From contig OZ316893.1 in the NCBI GenBank assembly GCA_973895155.1, positions 11,734,359 to 11,798,358 on the forward strand: a stretch of 64,000 nucleotides of DNA, read 5' to 3'. Positions 1 to 64,000 of this stretch are shown in pieces. A model generated the notes under the pieces. The model was not told the origin of the DNA, ran no database searches, and saw only the letters and a program-made list of their open reading frames with translations. This stretch comes from Marsupella aquatica (taxonomy: Eukaryota; Plantae; Marchantiophyta). Positions within the stretch are counted from its first letter, which is position 1, and each line of letters begins with the position of its first letter. A program made the position numbers and the translations under genes.

Positions 1-2167
1 TGCAGTATTCGGGAAGGCATCAAAACATGCTAAATACCTCAGGAAAACCTTCATGAGATGTAGAGAGGTGGGTCTCAAGTTACACCCAGATAAATGTTTT
101 TTTGCAGTAACCGAGGGGGTGCTACTAGGTCACAAGGTATCAAGGAAGGGCATTGAGATTGACAAAGGTAAGCTAGCAGTATGGCTAGATATCATGCAAC
201 CTAAGAACATAAAGGATGTAAGATCCTTCTTGGGATGCATTGGTTACTATCGCCGGTTCATCAAGGATTTTGCCAAGCTGGCTTTACCATTAACCAATAT
301 GCTCAAGGCAGGAGCAGACTTCGAACCCACACCCGAACGAGTCACAGCGGTGGTAGAATTGAAGCAGATGTTAGTAGAGGCCCCAGTCATGATAGCACCG
401 GACTGGAACAAAGATTTTCATGTTTTTGTAGATGTCTCGGGCTTCTGTATTGGCTCAGTACTAAGTCAGTTGGATGAGAAAGGAAGGGACCATCCCATAT
501 ACTTCGCAAGCCGTCAGCTTGCCGATGCCGAACGGAACTACTCTACCACGGAAAGAGAAGCATTAGGAGTCATTTATTCTTGTAAAAAGTTTAGGCATTA
601 TTTACTAGGGTACAAGGTAATCTTTCATACTGATCATGAAAGTTTGAAGTACCTAGTCAATAAGCCGGACCTTACAGGCAGAGTAGCAAGATGGATTTTG
701 CTATTACAGGAGTTTGACTATGAGCTGAGGATCAAGCCGGGAAAGTTACATGCCAATGCCGACTTCTTTTCAAGGATCACAGGTAAACCTGCCACGGATT
801 GCATCGATGATCGATTCCCCGACGAGGAGCTATTCGTTGTGGAAATAGCTGGTACATGGTACCCTGAGATTTTACAATTTCTCAGCACTTCCAGATTACA
901 GCCAGGATTAAGCCGAGAGCAAGCCGCAGTCTTTGTGCGGAAGGTCAGACAGTATCAGTGCATTAAAGGCATACTGCACAAGCATGGAATCAACGACACG
1001 ATTCAAAGATGTTTGGAAAAGAGAGAGGTAAAACGAGTCCTACGGGCCATGCATGGAGAGGAGGCCGGAGGACATTTTGCCCCAGTAACCACGTCTAAGA
1101 AGATATTAAATGCCGGTTACTGGTGGCCCACCTTGCACAAAGATGTCTATCAGTTTATCAAACAATGCGATCCTTGTCAACGAGCGGGAGGACCAAGGGC
1201 GTCCACCAGGCATCCACTGCACCCTATTCTACCTTTGGCACCATTTGAGAAGTGGGGTATTGATTACATTGGACCTCTGAAACCACTGACCCACCCTCGA
1301 CGGAACAAGTACATAATCCTGGCTACGGATTATGCAACTAAATGGGTAGAGGCCAGACCAACAACGAAGGATGATGCAATTACTACGGCTAGATTCATGT
1401 ATGAGCAGATCTTCACCAGGTATGGAGCACCCCTAGAATTAGTTAGTGATAGAGGAACCCATTTTTTGAATGATATAATTAGTCGTTTAAATGAGCAGTA
1501 TTTAGTTAAACATAGGCCTACTACTCCCTACCATCCAAAGGCAAACGGGTTGACAGAACGAGCAAACGGAATCATAGGAAAGATATTGAACAAGACAGTA
1601 GCTCAGAACAAACTCGATTGGGATGATAAATTGTTTGCTGCTGTTTTTGCTTACAATCTTGCCTATAAATCCACTACTGGTCATACACCCTTCTTCTTAA
1701 CCTTTGGACAAGAAGCCCTGGTACCCATGCAACTTGAGATACCGACATTTCAAGTTACAATTGAGGAAAGAGCCTCAGCGGAGGAGAGCCTAAAGGAGCG
1801 AGAATATAGGTTAGAAGCTTTAGAGGAAGCGAGAATGATTTCAGCCGAGAGAGTAGAATATAGACAGAATATCATGAAGCAGCAGTATGATAAAAGGTTA
1901 AAAGTAGTTAGTATTCATACCGGTGATCTTGTGCTACTTTATGATAGTAGGTATAGTAGGTTTCCAGGAAAGCTTTACACTCGCTGGTTAGGACCCTTTA
2001 GAGTAACCATGATGTTCCCCAATGGCTCCGTACAATTGGCCAACATTACGGGAGAGGTATATCCAGTTCGCATCCATTATGACCGCCTCAAGAAATACTA
2101 TATGGACGAAGATGAAGTTGTTCGCGAGGACGCTTCACAATTAAGTGGGGAGCTATGTGATGCCTAG
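1..2167 (+). CDS. pol: Ty3/Gypsy pol, 5'-truncated by the window edge (RT C-terminus, RNase H, integrase); non-chromovirus, Athila-like architecture
   Basis: Open frame with RT end (KLHPDKCFF..LLGHKVS), RNase H (FHVFVDVSGF..NYSTTEREAL), integrase Zn finger (H..GGH..CDPCQ), DDE core (WGIDYIGP, LVSDRGTHF, NGLTERAN) and C-terminal WLGPF. No chromodomain or extra RNase H seen. Confidence 0.95.
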   Translation, partial: AVFGKASKHAKYLRKTFMRCREVGLKLHPDKCFFAVTEGVLLGHKVSRKGIEIDKGKLAVWLDIMQPKNIKDVRSFLGCIGYYRRFIKDFAKLALPLTNMLKAGADFEPTPERVTAVVELKQMLVEAPVMIAPDWNKDFHVFVDVSGFCIGSVLSQLDEKGRDHPIYFASRQLADAERNYSTTEREALGVIYSCKKFRHYLLGYKVIFHTDHESLKYLVNKPDLTGRVARWILLLQEFDYELRIKPGKLHANADFFSRITGKPATDCIDDRFPDEELFVVEIAGTWYPEILQFLSTSRLQPGLSREQAAVFVRKVRQYQCIKGILHKHGINDTIQRCLEKREVKRVLRAMHGEEAGGHFAPVTTSKKILNAGYWWPTLHKDVYQFIKQCDPCQRAGGPRASTRHPLHPILPLAPFEKWGIDYIGPLKPLTHPRRNKYIILATDYATKWVEARPTTKDDAITTARFMYEQIFTRYGAPLELVSDRGTHFLNDIISRLNEQYLVKHRPTTPYHPKANGLTERANGIIGKILNKTVAQNKLDWDDKLFAAVFAYNLAYKSTTGHTPFFLTFGQEALVPMQLEIPTFQVTIEERASAEESLKEREYRLEALEEARMISAERVEYRQNIMKQQYDKRLKVVSIHTGDLVLLYDSRYSRFPGKLYTRWLGPFRVTMMFPNGSVQLANITGEVYPVRIHYDRLKKYYMDEDEVVREDASQLSGELCDA

Positions 2168-2270
2168 ACAAGAATCACTCGGCCGGTTAAGTGGGTAAAG
2201 CAGGAAGGCACCCTAGGAACACCTTAGTATAAGGACAAAACAAGGAAAATATAAACAATTAGGGGCAACC

Positions 2271-5200
2271 ATGGAACCCGGGCAGAGGCCGGAGGTAAGG
2301 CTGAGGGTGAAAACCCGATTAGGGTTAGGGCGCGTTAAGCGTCGGCGGCTAGGAAGGATCAACGGGAAGAAGGACCGGCAGAGGAGAGGGGTAAGGAGCG
2401 CTTGCAGGAGATGGTGGCTCATTTGCGAGCACGAACTAGGCAGACGACTACGGGAGGCCAACTACTGTCAGCTGCTTAGGCAAGCACTCGGGGAGAGAGT
2501 TGATACCGACGATCGACCTAAGGAGGGTATGAGCAACGTCAATCAAGCGACACATTTCTGGGGATGCCTGTTCGAACGGGCAACTGAGTACATCAAGACT
2601 TACGAGGACGAGGAGTCAGAAAGGGCAGCTCGAGAATGGCAGGAGCTCGCTCGATTGTGGGAGCTGCAGAAGACGGCTTTCTTAGGAGGCGAACTCATCA
2701 AGGACGAGTTCCTGTGGACGCCTACTTCCAATCAACTCGACGATCTTCTATTTTGCAAAGACAGCGTCGTCGGCATCCGAGAGGCCATCAAGAACTGCAA
2801 CGACATACACTGGGAATTAAAGGGTAGCACGGAAAGGTGGACCCAGGCAACGGTGCTAGGAGAAACCTCCACGGCAGCAGAGATGAAGAGGAAGGGGGCC
2901 GTCAACGATGAAGCCACCCCGGCAAAAAGAATGAGGTCGGCGGCACCAAAGAGGCCAGCCGAGCAGCAGAGCAGGAGGCAGGGAGAAGCCGAAGAGGAGG
3001 AGGTCGATCCCATCAAGGCCATTCCAACCAGGGATGACACCTGGAAGGGCTGGGCGGCAACCCTACCGGTGGAGGTGCAACTACATTTTGCACGGGAGGA
3101 GGATGCATGCTTTACGGCCATGCAGACCAAGAAGTACCAAGGCTTCATGGCCGGATCCGGCTTGGAGGCCTTTGTAAGATTACCATGGCTGAAGCCGGAG
3201 GTACCGGAGTCAGACCTATTAGAATTCGTGGGGTCATGGGAACCCGAGACCAATTGCACGAGGATATATGGGAAGGATTTCTATCTTACTCCCAAGGTAA
3301 TTGCCGAAGTGTTTGGCTTGCCGATAGGCAATAAGACCAAAGTTGATACCAGGAAGACCTTGCCTGACAAGGAGTTCCGGTCGTTCCCCGGGCCATCAAC
3401 GAAGAATGGCTTCTTTCGGAACACCTGCACCAACCCGCACATAGGAGAGATGATCGACTTCTTGCGGGTGACCATGCATTGTAACTTGCCGAGGGCAGAG
3501 ATCGGCAAGGCACAGGTCTATCTGGCAGAAAGGCCAGACCCAAGCCGGGACTACAACGGGTACCTCCTCAACCAATTGAAGAAGATCTTAAAGGAGGAGC
3601 AGCAGGTAATCAGCATGGGGAGGTGTCGCGGCTTGGCTATCACATGCCGCTGTTGTGCCGGTATGCCAGAGGTCATACTTTTGCCCCGGTACTTCCCCTG
3701 CAGGTAAGGGCACCCGAGGAAGCTCCAACGCCGAGGCCGTTGGCTGAGAAGCCTCAACCACCTGTTAGTCCTACGATCGAGCAGGTGTTTAGGCCCAGGA
3801 AGGAAGACTTGCCGATGCAGCAACCAGGCATGCAGAGTCTGCTGAAACTACTGGAGAAAGAAAAGAAATCGGCATCGGCAACAACAACGGCAACGACAAC
3901 AATGCAGGACACTACTACAGAGGTAGGCCTACACCGGCTCACAAGAGAAAACCCCTTTGCTGGAGACAAGGAGAGAATCAGGCCGGAATCCAAGCCAGGT
4001 GTTCGAATGTACGTGGGAACCTCAAGCTCCGAATCTGAGGCAAAATTGCCTGAAGCTCCTACCGACGAAGAGGAGAGGGAGAAGCCGGACGTCCAAGAGG
4101 TAGAAGAGGCAGTGGAGGACTGCAGCCATGATAATTCCGGCTATGGGTCGGACCATCACGTTCCAGGAGTAAGGACCTGTGGCCGGTTTGTCCCCACACT
4201 TCCAAGGGTAGTGCGAGGGGACCCCAACCAGCAGAGTAGCCCTGAGTCTCCCCCACCAGATGTTGCTCCCCCGAGCTTCGACGGCATAAAACAGACGGTG
4301 CAGGAATTTCAGGAGCGAATCAGGCAGGAGGAGGAGGTCGCCCTGGCTAAGGAAAAGGATTTACCAGGAGGAGATTGGCCGGAGGACATCAGGCGGCTAG
4401 CCGAAAAAGGAAGCACACCTCTAGCCACGATTGAAGAGATCCGCAGGATGGCTTGGGAGCAGAGGCCACGATGGGCGATGCCGATCACTTCTACTTACTC
4501 CACCTACGCTAAGAATAGAGCCATGGAGTATGGTGAGATGTGTGGGGAACTTGCGCTCGGCATCTTTGGAGAGGAGTTGGAGATAGGACCCTTTTTCCAT
4601 AGGGAGCAGTTGGAGAAGCACCAATTAGAAGAAGCGGTGGCTTTAGAGAGAAGCAAGAAGGACGAGGTCATTCGGCGGCTTAGGAGGATGGAAGCCGAGA
4701 TTGAAGATCTAAGGGCGGCCAAGAAAGCCCAAGATGAACTGCGGATTAAACGACATGAGCTGAACATCATGCAGGGGCAGTTGGACACCGCGCAGGCTGA
4801 TAATCAGAATATCAAGGATAAACTGACTCAGACGCAGGAAGAGTTGGCCGACACAATCAAAGAGAGGGAGAAGTGGAAGCAAGAGCTGAAGAATACAGAG
4901 GAGGCCCACATAACAGCCAACAGCCGGGCCATGGCGGAGACCCAAAGAAAGGAATGGGCGTTGAAAGGGGAGCTCGAGAAAATCCGCGGAGCCCTTGAGC
5001 AGAAGGAGGTCGAGTTAGGGAAATCCTATCAAGGGATTATGGCGCTGCAGCAGGAGCTTGCGTCCCTGACGGCCAGCTTCAAGGCCGACCTAAGGGAGAA
5101 GGACGAGATGCTCGAACAGACTTACGCCAAGATGAACCAGATGGAGTCTGTCATCATTGCAGAGCTCGACAAGGAGCTAAGAGCAACCCAGGAGGAGAGG

Positions 5201-5869
5201 GCTACCTTGAAGAAGGAATTGGAGGAAGCCCACAGGGAGCAGGAGGAGGCCAAAAACGAGCTGGAGGGGGCACGTAAGGACCTGGATGAAACCCAAGAGG
5301 AGTTGGAGGAAATCACGAGGAAGATGGAGAACCTACAGCGGCGGGCCAACAACCAAACAGAGCGGCTGAAGAAACAAGCCGCAGTATTTAAATGCTTAGC
5401 TGCAGCAGGTCCATCTCCCGTTGGGACAAACCAGTTACCAGGGGTGGTAATTGCCGAAGGACAAGCCGCGCCACCTGCACCAGTGCCGGAAGTAAGTGGG
5501 AAGGGGAAGGGACCAGCTGCCGAGCCACCAACGAAGAAGAAGCGGAAACCTTCAGGGTCAAGGAGTAATACGACTTCACAGGCCGTGGTGATCAAGGAGG
5601 TAGACCCAGCACCGACCCCAGACAGGGTCACGGCTAAGGATCCAACTACCCTAGGGGAAGGGGAGGCCGAAGCCGAGGGAGTGACTGAGGCCGAAGCCGT
5701 GGGTATTGCCGAGGCCGGTGTCGAGGCTGAAGCCGAAGGTGGACCCAGTCAGGCCGATGGAGAGTTGACTCGGTCAAGGGCAGGTAATCTGTCAGTAGGC
5801 GGGCCAACGGCAGTGGCTGAGGAGGAAGTGTTGGGGGCGTCCATTGAGGATCCACCACCGGTGTCGTGA
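2271..5869 (+). CDS. Accessory sense ORF downstream of Gypsy pol (plant-transposon-protein-like helical domain, long coiled coil, low-complexity tail), split by one frameshift near 3620
   Basis: ORFs 2271-3707 and 3623-5869 join as ...MGEVSRLGYHMPLL... if one G is added to the G run at 3617-3620. The motif GLEAFVRLPW...LLEFVGSWE...LTPKVIAEVFGLP resembles extra ORFs of Athila-type elements. An E/K/L heptad region spans about 4600-5380. Confidence 0.7.
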
Positions 5870-8800
5870 CGGTGCAAGGGCGCCGTTCCTTTTAGGGAGG
5901 GCGGACGTGGAGGGAGGAGGCGTGAGTGGGTAGGGCAGGCGCGGATCTCCACGTTTAGGATTAGGATCAGAACCAGGAGCGGACCTGACACTTAGCTTAG
6001 TGGGATTGCGGTCCCACTGGTAGGAGCAACACTTGTGCTCCTGCCTTGCTGTACATAGGTAGATTCGGGCAAGTAGATTACTGTTAAGTAGATTAGGCTT
6101 ACGATGCAAAGAATGGCGGATCCACTACCAGGATAAGTACCTGGGCAGCGGGGAGCTCAGGGCCTCTTCTTTAGCAAGTTTTTAGTTTGCACCAGCCGGG
6201 CTGGGATCAAGTAGTACGAGAAGCTCTCGGTTAGTCATACAGTGACCCTTGTGTATATTCATGTTTCCTCATGCCTAAGAGCTGAATAGAGTTGGCCTCA
6301 CGGCTTAGTTCGCAGAACTTGTGTATGAGATGTACTGTTTGTATGGCAAGTGCATGGTATGACTCAGTCAGAATGAGTCATTTTGCTATTTGTGTGTCGC
6401 ATTAACTTGTGTGAAGAGTGCCCACATCAACAGAAGGAAGGAAAGTAAGCAGGGGAGTGAGAGTTGGATGTGTCGAGCTGAGAGAGGTCTTAGCGGCTTA
6501 ACCAAGCCTATTGGGGATCATTCCGGCGGCGGAATCCAAACATACCTAACAAGAAGACAGGGGAAGACAGGGGAAGGCCTATATTAGGCCGGCTACGTAT
6601 CTCATGACCCGATGAAGGATCTGTCCAGTATATGTGTGTAAAATGTTAATAGTAGTAGTAGAAGGTTAGCAGCGTCCCATGCCGCTAAGCCGCGGAAACG
6701 GCCTCGCCAAGCACGAAACCTGCGGGAATCGGCTTGAGCTGGGGGGTTTCTTGGGTTTAGGGAGCCGTGGGACGCACCACATGAACCGACCACCTAAAGG
6801 AAGGGAAGGCAAGAAGTTACGAGGAGAGAAGAAACAAACAGTAGGTAGACACCCAAAACAACATTTACTCTCAATGAGGTCTAAGTAGACGCAGCAACAG
6901 GTGAGCAAGCGCAATAGAGAAGATTATAGGATAGCGGGGAAAAAACAATGACAACAACAAAGGACATCAAATTTGGCAGAAAAGAGGTCACAACAAAAGT
7001 AGTAGCAGTCACAAGAGAGTGGACACTTGGAGATTTGTAGACGAGCAAAAGTACCGGAAGTGAAAGAATGTCCGTGGAGGGTGTTCAATGGAAGAGGCAG
7101 TTTTGGTCTAGATAGGTATGAAATAGATGCATCTAATGTGTGCATGTGAGTGATAGGGACGGACATCCATATTTTTGTTTTCAGTAGCATTGGTTCCACT
7201 GACAACATCAGGAAATAAGGCTGCAGGGGACGGATCAAGATCTTGGAGGTGAAAAAATATTGCCCAAATTAACGAGTTGTGCATGTAATGTTGTGCAGTC
7301 TAATGCAAAAGCTCAAATCTTGCCCTTGCTCCTTGCCTGGTTCACAACTTACGTAGAAACAAGTGCTGGCCATGATACACTAATCTATGTTACCAAGTAC
7401 CACGTGACCCTCCTTGCACAGTTTCACACAGACAACAAGCACCGGCAATGCCTTCATCAGCACCACCTCTTCCAAAGAAGGATCTATGACCTCAAACCGA
7501 CAACTTCTCACATTAGCATCCATTATGCCATGCATGGCCTCCTCGACATGCACAATCATCAAATCAAAAATCTCTAAGGTAAGGATATTGTACACCACGT
7601 AACTCTAAACCAGGACCTCCTGGCCGAAGCTGCACATTCTAAACCTCAATCAAGAGTCTAATCAAAAAGTTTATTTTGATGCAGTCACAAGTCTCACAAG
7701 CACCTTACTGCAAAAGCTTTACTTTTTTGCTCAAAATGCGCTTAGAAGACTACTTTGAGAGAAAAAAGGAGTTGCTTGAGAGCGAGGTCAATCTTGTGCG
7801 GGATGAGCAATTAAGCTGATTGCAAGAGAAAGTTGGAACAAGCAATACCGGTAAAGAATTCCAAAGGATTTGAGAGGAACAAAATGGTGACTATTGATCT
7901 CCACTCCTTAAGAGATAAGACCAATCGTCTGAGATGTGATCACCTAGTGATGCGGAGGATGGTGCTAGAATGTACCTCAAATGTTGGAAATGGAGACTAC
8001 ATAGGGCTGATGTATCTGTTGGGACTCTCCCAAGTGATTGACACCCGAGTCAACGGTCGGGGAGCAAGAACTTTCACATTGTCATTGCCTTGTCAAATGC
8101 AATCATGTAACTCGGTCAATGCAATATAAATCAATTCATTCAGGTTGCAACTTGTAGTAAAGTTGTTTGCGCCACTCTATAGCTCTCATCGCTCCAACCA
8201 GCAGCTCTCCAATGCAAACTTGTTCCAACCCGCAGCCTTAATTTGCAGCTTGAGCTTGGAAGCATGTTGAGTCCCTTCAAGAAAAGCTTGCACCCGAGCT
8301 TGTAGCAATTATGGCTCAAAATCAGCCTCAGTAATAGTGTGTCCCTTCTGAGTTGGTCACTCTCACTTCACGCGTGCACCCCAGCTTGCAACCGCCGCCA
8401 GCACAAAGCTATGCAATGCTGAAAAAGACACAAGAGAGCAACCTGCCTCAAGGAATCCCTCGTCCAAGAAAAACAACCTCACTAAACCCCTTGCAAAAAT
8501 GTGATTGTGACTCCACTTGCTCCACACACACACAATGACAGACAGACTGAGCCTTGTATCCCTCCGGGTGTACATCTCCCCTCACAACGATCCCCACCAC
8601 ATCCCAAGTAAAGAGGGTTTGGCCCGGTTTATTTGCAAAACACCACGTCCAAAATTTATTGCTTGAAACCCACCCTTAAAACCTCATAGTTATACTAAGA
8701 AGTTATAATAAAGGACTTAAATGACATCTCAACAACATACTCATAAAAAGGGAGGCGAGGTTGTGTTACCCACAGGTCAAAACATACTACTTCCAGAAGT

Positions 8801-9087
8801 TGCTGTGAGACCTCTAAAATAATGAAAATAAGAAGTTTATGGTAATAGATAAGTTTTTCCCTCAGTCCAACATGGATAAATACTTAGTATTAGTTGGAGG
8901 GAGTGTTATTTAATTACTTATGAGTTTTGGGGCTTGAGAAATATTTTACTAAAATGGTGACACCATTTTAGGAACCCTTCGACCCAAAACTAGACTTTGA
9001 GTGGCCAAGAAAAAATATATTTTGAAAATAATAATTTAGCCTAGGGTTGAAGAGTTATAGCTAAACATAAAATTGGCACCTAAATAT

Positions 9088-9419
9088 TGTTAAGGATTGC
9101 TCTTAGTCTTGTGACTCATAGGTTACGGCACTTAGGCTAACCACAGTTAGGATCTTAGTTGAGGTTAGATTAGTCGTGTGTGACCTTGTATATACCAGGG
9201 CTAGTGTAAGCCGCTGGTGGGTGGTGCTTACTCATTGTAACAGAACAACAGGAGGAAGAGAGAGAGCATGTGTGTTCGTCTACTCTTGAAGTAAAGCTTG
9301 AGTGTTCGTGTGGACGTAGCCTTGGAGAAGAGGTGAACCACGTAGAGATTGTGTCGACTACGTGTGCATGGAATGAGTCATGGTTGTATGGTCGTTGCGA
9401 ATGACGTCTTAGTTCAACA
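9088..9419 (+). repeat. Copia 5' LTR (332 bp)
   Basis: Direct repeat of 15469-15800 with 2 substitutions seen by eye; begins TGTTAAG, ends TTCAACA. Confidence 0.97.
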
Positions 9420-9421
9420 AT

Positions 9422-9433
9422 TGGTATCAGAGC
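9422..9433 (+). promoter_or_regulatory. Primer binding site for initiator tRNA-Met
   Basis: TGGTATCAGAGC, 2 nt after the 5' LTR. Confidence 0.95.
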
Positions 9434-10288
9434 AAGTCTGGGAGGTGACGTTGAGGTGATCAAAATTTTCGTGACGTGTTGGTGACGGTTTTTCCAGCGG
9501 TTAGAGTTGGTGGATTTCACGGAGATCTATCGCATGGAACTTGGAGGTGTTGGGCTCAACAGATAGATCGGGGCAAGGGCTTTCCGATGGTGCAAAGAAA
9601 TCTCTGAACGGAGTTCGTGGTGCGGAGGAATTGATGTTTCCGTCGTTCTGGATTTTTTGTGATTCGTGTTCGACGGTTTTCTTCGACGGTTCTTTTTGGG
9701 GGGAACTGAGATCGTTTTCCCGACGGTGTGAGCTTTGTGGTGCGCGAGGCGTCACAACCTTTAGCTCAAATCGTAGATCGGGCAAAGCTGATCATTTCGG
9801 TAGCTGGTTTGCTATCGAGGGTGTAGTGAGTGCGATGTACCAAGCAAACGAGCCGTTCTGAGTTTCTGACTGGCTATGGAGTCTTCTTTTGACTGAAGCG
9901 GGGTTTCTAGTCGTTGCGTTCGACTCAAAGGAAGAAACGGGAAGTGCAATGGCTCAACGGAGAGATCGCGGTGCAGTGGTCGTTTTGAGTCCAAGATTGA
10001 CACTTGACGCGGAGTGAAGGAGTCGTGACAGGAATTTTTTACTCTGCTAGAGTTGCAAACGGTGCCGGTGCAATTCGGTAACATTTCCCGTCGACAACTA
10101 GTCTTTATCTGGTGTAAAGTGATAACGGCAGTGTGAGTAACCCAACAATTTTTATTTTTTATTTTTTGTGCACATTTTGCCTTAGAATAGGGCCTTTTTG
10201 GTGGTGTGTATACACACCCTCCCGACCCTTGCACCCCTGTCAATACCCCGTTGGCGACCCCCTCCTCCTCCTCGCTAATACTCCCATC

Positions 10289-10432
10289 GCGGACGTCCCG
10301 GCCGTCCCAGACGTCACGGCCGGCGCGGACATCGCGGCCGTCCTGGACGTCGCAGCCGGCGCGGACGTCTTGGCCGTCCCAGATGTCACGGCCGGCGCGG
10401 ACTTCACGGCCGTCCCGGATGTCCTGGTCGTC
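10289..10432. repeat. GC-rich tandem repeat (4 x 36 bp, made of 18-bp subunits) in the Copia leader
   Basis: gcggacgtcccggccgtcccagacgtcacggccggc followed by three variant copies. Confidence 0.85.
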
Positions 10433-11137
10433 GTAGCTCCATCCCTGCCCATTTTGACTCGGTTTTTTACTCCCCGACCCCCTGTGCACTGCCTGGCCCG
10501 TCACGCGTATAGGATGCACCTTTTTTAAGAGTATTTTTGTGTTCTTAAACCCCCTTAGGCCCGGTTTTTTAATCCTTTCCAGGCTCCTCATTGGTTAAGC
10601 GGCATCTCGGGCCCGGTGACCCACCAAATTAACCGCTTGGACAAGGGGAACGGCCCCCTGTGAGACCTGTTTCACAGTCCAAGGAATTTTCCGAAAAAAC
10701 AGAGAGCTATTTTTTGGCCTTTAGTCGAAGATTCCAAGGTCCGAACGGTAACTTTTTCGGATCGTTTTTGGCGAGAACGTAGCCACTGAAGCTAGCAACG
10801 CGGTGCACCACTCGATTTCCATTTCCGACGATGGGTGGTACTTGGATATTTTCTTATTCCCCGAGGTGGTCAAAACGGGAGAGAATTTTTGAGTTTTACC
10901 CACCCCGACCGAAATGTGAAAAAGTTTTTCGTCGGAACTCAGTTTCGATTTCGGATTTCAGCGTTGGCTTGCTAGGTTGGTGGGCTAAGTGGCGGTGACA
11001 AGTTTCAAGGTTTTTGGAAAGTTGCGAAAAACGACATTTTTTCGTGATTTGGATTTGAGTCAACGCGAAGGAAGGAAGGAAAAAGCATATAGGGAGCAGC
11101 ACAGCAATAGCACGTGGAGAACGTTGGGAGGACAACG

Positions 11138-12037
11138 ATGGCATCCAAGTTTGGAGGTGTCAAGTTTGAGGTGGAAAAATATGATGGGCGCACAGATTAT
11201 TTGCTATGGGAGAAGCAGGTTAAGGGAATTCTTCGTGCTATGGGCCTAGATCATCTACTATCGACTCGGGAGGAGTCTAGCAGTGAGGAGGAGATCCCGT
11301 TGAGGAAATGGAGGCAAGAGCAAGTGATTGCTGTGAATGCGGTTATGCTGTATCTGAAGCCGCATATCATTAAGAAGCTAGACGACTACGAGGATTGCGT
11401 ATCCTTATTCAAGGCCCTCAGAGAGAAGTACTACCGAGAGGATGCCTCAGATCGGTTGTACAAGAAGTCTCTCTTGATGAGCTTGAGACTAAAAGGAGGC
11501 AAGCTTCGAGATCACTTGGATGAATTCGACAGCCTAGTTGTAGATTTGTCAAATTTTGGCAAGGGAGTGGAAGATGAAGATAAGGCATTGCTTCTTCTCA
11601 GTTCCTTACCCCCATCATATCAAGGTTTGAAGCAGGTTCTCTTGTATAGAGATCTCAAAACCATTTCATATGATGAGGTGGTAAGCTCTTTGTTGTCAGA
11701 TGATGCACAGAAGAAACTGGGTCATGCCCAGACACCATCTTCATCTGGCAGTGCATTGAATGTGAACCGCGGGAGGACTCAACAGCGGATGACTGGTGAA
11801 AACAGGTCCTTTTCACAAATGTACCCCTCACGGAATAGAGGCAAGGAGAAGGCTCGGTCTAAGTCTAGATCCAGGTCTAGAGAGAAATCTCTAGAAAGGA
11901 AACCAATTATATGCTGGAAATGTAATAAGCCTGGCCACATGAAACGAGACTGTCGAGTCAAGCAGATTCATCAACCATCAGCGAACGCAGCCACTGATGT
12001 TGATATGATTGACTTGCTTGATGATGAAATCTTGTGA
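11138..12037 (+). CDS. gag: Copia Gag
   Basis: MASKFGGVKFEVEKYDG..., UBN2-like core (DEDKALLLLSSLPPSY) and zinc knuckle CWKCNKPGHMKRDC; ends TGA at 12035-12037. Confidence 0.93.
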   Translation: MASKFGGVKFEVEKYDGRTDYLLWEKQVKGILRAMGLDHLLSTREESSSEEEIPLRKWRQEQVIAVNAVMLYLKPHIIKKLDDYEDCVSLFKALREKYYREDASDRLYKKSLLMSLRLKGGKLRDHLDEFDSLVVDLSNFGKGVEDEDKALLLLSSLPPSYQGLKQVLLYRDLKTISYDEVVSSLLSDDAQKKLGHAQTPSSSGSALNVNRGRTQQRMTGENRSFSQMYPSRNRGKEKARSKSRSRSREKSLERKPIICWKCNKPGHMKRDCRVKQIHQPSANAATDVDMIDLLDDEIL

Positions 12038-15000
12038 AGTCCAGATGTTGCCCTTTGCATTTCATCCAGTAACAACGGTGATGAATGGATTTTAGACTGT
12101 GCCTGTACCTATCATATTTGTTGTATGAAAGAGTTTTTTAGTTCTTACTCAGTATCAACCGGTTCCGTGTTGATGGGGAATGATCATCCTTGTCAAATTA
12201 TTGGAATTGGATCCGTGAAAATTCGGATGTTTGATGGAGCTGTGCGAACAGTGAGTAATGTCAGATACATACCTGACATGAAAAAGAACTTGATTTCTCT
12301 TGGAATGCTGGAAGCAAATGGATGTCGGTGGAGTTCTGCTGATGGTATTCTTCAAGTGTCAACCGGAGGCAAGGTTGTCATGAAGGGTAAGCGGCACAGG
12401 AATCTATACCTGTTGGAGGGCAACGTGATTTGTGAAGAAGCCAATGTAACTAGATCTCAATGCGAGATGACTCAATTGTGGCACTGCAGATTGGGACACA
12501 TGAGTGAAAAGGGTTTGGCGATACTTCGCAGGCAAGGACTTCTTTCTAATTTGGAATCTACTAAGCTAGATTTTTGTGAACACTGTGTGCTTGGGAAGCA
12601 GCACAGGAGAACCTTTGGTGTTGGAACTCACAATACCAAAGCTATACTTGAGTATGTACATAGTGATGTGTGGGGTCCAGCCCCAACTCCCTCACTTTCT
12701 GGAAAATTGTACTATGTCACGTTCATTGATGATTACTCACGGTATGTGTGGATCATATTTCTACACGCCAAGTCTGAAGTTTTTGGCACTTTTAAGAAGT
12801 GGAAAGCCCAAATTGAGAATCAGACTGGCTCAAAGGTGAGATATCTGCGATCAGATAACGGCGGGGAGTATAGTTCAAGTGAATTTGAACTATATTGTGC
12901 AGAGCAAGGGATTACTCGTCATCTCACGATAGTTTATACTCCTCAACAGAATGGTGTTTGTGAGCGGCTAAACCGAACACTATTGGAGCGATCAAGGAGT
13001 ATGTTGAGCCAATCAGGTTTACCGCATGAATTTTGGGCTGAAGCTATAAATACGGCAGCTTATTTGGTAAATCTTTCTCCTTCAAGTGCAATCAATTTTA
13101 AGACGCCGTTTGAAATGAGGTATGGACGGCACGCAGACTATCAGGTTTTGAGAGTCTTTGGAAGTGATGCATATGCTCTCACACCTAAGCAGAATCGATC
13201 TAAACTAGATTCTACTTCCAAGAAGTGTCTTTTTCTTGGTTATCAACCAGGTGTGAAAGGTTACAGGCTATGGGATCCAGAAGCTTGTACGTTGCTTGTC
13301 AGTAGAGATGTATCCTTTAAAGAATCCAGATCATCAAAGGAGGGGGAGAATGCTCAGGCTTCCCGTACTGACAAAGGTAAATCTCCTATCCTGGACCATG
13401 TTGTGGGGGAGATTGGTCATGAGAGTTTTCATGACATAAATGAAGGAGGTGCTCCGAGAATGGAGCTGGTTCCGGTAATGGAACAAGAGGAGCAGGCTGT
13501 TGATGGAATACCTCAAATTCAACCAACAGAACAAGATCAACCAGAATCATCAGCTAGAAAATCGAGACGTACTACTCGAGCTCCTACAAGGTATGGACAA
13601 TGGACAGATTCATCAAGGTTAGATGATGTTGACATTGCACCTGATGATGATGACAGAGCACTGATCTTGGAAGAAGGAGAACCTTCTTCTTATCATGAGG
13701 CGTGCATTTCAGACGAGAAAGATGAATGGAATGCAGCGATGCAGAGGGAGTTGCAATCTTTAAGTTACAATAGAACATGGGAGCTGGTGCAGCTGCCAAG
13801 TGATCAACAAGTGGTGGATAGCAAGTGGATTTACAAGCTGAAGGACAACTCTTCAGATGGAGGAGACAAGATATACAAGGCAAGGCTTGTTGCCAAGGGA
13901 TTCACTCAAGAGAAGGGAGTGGATTACAATGAGGTCTTCTCTCCAGTTGCCAAGTATTCCACGATACGAATTTTGTGTCAACTTGTTGTGTTTTTTGATC
14001 TGGTGTTAGATCAAATGGATGTTGTTACTGCTTTTCTCTATGGCACCTTGGAGGAACAAATTTTCATGAGGCAACCACTGGGCTTTGTGAAGAAGGGCCA
14101 AGAGAGTTTAGTTTGCAGGTTACTTAAGTCCTTGTATGGATTGAAGCAAGCTCCTCGGCAGTGGAACAAGCGGTTCGATGATTTCATGCTTGCACAAGGA
14201 TTCACTAGGATGGTGTATGACCCTTGTGTGTATACGAAATCAGTCAAGAATGGTGTGTTTGGTTTGCTCATTCTGGTGCTCTATGTGGATGACATGTTGA
14301 TTGTGGCTAAGGATCAAACTGAGGTTGACAAACTCAAAGCAAAATTGAGTTCTGAATTCCGAATGAAGGATCTTGGGAAAGCCAAGAGGATCTTAGGTAT
14401 GGAGATTACGAGGAACTTTGAAACTGGACAGTTGTGGTTGAATCAAGGCAAGTATGCTGAAAAGGTACTTGCAAGATTCAACATGGAAAATTGTAAGCTA
14501 GTAAGTATTCCTTTGGCTCCACATTTAAGTTATCATCGGCTTTCTGCCCCACGGATCCAGTGGAGAGAGGTTTGATGACTAAGGTTCCATATGAGAAGGC
14601 AGTGGGCAGTCTAATGTATTTGATGACATGTACCAGGCCTGATCTAGCCCTAGCAATGGGCAAAGTGAGTAGATTCATGTCAAATCCAGGGAAGGTACAT
14701 TGGAAGGCTGTGAAATGGATTCTCAGGTATCTTAAGGGCACAATAGACTATGGTCTATTGTTTGATAGTAGATCAAACAAAACCAAATCTTTGGTTGGCT
14801 ATGTAGATTCTGACTACGGAGGCTGTTTGGAAACAAGGAGGTCAACAACTGGGTATGTGTTTACTCTTGGAAGAGGATGCATAAGTTGGAGATCTACCTT
14901 GCAGAAGTGTGTATCTCAGTCTACTACAGAAGCAGAATATGTTGCAGCAGCAGAAGCAGCAAAGGAAGCAATTTGGTTGGATAAGCTGGTCACTAAGATG

Positions 15001-15264
15001 GGATTGGAGCATGGAAAAATGACTCTTCATTGTGACAGCCAAAGTGCGCTTCACCTAGCTATTAACCAGGTTATGGATAGCAGGGTGAAACACATTGACA
15101 TCAGGTACCATTTTATTAGGCAAGCAGTGTCTGATAAAATGTTTGAGCTAGTCAAGATTGATGGAAAGCTCAACCCGGCTGATGCTTTTACCAAAGTGAT
15201 TCCTTTGGAGAGTTACTCAAGACACCGTGCTACTTTGCAAGTTTTGCATTTGCAGCACAAGTAG
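12038..15264 (+). CDS. pol: Copia Pol (protease, integrase, RT, RNase H), in frame with gag after a TGA, with a 1-nt frameshift near 14525
   Basis: WILDCACTYH protease, LWHCRLGH, VHSDVWGP, LRSDNGGEY, KARLVAKGF, LYVDDML, GYVDSDYG. Adding one T at 14524-14526 restores PLAPHFKLSSAFCP and joins ORF 14560-15264. Confidence 0.93.
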
Positions 15265-15457
15265 AGTAACTTAACAATATGTAATTTCTGTATATGGGTT
15301 ACTCAATCCTGTTATGGCTACGGCTTAATTCTAGTTAACCCTTAGTTAACCTTAAATGGTTTTTAGGGGGACACCTATGGTTTTAGGTGATTGTCTAGAA
15401 TTTCCCACTGAGTATCTCATATGGATAGCAGAAATTGCAGTCCCCAAGACTAGAGTC

Positions 15458-15466
15458 AAGGGGGAG
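15458..15466 (+). promoter_or_regulatory. Polypurine tract of the Copia element
   Basis: AAGGGGGAG, 2 nt before the 3' LTR. Confidence 0.9.
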
Positions 15467-15468
15467 TT

Positions 15469-15800
15469 TGTTAAGGATTGCTCTTAGTCTTGTGACTCAT
15501 AGGTTACGGCACTTAGGCTAACCACAGTTAGGATCTTAGCTGAGGTTAGATTAGTCGTGTGTGACCTTGTATATACCAGGGCTAGTGTAAGCCGCTGGTG
15601 GGTGGTGCTTACTCATTGTAACAGAACAACAGGAGGAAGAGAGAGAGCATGTGTGTTCGTCTACTCTTGAAGTAAAGCTTGAGTGTTCGTGTGGACGTAG
15701 CCTTGGAGAAGAGGTGAACCACATAGAGATTGTGTCGACTACGTGTGCATGGAATGAGTCATGGTTGTATGGTCGTTGCGAATGACGTCTTAGTTCAACA
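15469..15800 (+). repeat. Copia 3' LTR (332 bp)
   Basis: Matches 9088-9419 and is followed by TSD AATAT. Confidence 0.97.
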
Positions 15801-16082
15801 AATATAGCAAAAATATCATATAAGAATGGACAAAAATAATAATTCAAGTCATTATATTTTTAGAATTCTAAGATATTAGAGGAAATTAAAGTAAAACTAT
15901 GTAAATAAGATAGGTGGCAAAGACAAAGACTTGACTTGTACTACACCATTTGACCAAAATATTTGACCGCATTACTTGGTCCTTGGTCTTTGGTGGGCTA
16001 CTGTGGTCCTTGGTGGGCTACAACATTTGGTCCTTGATCCTTGGACTTGGTGGGGGGGGTGAACATGGCACATAGATTGTGA

Positions 16083-17790
16083 GTTTCTTCTTTTCATTAT
16101 CAAAGCTTTTATTATGTGAAAATTGTCAAATGTGTTTCCATGTTAAAATTTTGCATGCTAACGTGTTTGATTGTTTCTGCAGCACATGATAAACTTTTTT
16201 TGTAATATATGTTTATTTCACGTGAACCCCACAGATGGGGGAACAAGCAGGCCCAAAGGCAAAAGATCCTGAAAGGAAGAGCATCTAAACAATAGATTGC
16301 AACTAATCCACAAGATGCAAAATGTAGAACCATAGGAGCAGATCATGCTCACCGCGGTCAAGAGCTAATAGTGCAAAAGTGCATCACGCAGGCAGGATGA
16401 CCCAACTCAAGCGGTAATACGTTGAATCCCTAAACTCATAAGTCTAGAGCGCTCACTAACTAAAAGAGTCCTAGCACCGATCAGACGACTGTGTTTACGG
16501 TCCTGAGTGGATGAATGCGTGGCAACCACAGCAGCGAGATGATCCAAGGTCTCCGTAATCACACCCACCTGGTCAAAAGATCTAATACATGAATGATCAA
16601 AAGTTTGCGCATTCCGTGCCAGCCAGATATGCCAAAAAACCTAGTAAGTAATAAACATCCAAAGTGAAAGTAAGGGTAACCGTCGGCAACAGGAGAGGAT
16701 GATATCCAGTAGAGTCTAAAGTCCTCCAAAGAGCGCCCCATGCATCCAGCTCCGTATCTCGGTCCAGCATCGGCAGACGTATCGGCAGAGGAAAAAGATA
16801 TGTGGGATAGACTCAATAGAACCGGGGTAGAGAAGATAGATACCGTCAGATTTCTTTATCTTTAAGGCTCTAGTCTAGCCAGAGAAAAGTCCTTGAGCAA
16901 GGATCCGCCAAATGAAGACCTTATCCCGAGAGGCAAGGTCAGAAGACCACAGAGTTCTCCAAGTCATGTTCCAGGTCTCATCAGAGAGATTGACACCCCA
17001 GATTCTATTAAGGCGAGTGTGATGAAAGCCTTTAAAGGGCGAAGCATGTCGTACACCCGAGAGTTAACTATATACCAAAACCTTTCAAATCCTTCTCACA
17101 GTCACTCCATCTCCACAGCATGGCAGAGAGTTCAGTCCCTCGTCCACCGATACGAGTTTTGTGAATGGTATCAGCAAGAAGCAAGCATTGTTGTTGTCCC
17201 ATGATAATAAGACCCCACATTCGAACCAACCGATCTGCATGAATCCTCCAAGAGTCGTCACCCGAGAACCAGAGATCTCTCATAGTCCTGAATCCAAGTT
17301 GGTCATACGCTTCAATGATAACTTCCATTATGGTATGTTCAGACAAGTTGTAAAAACCTAGCAAGCATCTCAACATATCTTCCATACCCCAGTGTCCAGG
17401 GATGACATGGGCGCCAGGACAAAAAATGAGATTCTCTCTTACTAGCACCCAAGAGCTCCACAGTCTCCTTGTGTAATCAAGTTTCCCGAAAGATCGGGGG
17501 ATGCTTAGTAACAGCTTGTCAGCCAGAGAGTAGCAGTTGCGGCAAATGGTCTTATAGTTTCGCCACTTTGTCAGATTGAGGTTCACAACAAGCATCTAGG
17601 CCCATTCAGAATCTGGATGATCTAGCGCACAAGTAAACCATTTACTTAACAGAGCATCAGAGTGGGATTTGAAATCCTTCAGACCAAGACCACCTTCACA
17701 CCTGGGCCTAGCCATCTTGTCCCATGCAACCAGCAGAATCCTACGATCCCCGCTCGGATTAGAGCCCCACAGGAAGATATGATTAAGAAC
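16083..17790 (-). mobile_element. Degenerate L1-clade LINE, 3' part of ORF2 with A-rich 3' end (boundaries approximate)
   Basis: Minus strand reads HIFLWG...LLVAWDKMARPRCEGGLGLKDF and later LDYTRRLWSSW, with many stops and frameshifts. A-rich tract on the minus strand near 16083-16100. Confidence 0.7.
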
Positions 17791-20029
17791 TGTTAGTTTC
17801 TTTGTGAAGGAGGCAGGGGATTGGAGGATGATAGATCAGGATGGCTTGGAGAACATGTCGGATCAGCATCAGACGCCCAGTGAAAGAAAGAAATTGGGTA
17901 GACCAAGAAGATAAGCGGTGTCGTGAAGTTTATGGGCGATGTCGGGAAAGCCCAAGCTTCTGTCTGTTGGAAGAACAATGCGCTATGACGTGCTAATAAA
18001 ACACTACGATCATTACCCAAAAACGCTCAATCATCATGGGAATAACCAATGGAATCGGGGATGAAATGATCATGGTATATGCCGACTCCCCGAAATTTCT
18101 AATGATGAAGGCTCGAAACTCAGTTTTTTGGCGACATATCACCCGAACATTACAATCTATACTAAAATTAATAGGAACTCTATTAAGGTCCATCTTGTAA
18201 TTCAAAATCACAGAACGAGCATTTTGAACATAAGAAATTCACTTACGGTTGTCAATTTCCTTTGTACCATATCAAATAAACCAAGTATTTACTATCCTAT
18301 CATCCCTCAAAGGTTTGAGTCAAAATTTTATCTCCATCAATAGGTATAAAGAAAAATAGTGGACCTATCTAGATTGCAAGTTATAAAGACCTTGTCACCA
18401 TCACCATACTATATATCTCACTTAAAGATAAATATACCCTCGAAACTTTTTCCTAGGCATGACATAGCTTCTTGTCTATTTCCAGGAAAAATTTCAACTA
18501 CGCATCTTATTCTAAGAAAATATTACAAATAATATTCAAACTCAGAAAAATATGGTTCTATTTGAGCATAATTTAAACCTTCAAGTCATCATAACTTTCT
18601 AGTATTATACCAAAATCAAGTGATTCCAAAAGCAAACTTGGTGTGCTCATCAAGGTGATCAAAGTTAGAATACTATTTCCCTAAGAAAAATACATCATAA
18701 TGATTTCCTATATAGTACAATCTTTACTATTTAATAATTTTCTAACAATGTCACATCTCTAGCTTCCAAGCACATTCTATGAATTCTTATACTTCCCACA
18801 CTATTCTTGCACATAAGTTTGGAATAACAAAGAAAACTCACCATGTCACCCCCAAGGGGCAGACCTCTTATTTATAGTGCTTTGGAGGGGTAATGACTCA
18901 CCCCTTTGGTACACATGATCCAATAGTATTTGAACATGTAATCAACAAGGTGTTTGGATGTTTTTGGGCATGTTTCCATGCTTATCCTTGTCGTGCGCAT
19001 ACACATCGCTACACAATATACATCGCTTGTCACACATATCCAAGCATAATCCTAATCCAATAACACAAACATAAGAGAATGGAGTACAAATGGAACCAAT
19101 GTCAGCCCAACGCACCTTGTGCTTCAAGAAATCCACGTTATATAAAAGAGCTCTCAGCCACCATAGCTAAGCTCTCAACTTTAGGCTCAACATCGAAAGA
19201 TAAATCTTTTGATGCCTCACAAGAGAGAACTACTCTCTCACACAAACCTAACAGAACCTTATGGGCTCATATAGCACACATAATAAACATACAGATCTAG
19301 ATAGTATGATACACTTTACTACCACTCTAAATGGTGTGACATCCTCCTTTCGACCCCTAATTGGCCATGTGTTTGATTCTAAATGGACATGCAACCATGC
19401 AAGGCCTTTTGTTACGTGTATGCCACATATCCCTATACATTTTGCTATGTCACAAGTCTAGTGGAAAAGTAAAGCCCTCTTGTAGGTCTATACTCTAGTT
19501 TAGGTTATTTATTCTTATAGCCCACAATATTTTATTTAGAGGTGCTTTGTCATCACTCTAACCCATCATAGTATGCCTAAATTTCGTAACTAGGCATGAT
19601 GAATCACCAACCTTCACACCCAAACTAGTTACTATGTTAAAACATAAAAACATATAACCCACTTATGTGCATATGTAAGTGTGGGTAAGAACAAAGGTTG
19701 TGCGGATTCTTCAACCTCCCGAAGGAATCGCACACCAAAATGATGGACAATGAATTGTCGAAAATAAACTTTCTCCATAACCCAAAACTAAAATTCAACG
19801 TGATTTGGAAATCCAATTGGCGCCCCGTGCACTCCGTCCATTGCTGCTTTCTTGCCTTTGAGTTGTTGTTTCCTCCTCTCGTTCCTCGTCTCTTTATGAA
19901 TCGGCATCCCGCTACAAGCATAGATACTCGACTTATGGTCTTATTTGTCATCTTAAGTCAAGATGTTGCAACCCCAAAATATACCCATGTAACTTAGGTG
20001 TAATGTGTGCACCAAAGTTACCACGACAG

Positions 20030-20708
20030 CGGGCACCAATACGATCCAACACAAAATCATGCAGTTGGCTCTCTGAAAGATCGCAACCAAATGGGGCCCC
20101 CAGATAGAGCTGAATAGAACCTCGCTCATTGATCCTGCAACTAGTGGCACGAAGCCACGGGGGAATGTCCTCCACTGCAAGGGGGATAATGGTCGATTTG
20201 TCCCAGTTGATCTTAGCGTCCCTTGCGGATTCATAGCAACTGAGTGCTCCTCGAGCCTGGTCAACAGCAATAACAATAGTGAGGGTAAAGAAACCCAGAT
20301 CGTCAGCAAAAAGGCAAAAGGAAATATTCAAAGGAGTAATCTGAAGCCCTTGCAGTCGACCAGCATCAATCTCAGCATGACAAAAGTCCATAAAGGGTTG
20401 TGTAGAGATCGCAAAGAGTAGAGGTGAGAGAGGACACCCCTGTCTCACCCCACGGGTCATGCTAATATTTTCAGTCCACAATCCGTTCACCAGGACCTTA
20501 GAACAAGCATTACTCAACAGCGAAGTTACCAAGAAAATGAAGTGGGAGCTCAGGCCCAACAGGTTCATTGTCTCCCAAATGTATGAGTGATCGACCCTAT
20601 CAAAAGCCTTCTCGAAATCAAATTGCAGGAACACCGCAGGGGTTTGAGTGAGGTTGATCCAATCATTCACCAACCAAGCCAGCGAAATGTTCTCAAGAAT
20701 GTGGCGGC
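20030..20708 (-). mobile_element. L1-clade LINE reverse transcriptase fragment, probably the 5' part of the 16083-17790 LINE
   Basis: RHILENI...QFDFEKAFDRVDH...RGVRQGCPLSPLLFAI...LFADDL...LYLGAPFG. Confidence 0.9.
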
Positions 20709-20709
20709 A

Positions 20710-21821
20710 CATGATAAATTTAAAGACTAGGGAATCAGAATTCATGCGGCTATAGATGGTGCTACTCATTATGTTGTATATATGAAGGTTTGTTTAAACA
20801 TTTAATTATCACGGACAATCTATGAACCATATAGAAATGCAATGGATAAATTTGGCCATCCATTGATGATAAGATCTGATTATGCTTCAAAGCATGTTTT
20901 AATAAGAGAAGATATTGAGCAAGCAAGGCCGAACCCAGGTGCAATTTGTGCAGGACCGTCCACTCATAACCAGGTAAACAAAATAATTCATTTTAAAATA
21001 TTTTACATTATCTGAATTTGAAAACATCATGTCTTGCACAAAACTTTTTGTATTTATTTTTCTCAGAGAATTGAAGCTTTCTGGCGCCAACTACGAGAAC
21101 AAGTAACAACATATTTTGAAACTGTGCTTGATACTCTATCCCAAGTTGAAGGATTCTTACAATTGGATAATCCTTGGCATCGCTCATCTATGGCAAATGT
21201 ATTTTTACCAACAATACAATTTTTGGTTAATGATTACATCGAAAACACTTGGAATTGTCATAAAGTGAGAGCTATAAATGAGAGAGGTTGAGACAGACCT
21301 TCTCACATACCAAAGCTTGCTTTTCAAGCTTGTGAGCGAATAGTTGGCCGTGTGCTACCGCCACCTTATGCTGAGGGAAGTATTGCACAAAGAGCTTATC
21401 CAACAACAGGTTTTGAACATTTTGCTACAAATTGGGTGAATCATACAAACCAGGGAGCATTTGAACTTGCTTTAGAAGACCTGGAGGATGAGGTAAGTAA
21501 TTTATTGAAGAATTATTGTAGTGTTATTTTAGTCTATTGTATATTCCTCAAATTATAATCTTATTAATTTGAAATGATGTTGTTATTTTGCAGGACCTCC
21601 GACATCTAAGGGATATGACCTATTATTCTAATCATGATCAATTTAGCATGATAAGTTGTAGATACAAGTTTCATGTTGCACTTACTCTAGAATGTAAGTC
21701 GTGCTTTGAAACAGGATTGTCCTTTGAACACTATTTCCATGACAAGTGTATAGAACGAGAGGTCCCTCCAAGTAGACTTGTTGCAATTAATCTATTGTAT
21801 CATACCTATCAAAATTCTTGA
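20710..21821 (+). pseudogene. Intron-containing DDE integrase-core transposase relic, IS3EU-like
   Basis: Reads HDKFKD*GIRIHAAIDGATHYVVY...FGHPLMIRSDY...GPSTHNQ, then a GT-AG intron at 20974-21066, then RIEAFWRQL...WNCHKVR. A second intron lies at about 21493-21593. In-frame stops are present. Confidence 0.75.
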
Positions 21822-23299
21822 ACTTAAGATTTTCTTTTTTTTATGATCTTGAACTTTGGGTTCATCTCTGTTTTGTTTAATTACTTCATTAAAGTGGAAG
21901 CAGTGAGTGAATACAATGATTTTGGTGTGAGTGATAAATTTTGAATTTCTGAAAGTGACTCGAGTTGGTTTTGCGGTGCTTATGTTTTTCTTTGCAATGT
22001 TCCTTCAATTCTTTGTGGTCAAAGCCTGTCAGTAGTTGGCTCTTATTTGGGCAGGCTAATTCCTTAAGCTTAACCTTTGCCTCTCATCCTGGTTGACATT
22101 GCAATCCTAGCAGCGTAATGTTTCATTCTATGCCGACATCTATGTCTTGCTCAAAAGGGTTAGTTTCTTTCAACCCTAAGTTCAGATCTTTGTTGTGTTG
22201 TGTGTACCATGATGTGTGTTCAATTTAATTTGGGACTATTCTGTGGGCTCTGTTTTTGGTTCTATTCACTTTCTCTTTCAGTTTTGCTAGGTGGGACCAA
22301 TGTTGTTCCTGGCACCTGACGGATGGTTCTATGGAATTTGTTGTTTGTTTGTAACTTTGGTAATATGGCACGCCCTGGATACAACTACTCGGATTAGGAA
22401 GTCTTTAGGTGCCCTTGCAAATTGAATCATAGTAAAAGGTTTTTGGATGTAATCTGATTTTGTGGCTTTGAGTTGTTCTCCTCTGAATGAGCTTGGTTCT
22501 AGACCTCATGTTGCTACGGAGGAAACCTTTAAGCAATGTAAGTGTAGGAAAGTGTACGTAGAAAGTCATTCTCATACTATAAGAGCCAGATATCTGATGG
22601 CAAAATTAAGGATCAATTATTGGTCCTTATTGAGGAACAAGACAAAAGGTTTTACCAGGGGTTTACAAGAGAATGTTGAGCAGTAGCTACTTCTACATCA
22701 TCATTGTCACAGTGATAGGCAAGGTGGTGAGCTTATTGTTAGGGCAGAATCCCAGGCCATTGCATTAGCAGATACGCCAGTGGCATAAATTAGTCTTATA
22801 GCTAGTCATTCAAGCTTGGGGCTGATGCAACAACTGATCTCCTACGGACTTCCTGCTTACAAGAGTGGCATAGCAACATTGCTGATAGGAACCTTTCATG
22901 TCGCTGAGTGACCATGTGTTGATGCATACATAAACAATTGTCAAGCATAGTATTTGTGTTAGTATATTATTTAATTTTTTGCCCTTTGACAAAAATTGGG
23001 AGGCTTAGCTTGCCATTTTGTAACAAAGTACGGGTTCCAAGGTCTCTGTTTTGGTTTCCTTTCCAAAATTTATGAAACTATTCTCATTGGGCATATTATA
23101 TAAAGGTTCTTTTGCAAAAGCCTTTTTTCCCTTACCTATTTTCTTTGGGATGTGGTATGAACTTTGATTGCTATGAACAAAATTGCTTAATTTTATTTAT
23201 GAAATGAGAAAAATGGTTTATTTTATTGCACTTGAAATAATTTCATTCTTAATGTATTCATCAATGGGGCTCCATTGGGAAAATGCCATGCCAATTGGG

Positions 23300-23810
23300 T
23301 GAGAGTATTGATGTTTTTTGTTATTTCCAATGGGGCGCTAACCATTTTTGAAAGTGTTGAAAGTCCAGCCAATGGGGGTGGCCCATTTTTTAGAGTGTGA
23401 GATGTGTGACCAATGAGGTGGCTGCATTTGTGAGAGTGTGAAATGTCCCGCCAATGAGGTGGCCCCACTTTTCGGAGTATGAAATGTCCGGCCAATAAGG
23501 TGCTCCACTTAGCCAATGGGTGGCCCATTTATGACTATTCAAATGTCCAGCCAATGAGGAGGCCGGCTTGGTTTTCAAGGGTGTTCGAGTTGTCCCCATT
23601 TGGAATGAGAGAAAAATTCCAGCCTGATTTTGAAAGTGTAAAAACGTTGAGCCACTGGAGTGGCAAGATATCAGTATTTCACCATATACCTGACCAATAA
23701 GGTGGCCCCATTTTTGCAAATGTTAAATTTTGGCCAATGGTGACCCATATATTTGACAACATTTGCTCAATCTTTTGCTATATCCAACCAATGTGTGGCC
23801 CCATATTTGT
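23300..23810. repeat. Degenerate short tandem repeats with core aaatgtccagccaatgaggtggcccc
   Basis: The motif ccaat(g/a)(a/g)ggtggc recurs many times, often about 40 bp apart. Confidence 0.55.
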
Positions 23811-24169
23811 TCTTGCTAACACGTGTTTGCTCACAAGGAGGATATGCATGGTCGAGGAGTTGGGGATTTCCCCACCTGACTTGGTGAATCAATGTACCAT
23901 AACAAAGAAGTGGGGATTCCGGACATCTTAGGGAATTTGGTTGAAAATACCCATGCTTTCCCATACATAACGAGGGATTTGATACTTCTAGTAGTTCAAC
24001 ATTTCCCTGGGGTAATTTGCCTATGTGTCCCTTGGGCGTGACATTTGGGGCGTTTCCCGTAATATACCCAACTACATAAGGGTTTAGCGCCTCCGCATTT
24101 CCCCACATTTGCGTGTTTATTTCTATAAGCCGGAGGCATATGGCATAATCCAGGTCCTTGGATGGTCGC

Positions 24170-27100
24170 GCTCTTCGCAACATCTGTGTGCATATTACCC
24201 GCATACCGTGGGGTATCGCTGGGGTATTTGGGATGTCAGCGTCCAATTGCCGCTCTCCAAGTGGCTTCGCTGCACTAGTAGAAATCGGGGTGTTATATGA
24301 TTAGGTTTTATGACTGCCCGTGACTTCTTGTGACTAAAGTTTGGGGGGTATCAAACCAGTCTTAATTTTGACATAGCGTCTTATTTAAAGTGACTGAAAT
24401 GGAGTGGTCAGATTTGTGACTAGGCTTTAAGACATATTTTGTGACTAATAATGACCAAATCCATACTAGCTTGGGCATTTTTGGATGAAACGTGCTATAG
24501 TCTACTATGCACAACCAATTAACACTTCTGAACCTTTAACATCAGACTGAATGGAAGATAATACAAACCCACCAGTCATATACAACATCAAAAACAGGAC
24601 AATAGAGTGAGATAAGTCAAGAGGGCTGCTTTATGTAACTCACAATTCAAAGCTTCCAACACAGGTGAATCTTCCAAGCTGAACCCTCTCTCATACACAC
24701 ATTACTTTCCTAGAGTTGGGACACTGCAGCTGCTGATCAACTTGGCTTGAGCAAAAATGCACATAGCTTCCACCAGCCAACAACATACAAGCCCCTGAAA
24801 CTGAAAATTTGCACAACTAAATAGCTGAAACTTGAGAGCTCACTCACTCTCAGGAGCTGCTCTCCTCCTTGTCTCTTCTCTACCTCCTATCATAGCATCC
24901 AATGCATCTAATTACTCTCTTGCAAAGCTTGAAACTGAAATTTACTTGGCTAACTTGCTGCTCATCGATTCTAAATGTCCTACTCACTACCTAGGTAAGT
25001 TCACACAAACCTCCATGCATCACTTCTGAACTGAATTTGCTTTTGGCCTCCATGGGTACCTCCTCCTAGCTCCTACCTTCAATTTTTACTCCAGTAGCTC
25101 CTCCCTGGTCTCTAGTAGTAACTCAGAAATTTCTGACATTGTATCCTGGGCACTCATTTTAGCCCTAAAATCTCTCTCGTGGTTTCCAATAGCACTCTGA
25201 TCTCTCCAATACTCAACCTTGGGGTGCCCACTTGCCCTGGTATCACTCCTTGGATCCCTGAGCAACACCCATGAGCCACTAGCAATGCACACAAATTTTC
25301 CAACTCAAATCAGTCACACTGTGCTCTCCCTGACCAGAACATTCAATCTTGCATCAATTCTTCTTGTCTCCTTGTCCTGCACCTCAATCTCCACTGAATG
25401 GCCACCAGGGACACCTCAACTACTCCCCTGGAATCCAGCAACCAACAAGGAAAGCCATGAGCTAGCCCTCATGTCAAGCAATAACTCAGATTTTGGCTTC
25501 TTCTCACTCAAATCCCTAATTTCCAGCTCCCAGATCTAACTCCTGTAGCATCCAACGATTCTTTTGAAGCCCTGATTCGAATGCATGTCCTCAAAGGGAA
25601 TCCAAGGACGATCCCAACCCAGCTGTCCAATCCAAAAATGATGGTAGAATGCCAAAGATACAGCTCCCTGACCATAGCACTAAGTTTGGCCTTTGTTATT
25701 CCAAATCCTGAACTTTCGGGCTAAACTTTGAGCTCCTTCAACTTTGAGCGGCTGATGGGAGGCTTGATTCCTGGCTCATAGCATCAAGGGTATCCAAAGG
25801 CGAATCCAATGCCCCAATCCAATCCAAAAATGATCAAGAAATGGCTAAGATACATCTCCCGATCTGTTGCAGCTTTTACCAAGGAAATTTTTGGATTCCA
25901 GGTCAAATGGCAACCTCTACTAGCTTAGATGTGTACCAAGAAAGACTAAATTGAAGCTGCCATCCGCGAGAGCATCCAAAGACAAATCCAACGCACCTAT
26001 GCAATGCAAAAATGAGCAATCAAAGCTAAAGATACAGTTCCTGATTTGCTGCTGCCTCCATAGCCACAAACCTTGGATGGTCTCTTGGATTCCTGCTCGA
26101 CCCTTGTACTTTAGGCTCGACATTTTCTCCCCCTTGGACCTTTCTCCACCTTGTTACTGGCCAGTAGCAAGGCCCTCTAAGTCCCCCTCTAAGCTAGCTA
26201 TTCAATTTAGCGGCACAGCCAAATTGGTGTAATCCCAAATTTCACTAATTCCTCTACATGATTGATCTCCAAGCAACTACAGCAGTTTGACTAATTACTA
26301 GAACTACTCCTGGCTCTTCCCTTACTAATCTAACACCAAGAAGAATTGTTATCCCAAGTCCTAAGTAGCTTAGTTTATCTATCCCGACACTTGTCTAAAA
26401 CTTATATTTAGACTATCAAATGTCAATACTAATATGGCCTGAAAAAAATCTTTCTTTTTCTCTCAACTAATCTTCATGTCACCTATTGCTAACTAAAAGT
26501 CAAGGGCATAGAGCTTAATTCCTATTTCTATTTAACCATTTCGTCACTTCTACCATTTCATACTTGCTCCAAAACAACGTCTCGACTACACTAATTACTC
26601 TCGGTGAAGCCTAAAAATCCTCTAACAGACCTGTGGGCCACTTACTAAGGGGTGCACACACCCTTCACAAAGTAGGAAGGAAACTTTTCATAGTCTTTTC
26701 CTAAACTCTGCTTCACTGAAGGTCTTTTGTAGTGTTCATGTGAACCACACCGCCACGGTAAAATGGAAGTTGCCCAAGTGGGAGTAACGGGATTAATCCC
26801 ACAATGAAATGTTCAAGCCAATTTATGACTATATTGGACGTGGTTGGACCAACTGCATTTATATTACTTAGACTAGGCATGACTAGGACTATCCACTATT
26901 CAAAATTTCAATGCTCTAGTGTCTTATGTAGACTCATTAGTGACTGTCAAGTCATGTGGGGTCACATCCATAAGACTGACGTTTTATTAAAGCACTCTGG
27001 TGGTCAAGCCTATCATAACTGGTCTGGTCATGAAATGCCCCAATTTCTACTAGTGCTGAGACCGTGTGCAGGATGATATGCATCTCCACCATCCAATTTT

Positions 27101-27563
27101 GTTGTGGCAAAGTGGGGATTCCGTGTGCATATTATCCGCATACCGTGGGGTATCTCTGGGGTATTTGGGTTGTCAGTGTCCAATTGCCGCTCTCCAAGTG
27201 GCTTCGCTTGCAGCCCTGGAGGTGTGCTGGATGATATGCATCTCCATCGTCCAATTTTGCTATAGCTAAGTGGGGATTCCGTGTGCATATTACCCGCATA
27301 CATTTGGGTATCTCTAGGGTATTTGGGTTGTCAGCGTCCAATGGCCGCACTCCAAGTGGCTTCGCTGGCAGCCCTGGAGGTGTGAAAGATGATATGCATC
27401 TCCACCATCCAAATTTCTTGTGATAAAGTGAGGATTCTGTGTGCATATTACCCGCATACCGTGGGGTATCGTTGGGGTATTTGGTATGCCACTTCCAATT
27501 ACCACTCTCCAGGTGGCTTTGCTAACAGCCCTGGAGGTTCGCAGGATGATATGCATCTTCACC
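24170..27563. repeat. 158-bp tandem (satellite-like) array interrupted by a CACTA element
   Basis: Anchor gtgtgcatatta at 27123, 27281 and 27439 (period 158) and at 24186, left of the CACTA insertion. Confidence 0.85.
24273..27055. mobile_element. Non-autonomous CACTA (EnSpm) DNA transposon
   Basis: Left end CACTAGTAGAAATCGGGG and right end CCCCAATTTCTACTAGTG; 3-bp TSD CTG at 24270-24272 and 27056-27058; subterminal (a/g)tgact repeats; no transposase recognised inside. Confidence 0.92.
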
Positions 27564-29261
27564 GTTATCGTGATTTTCTCTTAATATATAAAAAATTGTT
27601 TGTTTTAATATGTTATAGATTATATAAGTAGTTTAGTAGTTAGATTATTAAATTTAGACTTTATTAAGTTCTTTAGCTATAGTGTCGGACTATAATAATT
27701 CTACCAATGCACAGTAGTTCCACTTACGCATAGTAGTTAAACTACCAACTATAGTAATTCTACCAATGCATAGTAGTTCCACTTACGCATATTAGTTCTA
27801 CCAACTATAGTAATTCTACCAACGCACAGTAGTTCCACCAACGCATAATAGTTCCATCGACGCTTGGTAGTTTCACCTACTAAAAGTAGTTTCACCAACT
27901 ATGAACAGTACTAGCACACTCTTAGGTATTTGATGCTTGCCACTTGGCCTTCATCCGAGTGCTTGGGCTTGATCCATGCCCTCTTGGTGTGCACTATAAA
28001 TAAAGTGGTGAGGGGCACTCTCCCCTCATTTCGCAGTATTTATCATTCAAGGTTGTGAAGCTCTTTGTGCCTTAAACATAGTAGTAAGGCGTCCTTTGGC
28101 CCGGATAGCAAAGGAATGAGTGGTAGACTTATAGATGGGACCTTAGGAAATAAGGTTTCTTTGGGAATTTAGGGGTGGGGCGTCTTTTGGCCCGGATAGC
28201 AAAGGAATAGGAGAGCCATCATGAATCCACTATGAGAGAGAGTTATCCCTGATCTTCCCCTTCGTAATCCGTTTTTGATTAGAGTCCATCTTTTAGATAA
28301 ATCATCCATGAGGCAATATGTAACCTATCATTTTGGAGCTCAGTTTGCAACTGCTATTATGGTTTCTAACGAGGCAATAGTATACTCAGTAGTGTCGTAC
28401 CGAGAGGAGTGAGAGTGCATTATCTTTGTCCTTTATTGAAGTCATGGATCTGAATAGGAGTCCAGCTGATACTCTTGTTTCATTTTCTCTTGGAGATATT
28501 ATGATCGGTCAATTGCAAGCTTGAGGGGGGCAAAAAGGATATCCAAAATCTCCATCAAAAGGATTCCAGTCCTTCCCTTTTTTCAAGGGATGGACAAGGT
28601 GTTACACCTAATGGCCTGGATTGCTTTATTGAGAATGGAAGGTGGGATCTTCCCCTCACCTCCAGCAGTCCATTTGGAAGCGTGCCAGGAGGTTTGATTA
28701 GGAGTAGCGTCCATTAATGATTCAATGGTTAAGGACAAAATGACTTAAAAGGAAGTCCAAGTGGTAATGAATACCAATGAAACAAGACTTAAGTAGCGAT
28801 TTGAATTTCAAAATACTTAATTACGCGTAGACTAAGGAGTCCTAGCTAGGCTCAGCTAGGACTCTACGGAAGAGGCAGGGAGCCATGGGAATTGAAGGGT
28901 TGTCGACTATCTACGGTAATGTTTTGCGGGTTTGCTTCGGGAATTTTACCAGAGAGCTTCTGGCCTCAAGCGGATTCGACGAATTCTAAAGATCATCCAT
29001 AGAACTAGCAAAAAGCTTGGCGACCGTCTTCTGCAATGTAGGGTGTTCACCTCATTGGTAAAGGGTAAGCCGCGCGACATCTCAATGTTGTTAGACTCCA
29101 TTTTTTGTTTGCTTGAGTGCGGGTGTTCCCACATGAATTTCTGCCATCTAGAGCCTCATTTAACTTGGACCATGGCCTCTTTAACTTATGAAATATATAT
29201 TGTTTTGAACTTACGTTCAAAAGCTCATCGTGTTGTAGGAGCTACCATCAATTTTAGCGAG

Positions 29262-32200
29262 ATGCCACCAGTGCGGCGCCAAGCGGGGCGCCAAGATGAA
29301 TCCCAAGAAGAGAAAGAAAAAAGAGAACGGCATAATTTTCGAAGGCGAAAGTCATGGTATGACAAGCCTATTGGGTAGTGCCAAGAGGTCAACACTAAGC
29401 AATTGAATAGAGGCATTCAACCGGAAGACGGCAATAGTACGGGCCTGATTTTTGATGCCAAGCAGCAAGCTGATCAGTTGCTTCTTCATGCTCAGCAACA
29501 AGCTGATCAATTGCTTCTTCATGCTCAGCAGCAAAGTGAGGTATTATTAACTGTTGCTAGGAATGAGGCGCTGCGCTTACATGGAGAGGCAACCGCTCAA
29601 GCTGCGTTGAAGCTGCACAACATCAAGAATGACTGTGCTGAAGGCAAAGAAACATTGTCACGTTTGCGCTCTAGGATAGGGCAAAAGCAAGCCGCCCTTG
29701 AAGTACTGCGTGTGCGATTTGGTGAAGGAGCTCACTGTCTACAAAGCATGCAAGAGGACCCTCATTTGGCCAGAGAATTCAGGGAGAAAGATGCTGCTAG
29801 AAAACGAGCTGCATATTGGAGACTTCGGAGGATGAGAAGTTTAAGTTTGTCTAGTCATCTTGCTGAGGAAACGCCCAATAGAATGAGATGAGCGGTTGAT
29901 TCAGTGGTCTCCGAGGTAACTTCAGTCTTATTCAAAAAAATGAGAGATTTCAACTTATCCGCAAGGAAGGTAGTCCTAGAGCAATTTTGGTTGCATTCTT
30001 CATTGAGAGAATATCATCCTGCAGCTCTTGGGACCCCTAAGTTAGATGCATCTGTAGGAGCTACTATAACTGACCTTAGGCAGACCTTGCAAATTGTGAA
30101 GTGGGGTAAAAAGAAAGATCACTTGGCTGTAAAGCATTCAGTGTTGGTAGCTATGGTCGGACAGTCCACGGTTGGCAAGCGATATCAGTCCTCTTTAGCT
30201 AAGGCTTTTGGTATCAAGAGACACAACATTCAAAAAGCATCAAACATGCGGAAGCAGATAGATGAGAACCAATGTATAAAATACCCAATGGGGGAAAGGA
30301 AAACCAGGAGTGACAAGATTAGTGCAGAGGTGCGCAAGATTATTGAACTATTTTGGAGCACATACACTAGAATCTCACCAGGCAAGAAAGAGATAGCTAG
30401 AAAGCGACTTGGACCAAATCAACATGAGGAACATAAAGTACATTGGCTCGAGGATACAGAGGTAGGATATCCTCACATTGGCTACTTCAATTTCTTTGAG
30501 AGTTCTTAAAATTTTCTGCATTCTTTAGTCCCGTCTTCAGTTGTAGCCAACGATACAAATTTGAGAGCCTGAATTTGGGTAATCTATTAACACCCTATTG
30601 ATGTCTATTTACAGGTTGAATTTTTCTTCAAGTTCCAAGATTGGTGCAAGGCTGAGAACAATGCTGAAGGACCGCAGGCCTATAGTTATCTGAAACCGTT
30701 TTACATTCGAACCATGAAGGATCGAAATGTATGTTGCTGCAAGCAGCACATTGAAATGGACCTCCTGAAAGAGGCACTAAACAAATTCAGGAAGTTTCAT
30801 CACCCCTCTGAGTGTAGTTGTCAGTGTTGTACTTGTAAATCAGTGGCCATTCCATTAGGTGTTTCTTGTGTAGCTTCAAGGACACACATTACCTCTGTTC
30901 GAGGTTGGATGGAAGGTGCGCTGTGTAAGAAAACCGAGGGGCAGGTATGGCACAAGAAGGACTGTATTATGGGAGTTTGTGTAGATTGTGGAACGCTGAA
31001 TTTGGACTGGTGTCCATGGGAGTTGGATTCCACACAACAACTAACTATTAGTTGGCAGAGTTTTGAATATCAGGAGTTAGATGACAACTTACAAATGAAG
31101 AAAGCAAAGAAGAAGGGAAGTGATGAGAGTTCACAAAAAAAGTCTAAACGCTTGAGGATGGTGTATAAGACTACGTCTGTAAGTGATTTCAGGAACGTGG
31201 TCGAAGCTAGAATGAAGTCATTTGTTGTTCATGATTTTAGAGCTCGCTGGCAAAGTGACCAGTTTAGATTGTGTTTGAAGACGTTCCCAAGAGGAACCAT
31301 AGTGTCTTCAATTGACTTCTCTGACAATTACACTTTCAAGACGCAAAATGAGATTCAATCGCAACATTGGGACAACAAACAGATTACTTTGTTGATCCAT
31401 GTGACCTATAGACATCGAGAAGATGTGCACCAATCTATGGAGGCTGCAGTGGGACGGACAGTGAGTATGGCACAGAGTGAAGCTGGTGACAGAGATATCA
31501 TCGCCGACTATCATTTCTATATCAGTGATGATAATACTCACGACACCTTGTTTGTGCAGCATTGCATGGATGCTCATTACCATTGGATGAAGCAAGAGGG
31601 AATTGAATTCACTCAGCATTGGGTTTGGGTCAAAAGCAAGCTAGAGGGGTACCAACGGAGTCCCCAAGGACTAGCTCAAAAAGGAGAGTGAAAGGAGTAT
31701 AAATGTCATTAAGATTTAGCTGAGCACACTCCCAAAAAGGTTGGGCACACTTCCAAAAAGATTGTGCACACTTCCAAAAAGATTGGGCACTCTTCTTAAA
31801 TTCCGAAATATGTGGACACACTTCCAAAGATTTGGCATGCAAGATCTTACCTTTCAATCTCACCAAAACAATCCTGGCCATTCCATGTAACATTTTGGTC
31901 TTTTTGTCCTCTAGTGATTGCTTTTACCAAGGACCTATGTCCTTTTGGTGGAGAAAATGGTGATCCTTTCAGTACCCCTCTAGCTTGCTTTTGACCTTTG
32001 GTCCGATGGAGCTACCTCACAATTTAAGGCTTGTAGACCTTTCTACTACGTCTCAAGGTATTACAAGAGATTTGGTGCACGGATGAAATGGTTTTTCCAT
32101 GCTTCAGGACATGGAAAGGGTGTAGTTGTAAGTGTGGAACTCTACCTCCAATATTTGAATTCACTGTGTTGTTCTCATTATTTAGTTTCATATGAGCTTC

Positions 32201-33129
32201 TTTACCGTTATACAAGAACATTATTCTTTGGAGTCTAGTTGTATGCTTGTGTGACATTGAATGGACTTTTTCTGCATGGATAGGATGCCCTTGGAGGCCA
32301 CATCAAGAGCGGGATACAGAGAGAGCAGTTGAAGGGGACGCATGACTTTCGCTTGGAAAATGCTCATGATGTAGTTGCATTTTGCAAGGAGAAGTTTGCC
32401 ATTGGTATTGAGAGAGAGTATGGTGATGTTTTGCTTGTGAGGCGATTGTTTTGGGAAATAGGTGCTACAACTGTGAATCGGCACAAGAAATGGGACTGTG
32501 ATGCAATCCCAGGATGTAGAGCAATGCATTGTTTTGATGGATTTAGTAACCGACTTTCAACTCTGTTGCAAGTGAGGGAACTATGCTGTTTTTGTGCTTA
32601 CTGTCTTGATGAAGAACCACAAAAATGTGAGAATCGAGATCTTGTAGGACTGTATAAGCTTGAGATGGTGAAAGAGATTCTCCCTATTGATGTCAAAGCA
32701 GACCTTGAAGAAATGGGAGTTGGTGAAGGACTGTTGGAAGGGGACTCTGGGTCTTTGGCAGAGTTGGTGCAGTTGGGTGATTTCTATGCAGTGGAAGCAG
32801 AGCGTCCAAATCGTTGGGATGTAGACTTTTACATTTTGCAATGCGAGGAGGTCCTACATGATGTCACAGAGACATTTGTGGATGGATACGAGCAGGAACT
32901 TCAGCAGGGTGAACTGGTATTGAAGGGCAAATGGATGCAACCAGTTCCAGGATTGTGCCACACATATGTCTATTTAGACAAATCACCACCAAGTTTTAGT
33001 CTTGCAAAGTCAGTAATTCACATTCGATTTGGGCTAAGCCCATGTGATACTTCAGGACGGAAGGGTGGTAGCAGAAAGTTCAAATTGGACAAAGACACAC
33101 TTGCAGCAATTACAGATTCTTTGCGATGA
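29262..33129 (+). pseudogene. Sola2-type DDD transposase, 3 exons (29262-30461; 30615-32127 minus the MITE; 32284-33129), inactivated
   Basis: CCCKQH and CKK...C..C..CG Cys motifs; HDFRARWQ; IDFSDNY...QNEIQSQHW..QITL; ISDDNTHD; HWVWSDGATSQFK; FHASGHGKGVV|DALGGHIK. GT-AG introns 30462-30614 and 32128-32283 keep frame. Stops at 29376 (TAG) and 29889 (TGA). Confidence 0.85.
31628..31996. mobile_element. 369-bp MITE with TIRs related to the host Sola-like element
   Basis: Perfect 25-bp TIR GGTCAAAAGCAAGCTAGAGGGGTAC; 4-bp TSD TTTG at 31624-31627 and 31997-32000. Removing the element and one TSD restores W-V-W-S-D-G. Confidence 0.95.
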
Positions 33130-33379
33130 TGAGAGAATCGTCTATTGAGGTAAATTTCTGAATTGCCCAACTTCCTACTTTCCTTGCAATCTACATCAAC
33201 ACTTTCATGCACTAGCTTAACCATGCAGTGCAATACAATGTCATTGAGCTTTGCCCGTAACCCATCCTTAGTGCGTCCATGTGTAAGGATTATGTTCTTA
33301 TGTAAAGACATGTCCAAGGTGTCCTTGCTATTAGTAAGGACTCCTCTACATAGCGACTCCTTTTGGTTTGATTGCATGT

Positions 33380-33750
33380 CTAGGACTCGGTCATTTTACA
33401 AGGACTAGGACTGTGTCCTTGGACAAGGACAGAGTCATATTGGAAAGGACCATGCAAAGGACCATGTCCTTTCAAACGGACTAAAAAGGATTTGTGAAGG
33501 ACTATGTCCTTTGTGAAGGACACATTCAAGGACTATGTCCTTGACTAAGGACATATTCAAGGACTATGTCCTTGGTGCAAGTCATGGTAATTAAAGGACT
33601 ATGTCCTTGGTGCAAGTCATGGTAAAGGACTAGTTCCTTAGTTAATGACACAGTCCTTAACCGTAGAAAGGACCATACATGTCCTATATCCTTTTACATG
33701 GACTTCACAAAGGACTCTCCCAATGTATACTAGACTGTGTCCTTGTGTAT
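33380..33750. repeat. Array of AAGGAC/GTCCTT motifs (mini-hairpins) downstream of the transposase
   Basis: aaggactatgtcctt and variants recur throughout the interval. Confidence 0.8.
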
Positions 33751-34894
33751 TAAGGGTCTCGGAGATATATGTGGCCAGATAACTAGCGACAATGCTTATA
33801 TGAGAATTCTTTGAGCTGCTTGTATGAATGCGTTCTATTTTTTAGGTGGTTGGGCCTTTGTAAATTTGCAATCAGGTACTTATACAATTTGTACTGGTGT
33901 TTTGCGTTTTGAACACAGACTAAACCTTCAAGATACTTCGGACAGGACTACATCATGTAGACTAAGGGACACTCTGGATGACATACTCTAGATGGTAGAG
34001 ACTGAGTGACATACTCTAGATGGTAGACTGCCACTTTTTGGCACTCGGCTCACAAGATAATCATGTTTGTAATATTTCATGTTAATGGATCTGCATTTCA
34101 TCACTTAAGGAATTTTTCCTTCTCATTTCTTCAAGGGCCTTGTGGACATGATGTGCCTTGATTTCCTTGCGTGTGGTTGTACCTTTCTGTAAGCATATCT
34201 GAATCATGCACAAAGCAATTGTTCAGATAGAAACGGTTATTAAGTCTCTGTTTATGTCACACTTGATGACAATAGTACGGGACATCCATTTGTGGTCTCA
34301 AACTTTCTGTTGTCAGGTGTACTCTACAAAAGTATCAACTCAAAATAATCCCTTGGATTACACACTATTTCAGGGCGCTATTTTTGTACATTCAAGATTT
34401 TTGCAAGTATATACCAATCCACACTTGTCACTTCCAGCCAACTTCTTCCCACCGTATAGCTGCCTTCCAAGTTACAAAACCTCTGGTGCCCATTTGTCTC
34501 CTCGAGGATTTAGTGCAAAGAACACAGGTTTACTCACATGTCAATCAAGATATACCTCAACTAAAATATATCATCTAGACCACCTATTGAAGGAACTTCC
34601 AAGCTTCTCTTGAACAGTTGTGGTCTTCATGCCCAGAGACTTAAGTGTTAGAAAGGAACAAAACTGAAGTAACATATTGATCAGAGGCGCATCCATAGAC
34701 AAGAATTGAGGACTCAACACATATACAGAAGCTTGTGTTGAGACAACAACACTGTATTGATCAAGTACTTTACTGTATAGAGTTTGAGCTTGAAACAACA
34801 TCCAGTTCAGTGTGGATTTCATACCATCACTGGAATACAACAGTCTGCTACATACTATAGCACTCTAATTACTCCTCCGAAATACGAAAAGACT

Positions 34895-35572
34895 TCAAAG
34901 ACATGACGAGGTCTCCAGAAAAGTCCAAAATAGCACGTAAAGTCTCTGAAATGATGTTGCTCCACCATCTTTGGTGGTATCAAGACAATCACCAAAATTG
35001 GGTGAGGTACCGATCTTAGTCTTACTAACATTGGGCTTAAATTCATCTCTGTCCGAATGATTTATTATAGCGCGAGTAGCTTCATCTACCTGCAGATGCC
35101 CACGAGCCTTAACAATACTCACTGCTCGAAGGTCATCACTACGGCCTAACTTTGCCACACATGTGATGGTCCACAATTCACTCTGCACCTGCCCACAGAC
35201 TTCTTGCACCTTCTCTGGGCTACTCTCCCATAGCTTCTTAAAGGCTTCTCCCGACATCCCCAGTAGCTGCAACCCGCAATCTTCATTCACCAAAATAACG
35301 TAATCCCCGACTTGCACAGCAAAGCAGTACATAAAACTGCCAGTTCCAACACTACAGCAGACATGTTCGGATCGTCCTCGAGAACGAGGACCCACGGGAG
35401 ACTGAGGGTTCAATTTTCTCAGCCTGCGGGCATTCTTGCCCAAAGTGCATGGCTTACCATCACTCAACAAAACATTGCAGCCTTCATAAACAAATGACCC
35501 AGCACAAACTCCCCACATGTGGTCAATTTTGATATCCACCAGGGTGGTGAACTTGTTCTCAAGATTGTCCAT
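34895..35572 (-). CDS. RPA70 C-terminal-like zinc-ribbon OB-fold protein, putative ssDNA-binding, transposon cargo (3' boundary uncertain)
   Basis: FVYEGC(x9)C...HVCC...MYCFAVQVGDY..NEDCGLQLLGMSGEAF parallels RPA70C YxAC..C...C..C...RYILxxxIxDxTG...FxExGExILGMSAxEL. Acceptor-like tgcag just before the ATG at 35572. Confidence 0.6.
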   Translation of the reverse strand: MDNLENKFTTLVDIKIDHMWGVCAGSFVYEGCNVLLSDGKPCTLGKNARRLRKLNPQSPVGPRSRGRSEHVCCSVGTGSFMYCFAVQVGDYVILVNEDCGLQLLGMSGEAFKKLWESSPEKVQEVCGQVQSELWTITCVAKLGRSDDLRAVSIVKARGHLQVDEATRAIINHSDRDEFKPNVSKTKIGTSPNFGDCLDTTKDGGATSFQRLYVLFWTFLETSSCL

Positions 35573-35669
35573 GATCTGCACAAAGATAATATATGAAGGG
35601 TTACATATCAACTATTGGTCACCGGATGGTTTCTCTTGCAAACTAAAGAGGATCTCAATCCGGCACCCT

Positions 35670-36020
35670 GACTCAAGCACCTCAAGTCCTGACTAAAGGA
35701 GCCCCAGTCTTGACTAGAAGACAATACTGATCATCAGTTACCCGTAGTCCTGACTAAAGGACTGGAGTCCTTGAGTCAGGACCGGGAGTCCTAACTAAAG
35801 AACCACGAGGACCGGAGTCCTGACTCAAGGACCCCGAGTCCTGACTCAAGGACCCGGAGTCCTCACACAAGGACCACAATTCCTGACTCAAGGACCCCGA
35901 GTCCTGAATCAAGGACCCGGAGTCCTCACACAAGGACCACAATTCCTGACATGAGGACCGTGACCCCCAACTCAAAGAGTCCTGAAGAGTCTTGACACAA
36001 GGACTTGGAGTTACTGACTC
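35670..36020. repeat. Tandem gagtcctgactcaaggacc-type repeats between the cargo genes
   Basis: Repeated 18-20-bp units, including a higher-order duplication of about 60 bp. Confidence 0.8.
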
Positions 36021-36286
36021 CACGACCTACAAGTAGTGCAAATCATACAGAGCAATGAACATAAGCTATGGAGAGAATCCAAAAAGGAACTTACACAGAG
36101 CTCAATACTGGGACTTTTGGCCCCGATGTGCATGAGTTTGCTGCACAAAACAAAAACTAAGTTAAAGCAAACCTTTCTTGAATGCATCTTCTAACAATTG
36201 TCACCATAGCTCTCCTCACTACAAACTGCAGATGCACAATTTACATTGGAGAGGGCAATGATTTTTCCTGGATCATAACTTGAAAG

Positions 36287-38995
36287 TCAATCATCCACAG
36301 GAAGTTTCCTTTGGGAGGAATGAGCGGGAATAGTCACAGTAGGTGAGTTTCCGCCAAGTGCTTGACTCAAGAATCCAAGAGGTGTCTTCACCAACACCAA
36401 ACGCTTATAATTGACATGAACGCCACACTCAGGGGAAAAAGGTATTGTATCTGGACTCGACAACGTTTGGCTACAGTTCACCTTCCTAGCTGATTCTTGT
36501 TCAACCTTTCGTTTCTTCCCCGACTCCCCACCCTCTACTTTTGGTGTCACCAAAGGTATCTTAGACGATCCGTCCTCAGGCTCATCATCGCCTATATCAA
36601 TGATGGAAGTGGCCTCCATGGCGCTCAAATACATGAGAGCTTGGCCGTGAGAATCCCCCTGAAAATACAATCACCGAATAATTACAGGAGTTGACAAAAT
36701 CATACGGGTGCAAACATAACAGGCAAAAATGTGTCTACAAACTATAAAGAGATGTGCAGGCACAAATAATTCAGAAGATTGCTTTACAAATTCAAACCTG
36801 TGATTGAGCTGTTTGAACTATCCGCGAAACCTCTCTTCGTCTTCCCAAACATCTGCCCTTCTTCCCATACATATCTTTTAAGTCTGTTATGTAAGAATGC
36901 CGTGATTCAACCGGACTTGGTGATGCATATGAACTTGGTAAACCCCAACTTCGCAACCAATCATCACTGAAGGCATAGGAGCATGCCAAACACTTAGCAC
37001 TCTGTTCTGATGAACCAAGTATTGGAAATAGACAACTCGGATGGTAGGTGTGCCCACAAGATGCTGGAATCCAGTTGAAGCAATGAAACCCATTGCAACA
37101 CACTGGACAAACAGTAAGTGAAGCTTGGACTCCTACAGATCGACAAGAAGTAGGAATAAAACGAGGAGCTAACACAGGGCAAGGATGCTTCAAAACTTTG
37201 TTTAAAATGGAATGTTCCTGAGATTGAGCTTCCAGAAGCTCCTCCACCCCCTTAACGACAATCTCCCTTTCTTCCACGACTTTGGTCAATCTTGCCACCT
37301 TGCTTGGCAAGTCTTTGAACATATGATCTTTGTCGGTGTGGAGCATCCTCAACACAGTCAACTCATCTGAAATTCATCTTGACCGGGAGTTCAACATCTC
37401 AATTGTGGCCTCATGCTGCTTCAGATCAGTCTGAAGGTGTGTCAAGTAATCGTTGGGGGTCTGTCATAAAGAATAAAAAACAGAGTGTCATTCATCAACT
37501 CACAAATCATATTAGCTGCAAGCTACTAATCTCAGATTTCCAACGTTAGTGAAGAGAATAAATAGAAAGTGCGATAAAAACTAATGTGGAAATTGATCAG
37601 AGTGAAACCTCATCGTCTTCACATTGGTTGCCTTCTTCCAACTCAATGGCATTCGTGGTTTCTTCATGCTTCTCTTCTTCATTTGATACTGAATCCTTTA
37701 CAAGCTTCAACTCCTCCTCTAGTTTGCAAATTTGATGATGAATCCGCTGCAGTGCACTTCGCCGGTCGCACTCTGAAGATTTCAAATTTTCCAGGCTTCG
37801 AAGAAGTTTCTGAACATCTTCGCGGGCCTCTCTTACTTGGTTCTTACTCCATGACATTTCTGATTCAAGCATGGATAGTAACAAGGCACGAGGGGGGGTA
37901 CTTGGCAACTGCGCAAGAGTGGAAGGACTTGGCCGCACCCACGGAATAGGGGAGGCAGATGCAGTACCAAGTAGCTCAGCAGGAACTTTTTCGAGGGAAA
38001 GAACATCCCATCCGCTCTCGGGGATTGGAGACTTCATCGTTGGCTCTTTCAAAGAGAGGCTTGAAGGAACTCGGGGAGGAACTGCCTCATGAATTGCATC
38101 CTCAATAACTTGTGCATCTGCGTGCTTATAGACACGACCAGTCTTCCTTACACAAGGGGGCCCATTAGGCTTACCTTTGCCTTCTCTATGCCACTGAACA
38201 ATCTGGCCTTTCAACTTAGATGCAGTGTATGCGGCCCAATTAACTGTCCTCCCCAACACTCGCTCAGCATACACTCCCTTAACAAATGTATGTGCCTTGG
38301 AACACTCCATTGACCGGCTTCTCATATCCATCGACAACTTGGGATAAATGTAAGACATCCTCTTGTGGCAAGCCTGTGCAACTACCTAGTTTGTAACCGC
38401 TCCGTCCCTTATCTCCAAAGCACGTGACTAGCATTTCCTCACTGATGTCAATGATTCTATGGAGATTTTCGCCTTCATTCGGAAGGCCAAACTGGGTAGC
38501 AAAGAAGTGAGCGTCCTTGTAAAAATTGGCTGGATCCCATTCGTTGTCTGTCGCCTCTGAAGCTGGCTTCACTCTACCTTTAGATTTCTCAATAGATGCT
38601 ACCGCTCGAGCAACACAATCATCTGAACTGGGTTTTCCTTTAGAGAGTTTGACTAACACAGACCCGGCTGGATCCCATTCGTTGTCTGTCGCCTCTGAAG
38701 TTGGTTTGACTCTACCTTTAGATTTCTCAATAGATGCTACCGCTCGAGCACCACGATCATCTGAACTGGGTTTTCCTTTAGAGAGTTTGTTGACTAACAC
38801 AGACCCGGTTGAGCGTTCTTGAGGAGAGTTTTCTAATGACCCTACACCCTCACCTCCATCAACGGGCAATGGAAGTGGGTATCCATCAAAACAACTATGA
38901 AAAGTCCTGACTAAATCTGATGAGAGTTCTGGTAAATCTAAAGTAGAGAAGGTTACGTCAAATATCGATGAAAGGAAGTAGAATAGGTGGTGCAT
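36287..38995 (-). pseudogene. Spliced cargo gene: helical domain, coiled coil and RING-H2 finger (5' end uncertain)
   Basis: Exons about 38995-37609, 37460-36798 and 36658-36287, joined by phase-0 GT-AG introns. CPVC(x13)CGHTYHPSC(x13)CLAC is C3H2C3. Frameshift near 38300 and in-frame TGA at 37374-37376. A 46-47-aa tandem duplication lies at about 38529-38808. Confidence 0.72.
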
Positions 38996-41900
38996 TAGGT
39001 ATCAAAGTTACAAGCGTACCCTCAGTCTGGCCTGCGGAGCACATCACGCTCATGAAGTAGCACTTCCACCCAAACCTGTGCAAACTCTCCATGCCCACAA
39101 CATGTCAAAGACCATGTATGCAACATTTGCACCATCGTTGATTTGAAAGTTCTTGAGTTTACAAGCACCTATCGCCGAACGCGTTGCGACTGTGAGGAAT
39201 ATGAAGGTCTATCTAGAATTGGTTGAAACTGCAACAAAGCAACATTTGCTTACCCGAGCTCTAAACCAATGTCACCAAACCGCACCACCTTAGAAAAGAT
39301 TTGAAAGAATAGAGAGTCCGCAATGCTATATTTCCTTCAAGCACTAAAATTGAAACATTCGGCGGAACTCCTCAACGTTCATTGTCGACATTTACTGTCG
39401 ACATCCACTACTTTGCGATATTCAGTCTCGTTCAGTCTCGCCACCATTGTCATTGACAATCCCCTAAGCCTCCCAAACAAACTACTTTGCGACACTACTC
39501 GGCGTTCACTCCCCCCGCCACTGTCGTTGAGTATCCCCAAAGCCTCCCGAACATCTGGAAATCTAAGGCACAGCAGGCCCCAGCGGCCAATTCCTCACCG
39601 TTGATGGAAACCCGCGGATGGCACGGAAGCCGCGCGGCTATTTCAAACTTGGCGGCGATTTCAAACTCTGGGAATGACGGAACTGGTCCCCTCCTTCTTC
39701 TCTGTGGAAGGACCTTAGTGGCTAGAAATGATGCGATGTCCTTTTGCGTCATTAATTCCTTCACGGGGTTGAAGTCCTTGGTGGCCCCACTATCCTTCAA
39801 TCTTGATCGTTGATCTTCATATCACCACAAGGACTACCTCTCCATTTTGGTGATCCTTTTTGCGTCCTTTTGCCCCCCTCAAGCTTGCAATTGACCGATC
39901 ATATGTCGTAAGAAAACTAATTTTTGTGATGTGTTGGTCCGCAAGTATGGTGAAATAGGGTTTAATAGTATATTAGTTTCACCTGAACCTTTCTTAATAC
40001 CCACTACTTTTGTTACTAGAATTATCATTTTAGTTTTAGTGTAAAACTTATGGACATGCAAGGTTAACTTCATAAGAGCCAACATGCTCTTACCAAAAAA
40101 CACGGTCACCGGACATAAGTGGCGACCATACTAGGGAATCGCTGGATTTTGAAGTTAGCTTGTGCATGTTTAAGTTCTAATGGATGGAGAGAGATATGAT
40201 TTTGGAACTTTGAGTCTTTAACTTGTTTATATTATTAAGTCAAGAGGGAAGAATTCCAATCATGGGAACTGAGATGAATCCAACTGACATGGAGAGGTTT
40301 TCATCTTTGATTGTTGCTTACTTACATGGAATGAAGAAGAAGGAGATGGAGGAGAATAAGAAGAAATAGTTGCTTGGTAGGATCACAAAGTACCTACACT
40401 CGGTTCTTACATAGCAAGGAGAATTTGATGGGCGGAATGCAACCAAGTAACTCAAGGGGTGCTGGACGGAGGCTACAGTTCATAAGATGGATGCAGAAGT
40501 TGCAATCAAGGAGTTTGTATCTTTAGTAGAACCTGAACTCAAGGGAATTGTTACTACCTTGATAGATGGAGCTACTGGAGAAAAGGCATGGAAGGTCTTT
40601 GAGTTGAAAATGAAATAAGAATTTCAGCTTGAAGATCCATATCGGGTTACTCAAGCATCTTTCCTTGATTGGATGACCGATAGAAACAAGAAGTTGGGAC
40701 CTCAAGAGCTGATAAGGGAGTTTACAAAGAAGTTCAATCAGCTTCCTGAGATTGGTTTTGAAGTTATCAAGGTACAGAAGGCTACTTTACTTAACCAAGC
40801 TGCTGATGAGAAACTTCAAGATGAGTTAGAACTTGCTCTGGAATTGATGAACCCAAGTCGTGGAGCCAGTCCACCAACTTGGGAGGAGATTGAGATTGTT
40901 GTGCTTAGGGTCAGCCAAAAGCATAGAAAAAAGAAGCTGAGTCATGAAGGTGCTCTAGATGCGGTTGCACCTGTGACTTCTATGAGGAGAATGGAGAAAA
41001 TGAAGTCAACAATTGGTAGGGGTGAGAAAAGCATGGACAAAATGGATGAGTTGTCTGAACTCATGAAAAATCTTACTATTCTTGCCACCCAAGCCTTCGA
41101 GCAGATGGGAGAAGGTGCATCAAAACCAGCGCCAAGAGGTGGTCCAGGAGCTGGGAGTTTCATTGGTGGAGCAAGGAGTTGGAATTGTATTTGGTGTGAC
41201 AGCAAGGAGCACTCGAGCCGTGAATGCGGGGAGCTTTTTGTTGCTCTGAGAGAGAGTATAGTCAAGTTCATTGATCATGATGGCATAAGAAAGCTTGTTT
41301 ATCATGATTCAAGATAACTTATTCCAGTAAACACAAACAAGGGCGGTATGAAGATGTTGGTGGAGAGAAGAATAATTGAACATCATACTTCAACCATTGC
41401 ATCAGCTTTTGGAGATCAGGATGAGCATGAAACAGATGTTTACACCTCTTTGGGAGTTCTTCATCAGCAGAGACAAACAAGAAGAGACTAGCAGAGTTTG
41501 TAAGGTGGAAGTCAGGTTGGAGTGATCCAGTATTGATTTCTTCTTTCACTATAGAAGTGGGATCTCTATGGGATTCTATGGTGGAGGAGAAACAAAAGTT
41601 GTCGGAACCTTTGGAAGAACGTGCTAAAGGAAAACAGAAGGTTGAGCCTGGACCCTCTATTTTGCAGCCATCATCAGGAGTCCCAACAAGGAGGAGTGTT
41701 CAATTTGAAGATAGAGGAAGTACAACAAAGGAGCCTACTTTGACTCCTTCATCCTCAAAGGAGATGGAAGTGGTAAAAAAAGAAGGTGGAAAAGAAAGGA
41801 CCTGGTTGGGTCCTTGGAAGAGATGTTGAGTAGCACATTGCGTATGATCAAGTTGCTGAAAAGTTTTGGAAAGCGAAGGTGAGTGGAGTCACCAATGAGG

Positions 41901-44214
41901 AGTTTTTTGCTTGCATGAACTCAAAGGCTCAAGATGCATTACTTGCAAAGGTGAAACAAAAACACTTTTACAAAGAAGGACCTCATGCCTTGGGAATGAA
42001 GGTTTTTTCTGATGTTGATGAAGATGGAGAAGGTTCAATTGTTTCTCAAGCCAGTGTGGAGTGTGAAGTGTATCAAGTGAATGCGGAGAAGATCCCTAGA
42101 CCACAGATGCTAGGGTCTTCAACAAAGGAAGTTCCTGAACCAAAGATGTCAAGAGTTGAGGTATTGGAGAGGTGAAAACCATTGGTGAAAGCAACAACAG
42201 GATTTGAGTGACCCAGGATATGACAAAAATTAGTCGAGAAGAGGTGCTCAAGGCCTCACAAAGTGTGTGGGTCATGTGTGCTTCAGCTATGAAGAATCCT
42301 GATTCAGGAGACGACAAGGAGTCCATCTTGGAGCCATTTTGGGCAAGAACTTGCTCAGTTGTGAAGGTAGAGCTTGTAGGAATGGAGGGCAAAGCTTGAG
42401 CATTGATTGACACAGGATCTGAGGTGAATCTGATGTCAAGAAGCATCTATGATCTTGGGCAATGGATGATTGATTGTGATACTCAATGGTCTGTCAACTC
42501 AATCAATCGTTCAAAGAATATACTTTGGGGAGGATGCCCTATCTGAGTATCAGTGAAGGTTGGTCATGTGATAGAACCAACTAACATCTTTGTGCATGAT
42601 AGCTTGCCCTATGATCTCATTCTAGGGCAACCTTATATTACTCAAACTCGAATGAAGTACACTTAGATCCTACCAGATGGCACTCATATGGCAAAGGTGA
42701 GGAATCGAGATGAATTGCAAGTTATCCAATTTTTTGTAGTGAAACCTGGACATTGGAGGAATCGAAAGGAGTTGAGAGGACCTGAACCCAAGGAGGGAAA
42801 TGAGGATTTCCGAAAGGCATCTCGTTAAGCAATTCGGGAAGGTGGGGCGCCATCGCCAATGACCCGCTAGTGACTTGGAATGTGAATAGTTTGTTGGCAA
42901 GCTCATTTGAAGGTGAAAGTTTACATTGTCAAATTTCTTATGTGAAAGTGTGCGAAGCTACTAAAAAATTCAAACAGAAAATTGCATGGATTGAGGATAC
43001 TATGCAAATACATGGATTGCCTAGAGGAAAGTGAAGAGATTGAAGACCTTCTAGATGAAGAAGTAGAAGTGTTTTTGAAAGAAATAATTGAAGGTCTTTC
43101 AGGGAAGAAAGCTCATATAGAAATCAATCATGAGCTGTATGGCGAGTTGTCTCAATTTGTTGAGGACAACACCAAGTACAAAACAGTGGAGAAGAAAGTG
43201 AGACCAACAACAATTCCTTTATCTTTGGATGCTAGGGAGATTTTGGAGAAGGCTGGTAAAGAGACCAGTCTTAGAGATCGGACTAAGATTGGCCATAAAT
43301 TCACGAAGGAGACCCTTAATCAACTAAGGATTGGTGATAATGGGTTGCTGACAAAATAAGAGAGAGAGGAGTTTTGGCAAATGATTGGTGAGCATGGTAA
43401 GGCTTTTGCCTTTTGTCCTGAAGAGATCATGGGATGTGTGGATCTTAGTGTTGTTACTCCTATGGTAATTTTCACTGTCCCACATGTTCATTGGGACTTG
43501 AAACCCATTCCAATGCCCAAGGCTTTGTTACCCAAACTTATTGATCTATTGAAGGAGAAGCTTTCCACTAGGATTTTGGAAAGAGCAGATGCACCTTATT
43601 CTAATCGTTGGTTTATCATTCGTAAGAAAAATGGTAAACTTAGATTTATTTAGGACATGCAACCACCTAACAAGGTTACTATTTGCAATACTAGAATAGG
43701 ACCTATAGTAGATGAGTTTGCGGAAGAATTTGCTGGTAGAGTGTGACGGAGTTTCCGTCACCAAAATCCTCAATAATTGTCTACTGGGTTGTGCCATGTA
43801 AATAACCATTGTAAATAAGCCGTTTTTTTAATTTTTGAGTTAATTCCGTTCTTTCAAGTTGGTGCTACCAAGAGGACTTTACTTTATTTCCTTCTCAAAA
43901 TTGTTCTAAATGGTCACGACAACCTTAGGGGGGCAATGGTGGCCTGGCCATTTTGCTTGAACCATTGTCAAGTTCCCCCTATAAGTCCAAGGGGTTAACT
44001 TTTCTTTTTGGGGTTAAATGGGTATAACCACAACAAGGGCCAAAAGAAGAGAATGAGTTCTTTTGAGAGGTTAAAAGTTGTTGGAGTAAGGACGCCACCT
44101 GGCATCTCCATAAGGTAAGTCGGGGCGCGGGAGGCAACCGAGGCGCATGGCAAGAAGGAGCTGGGGGGATTAAACCCCTCTTGAGGAGCCCTCTTAATAG
44201 GGCCCCGCGAATGA

Positions 44215-44450
44215 ACAGAGGAAAGGAGGAGCGCCGCGAGGAAAGAAGGAGCACCGCAAGGAAAGGAGGAGCGCCGCGAGGGAAGGAGGAGCCCCGCGAG
44301 TAGGCGAGGCACAGCTGCAAGGAAAGAAGAAGCGCCGCAAGGAAAGAAGGAGCGCCGCGAGGAAAAGAGAAGCTCCGTGAGTAGGCGAGGCGTATCCGCA
44401 AGGAAGAAGGGGGCTGCCAGGGCGTAGGCGAGGCGCAGCCGCGAGGAGGA
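44215..44450. repeat. About 21-bp purine/GC-rich tandem repeat (ggaaaggaggagcgccgcga)
   Basis: Multiple adjacent variant copies. Confidence 0.8.
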
Positions 44451-44827
44451 GTAAAGGGGGTGTCGGCAAACAAGGTGCAACCGCGAGGGAAAATTAGCAA
44501 AGGAGCCACGGGGTTTCCTTTTTTTCCTATTTTCTCACTCCCTCTCTTTTGCAAGACTAACTCTTGCCGAAAGCAAAAACTCGGGCTCTCTCTCAACTCT
44601 TGCCGAAAGCTCTCTCCACATTTTGCAATTATTCTGGAAGCTCTTTCTCATGGTCAATTGTTGGGGCTTGTTGGCATGATTCTTCCAGGCATTAGCGGCA
44701 GCAGCACGGAGTGGTTTCTGGGGGAATTGAGGGTAATTGATTGATTGGGATACGGGGGCCGTTTCGGGCCAGGGAATTGACATTGCTACGGGTGATGGGA
44801 ATTGGTAATTGAGGATTTGATTTCTGG

Positions 44828-46750
44828 ATGTTGGATCAACCGGAGTTTAGTGCGGCACGCATTTGGAGATACAAGGCTGCTTACCGTGACTACATTGAGA
44901 CATTGATTGCAAGAGAGAGAGAAGAGAGAGAAGCTACGATGAGTACTGGACTGGCGGCAAGTTCCGCACCGGTGAGTAGGAAGGTTTTCCGTCAAATTTA
45001 TCCCAAAACCTCCGCCAAGGTGATGGAGGATTGTGGGAATATTTTTCTGGCCACCGGGCTCACGGAGTTCATGAAGGTGGAGATTACAATCCCTTCGGGG
45101 AAGAATTGGAACATTGAGGCCGGGATGGAGTTACGCACGGAAGGAATCTACTTTGAATGTCTCCAACGGGTACTGCCCCATGTGGAGTTAGCTAAGCTTC
45201 TATTTCTGGAGAACCAACAATTCTCATTCACACCTCAAAACATAAGGGGAGAGCTCACGTTGACAATGGTGGCCGGTTGGGTGATTAATCCCACCTCCAC
45301 TACTTCCATTCCTCTTTCCGCCGTCAAGGATGCTGAGCACAAGGGATTTCTGGCCAAGGTTCATCAATGGATCCTTGGTAACGTGCAATCCGGGGTGGTG
45401 AATGGAGAGAATTTCGTGGTAGCTATGGACATCCAGCCCATGTGTACGGATGGTGGTACTACGGGTTGAAGAAGCTATTGGACGCCGATCCCGGGAGTGT
45501 GAAACCAGGTGGGGCTGTACATTTGATGGGGTCATTTTTGCTGGCCAGAGCAAAAGGGTGGATTTTTTCCTAGGGACAGGAAGACTCTGGATCATCCCTT
45601 ACCACGGAAATCAGGAGTATTGCCACTACCATCTTGGGGAAACTAACGGAGGGATCATCGTCGGCGGTTGGGAATGATAATAGAGAGGAAGAAAACCAGG
45701 ATGAGGACTCCACATTGGAGTGACTTGAATCACTTGTGGAAGATCCGGAGGAGCCCCTGGTCTACGACATTCCTGATGTCTACCTAGCGGAGTTACGGGA
45801 TTTCCGGCAGGGAGTTCATGAGGGACTCAAGCTAGTCCACGCATTGAGAGATTCTCTCAAGTAGGCCACCGCCAGAATAGAGACTTTGGAGCACAGTGCC
45901 CTATCTATGAAGGAGGTGATCAAGGCCAAGGAGGAGGCCATTCATGAGAAGGTTAATCTTCTCCAAGCAGCTCACGTAGAGATCTCCAACTTGAAGGGAG
46001 CCTTGTCCACCAAGGCCAAGGAAGCGGAAGAGGTTGGAGTATTGAAACAAGCATTGGCCAAAGAGAAGCAGAATTCTGGAGAGGTGGTGGAGTTAAGAGC
46101 CCAGGTGGGAGCACTGCGGAGTCAAATGGTGATCTTTGAGACAAGGGCTAAGAGGAGTGAGGCCTTGAGTCTGGGGAAACGGAAGAGCCCCTGCACACCT
46201 AGCTCCACACTTTCCCCGAATTTGATCTCCAGGGCCATTGAGATGGTGGTAAAGGAAGTCAGTGGGAAGTATGGACCCCTGTTGGATGCCGCCAAGAAGA
46301 GTCAAGAGAAGAGCAAGAACTTAGAGAAGAAGCTCAGGGAGGTACGTAAATCGTTACAGGAGGCTCAGGTCAACGCGAGGACCCCAGGGATGCCACCGTG
46401 ATCTTTCACCCCTGGGACTCCCATAGCCACCGGGCAGGTTTTACCGTTGGAGTTCCGGTCCGGTGAAGAGGCTGCCTTATGGAAGGACACCATTGGTGAG
46501 GGGTACATCAAAGCATGGCAGGCCTTGGCCATTTGAGGAAGCAGGGGAGCACTAGCACAAGGAGTACCCCGGTGAAGAAAAAGAGGGGTGAAGTGGCACT
46601 CACTCCAGTGGAGAGTGATGAGGAGGCCCACTCACGGGGCTCAAGCCAGGGCACCGTGAGTGAAGAGGAGGAGAATTAGAGTGGTCGTACGGATGTGGTT
46701 GTACGGCCCCTTGACTTTTCCACTTTTTTGTGAGGGGTCACTCACGGGCT
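44828..46750 (+). pseudogene. Decayed accessory ORF (helical N-terminus and coiled coil) inside the 4-kb insertion; 3' end approximate
   Basis: ORF pieces 44828-45469 and 45886-46401 (E/K/L-rich heptads) separated by stops and a frameshift; coding-like sequence continues past TGA 46401. Confidence 0.55.
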
Positions 46751-48979
46751 TGTTGGAAAGAGCTCACGGAGATGATTCCAACAAGAGGCGGCGCTCCTCA
46801 AACGGAGCCAGGATGAGCAAGTTAGGGCCCGACGAAGTTGGGTTTACGGATACTGAAACGACCATAACTTGGTCGTCCAATGTCCGTTGCAAGAGCGGTT
46901 GAGTGATTCATGATTAGGAGGAGGGGGACTATCCAGGGGTGAACTCAGAAGTGCAAGTGGAAGGGCACCTAGTTTCGGCCATTGTTAGGTTCCTTGCAAT
47001 TTCACGGTTCACGGAGTAATGTTGGGGCGTCGTCGAAGGCACCGTCGGCCCCATTGTTAGTTTAGGGTTTAGGGTTTTAGAAGCATGTGTGCGCCGCATG
47101 ATTTTAGTTTAGGGGTTTCTTAGTGAAGGATTTTGCGGGCGCCGCTAGGGTAAGCCACCATCGTTGTGGCCCCGTGAGGGGTGCTTTGGTGTGTTTTTTG
47201 GTATTTAGGGGGAGAACCCCGGAGTAGCTAGGGGGGAACTCAGTCTAGTGTTTGTTTCGGGGAGTTAGCTCATAGCCAGAAAAGGGGAATCAAGCCAGAG
47301 TAATGAGGTAGAGGTGTAGCACTTGCCCAATGAGGCAGCAGTTGGGCAGACGGCCGGAGGCCGGGTTGTCCTTGCAATGTGTTACAACGTTTTGCCAAAA
47401 GATATGGATTTGGTTTGATTCCTCAAGTTTTGGTGTGGCGTTATCTTTTCTGGTTCAAGATTGTGTTCTTTCCGCAAGAAGTGTCTAAGGAATCCTTGCA
47501 CGGTTTGGTCAACCCTGTGAGTAGGAGGGGTGGTGACAACACTCCACCAACGACCAATAGGAGTGTGTGTGTGGCGTAGTCCATGGGACTTGATGAAAAG
47601 CAGAGCGGCTAGTCGGTAGACTTGATCAAAAATTACATTTCCGGGAGCGGAAATAAACATACTCATCCTACATGCAATAGAATCCTAATAGCGTCCCTCC
47701 AGGTTCCCGTCATACGATAACAAACAATTTTAGTAGGAGTAAATACATATTTGTCATGTAAATCGTTTGATAAGCAAGTGACATAGAGCCATCTATTCAT
47801 GTGGTGACCTCTATTCAGACTATGATCAGTTTTAGTTGGCTCAGAGTAGTAGAGAGGACACCTTTCGGGCTACTTTGCATGTGTACCTTGCCTCAAGGGG
47901 CAACCAATTTGGTGGCTCACATGCAGAATGCCATGAATAAGGTATTACACCGTTTCATTCCAGAGAAGACACAACCATTTCTTGATGATATGCCAATCAA
48001 GGGATGCTTGGAGACAAAGAAAGATGAGACTATACGTGAAGATGGCTTGCGAAAATTTGTATGAGAGCACATTCAAGATGTGAAAACAATCTTGAAGAGG
48101 TTGATTGAGGTTGGGCTCACTCTTTCTGGTGAGAAATCTTCATTTGGGCTTCGTGAAGTCCTAATTGTAGGACAAATTTGTGGAGTTGATGGGAGGAAGC
48201 CAAATGAAGGAAAGGTAAATGCAATCAATCAGATGAAAGATTGTAGGACAACTTTGGAGGTGTGAAGGTTCCTTGGCACTTGCTTGTTCTATAGGATCTG
48301 GATTCCTCACTTTGCACATATTGCTGATCCTTTGTACGGATTATTGAGAAAGAATGTGCACTTTGTTTGGACAGAGGCACATAAGGAGACTATGCAAAGG
48401 TTAAAGGACTTCCACAAAAATGACATATCATGTACGACGAAGGATATGGTCATTTTATTGGTTTTAAGGGAAGACTTAAGAATTTTTGCATAAGAACAAT
48501 ATGGTCTTTTAAATTCAATTTTGAGACTTATAAGAACACTAGGGTCTTTTTAATCCAATTTTTAGAATATTCCAAGAATATTCTAACTTTATAGGGGTTA
48601 AAAAATAAAGATTTTTTTTCTTACATTGTAGGGGATCCGAGGCCTAAAAATGTCACTGGTGATAGGGAGGTCCCCATATAGTGAGACCCAAGAGGACACT
48701 TGTACCAGATGCACTTTACACTCTCGAGACACCCCCCCTCCCCACCTGGCCCACTCACCCCAGATTTTTTAAAAGAACTAAGACAATGCCCCCTGCCCCC
48801 AAATAAATAAATAAATAAATAAAGATCTGGCAAATTTTAGACACCCTAATACTGTAGTGGAGTCCAATGACCAGAAATTAAGCTGCTGGTCACCCAGGGG
48901 TAGTAGAGACAATCAATTGTCCTCCCACTCTTGCACCCACTCACACTCACCACATACCATCCACACAGCCCCCTTGTGA

Positions 48980-49058
48980 ATAGAGAGGGGATTGAACCTA
49001 GGAGCTCTTAGTTCCAGGCTCATCATCCCCTGGCCAACTGAACTATGCCAGCTGGTGT
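48980..49058 (-). other. tRNA-like Pol III internal promoter (A and B boxes), as in a SINE head or LTR-embedded tRNA relic
   Basis: Minus strand has TAGTTCAGTTGG (49045-49034) and GGTTCAATCC (48998-48989) at tRNA-like spacing; no intact acceptor stem. Confidence 0.55.
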
Positions 49059-52000
49059 CTCTCGTAGTATACTTGGTGGGGGAGCCTCACATCTTGTTGT
49101 GTGAGCTCTCTCTGCTTCTCGCTCTCAGTCTCTGGGAGCGCTCACTCGATTCGTCTACTCGGTTGCAATATGATACAGTCATGATAAGATTATGACGGGT
49201 GGATCTTCTTCACTTCTATAGTAGTAAAAGCTTGAAGCATTTTGTTGAAGTTCTGCGGAGCAATCTGAGCTCTATTTGTTAACATTCTGTTTTGTTCAAG
49301 TTGCTTCGCAACCAGGTCAAAGCATTTTCTCAAGCTCTGGCAAAAAAGCCTTTGCTCGATCTTCTCACACTTTGTGTCGGTATCATTCGCTGCTTTACTA
49401 AACTACCTGTACCTGTAGGTAGGTAGGTCTGAGGTTTTTGTCAAAACTGAGCACAGAAATCTCAGCTTTACAAATGCTTGTCTGTCTGTATAAATTGGCT
49501 TTTTGAGCATTCAGCGCTCTTTGAATTTACTGATGTTTCAATTTGACGTACTGAAATCTCTGCAGTGATAGCTCCTGCAGTACACCTCAATGTCTCTGAG
49601 GCAATCGGGCGACATCGTCTAACAACTATCTGACATAGAAATTAAGACCGAGAACGCTTTTCTTGGGGAGAGCCCTCACTTCGCTCGGGAATAGTGCAGG
49701 TGAAGGGACGATAAGCATGGCTATGGCGGGGGCTATTATTGCTCCCAGGAGCAACACGACGTCGGCTCTCTTCGGAGATGAGTCCGCGTGTAGCACCTGC
49801 TGCCGCGCTCCCCATTTTGGAGATGGTGAAATATTTTGATCTTTTGATGTATCAGGAAGTATCCCATTTTGTTGTTTTGATTTATATGAAAGAAGCCACA
49901 ATAACATTTTGTGAATTAATTTTGTGAAGACCTTTATGAAAACAATTTGAAGATTATCTAAGTATTGGCTTGTGAGGGCACGACGCCATGATGAGAGGGC
50001 TATGTGACACCTTGAATTTTTTGCAAATTATTGAAAGATGGAAATGAGGTGCAAATTTTCCCAATTATTGCCCTTTTGAAACTCAAATACCCAAATTTAC
50101 CTTGTTGAATATTTTTGTGAAGGATGCCACCCAGAAACGTCCCAAAGGCAAACTGTATTTAACAGACCCCCCTAATTGTTTAGAGGTCTTCCTGACCTTA
50201 GAGTAATCTAAATTTTTTTGTGCTTGATCCTTGATATTCAAACTCCATATTAGCAAGAATTTAACCTTTTTCATGTTGCGTAGTTTAGATTTTAAATTAA
50301 ATTCTTACGACATCTAGGTGTTTCCTCTTACACCTTCTGTATGCACCATTCAATTTTTTTTCTTTTTCCAGGTATGAAAAGACATGTCTTATTCAATAAT
50401 GAAGATTGCTGATTAGTTTTTTCTCCTTCCATTTTAACAAGTCATTGAGAGTCAAAGTCTTGTATGGAAGTAAAGCTTGTTGTTATAAAGAGTGATTGAC
50501 TTCAGAAGATTCTTTCGAGTGACTAAATTTGATTATTAGCTTTTGAGGTTGATATCGAATTCACTACTAGGTCTGCTTGTTGTGACAAGATTTGCTAGTC
50601 AATTTGAGAATGAATGCTTGAATGTGAGAAGCAAAATTCCATTTTCACAGTAAATAGTACCGTTACTTTGCACTGGAATAAATTTTAGAGTTTGACTTGA
50701 ATTGCGTTTCGCTAAGAGTTGAACCATGTTGACAACATTTTAAGGTTTATCTTTGCATTCATAACCTAAAATCTATTTTGGGTTTGGTGAGCAAGATTTC
50801 TTTCATTTCGTATTGTCATAGATTAAGAGGAAAGAAAGATTGACAAGATTAATTTTATTTGCATATAAAAAGACCATATTTCTTTCTGAAGGAGTGGCAA
50901 TATCAAAGTGTAATTACCCACATATCCTTCTATAGCTAGCATAATTATGATTATATGTCGTAATCCTAGATCTAAGAGTAAATACCTAACATAATTGAGC
51001 TCTTCACTTAATCAAGTTGGCTCAGACTTTGGGGTAGCTACAAACATGACCTACAATGAGACAACACAAAGACGTCACACCATGGCCTTCAATCCCAAAA
51101 GCGCGTTTGTATTTCTTTTGGCAAGAAAGAATGACGTGAATTCTTTTTGAAAAAATTTATTTGTTATATTATGTGTTGCTTCTGATCTTGTAAGTCAAAT
51201 GGATGGTCCTATCAGTATTATAGCACTAGCAAAATACGTTGACATATAGCTAAACAAAATCCAAAAATTGTGTCTACAAGATAAGAAGATAATATAGTTT
51301 ATAAACAAATTTCATTGATATTCAACCATCCTGCCTATAAGGTAAGTATCCATCTTGTTGATAGGTAGTGATATAAGTTTTTTTCAACTGATTGTAAATT
51401 ATATTTGAAAATAATTTGTCAATTTATAATCTAATATTGAATTGACATACTTGTAATGTTAATCTTACAAAACATATCATATACTAAATATCTTATAAAA
51501 ATTAAAAAACTCAATATCAAAATGATTTATTAATAGTGTTCATTTATATTTAAAAACTGTACAAAAGTTCATATACTCCAATAAAAAATGATAGAATTTT
51601 TTCCAATCAATTATAAATTATAATTGAAAAACATTTACAAATAATATACCAAATTGTAAACCAATATCAAACTCATGTACTAGTAAGGTTAATGTTAAAA
51701 AATTGTGCAATATACTTGGATATACTACAAAAATTGAAATAACCAATATCAAAGAAATATAAAATGATTCTTTAGTCTTACAAGTTGTATCATATTGATG
51801 TGATATATTGATTTGATATATTGATTTGATTCACTAATATGTATAACTAACATTGCAAAAGTTTGAGTGATCTAGTACTCAAGTAATTTTTCATTGTGAG
51901 GTTGTGACTTCAAACAACCCATTACTTATATGGATCCATGATAATTGTAAACTCTACAACAGTATCATGAAAATAAAGCACAACTGTGTTACACTGTCCA

Positions 52001-52342
52001 TTTCTATGGGCTGCATGTGCCTATAATAAATAATATTTTTCTTATTGTAAAATTTTCATTTGGGGTATTTTCATTCATCTTTTTTTTGCCCTCCTACTCA
52101 ATTTATGTTTTTTTTGGCATTCACGTCAACTCAATTCATGCCACAAATATGGCATGCGTGAAGGCAAAAAAAAGATCTGGACCGTTACTAGGTTGTACCG
52201 GCTCACCCCGGTTCCTCCACAATTCTCGGCTACCGCCGATCGCGACTGTGTCGGAACCTGGTCGGCCCGTTACAAACTAGTAACAGTCAACCAGACCGTC
52301 ATTATCCTGGACATACTACACGAGTACCATGCCCTAGGCAAT

Positions 52343-52521
52343 GAGGTATTTGTTTGATCGACCCCCAAAATAAAACTTGTTTCTTGATCGACCCCGTGAG
52401 GTCTATGAACGGCCCAGATCTGAGATCGAAAGGTCCATCAATGGTCCAGATTGAGCAAAAGTATCGAGGGTGTTGATTAGGCAAACTTTTTTAAGAAGGG
52501 GGTCTACTAAGCATATCCCTC
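52343..52521. mobile_element. Mutator-like MITE upstream of HCF106
   Basis: Imperfect TIRs gaggtatttgtttgatcgaccccc and gggggtctactaagcatatccctc; flanking direct repeat cctaggcaa(t/c) at 52333-52342 and 52522-52531. Confidence 0.7.
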
Positions 52522-52989
52522 CCTAGGCAACAAAGGCTGGGGTACCAAGTCTTTGCTGACTTCACAGTGTGCCCTGATTTCAATGGGCCAAATCGTAGTA
52601 ATTGTGGCCCCAAAAGCATTAATGGGGGCGAAAGTACTGTACTGTGTCATCATCACATTTGGAGTGATGGAATAATTCCGATATTACATCATTATTAGAC
52701 GGAGACGAGCAACGGAGCGAAACGAAACGCGATGAGTGTAAATGGAATGGAGCGGAAGATTCGTGTGTGCTACAGCCAACAGTACCCTCGCTTGGTTCAT
52801 TTGGGAGAAGTGTATCGTGTTGTTTGGGTAGCGTTGATGATGCGTGTGGGTGAGGTAGAGAAGAAGAGAAGAAAGGAGCATCGAGGGCCCGAAAGGAAGG
52901 AAGGATTCTTCATTGTTTGGAGTGGGCAGAGTAGTTGAGCCCTTTCTGCCAGTCTGGTGATCGATTTTTGGTTGTTGGTGGGCGTAACG

Positions 52990-55022
52990 ATGCCATCTGG
53001 GGTAGCAGGATGCAAGAGCAGCGGCAGCGGCAGCATGGCGTGGATTTCTAACGGGAGCACGCAGTCTCGTCTCAAAACTTTCCGCCAAGTGCGTGCCACC
53101 TTTCGTGGCCATCGCAGTATCGGAGCGACCTCGGAATGTCGACTGCTGTGCCGGACAGGGTTGAGTTTCGTCACCTCGTGGCACGGGCGCTCTCACCTTG
53201 GAGAAATCGTGCGAGTTTTTGAAGGTTCGTTGTCTTCTCCTTTCCCATCCTTCCACATCTGTGCTGAGCAATTCGGTCTGTATACCTTTCGTCAATCATC
53301 TTCTGCTTTATCGTCCGTGAGAGATAAATTGAAGGTCTTATAGACGCCCTTGCGAGAATGAAAACAATGGAAGCCTTACAGGATTTTTTTGAGGACAATT
53401 CGTTTGATCTCCGGGGGTTTAGCCAATTCCCTCAGTCGTACAGAGTTGGTAGATTAGTTGAGGTGAATGCCGCGGAACGTTCTCCCACCGGCTGATGTCC
53501 TCGAGGGTTTTCATACTTCGCCCTGAAAGTGTTGACCTGGCCTGGAGTGCAGGAAGACATTGCTCGGATTCTTCTAGAAGAGGTGTAGCAGGAAGGGTTC
53601 ACGCGTCGTTGTTTGGAGTCGGGGCGCCAGAGGCGCTGGTGATCGGTGTAGTGGCCCTAGTCGTGTTTGGTCCAAAAGGACTCGCGGAAGTGAGCTGAAT
53701 TTCCAGACCCTCACTCTCCAGTGTGACTTTTACCTACGTATTTACCTGCGGAGTGAGGATTCGATTGGCACCTTGGGGTTTTACTCATTTTGAACAGTTT
53801 ATCATGAATTCAAGACCTAGCAATCTCTTGATGTTGTTCTATATGAGGGGATTCCAATTCCCACTGCCGGATTGGTAATGTTTCCTGCAGATTGCACGCA
53901 CATTAGGGAAGTCCTTGAAAGCGTTCCAACCGACCATTCAAGAACTGCAAGTAAGTAAGAACCGTTGAGCATCATGGCAGGCAGCGTAACCTATGGGTCA
54001 TGGGGTTAGGATGGTATGGTCGGTCAAGAATAGTGCCAAACTGCCTCGTTTACAAGTTCAGGAATGCATAGAGACCTCCGTCAGTAACAGAAGTGTGGCC
54101 AGGGATTGTGACATCGGCTGAAAATGCTTTCATTGTGCTTTCATTTCGGTAGCTAGAGATTAGTTGCCTTTCTGGTCTGTAAACAATGGCGACACTCCGT
54201 TACGTTTTCGCTTTTGTTTGAGGCCATTTGGTATCATCCTGGACATCTAAATGATGGTCAGCGGTGCACTGGACGTTCAGCAAGTATCCAGGGAATTCAA
54301 GAACACTCTGGAGCAGGAGATAGGGTTGGATGAGCTGCGAAACCCAAAGCCTACGGACAAACCCCCGACATATCAACAAGCTCCTCAACAGCAACCTCCG
54401 CAACCAGATTCCCGGAGTAAGAACTGCGTTATGCAAAACTCGTTTTCAGTGTCATCTCTGGAGATGTTTTTAAGAAATGTTTTGGCTGGATTAGACGTAT
54501 CTGTCGTTACAAACGTCTAACCCTATGGTTTCCACCTTCGCATGTTGGTTTATTTCTAGCCTTGGTGATAATTGGCTTTCTGATCACGTATTTACTGGAT
54601 GGATTTTCTGCTAAGATGATGGAGTAGCTGAGGCGAGGGCATACACAGCTGATGATTACGTTGGAGTCACTCGAGAGCAAGCCAAAGCTCTTGTTCCTGA
54701 AGACCTACGTCGAGGTGAGCCTTGTAGTCTTTGCTCTTCTCATGGACTTCTCTGTTATATAGTGTTTCTGTGCGTGCCTTCCTCCCGGGTTTCACATTTT
54801 CTTTCCTCGTTTGCATCTGGTTCTAGAACGTTTGATCAACTTACTGATTGGATGCTTTAGAACTATTCTCCTTAGAGTTGGAATTCTTAGGATATACTTT
54901 TACTCGTTTTGGCAGAAGCTGAAGCTGCTGCCTGGGGAAGTTCGCCTCCACCGAAGGTTCCTGCGGAGAACGAGACCAAGGAAGTTGTCAGTGATCAAGA
55001 AAAATCTGAAAATGAGTCTTGA
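52990..55022 (+). CDS. HCF106: Chloroplast twin-arginine translocase subunit TatB; exons 52990 (or 53035)-53224, 53553-53689, 53891-53950, 54281-54416, 54616-54714, 54916-55022
   Basis: ASLFGVGAPEALVIGVVALVVFGPKGLAE|IARTLGKSLKAFQPTIQELQ|QVSREFKNTLEQEIGLDEL...AYTADDY. All introns are GT-AG with consistent phases; Ser/Arg-rich transit-peptide-like N-terminus. Confidence 0.93.
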
Positions 55023-58000
55023 CTGGTCTGGGAGGCACGTTGTTCATCCTGTGGCTGCAAGTTTTGCTGATTTCGTTAGTTCTTTGCTTCTAGTGCAGTG
55101 AAGATCATGCTGTTTGATCACTTGATGACTTATAATTTGTTAACTGAATTTGAGTGTTCCCCTTAATCGAAAGAATGTTTATCAAGCAACGCAATTTTGC
55201 TTGGCTCTAGTCGTCTGAGAATGGACTCATTTCCAACGCCTGATGTACAGTTACATTTCTCCCAACCTCAAACAGACTTCGCTGCGAAAATTGTGAGGGA
55301 TACTCTGGATGCAATTCTCATAAGCTGTCTAACATCTGGAGGACGAGCTGAAATGGCAGGACATCTTGATTAAGCTTCACTTGGACATTTCCATTGAGAT
55401 GGTCGTGAGTTAACTGAGCTAGAGTTTTCGGGGGAACTTAATTGCAGTTTTATTCTGTGCTTCGACTATTGATGCCTTAAAGCGTAGAAACTCTCAACTT
55501 ACATTATCACCAATGGAAATTTCAAAGAGAATTGTAAGAAGATCATGTTGGGGCGTCAGAGTCCAGGAATGAGAAGAACATGTTTCAGAATGGGACCAAT
55601 GTTAGTTTTCCTAATTGCAAGACAGACATCTGTGGCTTCCTTAAACCACGCATCCGGGTATAAGGGGCTTTGCGTAACGCTGAGTCCCCATACCAAGTGA
55701 AGCCAGCGAAAAGATGAGCTATGCAGCAGTGCCTCATAGCTGCGCCTACCCTCGGCCATAGGGTGCGATCTATGGCTCAAATATCTATGTCTCAACAAAA
55801 TCTCATGTAAAATGGTTTATCATTTCACGAGAAATGATGGAAAAATGAATGGTGCGTTCTGATTGGTTTGATTCAAAATTTAAATTTTGAGGAAGATTGA
55901 TCTAGGCCGTCTGATTGTTTTGTCTCCACAAATCTCATCTGTTTATCATATTGGTCAATCTATGGATGGGTTTTTTAGGTTTTGTAAAGGGTTATATTTC
56001 TCAAATGAAAAATAAAACAAATCTAAGCTCTCCTGGCTGTCCATTTGTGGATTTTTCAATCTCTGCCGTTCATTGTTTATTGCATCTTAAAATCTTGTCT
56101 GTCCATGTTAGAAGGCAATCTAGGGTGCAAAAAGAAAGATCTCCACGAGATCTACAGTTGGGTGTTTTTGGTTTCGAGAATGAGTAAATATTTTTTACAA
56201 GGAAATTTAGTGAACTTTGGAGTTGCAAGCCATCCCTCCTGCCTGCTTCCCTGTGCCCTGCCCAGCATTTATGGCCGTACAGTACCAGGCTCCTTTAAAT
56301 ACCCCGTTGCGTGGTTTAATAGTTTCGGAGAGTCATATAGCTGGCTCAGTGCCAAGTTTTACCTTCAATGTGAAATTGATACCCTCAGAAACACTGGCCA
56401 ATTCCCACTTTGGAACAAAAGTGCTTTGAAAGAATGTCGACATAGAGTTGACTAAAGATTGGGGTACCTATTAAAACACATTGGCGGTTCAAATATGAAT
56501 TCATATAGAGCTCATACCTTGAACCAATGTGATCACATGAATTGACTGATAGTGAGATGAACCGCATCACTCATAGTTCGTCTCTGAAGCAGTGCACTAT
56601 CCTACCTCCCCCATCCTACCTCGTCCGCCTAGCTCACAAGCCCCCTTAAGTATGTGAGATAAAAGTAGAAGTACTGAACGCAATGGCCAATTGCAAGCAA
56701 AACTGTCTAAGTTCCCTAATTATTTGCGGACAAAGATAATGTGAATGTTTGGGAGAGACACGAGGCAATCGAGAGAAGCTGTATATGGTGAACCCACCTT
56801 TCAGATTTTGTCTTATTAAGATTTTATGTTCAGGATTTTTATTTTAATGTGCCTTAACTAGGTGAATCATTTGTATTAATTTGATTTTAAATTAACTTTT
56901 GGACCCCTTTTAATTTTAGTGAACTTAGAGTATCTTGAATATATCTGGCTCCCCTCATAAATGTTTAACCTTCCATTTCAATCATTCCTTAGTGAATTAT
57001 CTTTTTTCTGATGAAAGTGAGAGATATATTTGAACAATGTGCACATTTGGTGTACTGAGTTCTCCTCATGACTTCTTTTACAAAACTTTATGATTTTAAT
57101 TGAGTTGATTGTCATTATCTAGAAAGCCAGTGGAAATGTACTGTATGTACAAATAAATGAAGGTATCTTAAAACATACTTTATGGGGATCATTAAAAATT
57201 GTTCTTGATAATCTAGGGATTACATTCAGTGATATCTACAACTAAAATAAAGAAGCCACTACAGACTCATAAGAAGCCGCTTCTTTTCCTGAAATTGGAC
57301 TTCACAAAAGCTTACGACCGGGTTGAACATTCGTTTCTGTGGTCGGTCCTCCGTGCCATGAACTTTTACGAAGGTGTGATCAAACTCATTAGGGGACTGG
57401 TTGAAGGCACTCAATCAAAGGTACACATCAACGGCAGATTCACCGACCCTATCACACTTGGTAGAGGTGTCAGGCAAGGCTGCCCTCTCTCCTCCCTCCT
57501 TTTTGTTCTCACCACACAGCCGCTGATGGCCCTGATCCAGAGGAATTTACAGGATGGAAGCCTGAAAGGTCTGCCGATGGCAACGCCAAATTTGCCACCA
57601 ACTTTTTGCGGATGACACGGGAATGTTTCTCGACGCCACCCTTCAAGAATTTCAAACTGCAAGAGACACTATACAGAGATAAGAAACCATGTCCGGAGCA
57701 CTCCTCAACGTGAGTGAATCCAAGATCATTCCGCTTTTTCTGGTGGATGGATTGTATCCTGGGTGGCTCAATGACACTGGATGTAGAGTTGCTCAGCCTG
57801 GAGAAATCACTGAGTACTTGGGCTGCCCAATTGGGTACAAGGTCCGGCCATCGCATGCCACTGAATTTCTGTTAGGGAAAGTGAGGAAAAAACTCAATCA
57901 CTGGACCAACTGTAGCTTAACTATGTCTGGGAGATTCATTCTCCTCAAGCATGTTGTGAGAGCCTTACCAGTTTACCATCTGATGACCATGGAGCTCCAG

Positions 58001-58191
58001 ATCACAGGGTACAACGAGCTGGAAAAATTCTGTAGACTCTTTCTCTGGGGCACATCGTCTACCAAGGGGCAAAAGAAAGCGTTGATTGCATGGAAAGAGC
58101 TCACTGTCCCAAAAGATGTTGGAGGATTGGGCATCTTACCCTTCTCTGACATTGCACATGCCCTGAAGATGAGGCATTTATCCAAACTCAT

Positions 58192-58405
58192 CCGCAAAGA
58201 GGATAAAGAATGGGTGAAGATGGCACACCTGATCATTGAAGCCGGGCTGAAGACCGCTCCCCGCAAAGAGGATAAAGAATGGGTGAAGATGGCACACCTG
58301 ATCATTGAAGCCGGGCTGAAGACCGCTCCCCGCAAAGAGGATAAAGAATGGGTGAAGATGGCACACCTGATCATTGAAGCCGGGCTGAAGACCGCTCCCC
58401 GCAAA
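58192..58405 (+). repeat. Exact in-frame 69-bp triplication inside LINE ORF2
   Basis: Units start at 58192, 58261 and 58330 and encode RKEDKEWVKMAHLIIEAGLKTAP three times. Confidence 0.95.
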
Positions 58406-59273
58406 AAGGAGAGACGTAGATGGAGTGCTAATGAAGCCATCTTGCTCTACGACAAGCTGGACATCTAAGGATCCGCCACCATCAGGGGATTACTACAAGG
58501 TTGGTATGCAAAATGTTCGCAGCTAACCTTTAACTTCGGAGTGGGAGAGCTCCCATACAGAACATCGACGGAGCAAATTGTTCTCCTCTACACCACAGGT
58601 AACCCAAGAGGATGGATTGGAACTACGGCGATACCTGGCCAACGAGCTGGCCAACCGCAATATCAAGCGGATAGATGACCTGTGGGGGACACAATATGGA
58701 TGGATGCAAGAGAATATCCTCAACAACAGAATCAGAAGCAACCAACACAGGGGATACACTATATTCACTAGGTTCTACACCCTGGCTGCTTAAAGGATGC
58801 AGTGGTCTCAGCAATAGGAGACTGCATGACTGTGAAGGATGGAAGTGGAGCTAGCATGGGCGCAACCAGGGATGGATTTTTCCCAATAGAGTCTGGAAAA
58901 ATTGCTCCCCGCCCACTCCTCTAGACACAACCAAACTGAAGAGACGATGGCGGCAACAAATTACAGTTACATAGTGGAGCAAACTGTGGAAGCTGTTATG
59001 GAAGGGATGGACTACACCAAATGTAAGGTTTTTCATTTGGAGATTACTACACCACATGTGGGTTCTTCACCAACGGCAGAGGCAGCCATTGGAAGGTTTG
59101 CGACAGAAGCTGCTCCCGTTGCAAGTCCCACGTTGAAACTACAGAACATCTGTTTTTTAGCTACTCTAAGGTCAATGAACGTTGGGGAGAAATACACCAA
59201 TTGGTGCAAGGTGCTTCCGCCTTAGCCTCCCCACCCACTCACTTTTCAAGGCTACCTCTAGAGCTATCATTAA

Positions 59274-59478
59274 ACCACACCTGCACCTATAAAGGGCTAC
59301 GGGTAACCCGTAGCTCTTATTGTAAAGAGAAATTGTTTAAGAATGGACTTTGAGCTCCACAAAAGGTCCTGATTGCAAAACCGGTTTTTGGCAAGTATTC
59401 CACAAAAAGTGCTAGCCTTCCACCTTTTATGGTGAGTAGTGAGACATGGAATGAGGCTTTTATAGTGGCAGGTGTGGT
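59274..59478. mobile_element. About 205-bp MITE inserted in the LINE at TTAA or TA
   Basis: ttaa-accacacctgcacctataaag at the left and cttttatagtggcaggtgtggt-ttaa at the right form inverted termini. Confidence 0.75.
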
Positions 59479-60949
59479 TTAAGCAAAAGAGGAAGCCAGG
59501 CCCTATTGTGATGATTATGGAGCTATGCAGCAGCATCTGGAAGGAGAGGAATGCAGACATGTACTCCCAATTCCTTGGTCATCTCGGGGTGGGTGACCTT
59601 GCCGCATACGGAGGTCCACCTGAGATCCATGCTTAGCAACTGTAAATCTGGCAAGAACAAAAAAACAGATTATGACTGCCTTGGCACAACTTAACATTGC
59701 CCTGGCACCATGGGCTATGACTGACAGCCCCACTGCTCTTAACCCTTTCAATGATGAAGATTGAAGACTTCAGCAAGCGGGGACAACAGCCCTGGAGGCG
59801 CTTACATAGGAAGATTTTTAGGAACAGATTTGGTCACCATGCTCAATACTTCGGAGCGTAGTCTGTTAATTTGCATTGCATCCAACACAATACCCAACCT
59901 TCCAGGATCCCTAAAGAGGCATTTCAGAGGAACCTTGAGAAATTAGTCACCTTCAGGAACTACAGTAGGGGAGGAAACTTTAGACAGCATAACTGCAGGG
60001 GCATTTGGGAGGCTGACCTTGTGTGGCAGCCCTCTCTCTCTTGGCCTGATTAGATGGGGTTCTTTGGCTTTGCTGTGTGCTCCCGGGCGGCCGTCGTCCC
60101 CGGGGTCTCATCTGTGCTTTTTCTTGGTTTTCCCTGGTTTTGTGGGATCAAGTCTCAATGAAAAAAATATAAAATAAAAAGCCCACCAAAAGTCGTCAGT
60201 AGTCCCTTTACAATTCAGATTTGGTGGGAACAAATCCTGACCATTGGATTTATGTTAGGTTTAATTCTAGCCTTTTTTTAATTTAAATTTTTCAATAAAA
60301 CCCATGAAACCCCCCGGGAAAGGGGGCCAAAAAGGCAACAAAGTTTAATTCTATCCTTTGATCAGCTAGAACTAAGTGTCCACCAAAGCGAATAGGACCT
60401 TAGGGTACTTAGGTGGTAATAATTATGAGGGGAGACCTAAGGGGTACAAGTTAAGTACACCTAAACTTTTTGGTACACATGCGTATATTTAATAGAGTTA
60501 TTCAATCATTACATGTTAAAAGCATATGTATTTAAAAGAAAATAGAGGTAGAATTAGGAATATGAAAAAACCTAAAATGGATTTATGAAATTGTGAAGAA
60601 TAAATTTTCTAACGGGCGTGAAGTTAAGTAGTGTTTTCTTCAAAAAGCTAAAAACTAATTATTTAAGGGCCAAAACAAACTCATGGAAAACTGAGAACCA
60701 ATCTTGATCCTTCATCCAATTTTATTTTTTGGATTTTGTCAGATTTGTCTATGAACATCATTTAGAATAAATGTTTGTCCTTTAGCCTGCCCCACAGCTG
60801 CCTCATAAAAACATAATTAAACTCTATGATGTGATGACCACTATCTCTCATTTTTATGTGCAGCGCACTTATTATGAACACCACCACAACAACTATGTAG
60901 TCATTCAAGATCACACATAACATGTGTGATCACTACATCGTAAAGCGTA

Positions 60950-61371
60950 TTTGTTTTTGCCTTGCCTTGATATCTTTTTCTAATCTTTACATATTTATTT
61001 CTTCTCAACATCTTTATCTTACCCTGATATTTTTTCTTTCCTTGAGATCTTTTATCACCTGGTTTGACATATTTTTCTTGCCTCAACATCTTATTTTTCT
61101 AATCTTGCCATCTTTTTCTCACATTCAGATCTTTTCCTCAACCTGACATTTTTCCTCTCCTTGAGATCTTTCCTTCATCTTTACGTCTCTTTGTCACCTT
61201 ACCATCTTTTCTCTCCTCGACATTTTTTCTCACCTCGACTTCTTTTTTTCACCTTGATATTTTGTTCTCATTGACATCTTTTTTCTTGCTTTTTTCACCT
61301 CAATATCTTTTCCTCACGTTGACATCTTTTCTCACCTCAACATCTTTGTGCAACGTAAGGCATCAAGCTAG
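60950..61371 (+). repeat. Pyrimidine-rich degenerate repeats ending in a possible Helitron 3' terminus
   Basis: tttttctcacct(c/t)(a/g)acatc repeats, then gtgcaacgtaaggcatcaagCTAG followed by T at 61368-61372. Confidence 0.4.
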
Positions 61372-61709
61372 TTTGTAGTATTAATTTCACAAGGCTGTTT
61401 GGTTGGATATTGTTGAACATTGATAGTTTTGTCCAAAAGTATCCTATCATTGAGCAGATCACCAATAATTACAACTTTAAGTCCATTCTTCCAGTAACTA
61501 TATATATTGGTGACCTTCCATCTGAGTTTTTAGTTTAGTAAGAAGAATATATATTTGGCATTTAGGTCTTCAAGGTAGAGAAACTAACTGCTCTAAGAAA
61601 TATCACATCGTATTAAATCAATCACACATGACATAGCCAACAATGAAAGTACATGGTTCATCTTGTCTAGGCAATGCTTGTTGTTGAGAAAAGATGATAT
61701 TCACAACGA

Positions 61710-62839
61710 TGTCCGGGTGACCATGTTTTCTGGTAAGAGCATGTTGACTCAATGAAGTTAACCTTGCATGCCCATAAATTCTACACTAAAACCAAAATGA
61801 TAATTCTAGTAACAAGGGTAGTGGGTATTAAGAAAGGTTCAGGTAAACCTAATATACTGTTAAACCTACTTCACCATACTTGTAGACCAACACATCTTGA
61901 AAATTAGTTTTCTTACGATAAATGATCATAATATCTCTAAGAGAAAATGAAATAGGAATATCATCTTGACTCATATTCAGATCCATGACTTTAATAAAGG
62001 ACAAAGATAATGCACTTTCACTCCTCTCGGTAAAACACTACTGGATAAACTATTGGTTTGTTAGAACTTATAATAGCAGCTGCAAACTGAGCTCCAAAAT
62101 AATAGGTTAAAAATTTCCTCGTGGATGGCTTGTCTAAAATATAGACTCTAATAAAGAAATGGGTTAAAAAGGGTAAGATTAAGGATATCTCTCTCTCTTG
62201 GATTCATGGTGGTTTTCTTGTTCCTTTGCTATCCGGGCCAACGAACGCCCCACCTTTAAGTTTCCAAATAGACCTTATTCCCTAACGTCTCATCTAAAAG
62301 TCTACCACTCATTCTTTTGCTATCCGGGCCAAATGACGCCCCACTACTATGTTCAAGATACGAAAAGCTTCACAATCGTGAATGATGAAAACTGAGGATT
62401 GTTGGGAGAGTGTCTCTCTCCACTTTATTTATAGTGTTCACCAAGAGGGCATGGATCAAGCCCAAACACTTGTATGAAGGCCAAGTGGCAACATATAAGG
62501 TACATGAGTGTGCTAGTACTATAGCCAAAAGATAGTGGAGCAACTATACACTATACTATAGCTAGTGGAGTTATTGTAATCTATAGGTAGTGGAGCTATT
62601 GTAGTCCATACACTGTAGGTAATGGAGCTATTGTAGTCCGTATCGTACACTGTAGCTAGTGGAGCTACTATAGTCCGTACACTATAGGTAGTGGAGTTAC
62701 TATAGTCCGTACACTACAGCTAGTGGAGTTATTAAAGTCTAAATCTTATAATCTAACTACTAAACTACTTAACTTATATAATCTATAATCTATTAAAATA
62801 AACAAATTTCTATATATTAAAATAAAATCACCATCGACA
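61710..62839 (-). mobile_element. Solo LTR of the same family as the 27564-40115 LTR, inverted and uninterrupted
   Basis: Reverse complement is colinear with 27564-28506 plus 39901-40115, including the internal tandem repeats and the duplicated ggcccggatagcaaa motif. TSD not resolved. Confidence 0.85.
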
Positions 62840-63415
62840 AGCCCATGATCCTCCAATGTATGAATAGTTGACACAAAGAGATACATGATTAACCTCAACT
62901 GAGGCTATGTCCATGGGAATACACAAGAAATTTACTGCACTCTAGGCCCATCAGCCATATTGGGTCTCTACAATGCAAGATCTCCCTATCTCTCAAATAG
63001 CTCTATATCAATGAGCCTAAGTTTTTTCTATCCAAGCAAACATTGTTTGGGATATAGTGGGCAACCTAGTTAACTTAACCTAGTCTGCAACTAAGTTCAA
63101 CCCTAACTACGGTGAAATATAAGCCCTGTGAAATATAAGCCCTGGCCTTGACAGTAAGTGCATGGGTGAACGGAGAGAAAGAACTCATGGAAATAGGAGA
63201 ATGAATGTTTCCAATCTATGGCAGAGTCGACTGCCTGATTCAGTTTGGAGCAAGGAGAGAACTAAGCTAGGACTTAGAGAACTGAACTTGTTTGAAGGGA
63301 TCATGGCTTATTTGAAGGAAGTCTGGCTGGTGCTTCTGTTCAGACCAGCCCTCCATTCTCACAAAAATATCTCCCTTCCATGTGTTCCTCTCTCTACTGC
63401 CGGTTGACCTTGGTA

Positions 63416-63568
63416 GCATTCAATTCCTGAGTTCAAAGAGCAGCCATTCTAATTTCAGAAATATCTCTATGGACTTGATCCTGCATTCAATTCCTGAAGT
63501 CCAAAGAGCAGCCATTCTAATTTCAGAAATATATCTATGGACTTGATCCTGCATTCAATTCCTGAAGT
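63416..63568. repeat. 67-68-bp tandem duplication (about 2.3 copies)
   Basis: gcattcaattcctga starts at 63416, 63483 and 63551. Confidence 0.85.
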
Positions 63569-64000
63569 TAAGGGCCACAGCTCAGATTTCTTGTCAATCA
63601 CCCTAGCTGAGGAAATGGTCTTCTAGCTGTCCACGGTTGCCACCTCAAAGTTCCCCTATAGAAGGTGCAAGTTGATTCCGCCTGAAGAGCCCCCTTGTTA
63701 GCAGTCGATGACTTCTCCTTTCTGTAAAATATTCTCTCTGATTCAGAAATTTCAATCTTCTCTATTAATTTCCCTTCCAGTCTTTGCTTTCCCTTCGATC
63801 TCCTCCTTTAATTTGTGCTCCAGAATTTCCTCTTCTAGTTCAGGTCTTCTGATTCTCCTTGAGCCCAGCATTCCAGCCCAGTTCTTCTTACTTGATTTGG
63901 TGGAGTATTGGCTCTCCATTCAGCTGCAGCGTTGAGCTCCATTCTCCCTTCAATTTCACTTTGATTTTTGCTCTATTGAATTCTGGGCTCGACACCTGGC

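Follow-up and report, generated by a model that had tools for sequence, protein, structure and literature searches.

The Sola2 group of the Sola superfamily was reportedly described by Bao and colleagues in 2009, and both Sola elements in plants and Sola2 elements with a passenger gene are already in print. To our knowledge there are few plant DNA transposons in which helper genes have been retained through long periods of evolution, and the only proven case of sequence-specific counteraction of silencing is that of VANC from the VANDALs, which are Mutator-like elements; we know of no VANC that carries a RING domain. VANC of Arabidopsis targets tandem motifs in VANDAL elements and acts in anti-silencing (PMC5735166). 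A further study describes the dictyostelid Sola2-Fanzor1 elements DFa-1/2/3 and PPa-1/4/5, which are about 12 kb long and bear a second multi-exon gene (PMC3627910), so that the transposase-only organisation named in the initial annotation as typical of Sola2 gives no sharp contrast. The element reported here, found in a 64,000-nucleotide stretch of DNA from the liverwort Marsupella aquatica (the window), shares with these the plan of a roughly 12-kb Sola2 element with a second multi-exon gene and exchangeable 3' halves, but the passenger described there is Fanzor1 and not an N-domain/RING or RPA-like gene. A Sola2 transposase with a facing N-domain/RING gene and an RPA-like gene was a layout not found in the literature searched. 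On balance, we lean towards reading this locus as an inactivated Sola2-type cut-and-paste transposon, in which two conserved genes facing the transposase would supply a motif-targeted helper against host silencing.

The extremities of the element are formed by perfect 29-bp TIRs beginning with GGTCAA (28507..28535 on the plus strand and 39868..39896 on the minus strand), which in the TIR comparison were identical as an inverted pair. As previously proposed, GATC flanks them as a 4-bp target-site duplication on the left (28503..28506) and, by flank comparison, on the right (39897..39900), and an empty site is preserved in a paralogous LTR within the window: with the element and one GATC taken out, the host repeat aligns gap-free to an inverted paralog at about 61.7-62.5 kb (85% identity over 820 columns), which keeps a single GATC, and retaining both copies opens a 4-bp gap. 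The joined empty site (28502>39897) also occurs in public contigs from runs X1, X2 and X5, and run X3 has another flank at exactly 39896. The host repeat terminates in CA, followed by what we take to be a PBS-like word and, behind it, a presumably gag-like ORF with a CCHC knuckle, features on account of which it is rightly called an LTR. A reading of the element ends with zero duplication was dropped because a nested MITE that shares these termini is itself flanked by a 4-bp duplication. GRG...CYC is given as the form of Sola2 termini, with which the initial annotation had contrasted the GGT...ACC termini seen here. As dictyostelid Sola2 ends begin with GAA, GAG or GTT (PMC3627910), GRG...CYC is not a fixed Sola2 feature and the contrast is not a sharp one.

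The plus strand encodes the proposed three-exon DDD transposase. Exon 1 (29262..30461), with an inferred start codon and stops at codons 39 and 210, shows 44% identity to Calypogeia P0004 over 169 aa. Exon 2 (30615..32127 overall) is split by the MITE into a 5' part (30615..31627) with a Cys-rich region, the first catalytic Asp (DFSDNY) and an SDD-x-x-HD motif, and a 3' part (32001..32127) with the second Asp (SDG) and HGKG; exon 3 (32284..33129) supplies the third Asp and a C-terminal Cys cluster. The spliced, MITE-free reconstruction comprises 1061 codons, retains DFSDNY, WSDG and HGKGVVD, and places the catalytic residues at D634, D740 and D781, with a D-x40-D spacing between the second and third. 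The splice models, including those of the minus-strand genes, are based on GT-AG signals and collinear homologs; public contigs aligned to the element contain no splice joints, which says nothing either way about expression.

The motifs and Asp spacing agree feature by feature, in a by-eye comparison, with the Sola2 alignment in the supplement of PMC3627910: a DDD transposase with DF[AS]ENY, SDD..HD, SDG..Q[FY]K and HGK..D.GG, together with N-terminal Cys-rich blocks, TIRs and a 4-bp duplication. A 4-bp target-site duplication is likewise stated for Sola/Sola2 in two reports (PMC3627910, PMC10741241), and the 29-bp TIRs fall inside the reported Sola range of 11-1124 bp. We have very little doubt that the element is real and of Sola2 type, as first suggested, and Pfam and NCBIfam hold no model for its transposase. 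In a tree made by a quick method without named Sola references, the nearest named relatives are from liverworts and mosses, which upholds the idea of a land-plant Sola2 lineage centred on bryophytes. Compared with described Sola2 elements this bryophyte branch differs in its spliced transposase, its GGTCAA ends, its non-AT-rich duplications (GATC, TTTG) and its two transposase-facing accessory genes.

The window copy is inactivated, as had been noted, by two transposase stops, the nested MITE, frameshifts and CG/CHG decay. The MITE (31628..31996; 369 bp, with 25-bp TIRs related to the element's ends and a TTTG duplication) is missing in the sister copies that runs X1, X2 and X5 contain (joint 31623>31997). 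Sister-copy contigs from public runs cover the transposase half and the accessory half and are free of the MITE, of three frameshifts and of one stop of the window copy; none spans a whole second element, and the transposase and both accessory genes were thus not directly seen in one independent copy. When the letters of the sister copies are used, genes B and C each read through as an open frame (769 aa for gene B and 234 aa for gene C). Among the C>T changes listed for the window copy 25/30 lie in CG/CHG contexts versus a background of 28%, an excess indicating from sequence that this copy was itself heavily methylated in the past. In X1 the contig with the transposase has a depth of about 100 and the accessory contigs listed have depths of 81-127, values that we do not read as copy number.

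The spliced convergent genes announced on the other strand are indeed present as genes B and C, both facing the transposase. Gene B comprises exon 1 (37609..38886, minus strand; a 138-bp duplication, an unnamed N-domain and the start of a coiled coil, with frameshifts near 38876 and 38297 in the window copy only), exon 2 (36798..37460, minus strand; coiled coil and RING-H2, with a stop at 37375 in the window copy only) and exon 3 (36287..36658, minus strand; an acidic/basic tail whose exon start is echoed in Calypogeia P0208). Near 38297 there is an insertion of 4 bp, perhaps a footprint left by an excision. The product is 35% identical to P0208 over 536 aa. The initial annotation had seen in it a RING-H2 cargo gene; the RING-H2 is there, but the most conserved part is the N-domain. 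This is predicted to fold with a pLDDT of 84-97, and it found no Pfam or NCBIfam model, no usable Atlas match and nothing below E 0.29 in a PDB sequence search; Foldseek and VIA with an 819-aa Riccia model returned coiled coils only, which does not imply that the N-domain fold is new. The C3H2C3 ligand pattern is present in the window exon and in 21/100 family proteins examined, and the RING profile matches solved RING structures of E3 ligases, RNF4 and RLIM among them (best E 3e-7). In canonical RING E3 ligases a Pro after Cys7 and a linchpin Arg after Cys8 are important. None of the 21 complete RINGs in the family has either residue, which weakens a canonical E3 role, and thus of the putative E3 ligase the domain and its profile matches stand, and activity of this atypical RING is uncertain.

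Gene C (34870..35572, minus strand; a frameshift lies near the gene end in the window copy) encodes an RPA70C-like protein with a Zn-ribbon/OB-like character, which is 51% identical to Calypogeia P0001 over 233 aa. The RPA70 C-terminal domain model PF08646 scores 16.4 bits (E 0.008) on it, short of the curated cut-off of 28.5, and matches 3/8 family members when E values as high as 1 are admitted, the best being 0.04. A PDB search gave an RPA-type match at E 1.5, no RPA chain was recovered when RPA-like family profiles were run against PDB, and the top Atlas matches were all of the RPA clan (0.85-0.87). The C-C-H-C ligands are conserved in the family alignment. A first structure model had a pLDDT of 33; a second reached 58-76 on the C-terminal half, its structure searches being swamped by coiled coil. 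The product thus weakly resembles the RPA70 C-terminal domain, and the proposed ssDNA-binding RPA-like protein keeps its clan likeness but stays below family thresholds. Plant Helitrons also bear an RPA70-like gene (PMC4344730), but these are rolling-circle elements, whereas here a single weakly matching C-terminal-type domain is found in a cut-and-paste element.

The cassette of genes B and C recurs in Riccia and Calypogeia. Riccia proteins account for 51/56 N-domain matches and are spread over 7 chromosomes; a RING was present in 21/57 and an RPA-like part in 16/57 proteins examined. Among 18 unrelated locus clusters, namely those with at least 4 kb of downstream flank, 9 have an N-domain or RING gene downstream of the transposase, 8 of which face it. 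By side, matches fall in 10 clusters within 139 kb downstream and in none within 102 kb upstream, and the orientation is facing in 8/10 clusters and same-strand at L029 and L049. In the transposase tree, loci with this gene are spread over several sub-branches, a sister branch has a NIF (CTD) phosphatase-like gene in its place, and Riccia model P0235 fuses the N-domain to a piece of Sola2 exon 1. The RPA-like gene was confined to liverwort-type sequences among those searched and occurred in 0/80 more distant loci (a profile match in L030 at E 0.0065 was taken as noise). The proposed multi-gene lineage therefore stands in that its genes recur in independent elements, with the RPA-like component restricted to liverwort-type ones. 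A TIR-plus-duplication search of 23 related loci of at least 7 kb gave only short AT-rich chance pairs, the only two Riccia transposase locus tags known, 014670 and 024812, have no adjacent accessory-gene tag among the matches listed, Calypogeia transposase and accessory models sit on different chromosomes, and the viral_contigs collection held no relative.

Such recurrence bears on whether host fragments were captured once and carried passively without benefit, as in Pack-type elements. Half of the related loci are without the gene, as passive carriage would allow, but in sister copies the multi-exon frames are open over their whole length, proteins of 25-50% identity hold a fixed position across liverwort classes and moss-type elements, and the same whole gene occurs in distant elements, with no single-copy host parent among the 56 N-domain matches (proteins of 255-2000 aa searched). 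Conservation of the proteins across families suggests a dN/dS well below 1, and element-specific fragments of host genes with a host parent were not what we found. We regard passive capture as very improbable, and consider it highly probable that the genes are intrinsic accessory genes of the lineage, a term that replaces the earlier wording of cargo. Another proposal, that the RING of gene B marks the transposase of the same element for breakdown, or that a convergent transcript dampens transposase expression, sparing the host, agrees with the RING-H2 and with the facing orientation of most clusters. We consider this improbable, as the gene lies on the same strand at L029 and L049, the facing 3' ends are about 1.7 kb apart in the window element, and the motif arrays and gene C are left unexplained.

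These arrays are built around AAGGAC, which occurs 39 times in 4.2 kb of non-coding element DNA against 2.7 expected, tandem duplication inflating the array counts. One array with 25-35 bp periods spans 33330..33760 by motif count, and a second, with a tandemly repeated 21-bp unit, separates genes B and C at 35666..35990 by repeat and motif scan; CpG o/e at the arrays is 0.30-0.41, and the motif showed no clear enrichment in most relatives' spacers. In the favoured anti-silencing reading the transposase would excise the element at its TIRs and reinsert it with a 4-bp stagger, as is established for Sola; the N-domain would bind the AAGGAC arrays, the coiled coil would dimerise the protein, and the RING, on the model of VANC, might recruit ubiquitin machinery to chromatin proteins there, with gene C perhaps binding single-stranded DNA wherever excision or repair takes place. 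The arrays are a point of likeness to VANDALs (PMC5735166), from which binding and demethylation roles are proposed by analogy; no sequence likeness to VANC was demonstrated for the accessory proteins. Alternatively, as with TnpA of CACTA elements, gene B or the transposase could bind AAGGAC to pair the ends and gene C could process or repair DNA ends, silencing being no target. The two outermost 500-bp bins are indeed rich in AAGGAC/GTCCT (4 and 5 copies versus a background of 0.86), as is the MITE bin, the long predicted coiled coil would suit a scaffold, and the atypical RING may be structural; an RPA70 homolog is also used by plant Helitrons (PMC4344730). However, the bulk of the motifs lies mid-element, remote from the ends, and the phosphatase-like replacement in the sister branch, together with the lack of gene C at most loci, makes genes B and C look dispensable for transposition. 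Animal Sola2 elements, moreover, as far as is known move with the transposase alone, and we hold such a cofactor role to be unlikely. Against the anti-silencing reading we count the motifs close to the termini, which are possible binding sites of the transposase, the 9/18 loci without gene B, the heavy methylation of the window copy and the loss of CpG at the arrays. That anti-silencing is the main role of the accessory genes is accordingly put forward tentatively, at somewhat short of an even chance.

A broader and rather doubtful possibility is that bryophyte Sola2 elements represent an ancient modular counter-silencing kit, in which the N-domain, as a novel DNA-binding domain joined to a RING ligase, reads the arrays of its own element so that silencing chromatin is ubiquitinated there, with the RPA-like protein added in liverworts and the CTD-phosphatase-like protein in the sister branch; if true, this would be a second, independent and ubiquitin-based system of sequence-specific anti-silencing in plants. 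A conserved unnamed domain predicted to fold well, a RING and motif arrays together offer a test case, in Marchantia or Physcomitrium, for transposon survival under DNA methylation, and the N-domain/RING protein could perhaps serve as a targetable chromatin tool. Dozens of Riccia 'RING-type' gene models are probably transposon genes.

The element occupies positions 28507-39896, its terminal 29 bases forming perfect inverted repeats with GATC adjoining both ends. When the element and one GATC are removed, the flanks align without gaps to the inverted paralog near 61.7-62.5 kb, whereas retaining both GATCs leaves a 4-bp gap, and the same empty joint is visible in public contigs. Independent confirmation of the termini and of the 4-bp duplication is provided by a nested 369-bp MITE (31628-31996), whose 25-bp ends are related to those of the element; TTTG is duplicated around it, and it interrupts transposase exon 2 within the WVWSDG motif. 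Thus, both the inverted repeats with their GATC target duplication and the empty site in a paralogous LTR, as claimed in the initial annotation, were recovered. X3, one of the public sequencing runs (X1-X6) whose contigs show sister copies or empty sites, displays another flank beginning precisely at 39896, the source of which may be a full or a deleted copy. The target site (28500-28506 joined to 39897-39903) is a 10-bp palindrome centred on GATC, and that of the MITE is non-palindromic. The MITE is one of a high-depth family whose terminal grammar is that of the element; another short relative shares no more than the final 44 bases of the element's right end (loose ends at 39853).

The transposase is encoded in three exons (1061 codons, two stops), with D634, D740 and D781 placed in DFSDNY, WSDG and HGKGVVD respectively. 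It shares the DDD motifs, SDD-x-x-HD and the N-terminal Cys blocks with Sola2 (PMC3627910, additional file 10; alignment compared by eye), which points to a Sola2-type enzyme as originally suggested, and as a member of the Sola family the element would move by cut-and-paste. With an E cut-off of 0.001, exon 2 matched 1690 cluster representatives, and the 13 matches looked up include Calypogeia fissa (best, 49%), Riccia sorocarpa, Ceratodon purpureus and two Klebsormidium species. A quick tree with 71 rows, comprising all 45 metagenome loci used and no named Sola references, placed the window transposase with Calypogeia and a Logan protein (support 99); the 55-row clade around them (97) contains all those loci and the named bryophyte proteins. 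A bryophyte host, most likely a liverwort, is therefore probable. The first intron has the same position in locus L007 and protein P0235, while the second is absent from many relatives. Sola2-like transposases also occur in Klebsormidium (P0053 and P0100, one transcriptome-derived), and the lineage may accordingly be older than land plants.

Sister contigs of X1, X3 and X4 are mostly 95-100% alike to the window copy. The 4-bp insertion at 38297 is missing from X1, X3, X4 and X6, the stop at 37375 from X1, X3 and X4, and the MITE from X1, X2 and X5, while the deletions at 38876 and 34937 are not shared by X1, X4 and X6 and by X1 and X4, respectively. With X1 letters substituted, the minus-strand RING-H2 gene (gene B, within 36287-38886) becomes an open frame of 769 aa in three exons, and the minus-strand RPA70C-like ORF (gene C, 34870-35572) one of 234 aa, whose C-terminus then agrees with its homologs. 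The two transposase stops are not among the listed differences between window and sisters. Of the 45 differences between X1 and the window over 34.3-39.9 kb, 35 are transitions in which the window has changed towards A/T; CG or CHG contexts account for 25 of the 30 such transitions listed, as against 28% of cytosines. This concentration indicates that the copy, which differs from its sisters by about 1%, has decayed through methylation. The two stops, the MITE and the breaks without counterpart in sister contigs uphold the earlier claim of inactivation. The element is a real, Sola2-type transposon, present here as a dead member of a family that was active recently. Several 4-bp indels relative to sister contigs (29193, 33674, 34028, 35029, 35982 and 38297) could be footprints left by elements that duplicate 4 bp.

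Three minus-strand pieces (38282-39001, 37600-38385 and 36795-37373) are collinear with a single Riccia protein and hence constitute one gene, B; together with the open three-exon frame, this favors the proposed spliced genes on the opposite strand. Its product combines an N-domain roughly 140 aa in length with a long coiled coil and a RING-H2. The N-domain found no match in Pfam, NCBIfam, PDB or Atlas, and is predicted to be folded in a model of a Riccia homolog (pLDDT 84-97). The RING-H2 expected of the putative E3 ligase is present, but 21 complete RINGs all lack both a Pro following Cys7 and an Arg following Cys8, and E3 activity is therefore plausible rather than assured. The variable N-terminus of gene B (38528-38808) contains a 138-bp in-frame duplication; tandem peptide repeats are likewise described in VANC variable regions (PMC5735166). 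In gene C, C, C, H and C residues are conserved and one half is beta-rich. Its suggested RPA-like identity retains three weak RPA70C matches (Pfam E 0.008; 4gnx_C, the sole PDB match and a fungal RPA70, E 1.5; Atlas 0.87), but was not confirmed by two profile searches. Some Riccia models and the Calypogeia models fuse B and C; as C-alone models also exist, one directly adjoining a B model (R1sor_005406/R1sor_005407), and C begins with a conserved Met, two tandem genes are the better reading.

An N-domain profile retrieved 56 proteins: 51 from Riccia (7 chromosomes), one from Calypogeia and four others. With the protein P0158 included, a RING is found in 21 of 57 and the C domain in 16 (two weak). 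We further examined the best 80 of 334 metagenome loci, retrieved by transposase alone and forming 51 clusters. The window RING exon matched seven loci, in six of them downstream on the facing strand. Iterated profiles, partly seeded from the same loci they scored, detected the N-domain or RING in 9 of the 18 clusters that extend 4 kb or more downstream (8 facing, 1 same-strand; for locus L007 the N-domain, at E 0.4, was a manual addition justified by its place directly before a RING exon); in a tenth, shorter cluster the RING gene is on the transposase's strand. Ten clusters were matched in 139 kb downstream versus none in 102 kb upstream, with a chance of about 0.004 by our own arithmetic if position were random. 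Carriers of gene B are spread over several sub-branches of the tree. Two loci of a separate 9-row branch have, in the RING gene's position, a facing minus-strand gene for a NIF/FCP1-like phosphatase with DLNG at the DxDx motif (L010:2767-3972, E 8e-15; L011:5322-6104, E 4e-6). The two same-strand RING or N-domain genes (L029:3658-4917, L049:14882-15319) show that orientation is not fixed. The layout's anticipated recurrence was seen among the 80 loci for the N-domain/RING gene, whereas none of them yielded gene C. In Riccia the evidence tying the gene to a transposase is weak: a single model has the N-domain joined to a same-strand Sola2 exon-1 piece, perhaps through a nested insertion, and the accessory-gene locus tags listed do not adjoin either of the two known transposase tags.

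The conserved accessory genes are probably intrinsic to the element lineage, and that they are passive cargo seems to us very improbable. The non-coding parts of the element (4.2 kb) hold 39 copies of AAGGAC, a count inflated by tandem duplication, where 2.7 would be expected; the copies lie in two internal arrays of differing period and more sparsely at both ends; across 13 regions of relatives a related top word appears only in a few (L074, L052 and weakly L007). The co-occurrence of a folded N-domain, RING and AAGGAC arrays is reminiscent of VANC, the anti-silencing system of VANDAL elements, and gene B would, by this analogy, be an AAGGAC-targeted helper against host silencing. Against this, the decay pattern indicates that the window copy was itself methylated, the arrays show no sparing of CpG, and their binder could be the transposase. 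The accessory proteins might instead be transposition cofactors, a lesser but real possibility, while a role of gene B as self-regulator of the element is rather unlikely; we tentatively favor the anti-silencing reading.

Sola elements are reported from Physcomitrella and Azolla, with no subgroup given in the text seen (PMC10741241, PMC6786969), Sola2 with Fanzor1 passengers from dictyostelids (PMC3627910) and RPA70 homologs from Helitrons (PMC4344730); 'Sola' was not found in the main texts of the Riccia and Apopellia genome papers. Hence Sola in plants and Sola2 with passenger genes are already known, and the combination of transposase, gene B and gene C was not found described in the portions of the literature searched; Repbase, Dfam and most subscription journals lay outside this scope, and a catalogued family is therefore possible.

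The host repeat is an LTR, after which come a PBS-like word and a gag-like ORF; its 5' LTR, gag-like and unassigned downstream ORFs cover 27567-28506 and 39901-47000, and the same family is also represented by a solo LTR in inverted orientation at 61709-62834. The window also contains a young copia-type element (9087-15801) with gag/pol domains and LTRs 99.4% identical, a 158-bp tandem repeat family (24127-24284 and 27064-27563), an RT fragment (19948-20793) and a LINE-like fragment in which 69 bp are triplicated (57683-58468).

Follow-up and report, generated by a model that had tools for sequence, protein, structure and literature searches.

An RPA70C-like zinc-OB accessory gene, probably undescribed, lies in a dead copy of a plant-lineage Sola2 element in the window, i.e., the whole 64,000-nucleotide stretch of Marsupella aquatica DNA analysed here. 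We consider it very probable that this minus-strand gene is an accessory gene of the cut-and-paste transposon around it and that its product has a zinc-bearing OB fold of the RPA70 C-terminal type. Searches of the open literature, outside Repbase and most subscription papers, turned up no DDE/D element with an OB or RPA gene.

The carrier element

By its sequence, the carrier is a Sola2 cut-and-paste transposon of 11,390 bp (28507-39896) with 29-bp terminal inverted repeats (TIRs) and a 4-bp target site duplication (TSD). Its ends and its transposase gene were located as follows.

28503..28506, no strand: left TSD, GATC (4 bp), from the empty site in the repeat and the contig joints of X1, X2 and X3
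28507..28535, plus strand: left TIR, 29 bp, perfect, beginning GGTCAA
29250..33129, plus strand: spliced Sola2 transposase gene, from motif order, homology and tblastn, with predicted start and splice sites; the first exon ends at 30461, followed by 30615-31627 plus 32001-32127 and by 32284-33129
31628..31996, no strand: MITE, 369 bp, with 25-bp TIRs that also start GGTCAA and the TSD TTTG, splitting the region of the second catalytic motif
39868..39896, minus strand: right TIR
39897..39900, no strand: right TSD, GATC

The element is inserted in a high-copy repeat, and contigs of runs X1, X2 and X3 join position 28502 to 39897 with four shared letters, from which we read the TSD as GATC. The first-pass annotation had placed the OB reading frame within a cut-and-paste element, and it does lie between the TIRs of a DDE/D element. 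A 36-bp inverted repeat was also considered as the TIR and proved overstated: the target site is palindromic, so this repeat is too long, and the MITE together with the empty-site joint fixes the end at GGTC. The surrounding non-coding repeat (27567-40116 and 61716-62834) is about 1.1 kb long with internal tandem units; the first copy is filled by the Sola2 element, while the paralogous copy at 61716-62834 is empty.

The transposase motifs at 30729-32284 (a zinc-type C/H cluster, DF.xNY, Q.EIQS.HW, SDD..HD, SDG...Q.K and HGKG..D..GG..K) follow, by eye, the same order as the published Sola2 alignment (PMC3627910, Additional file 10). The Sola group is defined by 4-bp TSDs in the part of PMC10741241 consulted. 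The nearest named relatives of the transposase come from Calypogeia fissa and Riccia sorocarpa, with 59% identity to the C. fissa protein P0093, which by itself makes a liverwort the likely source of the window. Amoebozoan Sola2 elements have in common with the present one the ordered transposase motifs, the 4-bp TSD and short TIRs; however, their TSDs are AT-rich in the families of PMC3627910, whereas those found here are GATC and TTTG. According to extracts of the same paper, their cargo is Fanzor1, carried in the 3' part, whereas the land-plant lineage of the window carries a RING gene and an OB gene, both convergent to the transposase. Searches of the literature outside Repbase and the founding Sola paper turned up nothing that fits a Sola element of bryophytes.

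The copy in the window is broken. The first transposase exon contains stops and the gene is interrupted by the MITE; two frameshifts and one further stop add to this, and related contigs are free of the MITE, the frameshifts and this further stop. The MITE itself is missing from contigs of X1, X2 and X3, where the joint skips 373 bp. This MITE, with its host element's own terminal bases, sits in the very transposase that is likely to mobilise it. At 29193, 33588 and 38297 the window has 4 bp more than contigs of X1-X3 (at 38297 as a direct ATGT duplication), and these insertions may be footprints of excised elements with 4-bp TSDs.

Transposons are nested throughout the window. A Copia-type LTR retrotransposon occupies 9087-15801; its 334-bp LTRs agree with each other at 99.4%, and its gag-pol is almost complete but split into three parts. 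The translated reading frames at 40100-43700, 19948-20793 and 57683-58468 contain decayed remnants, recognised by eye, of reverse transcriptases of the Gypsy-like and LINE-like kinds. Long reading frames with coiled coils and low-complexity tails stand at 2217-5869 and 44813-46401, and we take them to resemble the extra genes of retrotransposons.

The OB gene and its limits

34872..35572, minus strand: gene or exon for the RPA70C-like zinc-OB protein, with about 234 codons if intact, from AlphaFold2, Foldseek, VIA-align and homologue matches; OB fold at residues 1-157, then a linker, then a conserved C-terminal segment at 34937-34872
35576..35590, minus strand: predicted splice acceptor (pyrimidine tract and CAG), one codon 5' of the ATG, with a Gln-Met junction in 7 homologues

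The minus-strand reading frame at 34895-35611 and the motifs quoted for it earlier (YEGC..C, HVCC and YCFAVQVGD) are present in the window as described, while the coding sequence differs from it at both ends. The start is given by the splice acceptor at 35576/35575 and the ATG at 35572, not by 35611. At 34937 the window copy is one base short relative to contigs of X1 and X2, and the shifted frame beyond it (34937-34872) matches the C-termini of all seven homologues tried; we therefore place the true end at 34872 in the other frame. Of the original span, 34571..35611, the part with the OB reading frame stands, but a second reading frame at 34571-34864 found no convincing counterpart in a comparison set of 117 proteins (best E=0.13) and, as far as its sequence tells, is probably 3' UTR.

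Whether the OB gene is a gene of its own or the last exon of the upstream gene ORF2 was judged from its homologues. Automatic gene models often fuse RING and OB parts, with junctions that differ between models, and one R. sorocarpa model (P0041, 242 aa) consists of the OB part alone. A methionine stands at the start of the OB domain, within one residue, in 8 of the 19 proteins that reach well upstream, and in 7 proteins the domain-start methionine is preceded by glutamine, the codon of a CAG acceptor. The residue after it is G-initiated (A, D, E, G or V) in 30/41 cases against a background of 34%, a count in which related families are not independent. The conserved start-like methionine, the Gln-Met junctions and the G-initiated next residue favour a separate OB gene with an intron in its 5' UTR, so that translation from its own ATG seems somewhat the better choice over fusion to ORF2.

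Fold, family and metal site

The sequence evidence for an RPA70C-like fold, taken alone, is weak. The Pfam family Rep_fac-A_C (PF08646) matched the OB reading frame with E=0.008 and 16.4 bits, below the gathering cut-off of 28.5, and 4/59 family members at E<=0.1 (best 0.024). RPA70 chain 4gnx_C was the sole match among PDB sequences, at E=1.5, and a profile of the 59 sequences found nothing there at E<=10. Structure prediction bears out the fold that had been proposed. The alignment folded comprised the window's 165 residues and 58 relatives, none longer than about 250 aa, and the AlphaFold2 model of the OB domain reached a pLDDT of 90.8 and a pTM of 0.80. All five Foldseek matches at E<=0.001 were C-terminal chains of RPA70 (4gop_C with E 4.4e-5 and TM 0.62). 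The best VIA-align match was again RPA70 (1l1o_F, Z 11.8, rmsd 4.2, 136 residues aligned), with Teb1 OB-C tied at Z 11.0 and the C-terminal OB folds of CTC1 and POT1 at Z 7-8; these proteins have the fold in common with the OB protein. The suggested comparison with Rep_fac-A_C is thus positive for structure, i.e., for the RPA70 domain DBD-C, and under the cut-off for the Pfam score.

A profile search of 1.84 billion representatives at E<=0.001 returned 88 cluster representatives, of which 6 long repetitive matches with multiple stretches were removed (3 of the 6 were inspected). The resulting family comprises about 82 unannotated clusters with less than 50% identity to each other, and the members with a named source belong to the liverworts R. 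sorocarpa and C. fissa. A first-pass scan of metagenomes with the OB alignment gave 359 pattern matches, none of them confirmed, and a shared-word search for longer homologues yielded 0/5984 candidates; the later profile search did recover long ones. Many members look decayed, with Tyr in place of Cys.

Four putative metal ligands are conserved in the family, C32 in 50/57, C42 in 52/58, H70 in 57/58 and C72 in 51/58 sequences, as are arginines of the insert, R49 in 46/58 and R65 in 45/58, together with R52 and R67. We predict a C2HC zinc site, C-x9-C-x27-H-x-C, with an arginine-rich insert. The RPA70 zinc ribbon has four cysteines in two close pairs, and one of these pairs is visible in the 4gnx_C alignment. 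This corrects the zinc ribbon claimed at first: the conserved putative ligands are C32, C42, H70 and C72 in place of four paired cysteines.

With DBD-C of RPA70, or RPA1 (PF08646), the OB protein, as predicted, has in common the OB fold with its helical cap and an insert that follows the first strands and binds metal. It differs in being transposon-encoded, in its single OB domain, in the predicted C2HC site in place of the four-cysteine ribbon and in an identity of only 8-16%. No RPA or OB family of Pfam was found upstream of the domain in the 8 homologues of 375-819 aa that were scanned (0/8); what precedes it in long homologues is a coiled coil and a RING finger, not the OB domains F, A and B, and no RPA1 occurred among the characterised matches of the family. 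Given the single domain, the low identity, the other zinc ligands and the absence of RPA1 from those matches, the idea of a captured RPA1 gene does not hold in any recent sense. The OB protein is not a member of RPA1 and may at most act like one RPA domain.

Between the OB fold and the C-terminal segment lies a linker of variable sequence, about 55 residues long. The segment is conserved and amphipathic-looking and lies outside the folded model; binding of RPA32/RPA14 is a candidate role for it. If it served this role, the protein could be a decoy of host RPA, a lone DBD-C-like domain whose C-terminal helix replaces RPA70 on RPA32/RPA14 and dampens damage signalling while the element transposes. 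The fold match to the chain of the RPA trimerisation core and the conserved segment agree with this, but the low identity to RPA70, the position of the segment far from the fold behind a variable linker and the cost of RPA poisoning to the host make such a decoy improbable.

The RING accessory gene

36482..36658, minus strand: predicted exon 3 of ORF2, an acidic/basic linker with a lysine-arginine cluster (C. fissa P0045, E 4e-7)
36798..37460, minus strand: predicted exon 2, encoding a coiled coil as well as a RING-type finger (weak Pfam RING matches; homologues)
37609..38995, minus strand: predicted exon 1, N-domain (about 38570-38150) and coiled coil, start uncertain

ORF2 is a second accessory gene, upstream of the OB gene on the same strand, whose RING finger the first-pass annotation had missed. 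If unspliced, the frame of exon 3 runs to a stop at 36287. The window copy has 4 extra bases near 38297, which shift the frame, and a premature TGA at 37376-37374; contigs of X1 and X2 have neither lesion and show a sense codon at the TGA position. Gene models of R. sorocarpa and C. fissa keep the order of N-domain, coiled coil, RING, linker and then OB. The RING finger of ORF2 suggests an E3 ligase. The N-domain, also conserved at L004:8367-8732 on the minus strand, was modelled from 10 sequences with a pLDDT of 81.8; Foldseek found no match to this model in the PDB and viral sets, and the best hit of a wide structural search had Z 3.1.

Linkage of the OB gene to the element

Contigs of X1, about 99% identical to the window, cover the transposase, the OB exon and ORF2 with depths of 92-125; in X2 the identity is likewise about 99%, and the three parts are similar in depth. 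Some junction contigs of X1 have a depth of 13-16 against about 100 for the element, but the depth of Logan contigs is not a copy number and gives only a hint of several element copies. X6 and X7 bear the labels of other organisms, and their similarity to the window is highest at the OB and RING motifs; silent changes made up 5/10 variant codons in X7 and 2/3 in X6 among those listed, which are few and selected. No single contig among those of the X runs spans both the transposase and the OB exon, and the few transposases and OB proteins with a named source do not have adjacent accessions, so linkage of the two outside the window is indirect.

Plant Helitrons carry RPA homologues (PMC4683698), so that the OB gene might belong to a piece of a Helitron within the TIR element. 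Flowering plants, fish and cnidarians all have Helitrons for which such homologues are described (PMC4683698, PMC6431247), and in the portions of PMC4683698 consulted RPA-type proteins are presented as ssDNA binders in repair and in Helitrons. Like the OB gene, the plant Helitron RPA (PHRPA) is a spliced gene for a transposon-borne RPA-type OB protein beside a transposition enzyme. However, PHRPA has several ssDNA-binding sites and a RepHel carrier, whereas the OB gene belongs to a Sola2 element with TIRs and TSD and without RepHel, and PHRPA is reported only from monocots and dicots in these portions of the paper. The check for Helitron termini that had been proposed found, in a simple scan of both strands, no end with hairpin and CTRR between the transposase and the right TIR, and a similar scan of the element for Rep and helicase motifs found none except one chance DExxM. 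No contig joint in X1 or X2 skips the OB exon, which argues against a separately nested fragment, and the TIRs and the 4-bp TSD are in place. On this sequence evidence the Helitron origin is already largely refuted, and we regard it as very improbable.

We also compared related transposases on metagenome contigs, at 80 loci, of which 20 extend at least 8 kb downstream. A RING gene lies 4-8 kb downstream in 15 of these 20 long contigs (11/14 after merging look-alikes by eye), always on the opposite strand; the RING profile was iterated on the same loci, which inflates the scores of the included matches, although first-pass matches exist. The OB profile matched 0/80 loci, including the 15 with a RING gene, and the decay of the loci weakens this test. 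Within the limits set by this decay, transposition in the wider lineage thus does without the OB gene. ORF2 seems common to the Sola2 lineage as a whole, and the OB gene may have been added in liverworts. No TIRs of related elements were found in the long metagenome loci, and no Pfam family matched at E<=0.001 any of 92 open stretches of at least 62 aa between transposase and ORF2 at 12 loci.

Between the RING gene and the transposase, i.e., at the OB position of the window, some loci have SET-like fragments (L036/L037, with L037:8720-8914 on the minus strand, and L050:5245-5550, also minus). They match between locus groups with a tblastx E of 2e-9; Pfam SET gave E=0.098 for L037 and no match for L050. 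Their position suggests an exchangeable cargo slot, as far as these sequences go. An old captured host fragment, carried passively without benefit, would fit the failure to detect OB in related elements on other contigs and the many decayed members with Tyr for Cys. We nevertheless find passive cargo quite improbable, as about 82 clusters of less than 50% identity keep the metal ligands and arginines, similarity in two other organisms is concentrated on coding motifs and related contigs have intact frames.

Repeat arrays and possible roles

33321..33744, no strand: non-coding AAGGAC/GTCCTT array, 23 copies, between two convergent 3' ends
35666..36004, no strand: AAGGAC-rich tandem repeat with a unit of 21 bp, inside the intron predicted 5' of the OB exon

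AAGGAC, a motif chosen after looking, occurs 48 times in the 11.4-kb element (42 non-coding) against 35 times in the other 52.6 kb, and arrays of it also adjoin the TIRs and occur in the MITE. These arrays and the SET-like fragment of relatives point to chromatin instead of repair. VANDAL elements of Arabidopsis encode VANC anti-silencing proteins, whose targets often form tandem repeats (excerpts of PMC5735166). By analogy, ORF2 and/or the OB protein would bind the AAGGAC arrays and block or remove silencing, while the RING finger marks a host factor to be degraded. The mostly non-coding concentration of the motif in the element and the SET-like fragment at the OB slot of L036/L037 and L050 fit this. 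The N-domain model gave its longest alignment with VANC21 (9lnk_A, 100/122 residues, rmsd 4.0, rank 8), but the Z of 2.4 is at noise level and the sequence had no match to VANC; the arrays near the TIRs and in the MITE may equally be transposase sites. RPA-type OB folds are not known as readers of double-strand motifs. An anti-silencing role, possible if doubtful, is almost as good an account as the roles in ssDNA repair or RPA interference.

The account that we put forward, tentatively and at somewhat less than even chances, is that the OB protein is an ssDNA-binding helper at the excision gap that, with the RING protein, steers host repair to re-copying. The donor break would be resected after excision, and the resulting single strands would be bound by the OB protein, which may oligomerise by way of its C-terminal segment, with zinc presumably held by C32/C42/H70/C72 and the conserved arginines of the insert contacting nucleic acid. 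The RING protein would then modify host repair factors, and the gap would be refilled from the sister copy. The fold match, the conservation of the family, the integral position in the element and the ORF2-OB order in the Riccia and Calypogeia models support the helper role. The host RING ligases RAD18 and RFWD3 act on RPA-coated ssDNA. In RPA the domains A and B provide high affinity, and domains of the DBD-C type also make protein contacts; the OB protein is missing the high-affinity A/B domains, and a shared fold, here a modelled one, would by itself indicate no function.

Other DDE/D elements also carry a second protein for DNA processing or anti-silencing. Kolobok lineages have accessory nucleases, a RecQ helicase and KolX (PMC9587614), and VANDAL has VANC; no OB fold is described for them in the parts of these sources consulted, whereas the window element combines OB and RING.

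Cut-and-paste elements multiply only via repair of the donor gap from the sister copy or via movement during replication. We hypothesize, in a speculative way and with the chances leaning against the whole, an old undescribed land-plant Sola2 lineage with a host-manipulation module (a new-fold N-domain, coiled coil and RING ligase) and an exchangeable third slot, in which the liverwort OB protein, a minimal one of the RPA70C-like type, labels the ssDNA of excision gaps, so that cut-and-paste ends in a net gain of copies. If true, this would be the first case of an RPA-type protein in the service of a DDE/D element, and a transposon that encodes an ssDNA binder next to a RING ligase would offer a direct handle on whether transposons steer such repair. 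Even without a role in repair, the OB genes form a sizeable unannotated family with a new zinc-OB variant, and genes of the plant Sola2 lineage are currently listed as hypothetical host proteins.

Follow-up and report, generated by a model that had tools for sequence, protein, structure and literature searches.

The RING-H2 gene of this liverwort sequence lies within a transposon: an 11.4-kb Sola-like DDD element, at 28507-39896 of the window (the whole 64,000-nucleotide stretch of Marsupella aquatica DNA that was analysed), houses it between its terminal inverted repeats (TIRs). The first-pass annotation had proposed a transposon-encoded gene, and its position between the TIRs, the sister copies and the relatives all agree with this; it is very probably a selected, element-borne gene. 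Its protein, which combines an N-terminal domain, a coiled coil and a RING-H2 finger, probably acts as a ubiquitin ligase. Tethered to GTCCT-rich arrays of its own element, such a ligase would weaken silencing there, and its substrate would be a host silencing factor or the local chromatin, not the transposase. Taken whole, this mechanism is a tentative proposal, with a real but minority chance of being right.

The limits of the element are marked by perfect TIRs and a duplicated GATC target site (Table 1). The right TIR had been claimed previously, and is indeed present. A single GATC stands at the uninterrupted counterpart, the empty site of a repeat near 61924-61927, and contigs of the family connect 28502 directly to 39897, skipping 11394 bp, which is the element plus four. 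The transposase copy in the window is broken by two stops and a miniature inverted-repeat element (MITE); the stop bases 29376 and 29889 are C in family contigs, and the MITE is missing from them in 4/4 runs (joint 31623-31997). Relatives of the transposase in Calypogeia and Riccia are up to 59% identical to it, in an alignment spanning 98% of the query. Across 19 relatives D287, H-G-K 323-325 and D329 are invariant and D202 is near-invariant (at least 90%), with no conserved late Glu listed in the same alignment; from this pattern, D202, D287 and D329 would act as the catalytic triad. Pfam and PDB searches with the transposase matched no family and no chain.

Three traits make the element Sola-like. 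Firstly, the target site duplication (TSD) is of 4 bp, both for the element and for the MITE with related termini. Secondly, there are terminal inverted repeats, and thirdly, the transposase has the DDD residues. The name is given on these traits, not on alignment with Repbase Sola1/2/3 proteins. The DDD-type transposase, 4-bp TSD, short TIRs, size and bryophyte-type genome all fall within the Sola superfamily as outlined in PMC10741241, but the available part of that source mentions no accessory RING or RPA-like gene, and the window element has both. Sister copies are about 99% alike, and the family was recently active. A literature search outside Repbase entries and subscription papers, where an earlier description may exist, returned no paper describing the element or the RING gene.

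Table 1. Features of the element and its genes, in window coordinates
Feature	Position	Strand	Remarks
Left TSD, GATC	28503..28506	.	Pairs with right GATC, 39897..39900
Left TIR, 29 bp	28507..28535	+	Perfect match to right TIR
Sola-like DDD transposase gene	29262..33129	+	Exons about 29262-30461, 30615-32128, 32284-33129
MITE with related GGTCAA termini	31628..31996	.	25-bp TIR, 4-bp TSD TTTG; interrupts transposase gene
Non-coding array 1	33340..33730	.	31/35-bp units, 23 GTCCT/AGGAC words
RPA70 C-terminal-like OB-fold/zinc-ribbon ORF	34895..35572	-	Pfam Rep_fac-A_C E 0.008, below cut-off
Array 2, behind RING gene stop	35650..36010	.	21-bp units, 21 GTCCT/AGGAC words
RING gene exon 3	36287..36658	-	Low-complexity tail; stop 36289-36287
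RING gene exon 2	36798..37460	-	Second coil, RING-H2, W-x3-W-G tail
W-x3-W-G tail, exon 2	36959-36942	-
RING-H2, exon 2	37109-36981	-	All eight ligands
Second coil, exon 2	37460-37191	-
RING gene exon 1	37609..38886	-	ATG 38886, tandem duplication, 'NWA' domain, first coil
First coil, exon 1	37872-37654	-
Conserved 'NWA' domain, exon 1	38545-38122	-	About 140 aa
46-aa tandem duplication, exon 1	38528-38808	-
Likely promoter / 5' UTR of RING gene	38887..39867	-	Includes proposed 'first exon'
Right TIR, 29 bp	39868..39896	-	Identical to left TIR
Right TSD, GATC	39897..39900	.

The RING gene model encodes 769 aa from the minus strand, its frame being joined by two phase-0 GT-AG introns (37608-37461 and 36797-36659), in keeping with the frame-preserving introns noted earlier. 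The window copy itself is dead. Two frameshifts in exon 1, a private 1-bp loss near 38876 and a private 4-bp insertion at 38297-38300, and a private TGA at 37376-37374 in exon 2 mean that it cannot make the protein, and the private coding changes listed for it look neutral (4/14 synonymous, 0.34 expected). The first-pass annotation had missed these breaks. Reading the two internal ones as introns was rejected because family contigs lack both. A first exon had also been suggested at 39495-39800, and was rejected as unsupported; the 108-codon frame there has no match among 129 proteins or 65 loci, frames as long arose in 461/2000 shuffles of the region, and the family frame begins at the ATG at 38886. 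The wider region upstream of that ATG is likely to be the promoter and 5' untranslated region, with a CpG observed/expected ratio of 0.81 vs 0.32-0.56 elsewhere in the element, and five GTCCT words at 39690-39870.

Comparison with other copies, as the first-pass annotation had advised, separates the fate of this copy from that of the family. The 4-bp insertion is absent from contigs of sequencing runs X1-X4 and X6 (at least four runs), and the TGA position reads TCA in those of X1, X2 and X5, the last of which holds a copy that is also frameshifted. In X1, the transposase is covered to a depth of about 100 and the RING gene to 92-125, with 14-20 at most single-locus joints. Hence the RING gene, intact in sister contigs and at transposase-like depth, is family-wide. 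When the RING exon was searched against longer proteins by word matching, nothing was returned; a full HMMER scan found 69 relatives at E<=0.001, 29 of them at <=1e-10. The domain order is common to the Calypogeia and Riccia gene models and recurs in 25/34 metagenome loci (20/24 with enough flank), on contigs that are plant-like. Riccia has 13 dispersed RING loci (gene tags) on 7 contigs, and one relative, L008, is spliced, being equal to L004 minus two GT-AG introns. The suggested test for purifying selection gave, from three pairs of three loci, dN/dS of 0.10-0.16 for the RING, 0.15-0.22 for the coil, 0.25 for the N-terminal domain and 0.63-0.89 for the linker.

These data bear on the outcome that had been named as fatal to the transposon-gene reading, a neutral, Pack-type capture of a fragment of one host RING gene, found only in the window copy or its lineage. 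The pseudogene state and neutral-looking changes of this copy would suit such a capture, but sister copies have an intact, full-length, multi-exon frame, dispersed multi-copy relatives under purifying selection occur in three lineages, and no single-copy parent appears among the 69 matches as far as these are named. The gene is neither copy-specific nor a neutral host-gene fragment, and the capture account is highly improbable. Pack-MULE and Pack-CACTA elements likewise hold a host-like domain between their TIRs, but this RING gene differs in being full-length, family-wide, selected, old and part of an autonomous element.

The C3H2C3 finger previously recognised has the pattern C-x2-C-x13-C-x-H-x2-H-x2-C-x13-C-x2-C, which is found once when the window is read in all six frames, and in 0/60 shuffles. 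Pfam RING families match it weakly (E 0.014-0.1, below cut-off); the domain search proposed earlier, run with a family profile, reaches solved RING E3s (RNF4 at E 1.9e-5), with 14 sequences at E<=0.01. Foldseek with the RING model gave none at E<=0.001; the matches listed, at E>=0.16, are all RING or RING-like zinc-finger domains, and the Atlas returned generic RING clusters with scores under 0.9. The coiled coil reported ahead of the RING is modelled as a long helix (residues 2-62, pLDDT 85-97), generic coiled coils dominate the fold matches of the RING-exon model, and the homodimer prediction score is 0.05. The eight ligands and the W-x3-W-G tail are kept in 26/29 close relatives (<=1e-10).

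Canonical RING E3s have an E2-contact Trp, a Pro after the seventh ligand and a linchpin Arg. This residue set is not found in the 26 relatives: the Trp is present in 1/26 (Leu in 20/26), the Pro in 0/26 and the Arg in 0/26 (Lys in 4). Together with the family-specific tail, kept in 26/26, the presence of Vps8 and Vps41 RINGs among the best Pfam matches and the sense-strand bias of GTCCT described below, this absence would suit a RING that serves as a non-catalytic scaffold or adaptor, with the N-terminal domain binding chromatin or RNA and no ubiquitin being transferred. That possibility is judged unlikely: E3 RINGs are what the profile and the fold model match, the Trp or the Arg is missing from many active RING E3s, and E3s are usually built of a coil plus a RING. 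E3 activity is plausible, and the finger probably recruits an E2.

The helical domain reported earlier, with its FVKGVYAERVLGRTVNWAAY stretch, is part of the conserved 'NWA' domain, the N-terminal domain of the protein. It showed no link to the known DNA-binding families tested, and Pfam searches with 10 + 12 family members gave no match to the DUF1985-type domain, which we take to be the VANC domain. The Atlas offers weak leads, below 0.9, to Transposase_32 and ATHILA clusters. A structure model from 10 sequences (pLDDT 74) matched nothing in Foldseek at E<=0.001, and its best Z against 48,161 chains was 3.2. The structure prediction recommended by the first-pass annotation gave RING-like folds among the matches listed for the RING, and no clear fold match for the N-terminal domain; the weak matches of the latter show neither a new fold nor the absence of VANC/PMD kinship. 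Whether by reading GTCCT itself or by being brought to it, this domain would supply the tether with a chance put slightly short of even.

The candidate target of that tether is a short word. Arrays 1 and 2 are unrelated in sequence, but both are rich in GTCCT, which occurs 76 times in 11.0 kb of the element vs 90 in 52.6 kb outside it, and is also clustered near both element ends. Among 5-mers counted 350-2000 bp behind the start of the RING across 34 loci, it ranks first (193 vs 27.6 expected), with clusters at p<0.01 in 18/30 loci and no significant cluster in 12/30; in the relatives, these clusters occur in unrelated repeat units. The idea that the arrays encode a repeated peptide was rejected for array 1, which has periods of 31/35 and a stop in every frame, and likewise for those metagenome arrays that were viewed; array 2, over part of which one frame is open, is most likely non-coding. 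In the metagenome loci the enrichment of the word is confined to the sense strand of the gene (3.3-3.5 per kb vs 0.8-1.1), and the word sometimes lies within an intron, a pattern that would also fit an RNA-level or host-factor site.

VANC proteins are described as binding short motifs clustered in tandem, non-coding repeats of the element that encodes them (PMC5735166). As far as the available text of PMC5735166 and PMC10398659 goes, the resemblance extends to a cut-and-paste element with a transposase and two accessory genes, a short motif concentrated in tandem arrays within non-coding parts of the element, and an accessory protein in which a conserved domain is accompanied by a variable region with tandem repeats. 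The window element has this enrichment of a short motif in non-coding tandem arrays, and what is new here is that GTCCT arrays, recalling VANC targets, lie both in the element and behind the RING exon of distant relatives; the analogy gains indirect support from their conservation. VANDALs, however, are Arabidopsis MULEs of another transposase superfamily, whereas the window element, with a 4-bp TSD and a DDD transposase, is not a MULE. No sequence or fold link between VANC and the RING protein was found, and VANC proteins are not known to have a RING. VANC motifs are described as diverging between families, but the same GTCCT word is common to the window and to distant loci. Furthermore, demethylation by VANC is reported as demonstrated, whereas counter-silencing by the RING protein is only inferred.

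Linkage between the two genes varies among relatives. In Riccia, 1/13 RING tags has a transposase tag nearby: R1sor_026263 (RING) lies two tags from R1sor_026265 (transposase), a spacing with a probability of about 0.03 by chance. In the metagenome, this transposase lies within 10 kb of the RING gene in 6/41 locus clusters, four of these six clearly sharing the convergent layout of the window; TIRs sought around six such loci with transposase remnants were not found. It is improbable, but conceivable, that the N-domain, coil and RING gene moves together with its GTCCT array as a module, carried by several kinds of transposon or by non-autonomous elements and only sometimes paired with a Sola-like transposase. 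The transposase is unlinked in 12/13 Riccia tags and 35/41 clusters, fragments that we take to be CACTA-like lie near three loci, and four loci have a second, facing copy of the RING gene. On the other hand, many of the unlinked clusters have short flanks, and short contigs and the decay of old copies hide partners; in the window, TIRs and a TSD cleanly bound an element whose two genes have similar depth, 4 distant clusters show the convergent layout again, and transposase matches fall downstream of the RING gene in 5 clusters (150 kb) vs upstream in 1 (133 kb).

The RPA70-like ORF is 25-33% identical to the C-terminal portions of RING gene models from Riccia, five in number, lies adjacent to and co-oriented with the RING gene in the window and in 6/11 Calypogeia and Riccia gene models viewed, and was found in 0/65 metagenome loci. 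Plant Helitrons also carry RPA70-like genes with an OB fold, but the window ORF has only the C-terminal OB/zinc-ribbon part and belongs to a TIR element with a DDD transposase. With this ORF as its neighbour, the RING protein might instead be a ligase serving the transposition cycle, ubiquitinating the transposase, or else repair factors at the break left by excision, while the RPA70-C-like protein handles single-stranded ends and GTCCT marks transposase or host-factor sites. GTCCT words near both element ends fit this account, as does the precedent of RINGs fused to Chapaev transposases and RAG1 (PMC4411706). It is nevertheless considered rather unlikely, as the largest arrays lie well inside the element, at 4-5 kb from its ends, the arrays follow the RING gene in relatives with or without a nearby transposase, and the OB ORF was not found in the metagenome loci. 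The same source describes the Chapaev RING as lying behind the Chapa domain of the transposase, and the RAG1 RING as an E3 with ligase activity that self-ubiquitinates (PMC4411706). The window RING is unlike Chapaev's, being encoded by a spliced gene of its own, transcribed convergently with the transposase gene, with a coil and an N-terminal domain that matches no known family. That 2015 paper states that no other transposable element was known to carry a RING finger (PMC4411706).

A stand-alone, selected RING gene with a conserved cis-motif is present in both major liverwort lineages and in more distant plant DNA, and a set of Riccia and Calypogeia host gene annotations of a 'RING-type domain' are likely to be transposon genes. 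Known transposon-encoded counter-silencing proteins are few, and for VANC the step from binding to the removal of silent marks is stated to be open (PMC5735166). The most far-reaching reading is that bryophytes have an old lineage of transposons with a counter-silencing kit that is unrelated to VANC and directed at the element itself, in which a new DNA-binding domain would read the GTCCT arrays of the element, the RING would ubiquitinate chromatin or silencing factors at those arrays, and an RPA-like helper would assist in liverworts; this reading is doubtful. If true, it would represent an independent solution to counter-silencing, with a catalytic handle in ubiquitin and a target word in GTCCT.

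The 11,390-bp element, bounded by identical 29-bp terminal inverted repeats (TIRs), encloses a spliced gene whose RING-H2 pattern and frame-preserving introns, both reported by the first-pass annotation, were borne out: a single instance of the pattern was found in the window and none in 60 shuffles, and two phase-0 GT-AG introns join a frame of 769 codons. The protein runs from a low-complexity start, which includes a 46-aa duplication, through an N-terminal domain (N-domain), linker, coiled coil and RING-H2 to a W-x3-W-G tail and low-complexity end. The coil upstream of the RING was rightly identified, and the VNWAAY stretch assigned to a helical domain falls within the N-domain, which is conserved, spans some 140 aa and matches none of the families or folds tested. 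The proposed first exon was rejected, as it was unmatched among 129 proteins and 65 metagenome loci, and a frame of equal length arose in 461 of 2000 shuffles; this region is relatively rich in CpG, and is more likely a promoter or leader than an exon.

Coordinates of features in the window
Feature	Position	Strand	Remark
Element	28507-39896
Transposase gene	29262-33129	+	nearest named relatives in liverworts Calypogeia fissa and Riccia sorocarpa
MITE	31628-31996		inside transposase gene
GTCCT array 1	33340-33730		unit differs from array 2
RPA70 C-terminal-like OB-fold/zinc-ribbon ORF	34895-35572	-	Pfam E 0.008
GTCCT array 2	35650-36010		unit differs from array 1
RING gene exons	38886-37609, 37460-36798, 36658-36287	-
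RING-H2	37109-36981	-
TGA in RING gene	37376-37374	-
4-bp insertion	38297-38300
1-bp loss	near 38876
Rejected first exon	39495-39800
Matches of distant subfamily	30794, 32515, 35469, 37025-37110		transposase, OB-fold, RING
Host repeat (~1.2 kb)	27567-28506, 39897-40116, 61709-62834		high depth
Copia-type LTR retrotransposon	9087-15801		nearly intact; 334-bp LTRs 99.4% identical
Long ORFs	2217-5869, 44813-46401		helical plant-transposon-like domain, then coiled coils

The element's target-site duplication is 4 bp. The interrupted repeat has a second window copy (~61709-62520, reverse) with a single GATC, whereas GATC lies on either side of the element, and sequencing contigs join 28502 directly to 39897. 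GATC is palindromic, making this evidence ambiguous when taken alone; a related MITE, however, which likewise begins with GGTCAA, has TTTG on both flanks, and is missing from family contigs in all four runs. The transposase conserves three aspartates and an H-G-K motif among the 19 relatives compared, and its nearest named relatives suggest that the window probably comes from a liverwort. In its description of Sola, PMC10741241 gives a DDD transposase and a 4-bp duplication; hence the element appears Sola-like, by match to that description. The MITE belongs to the same superfamily, contains one AAGGAC-N4-GTCCTT pair and a 21-bp tandem repeat, and is covered deeply in all four runs, suggesting many copies. 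The host repeat is present in the window as two mutually inverted copies, and has tandem repeats close to its end. Elsewhere, the two long ORFs, lacking Pfam matches over the cut-off, are likely retrotransposon accessory ORFs.

The RING gene family extends well beyond this element. A HMMER search of 1.84 billion representatives returned 69 matches (29 at E<=1e-10), and 14 of the 16 looked up were gene models in annotated genomes: one from Calypogeia, 35% identical over residues 167-687 of the window's protein model, and 13 from Riccia, spread over seven contigs. A metagenome scan added 65 loci in 41 clusters, of which 34 supplied representatives once seven small off-family clusters were excluded. 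In a quick tree these AT-rich, intron-bearing contigs, which we infer to come from a moss-like plant, made up a clade of their own, apart from the liverworts (support 98 for this clade, 96 for the window with Calypogeia and 97 for Riccia), and 25 of the 34 encode the N-domain upstream of the RING. Across three non-independent pairs from three intact loci, dN/dS was 0.10-0.16 in the RING, 0.15-0.22 in the coil, 0.25 in the N-domain and 0.63-0.89 in the linker. By these comparisons the family is very probably old and under selection. Its RING is atypical, with the E2-contact Trp in one of 26 relatives and neither Pro nor the linchpin Arg in any; that the protein is a non-catalytic scaffold is rather unlikely. 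Many single-exon relatives terminate in V immediately past the RING exon, which is what a shared intron position would predict, and locus L008, which is L004 minus two GT-AG introns (first segment 99.9% identical), is either a transcript or a recent processed copy. Close to the C-terminus, some relatives have an additional RING of C3HC4 type (L008 2050-2175, L026 2095-2967; Pfam zf-C3HC4_3, E 5e-7). In L007, L012, L016 and L029 a second family member faces the first from 2.8-7.7 kb downstream, as nested copies or two-gene elements.

The window copy is dead, but the family is not. Three breaks interrupt its RING gene: the 4-bp insertion is absent from the contigs of runs X1-X4, which represent sister copies, the lost base is present in X1, X2, X4, X5 and X6, and the TGA reads TCA in X1, X2 and X5, although the X5 copy is itself frameshifted. 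The transposase also carries private stops. Among the 14 coding differences listed against X1/X2 contigs (69 further entries lie outside the count), four are synonymous, a proportion close to the 0.34 expected without selection. Neutral capture of the gene, which would fit such decay in one copy, is very improbable for a family with the dN/dS values above. The insertion is the reverse complement of flanking bases, resembling a hairpin-type excision footprint. Contig depth is not copy number, but read cautiously, X1 (transposase ~100, RING gene 92-125, most single-locus joints 14-20) and X2 (197 and 174) indicate several near-identical copies containing both genes.

The association with transposons is less uniform. 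RING gene and transposase share one TIR element in the window, and the Riccia tags 026263 (RING) and 026265 (transposase) lie close together (chance about 0.03, assuming 27,100 genes). Transposase remnants occur in six of 41 metagenome clusters. In four (L030, L016/L035, L051/L054, L057) they clearly lie downstream, oriented towards the RING gene; their placement is ambiguous in L012, and they are upstream in L033/L034. Of the 13 representatives whose downstream flank reaches 7.5 kb or more, four show a transposase. No transposase was found near 12 of 13 Riccia RING tags or in 35 of 41 clusters, nor TIRs around the metagenome loci with remnants. That the gene is a module roaming among elements is improbable. 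More distant copies of only the RING and N-domain motifs are present in the sequencing runs that gave the family contigs, at depth >1000 in X6 (other parts 8-12). The runs also contain a more distant subfamily matching transposase, OB-fold and RING. One Riccia model of the transposase family (P0090, R1sor_003635) is annotated with an F-box, which may be a fused annotation or different ubiquitin-system cargo.

A third gene, the RPA70-C-like ORF, follows the RING gene in the element and adjoins it in Riccia and Calypogeia models. Six of 11 liverwort models viewed continue from RING into such sequence, five aligning at 25-33% and P0015 judged by eye; none of the 65 metagenome loci yielded the ORF. 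RPA-like genes are otherwise known from Helitrons.

AGGAC/GTCCT is the element's most enriched 5-mer (76 occurrences within 11.0 kb of it and 90 in the 52.6 kb of window outside it), gathered in two arrays and in small clusters near both ends. As the motif was picked out in the window first, its enrichment in distant loci was a prediction: across 34 loci, GTCCT ranked first among 5-mers in the stretch lying 350-2000 bp behind the start of the RING (193 observed, 27.6 expected from flanks), with p<0.01 in 18 of the 30 with enough sequence. The repeat units that carry it there are not related among themselves, and it stands on the sense strand with respect to the gene, whereas in the window it occupies both strands, often as inverted pairs; in L003/L004 it lies within the intron following the RING exon. 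GTCCT is, on this distribution, a conserved and putatively cis-acting motif.

In their accounts of VANC, the anti-silencing proteins of VANDAL elements, PMC5735166 and PMC10398659 describe binding to short motifs clustered in the element's own non-coding tandem repeats, and removal of silent marks. The layout here is parallel, a short motif gathered in non-coding arrays, although GTCCT does not diverge in the way that VANC motifs do. Hence we tentatively favour, at rather less than even probability, a protein that the N-domain would tether to GTCCT arrays, where coil and RING would ubiquitinate something local, every functional step of which we infer. The atypical RING and the lack of a family or fold match for the N-domain count against this reading. 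A ligase that serves transposition itself, following the precedent of the Chapaev/RAG1 RING, is a possible but doubtful alternative. In the account of Kapitonov and Koonin (2015; PMC4411706), RING fingers among transposable elements were known only in Chapaev-type transposases; here the RING has a gene of its own. Full-text literature searching, with Repbase and subscription papers outside its scope, found no separate RING gene described in a plant TIR element. The RING gene is best described as a transposon accessory gene, with counter-defence as a candidate role; it is not a Chapaev and appears distinct from VANC.
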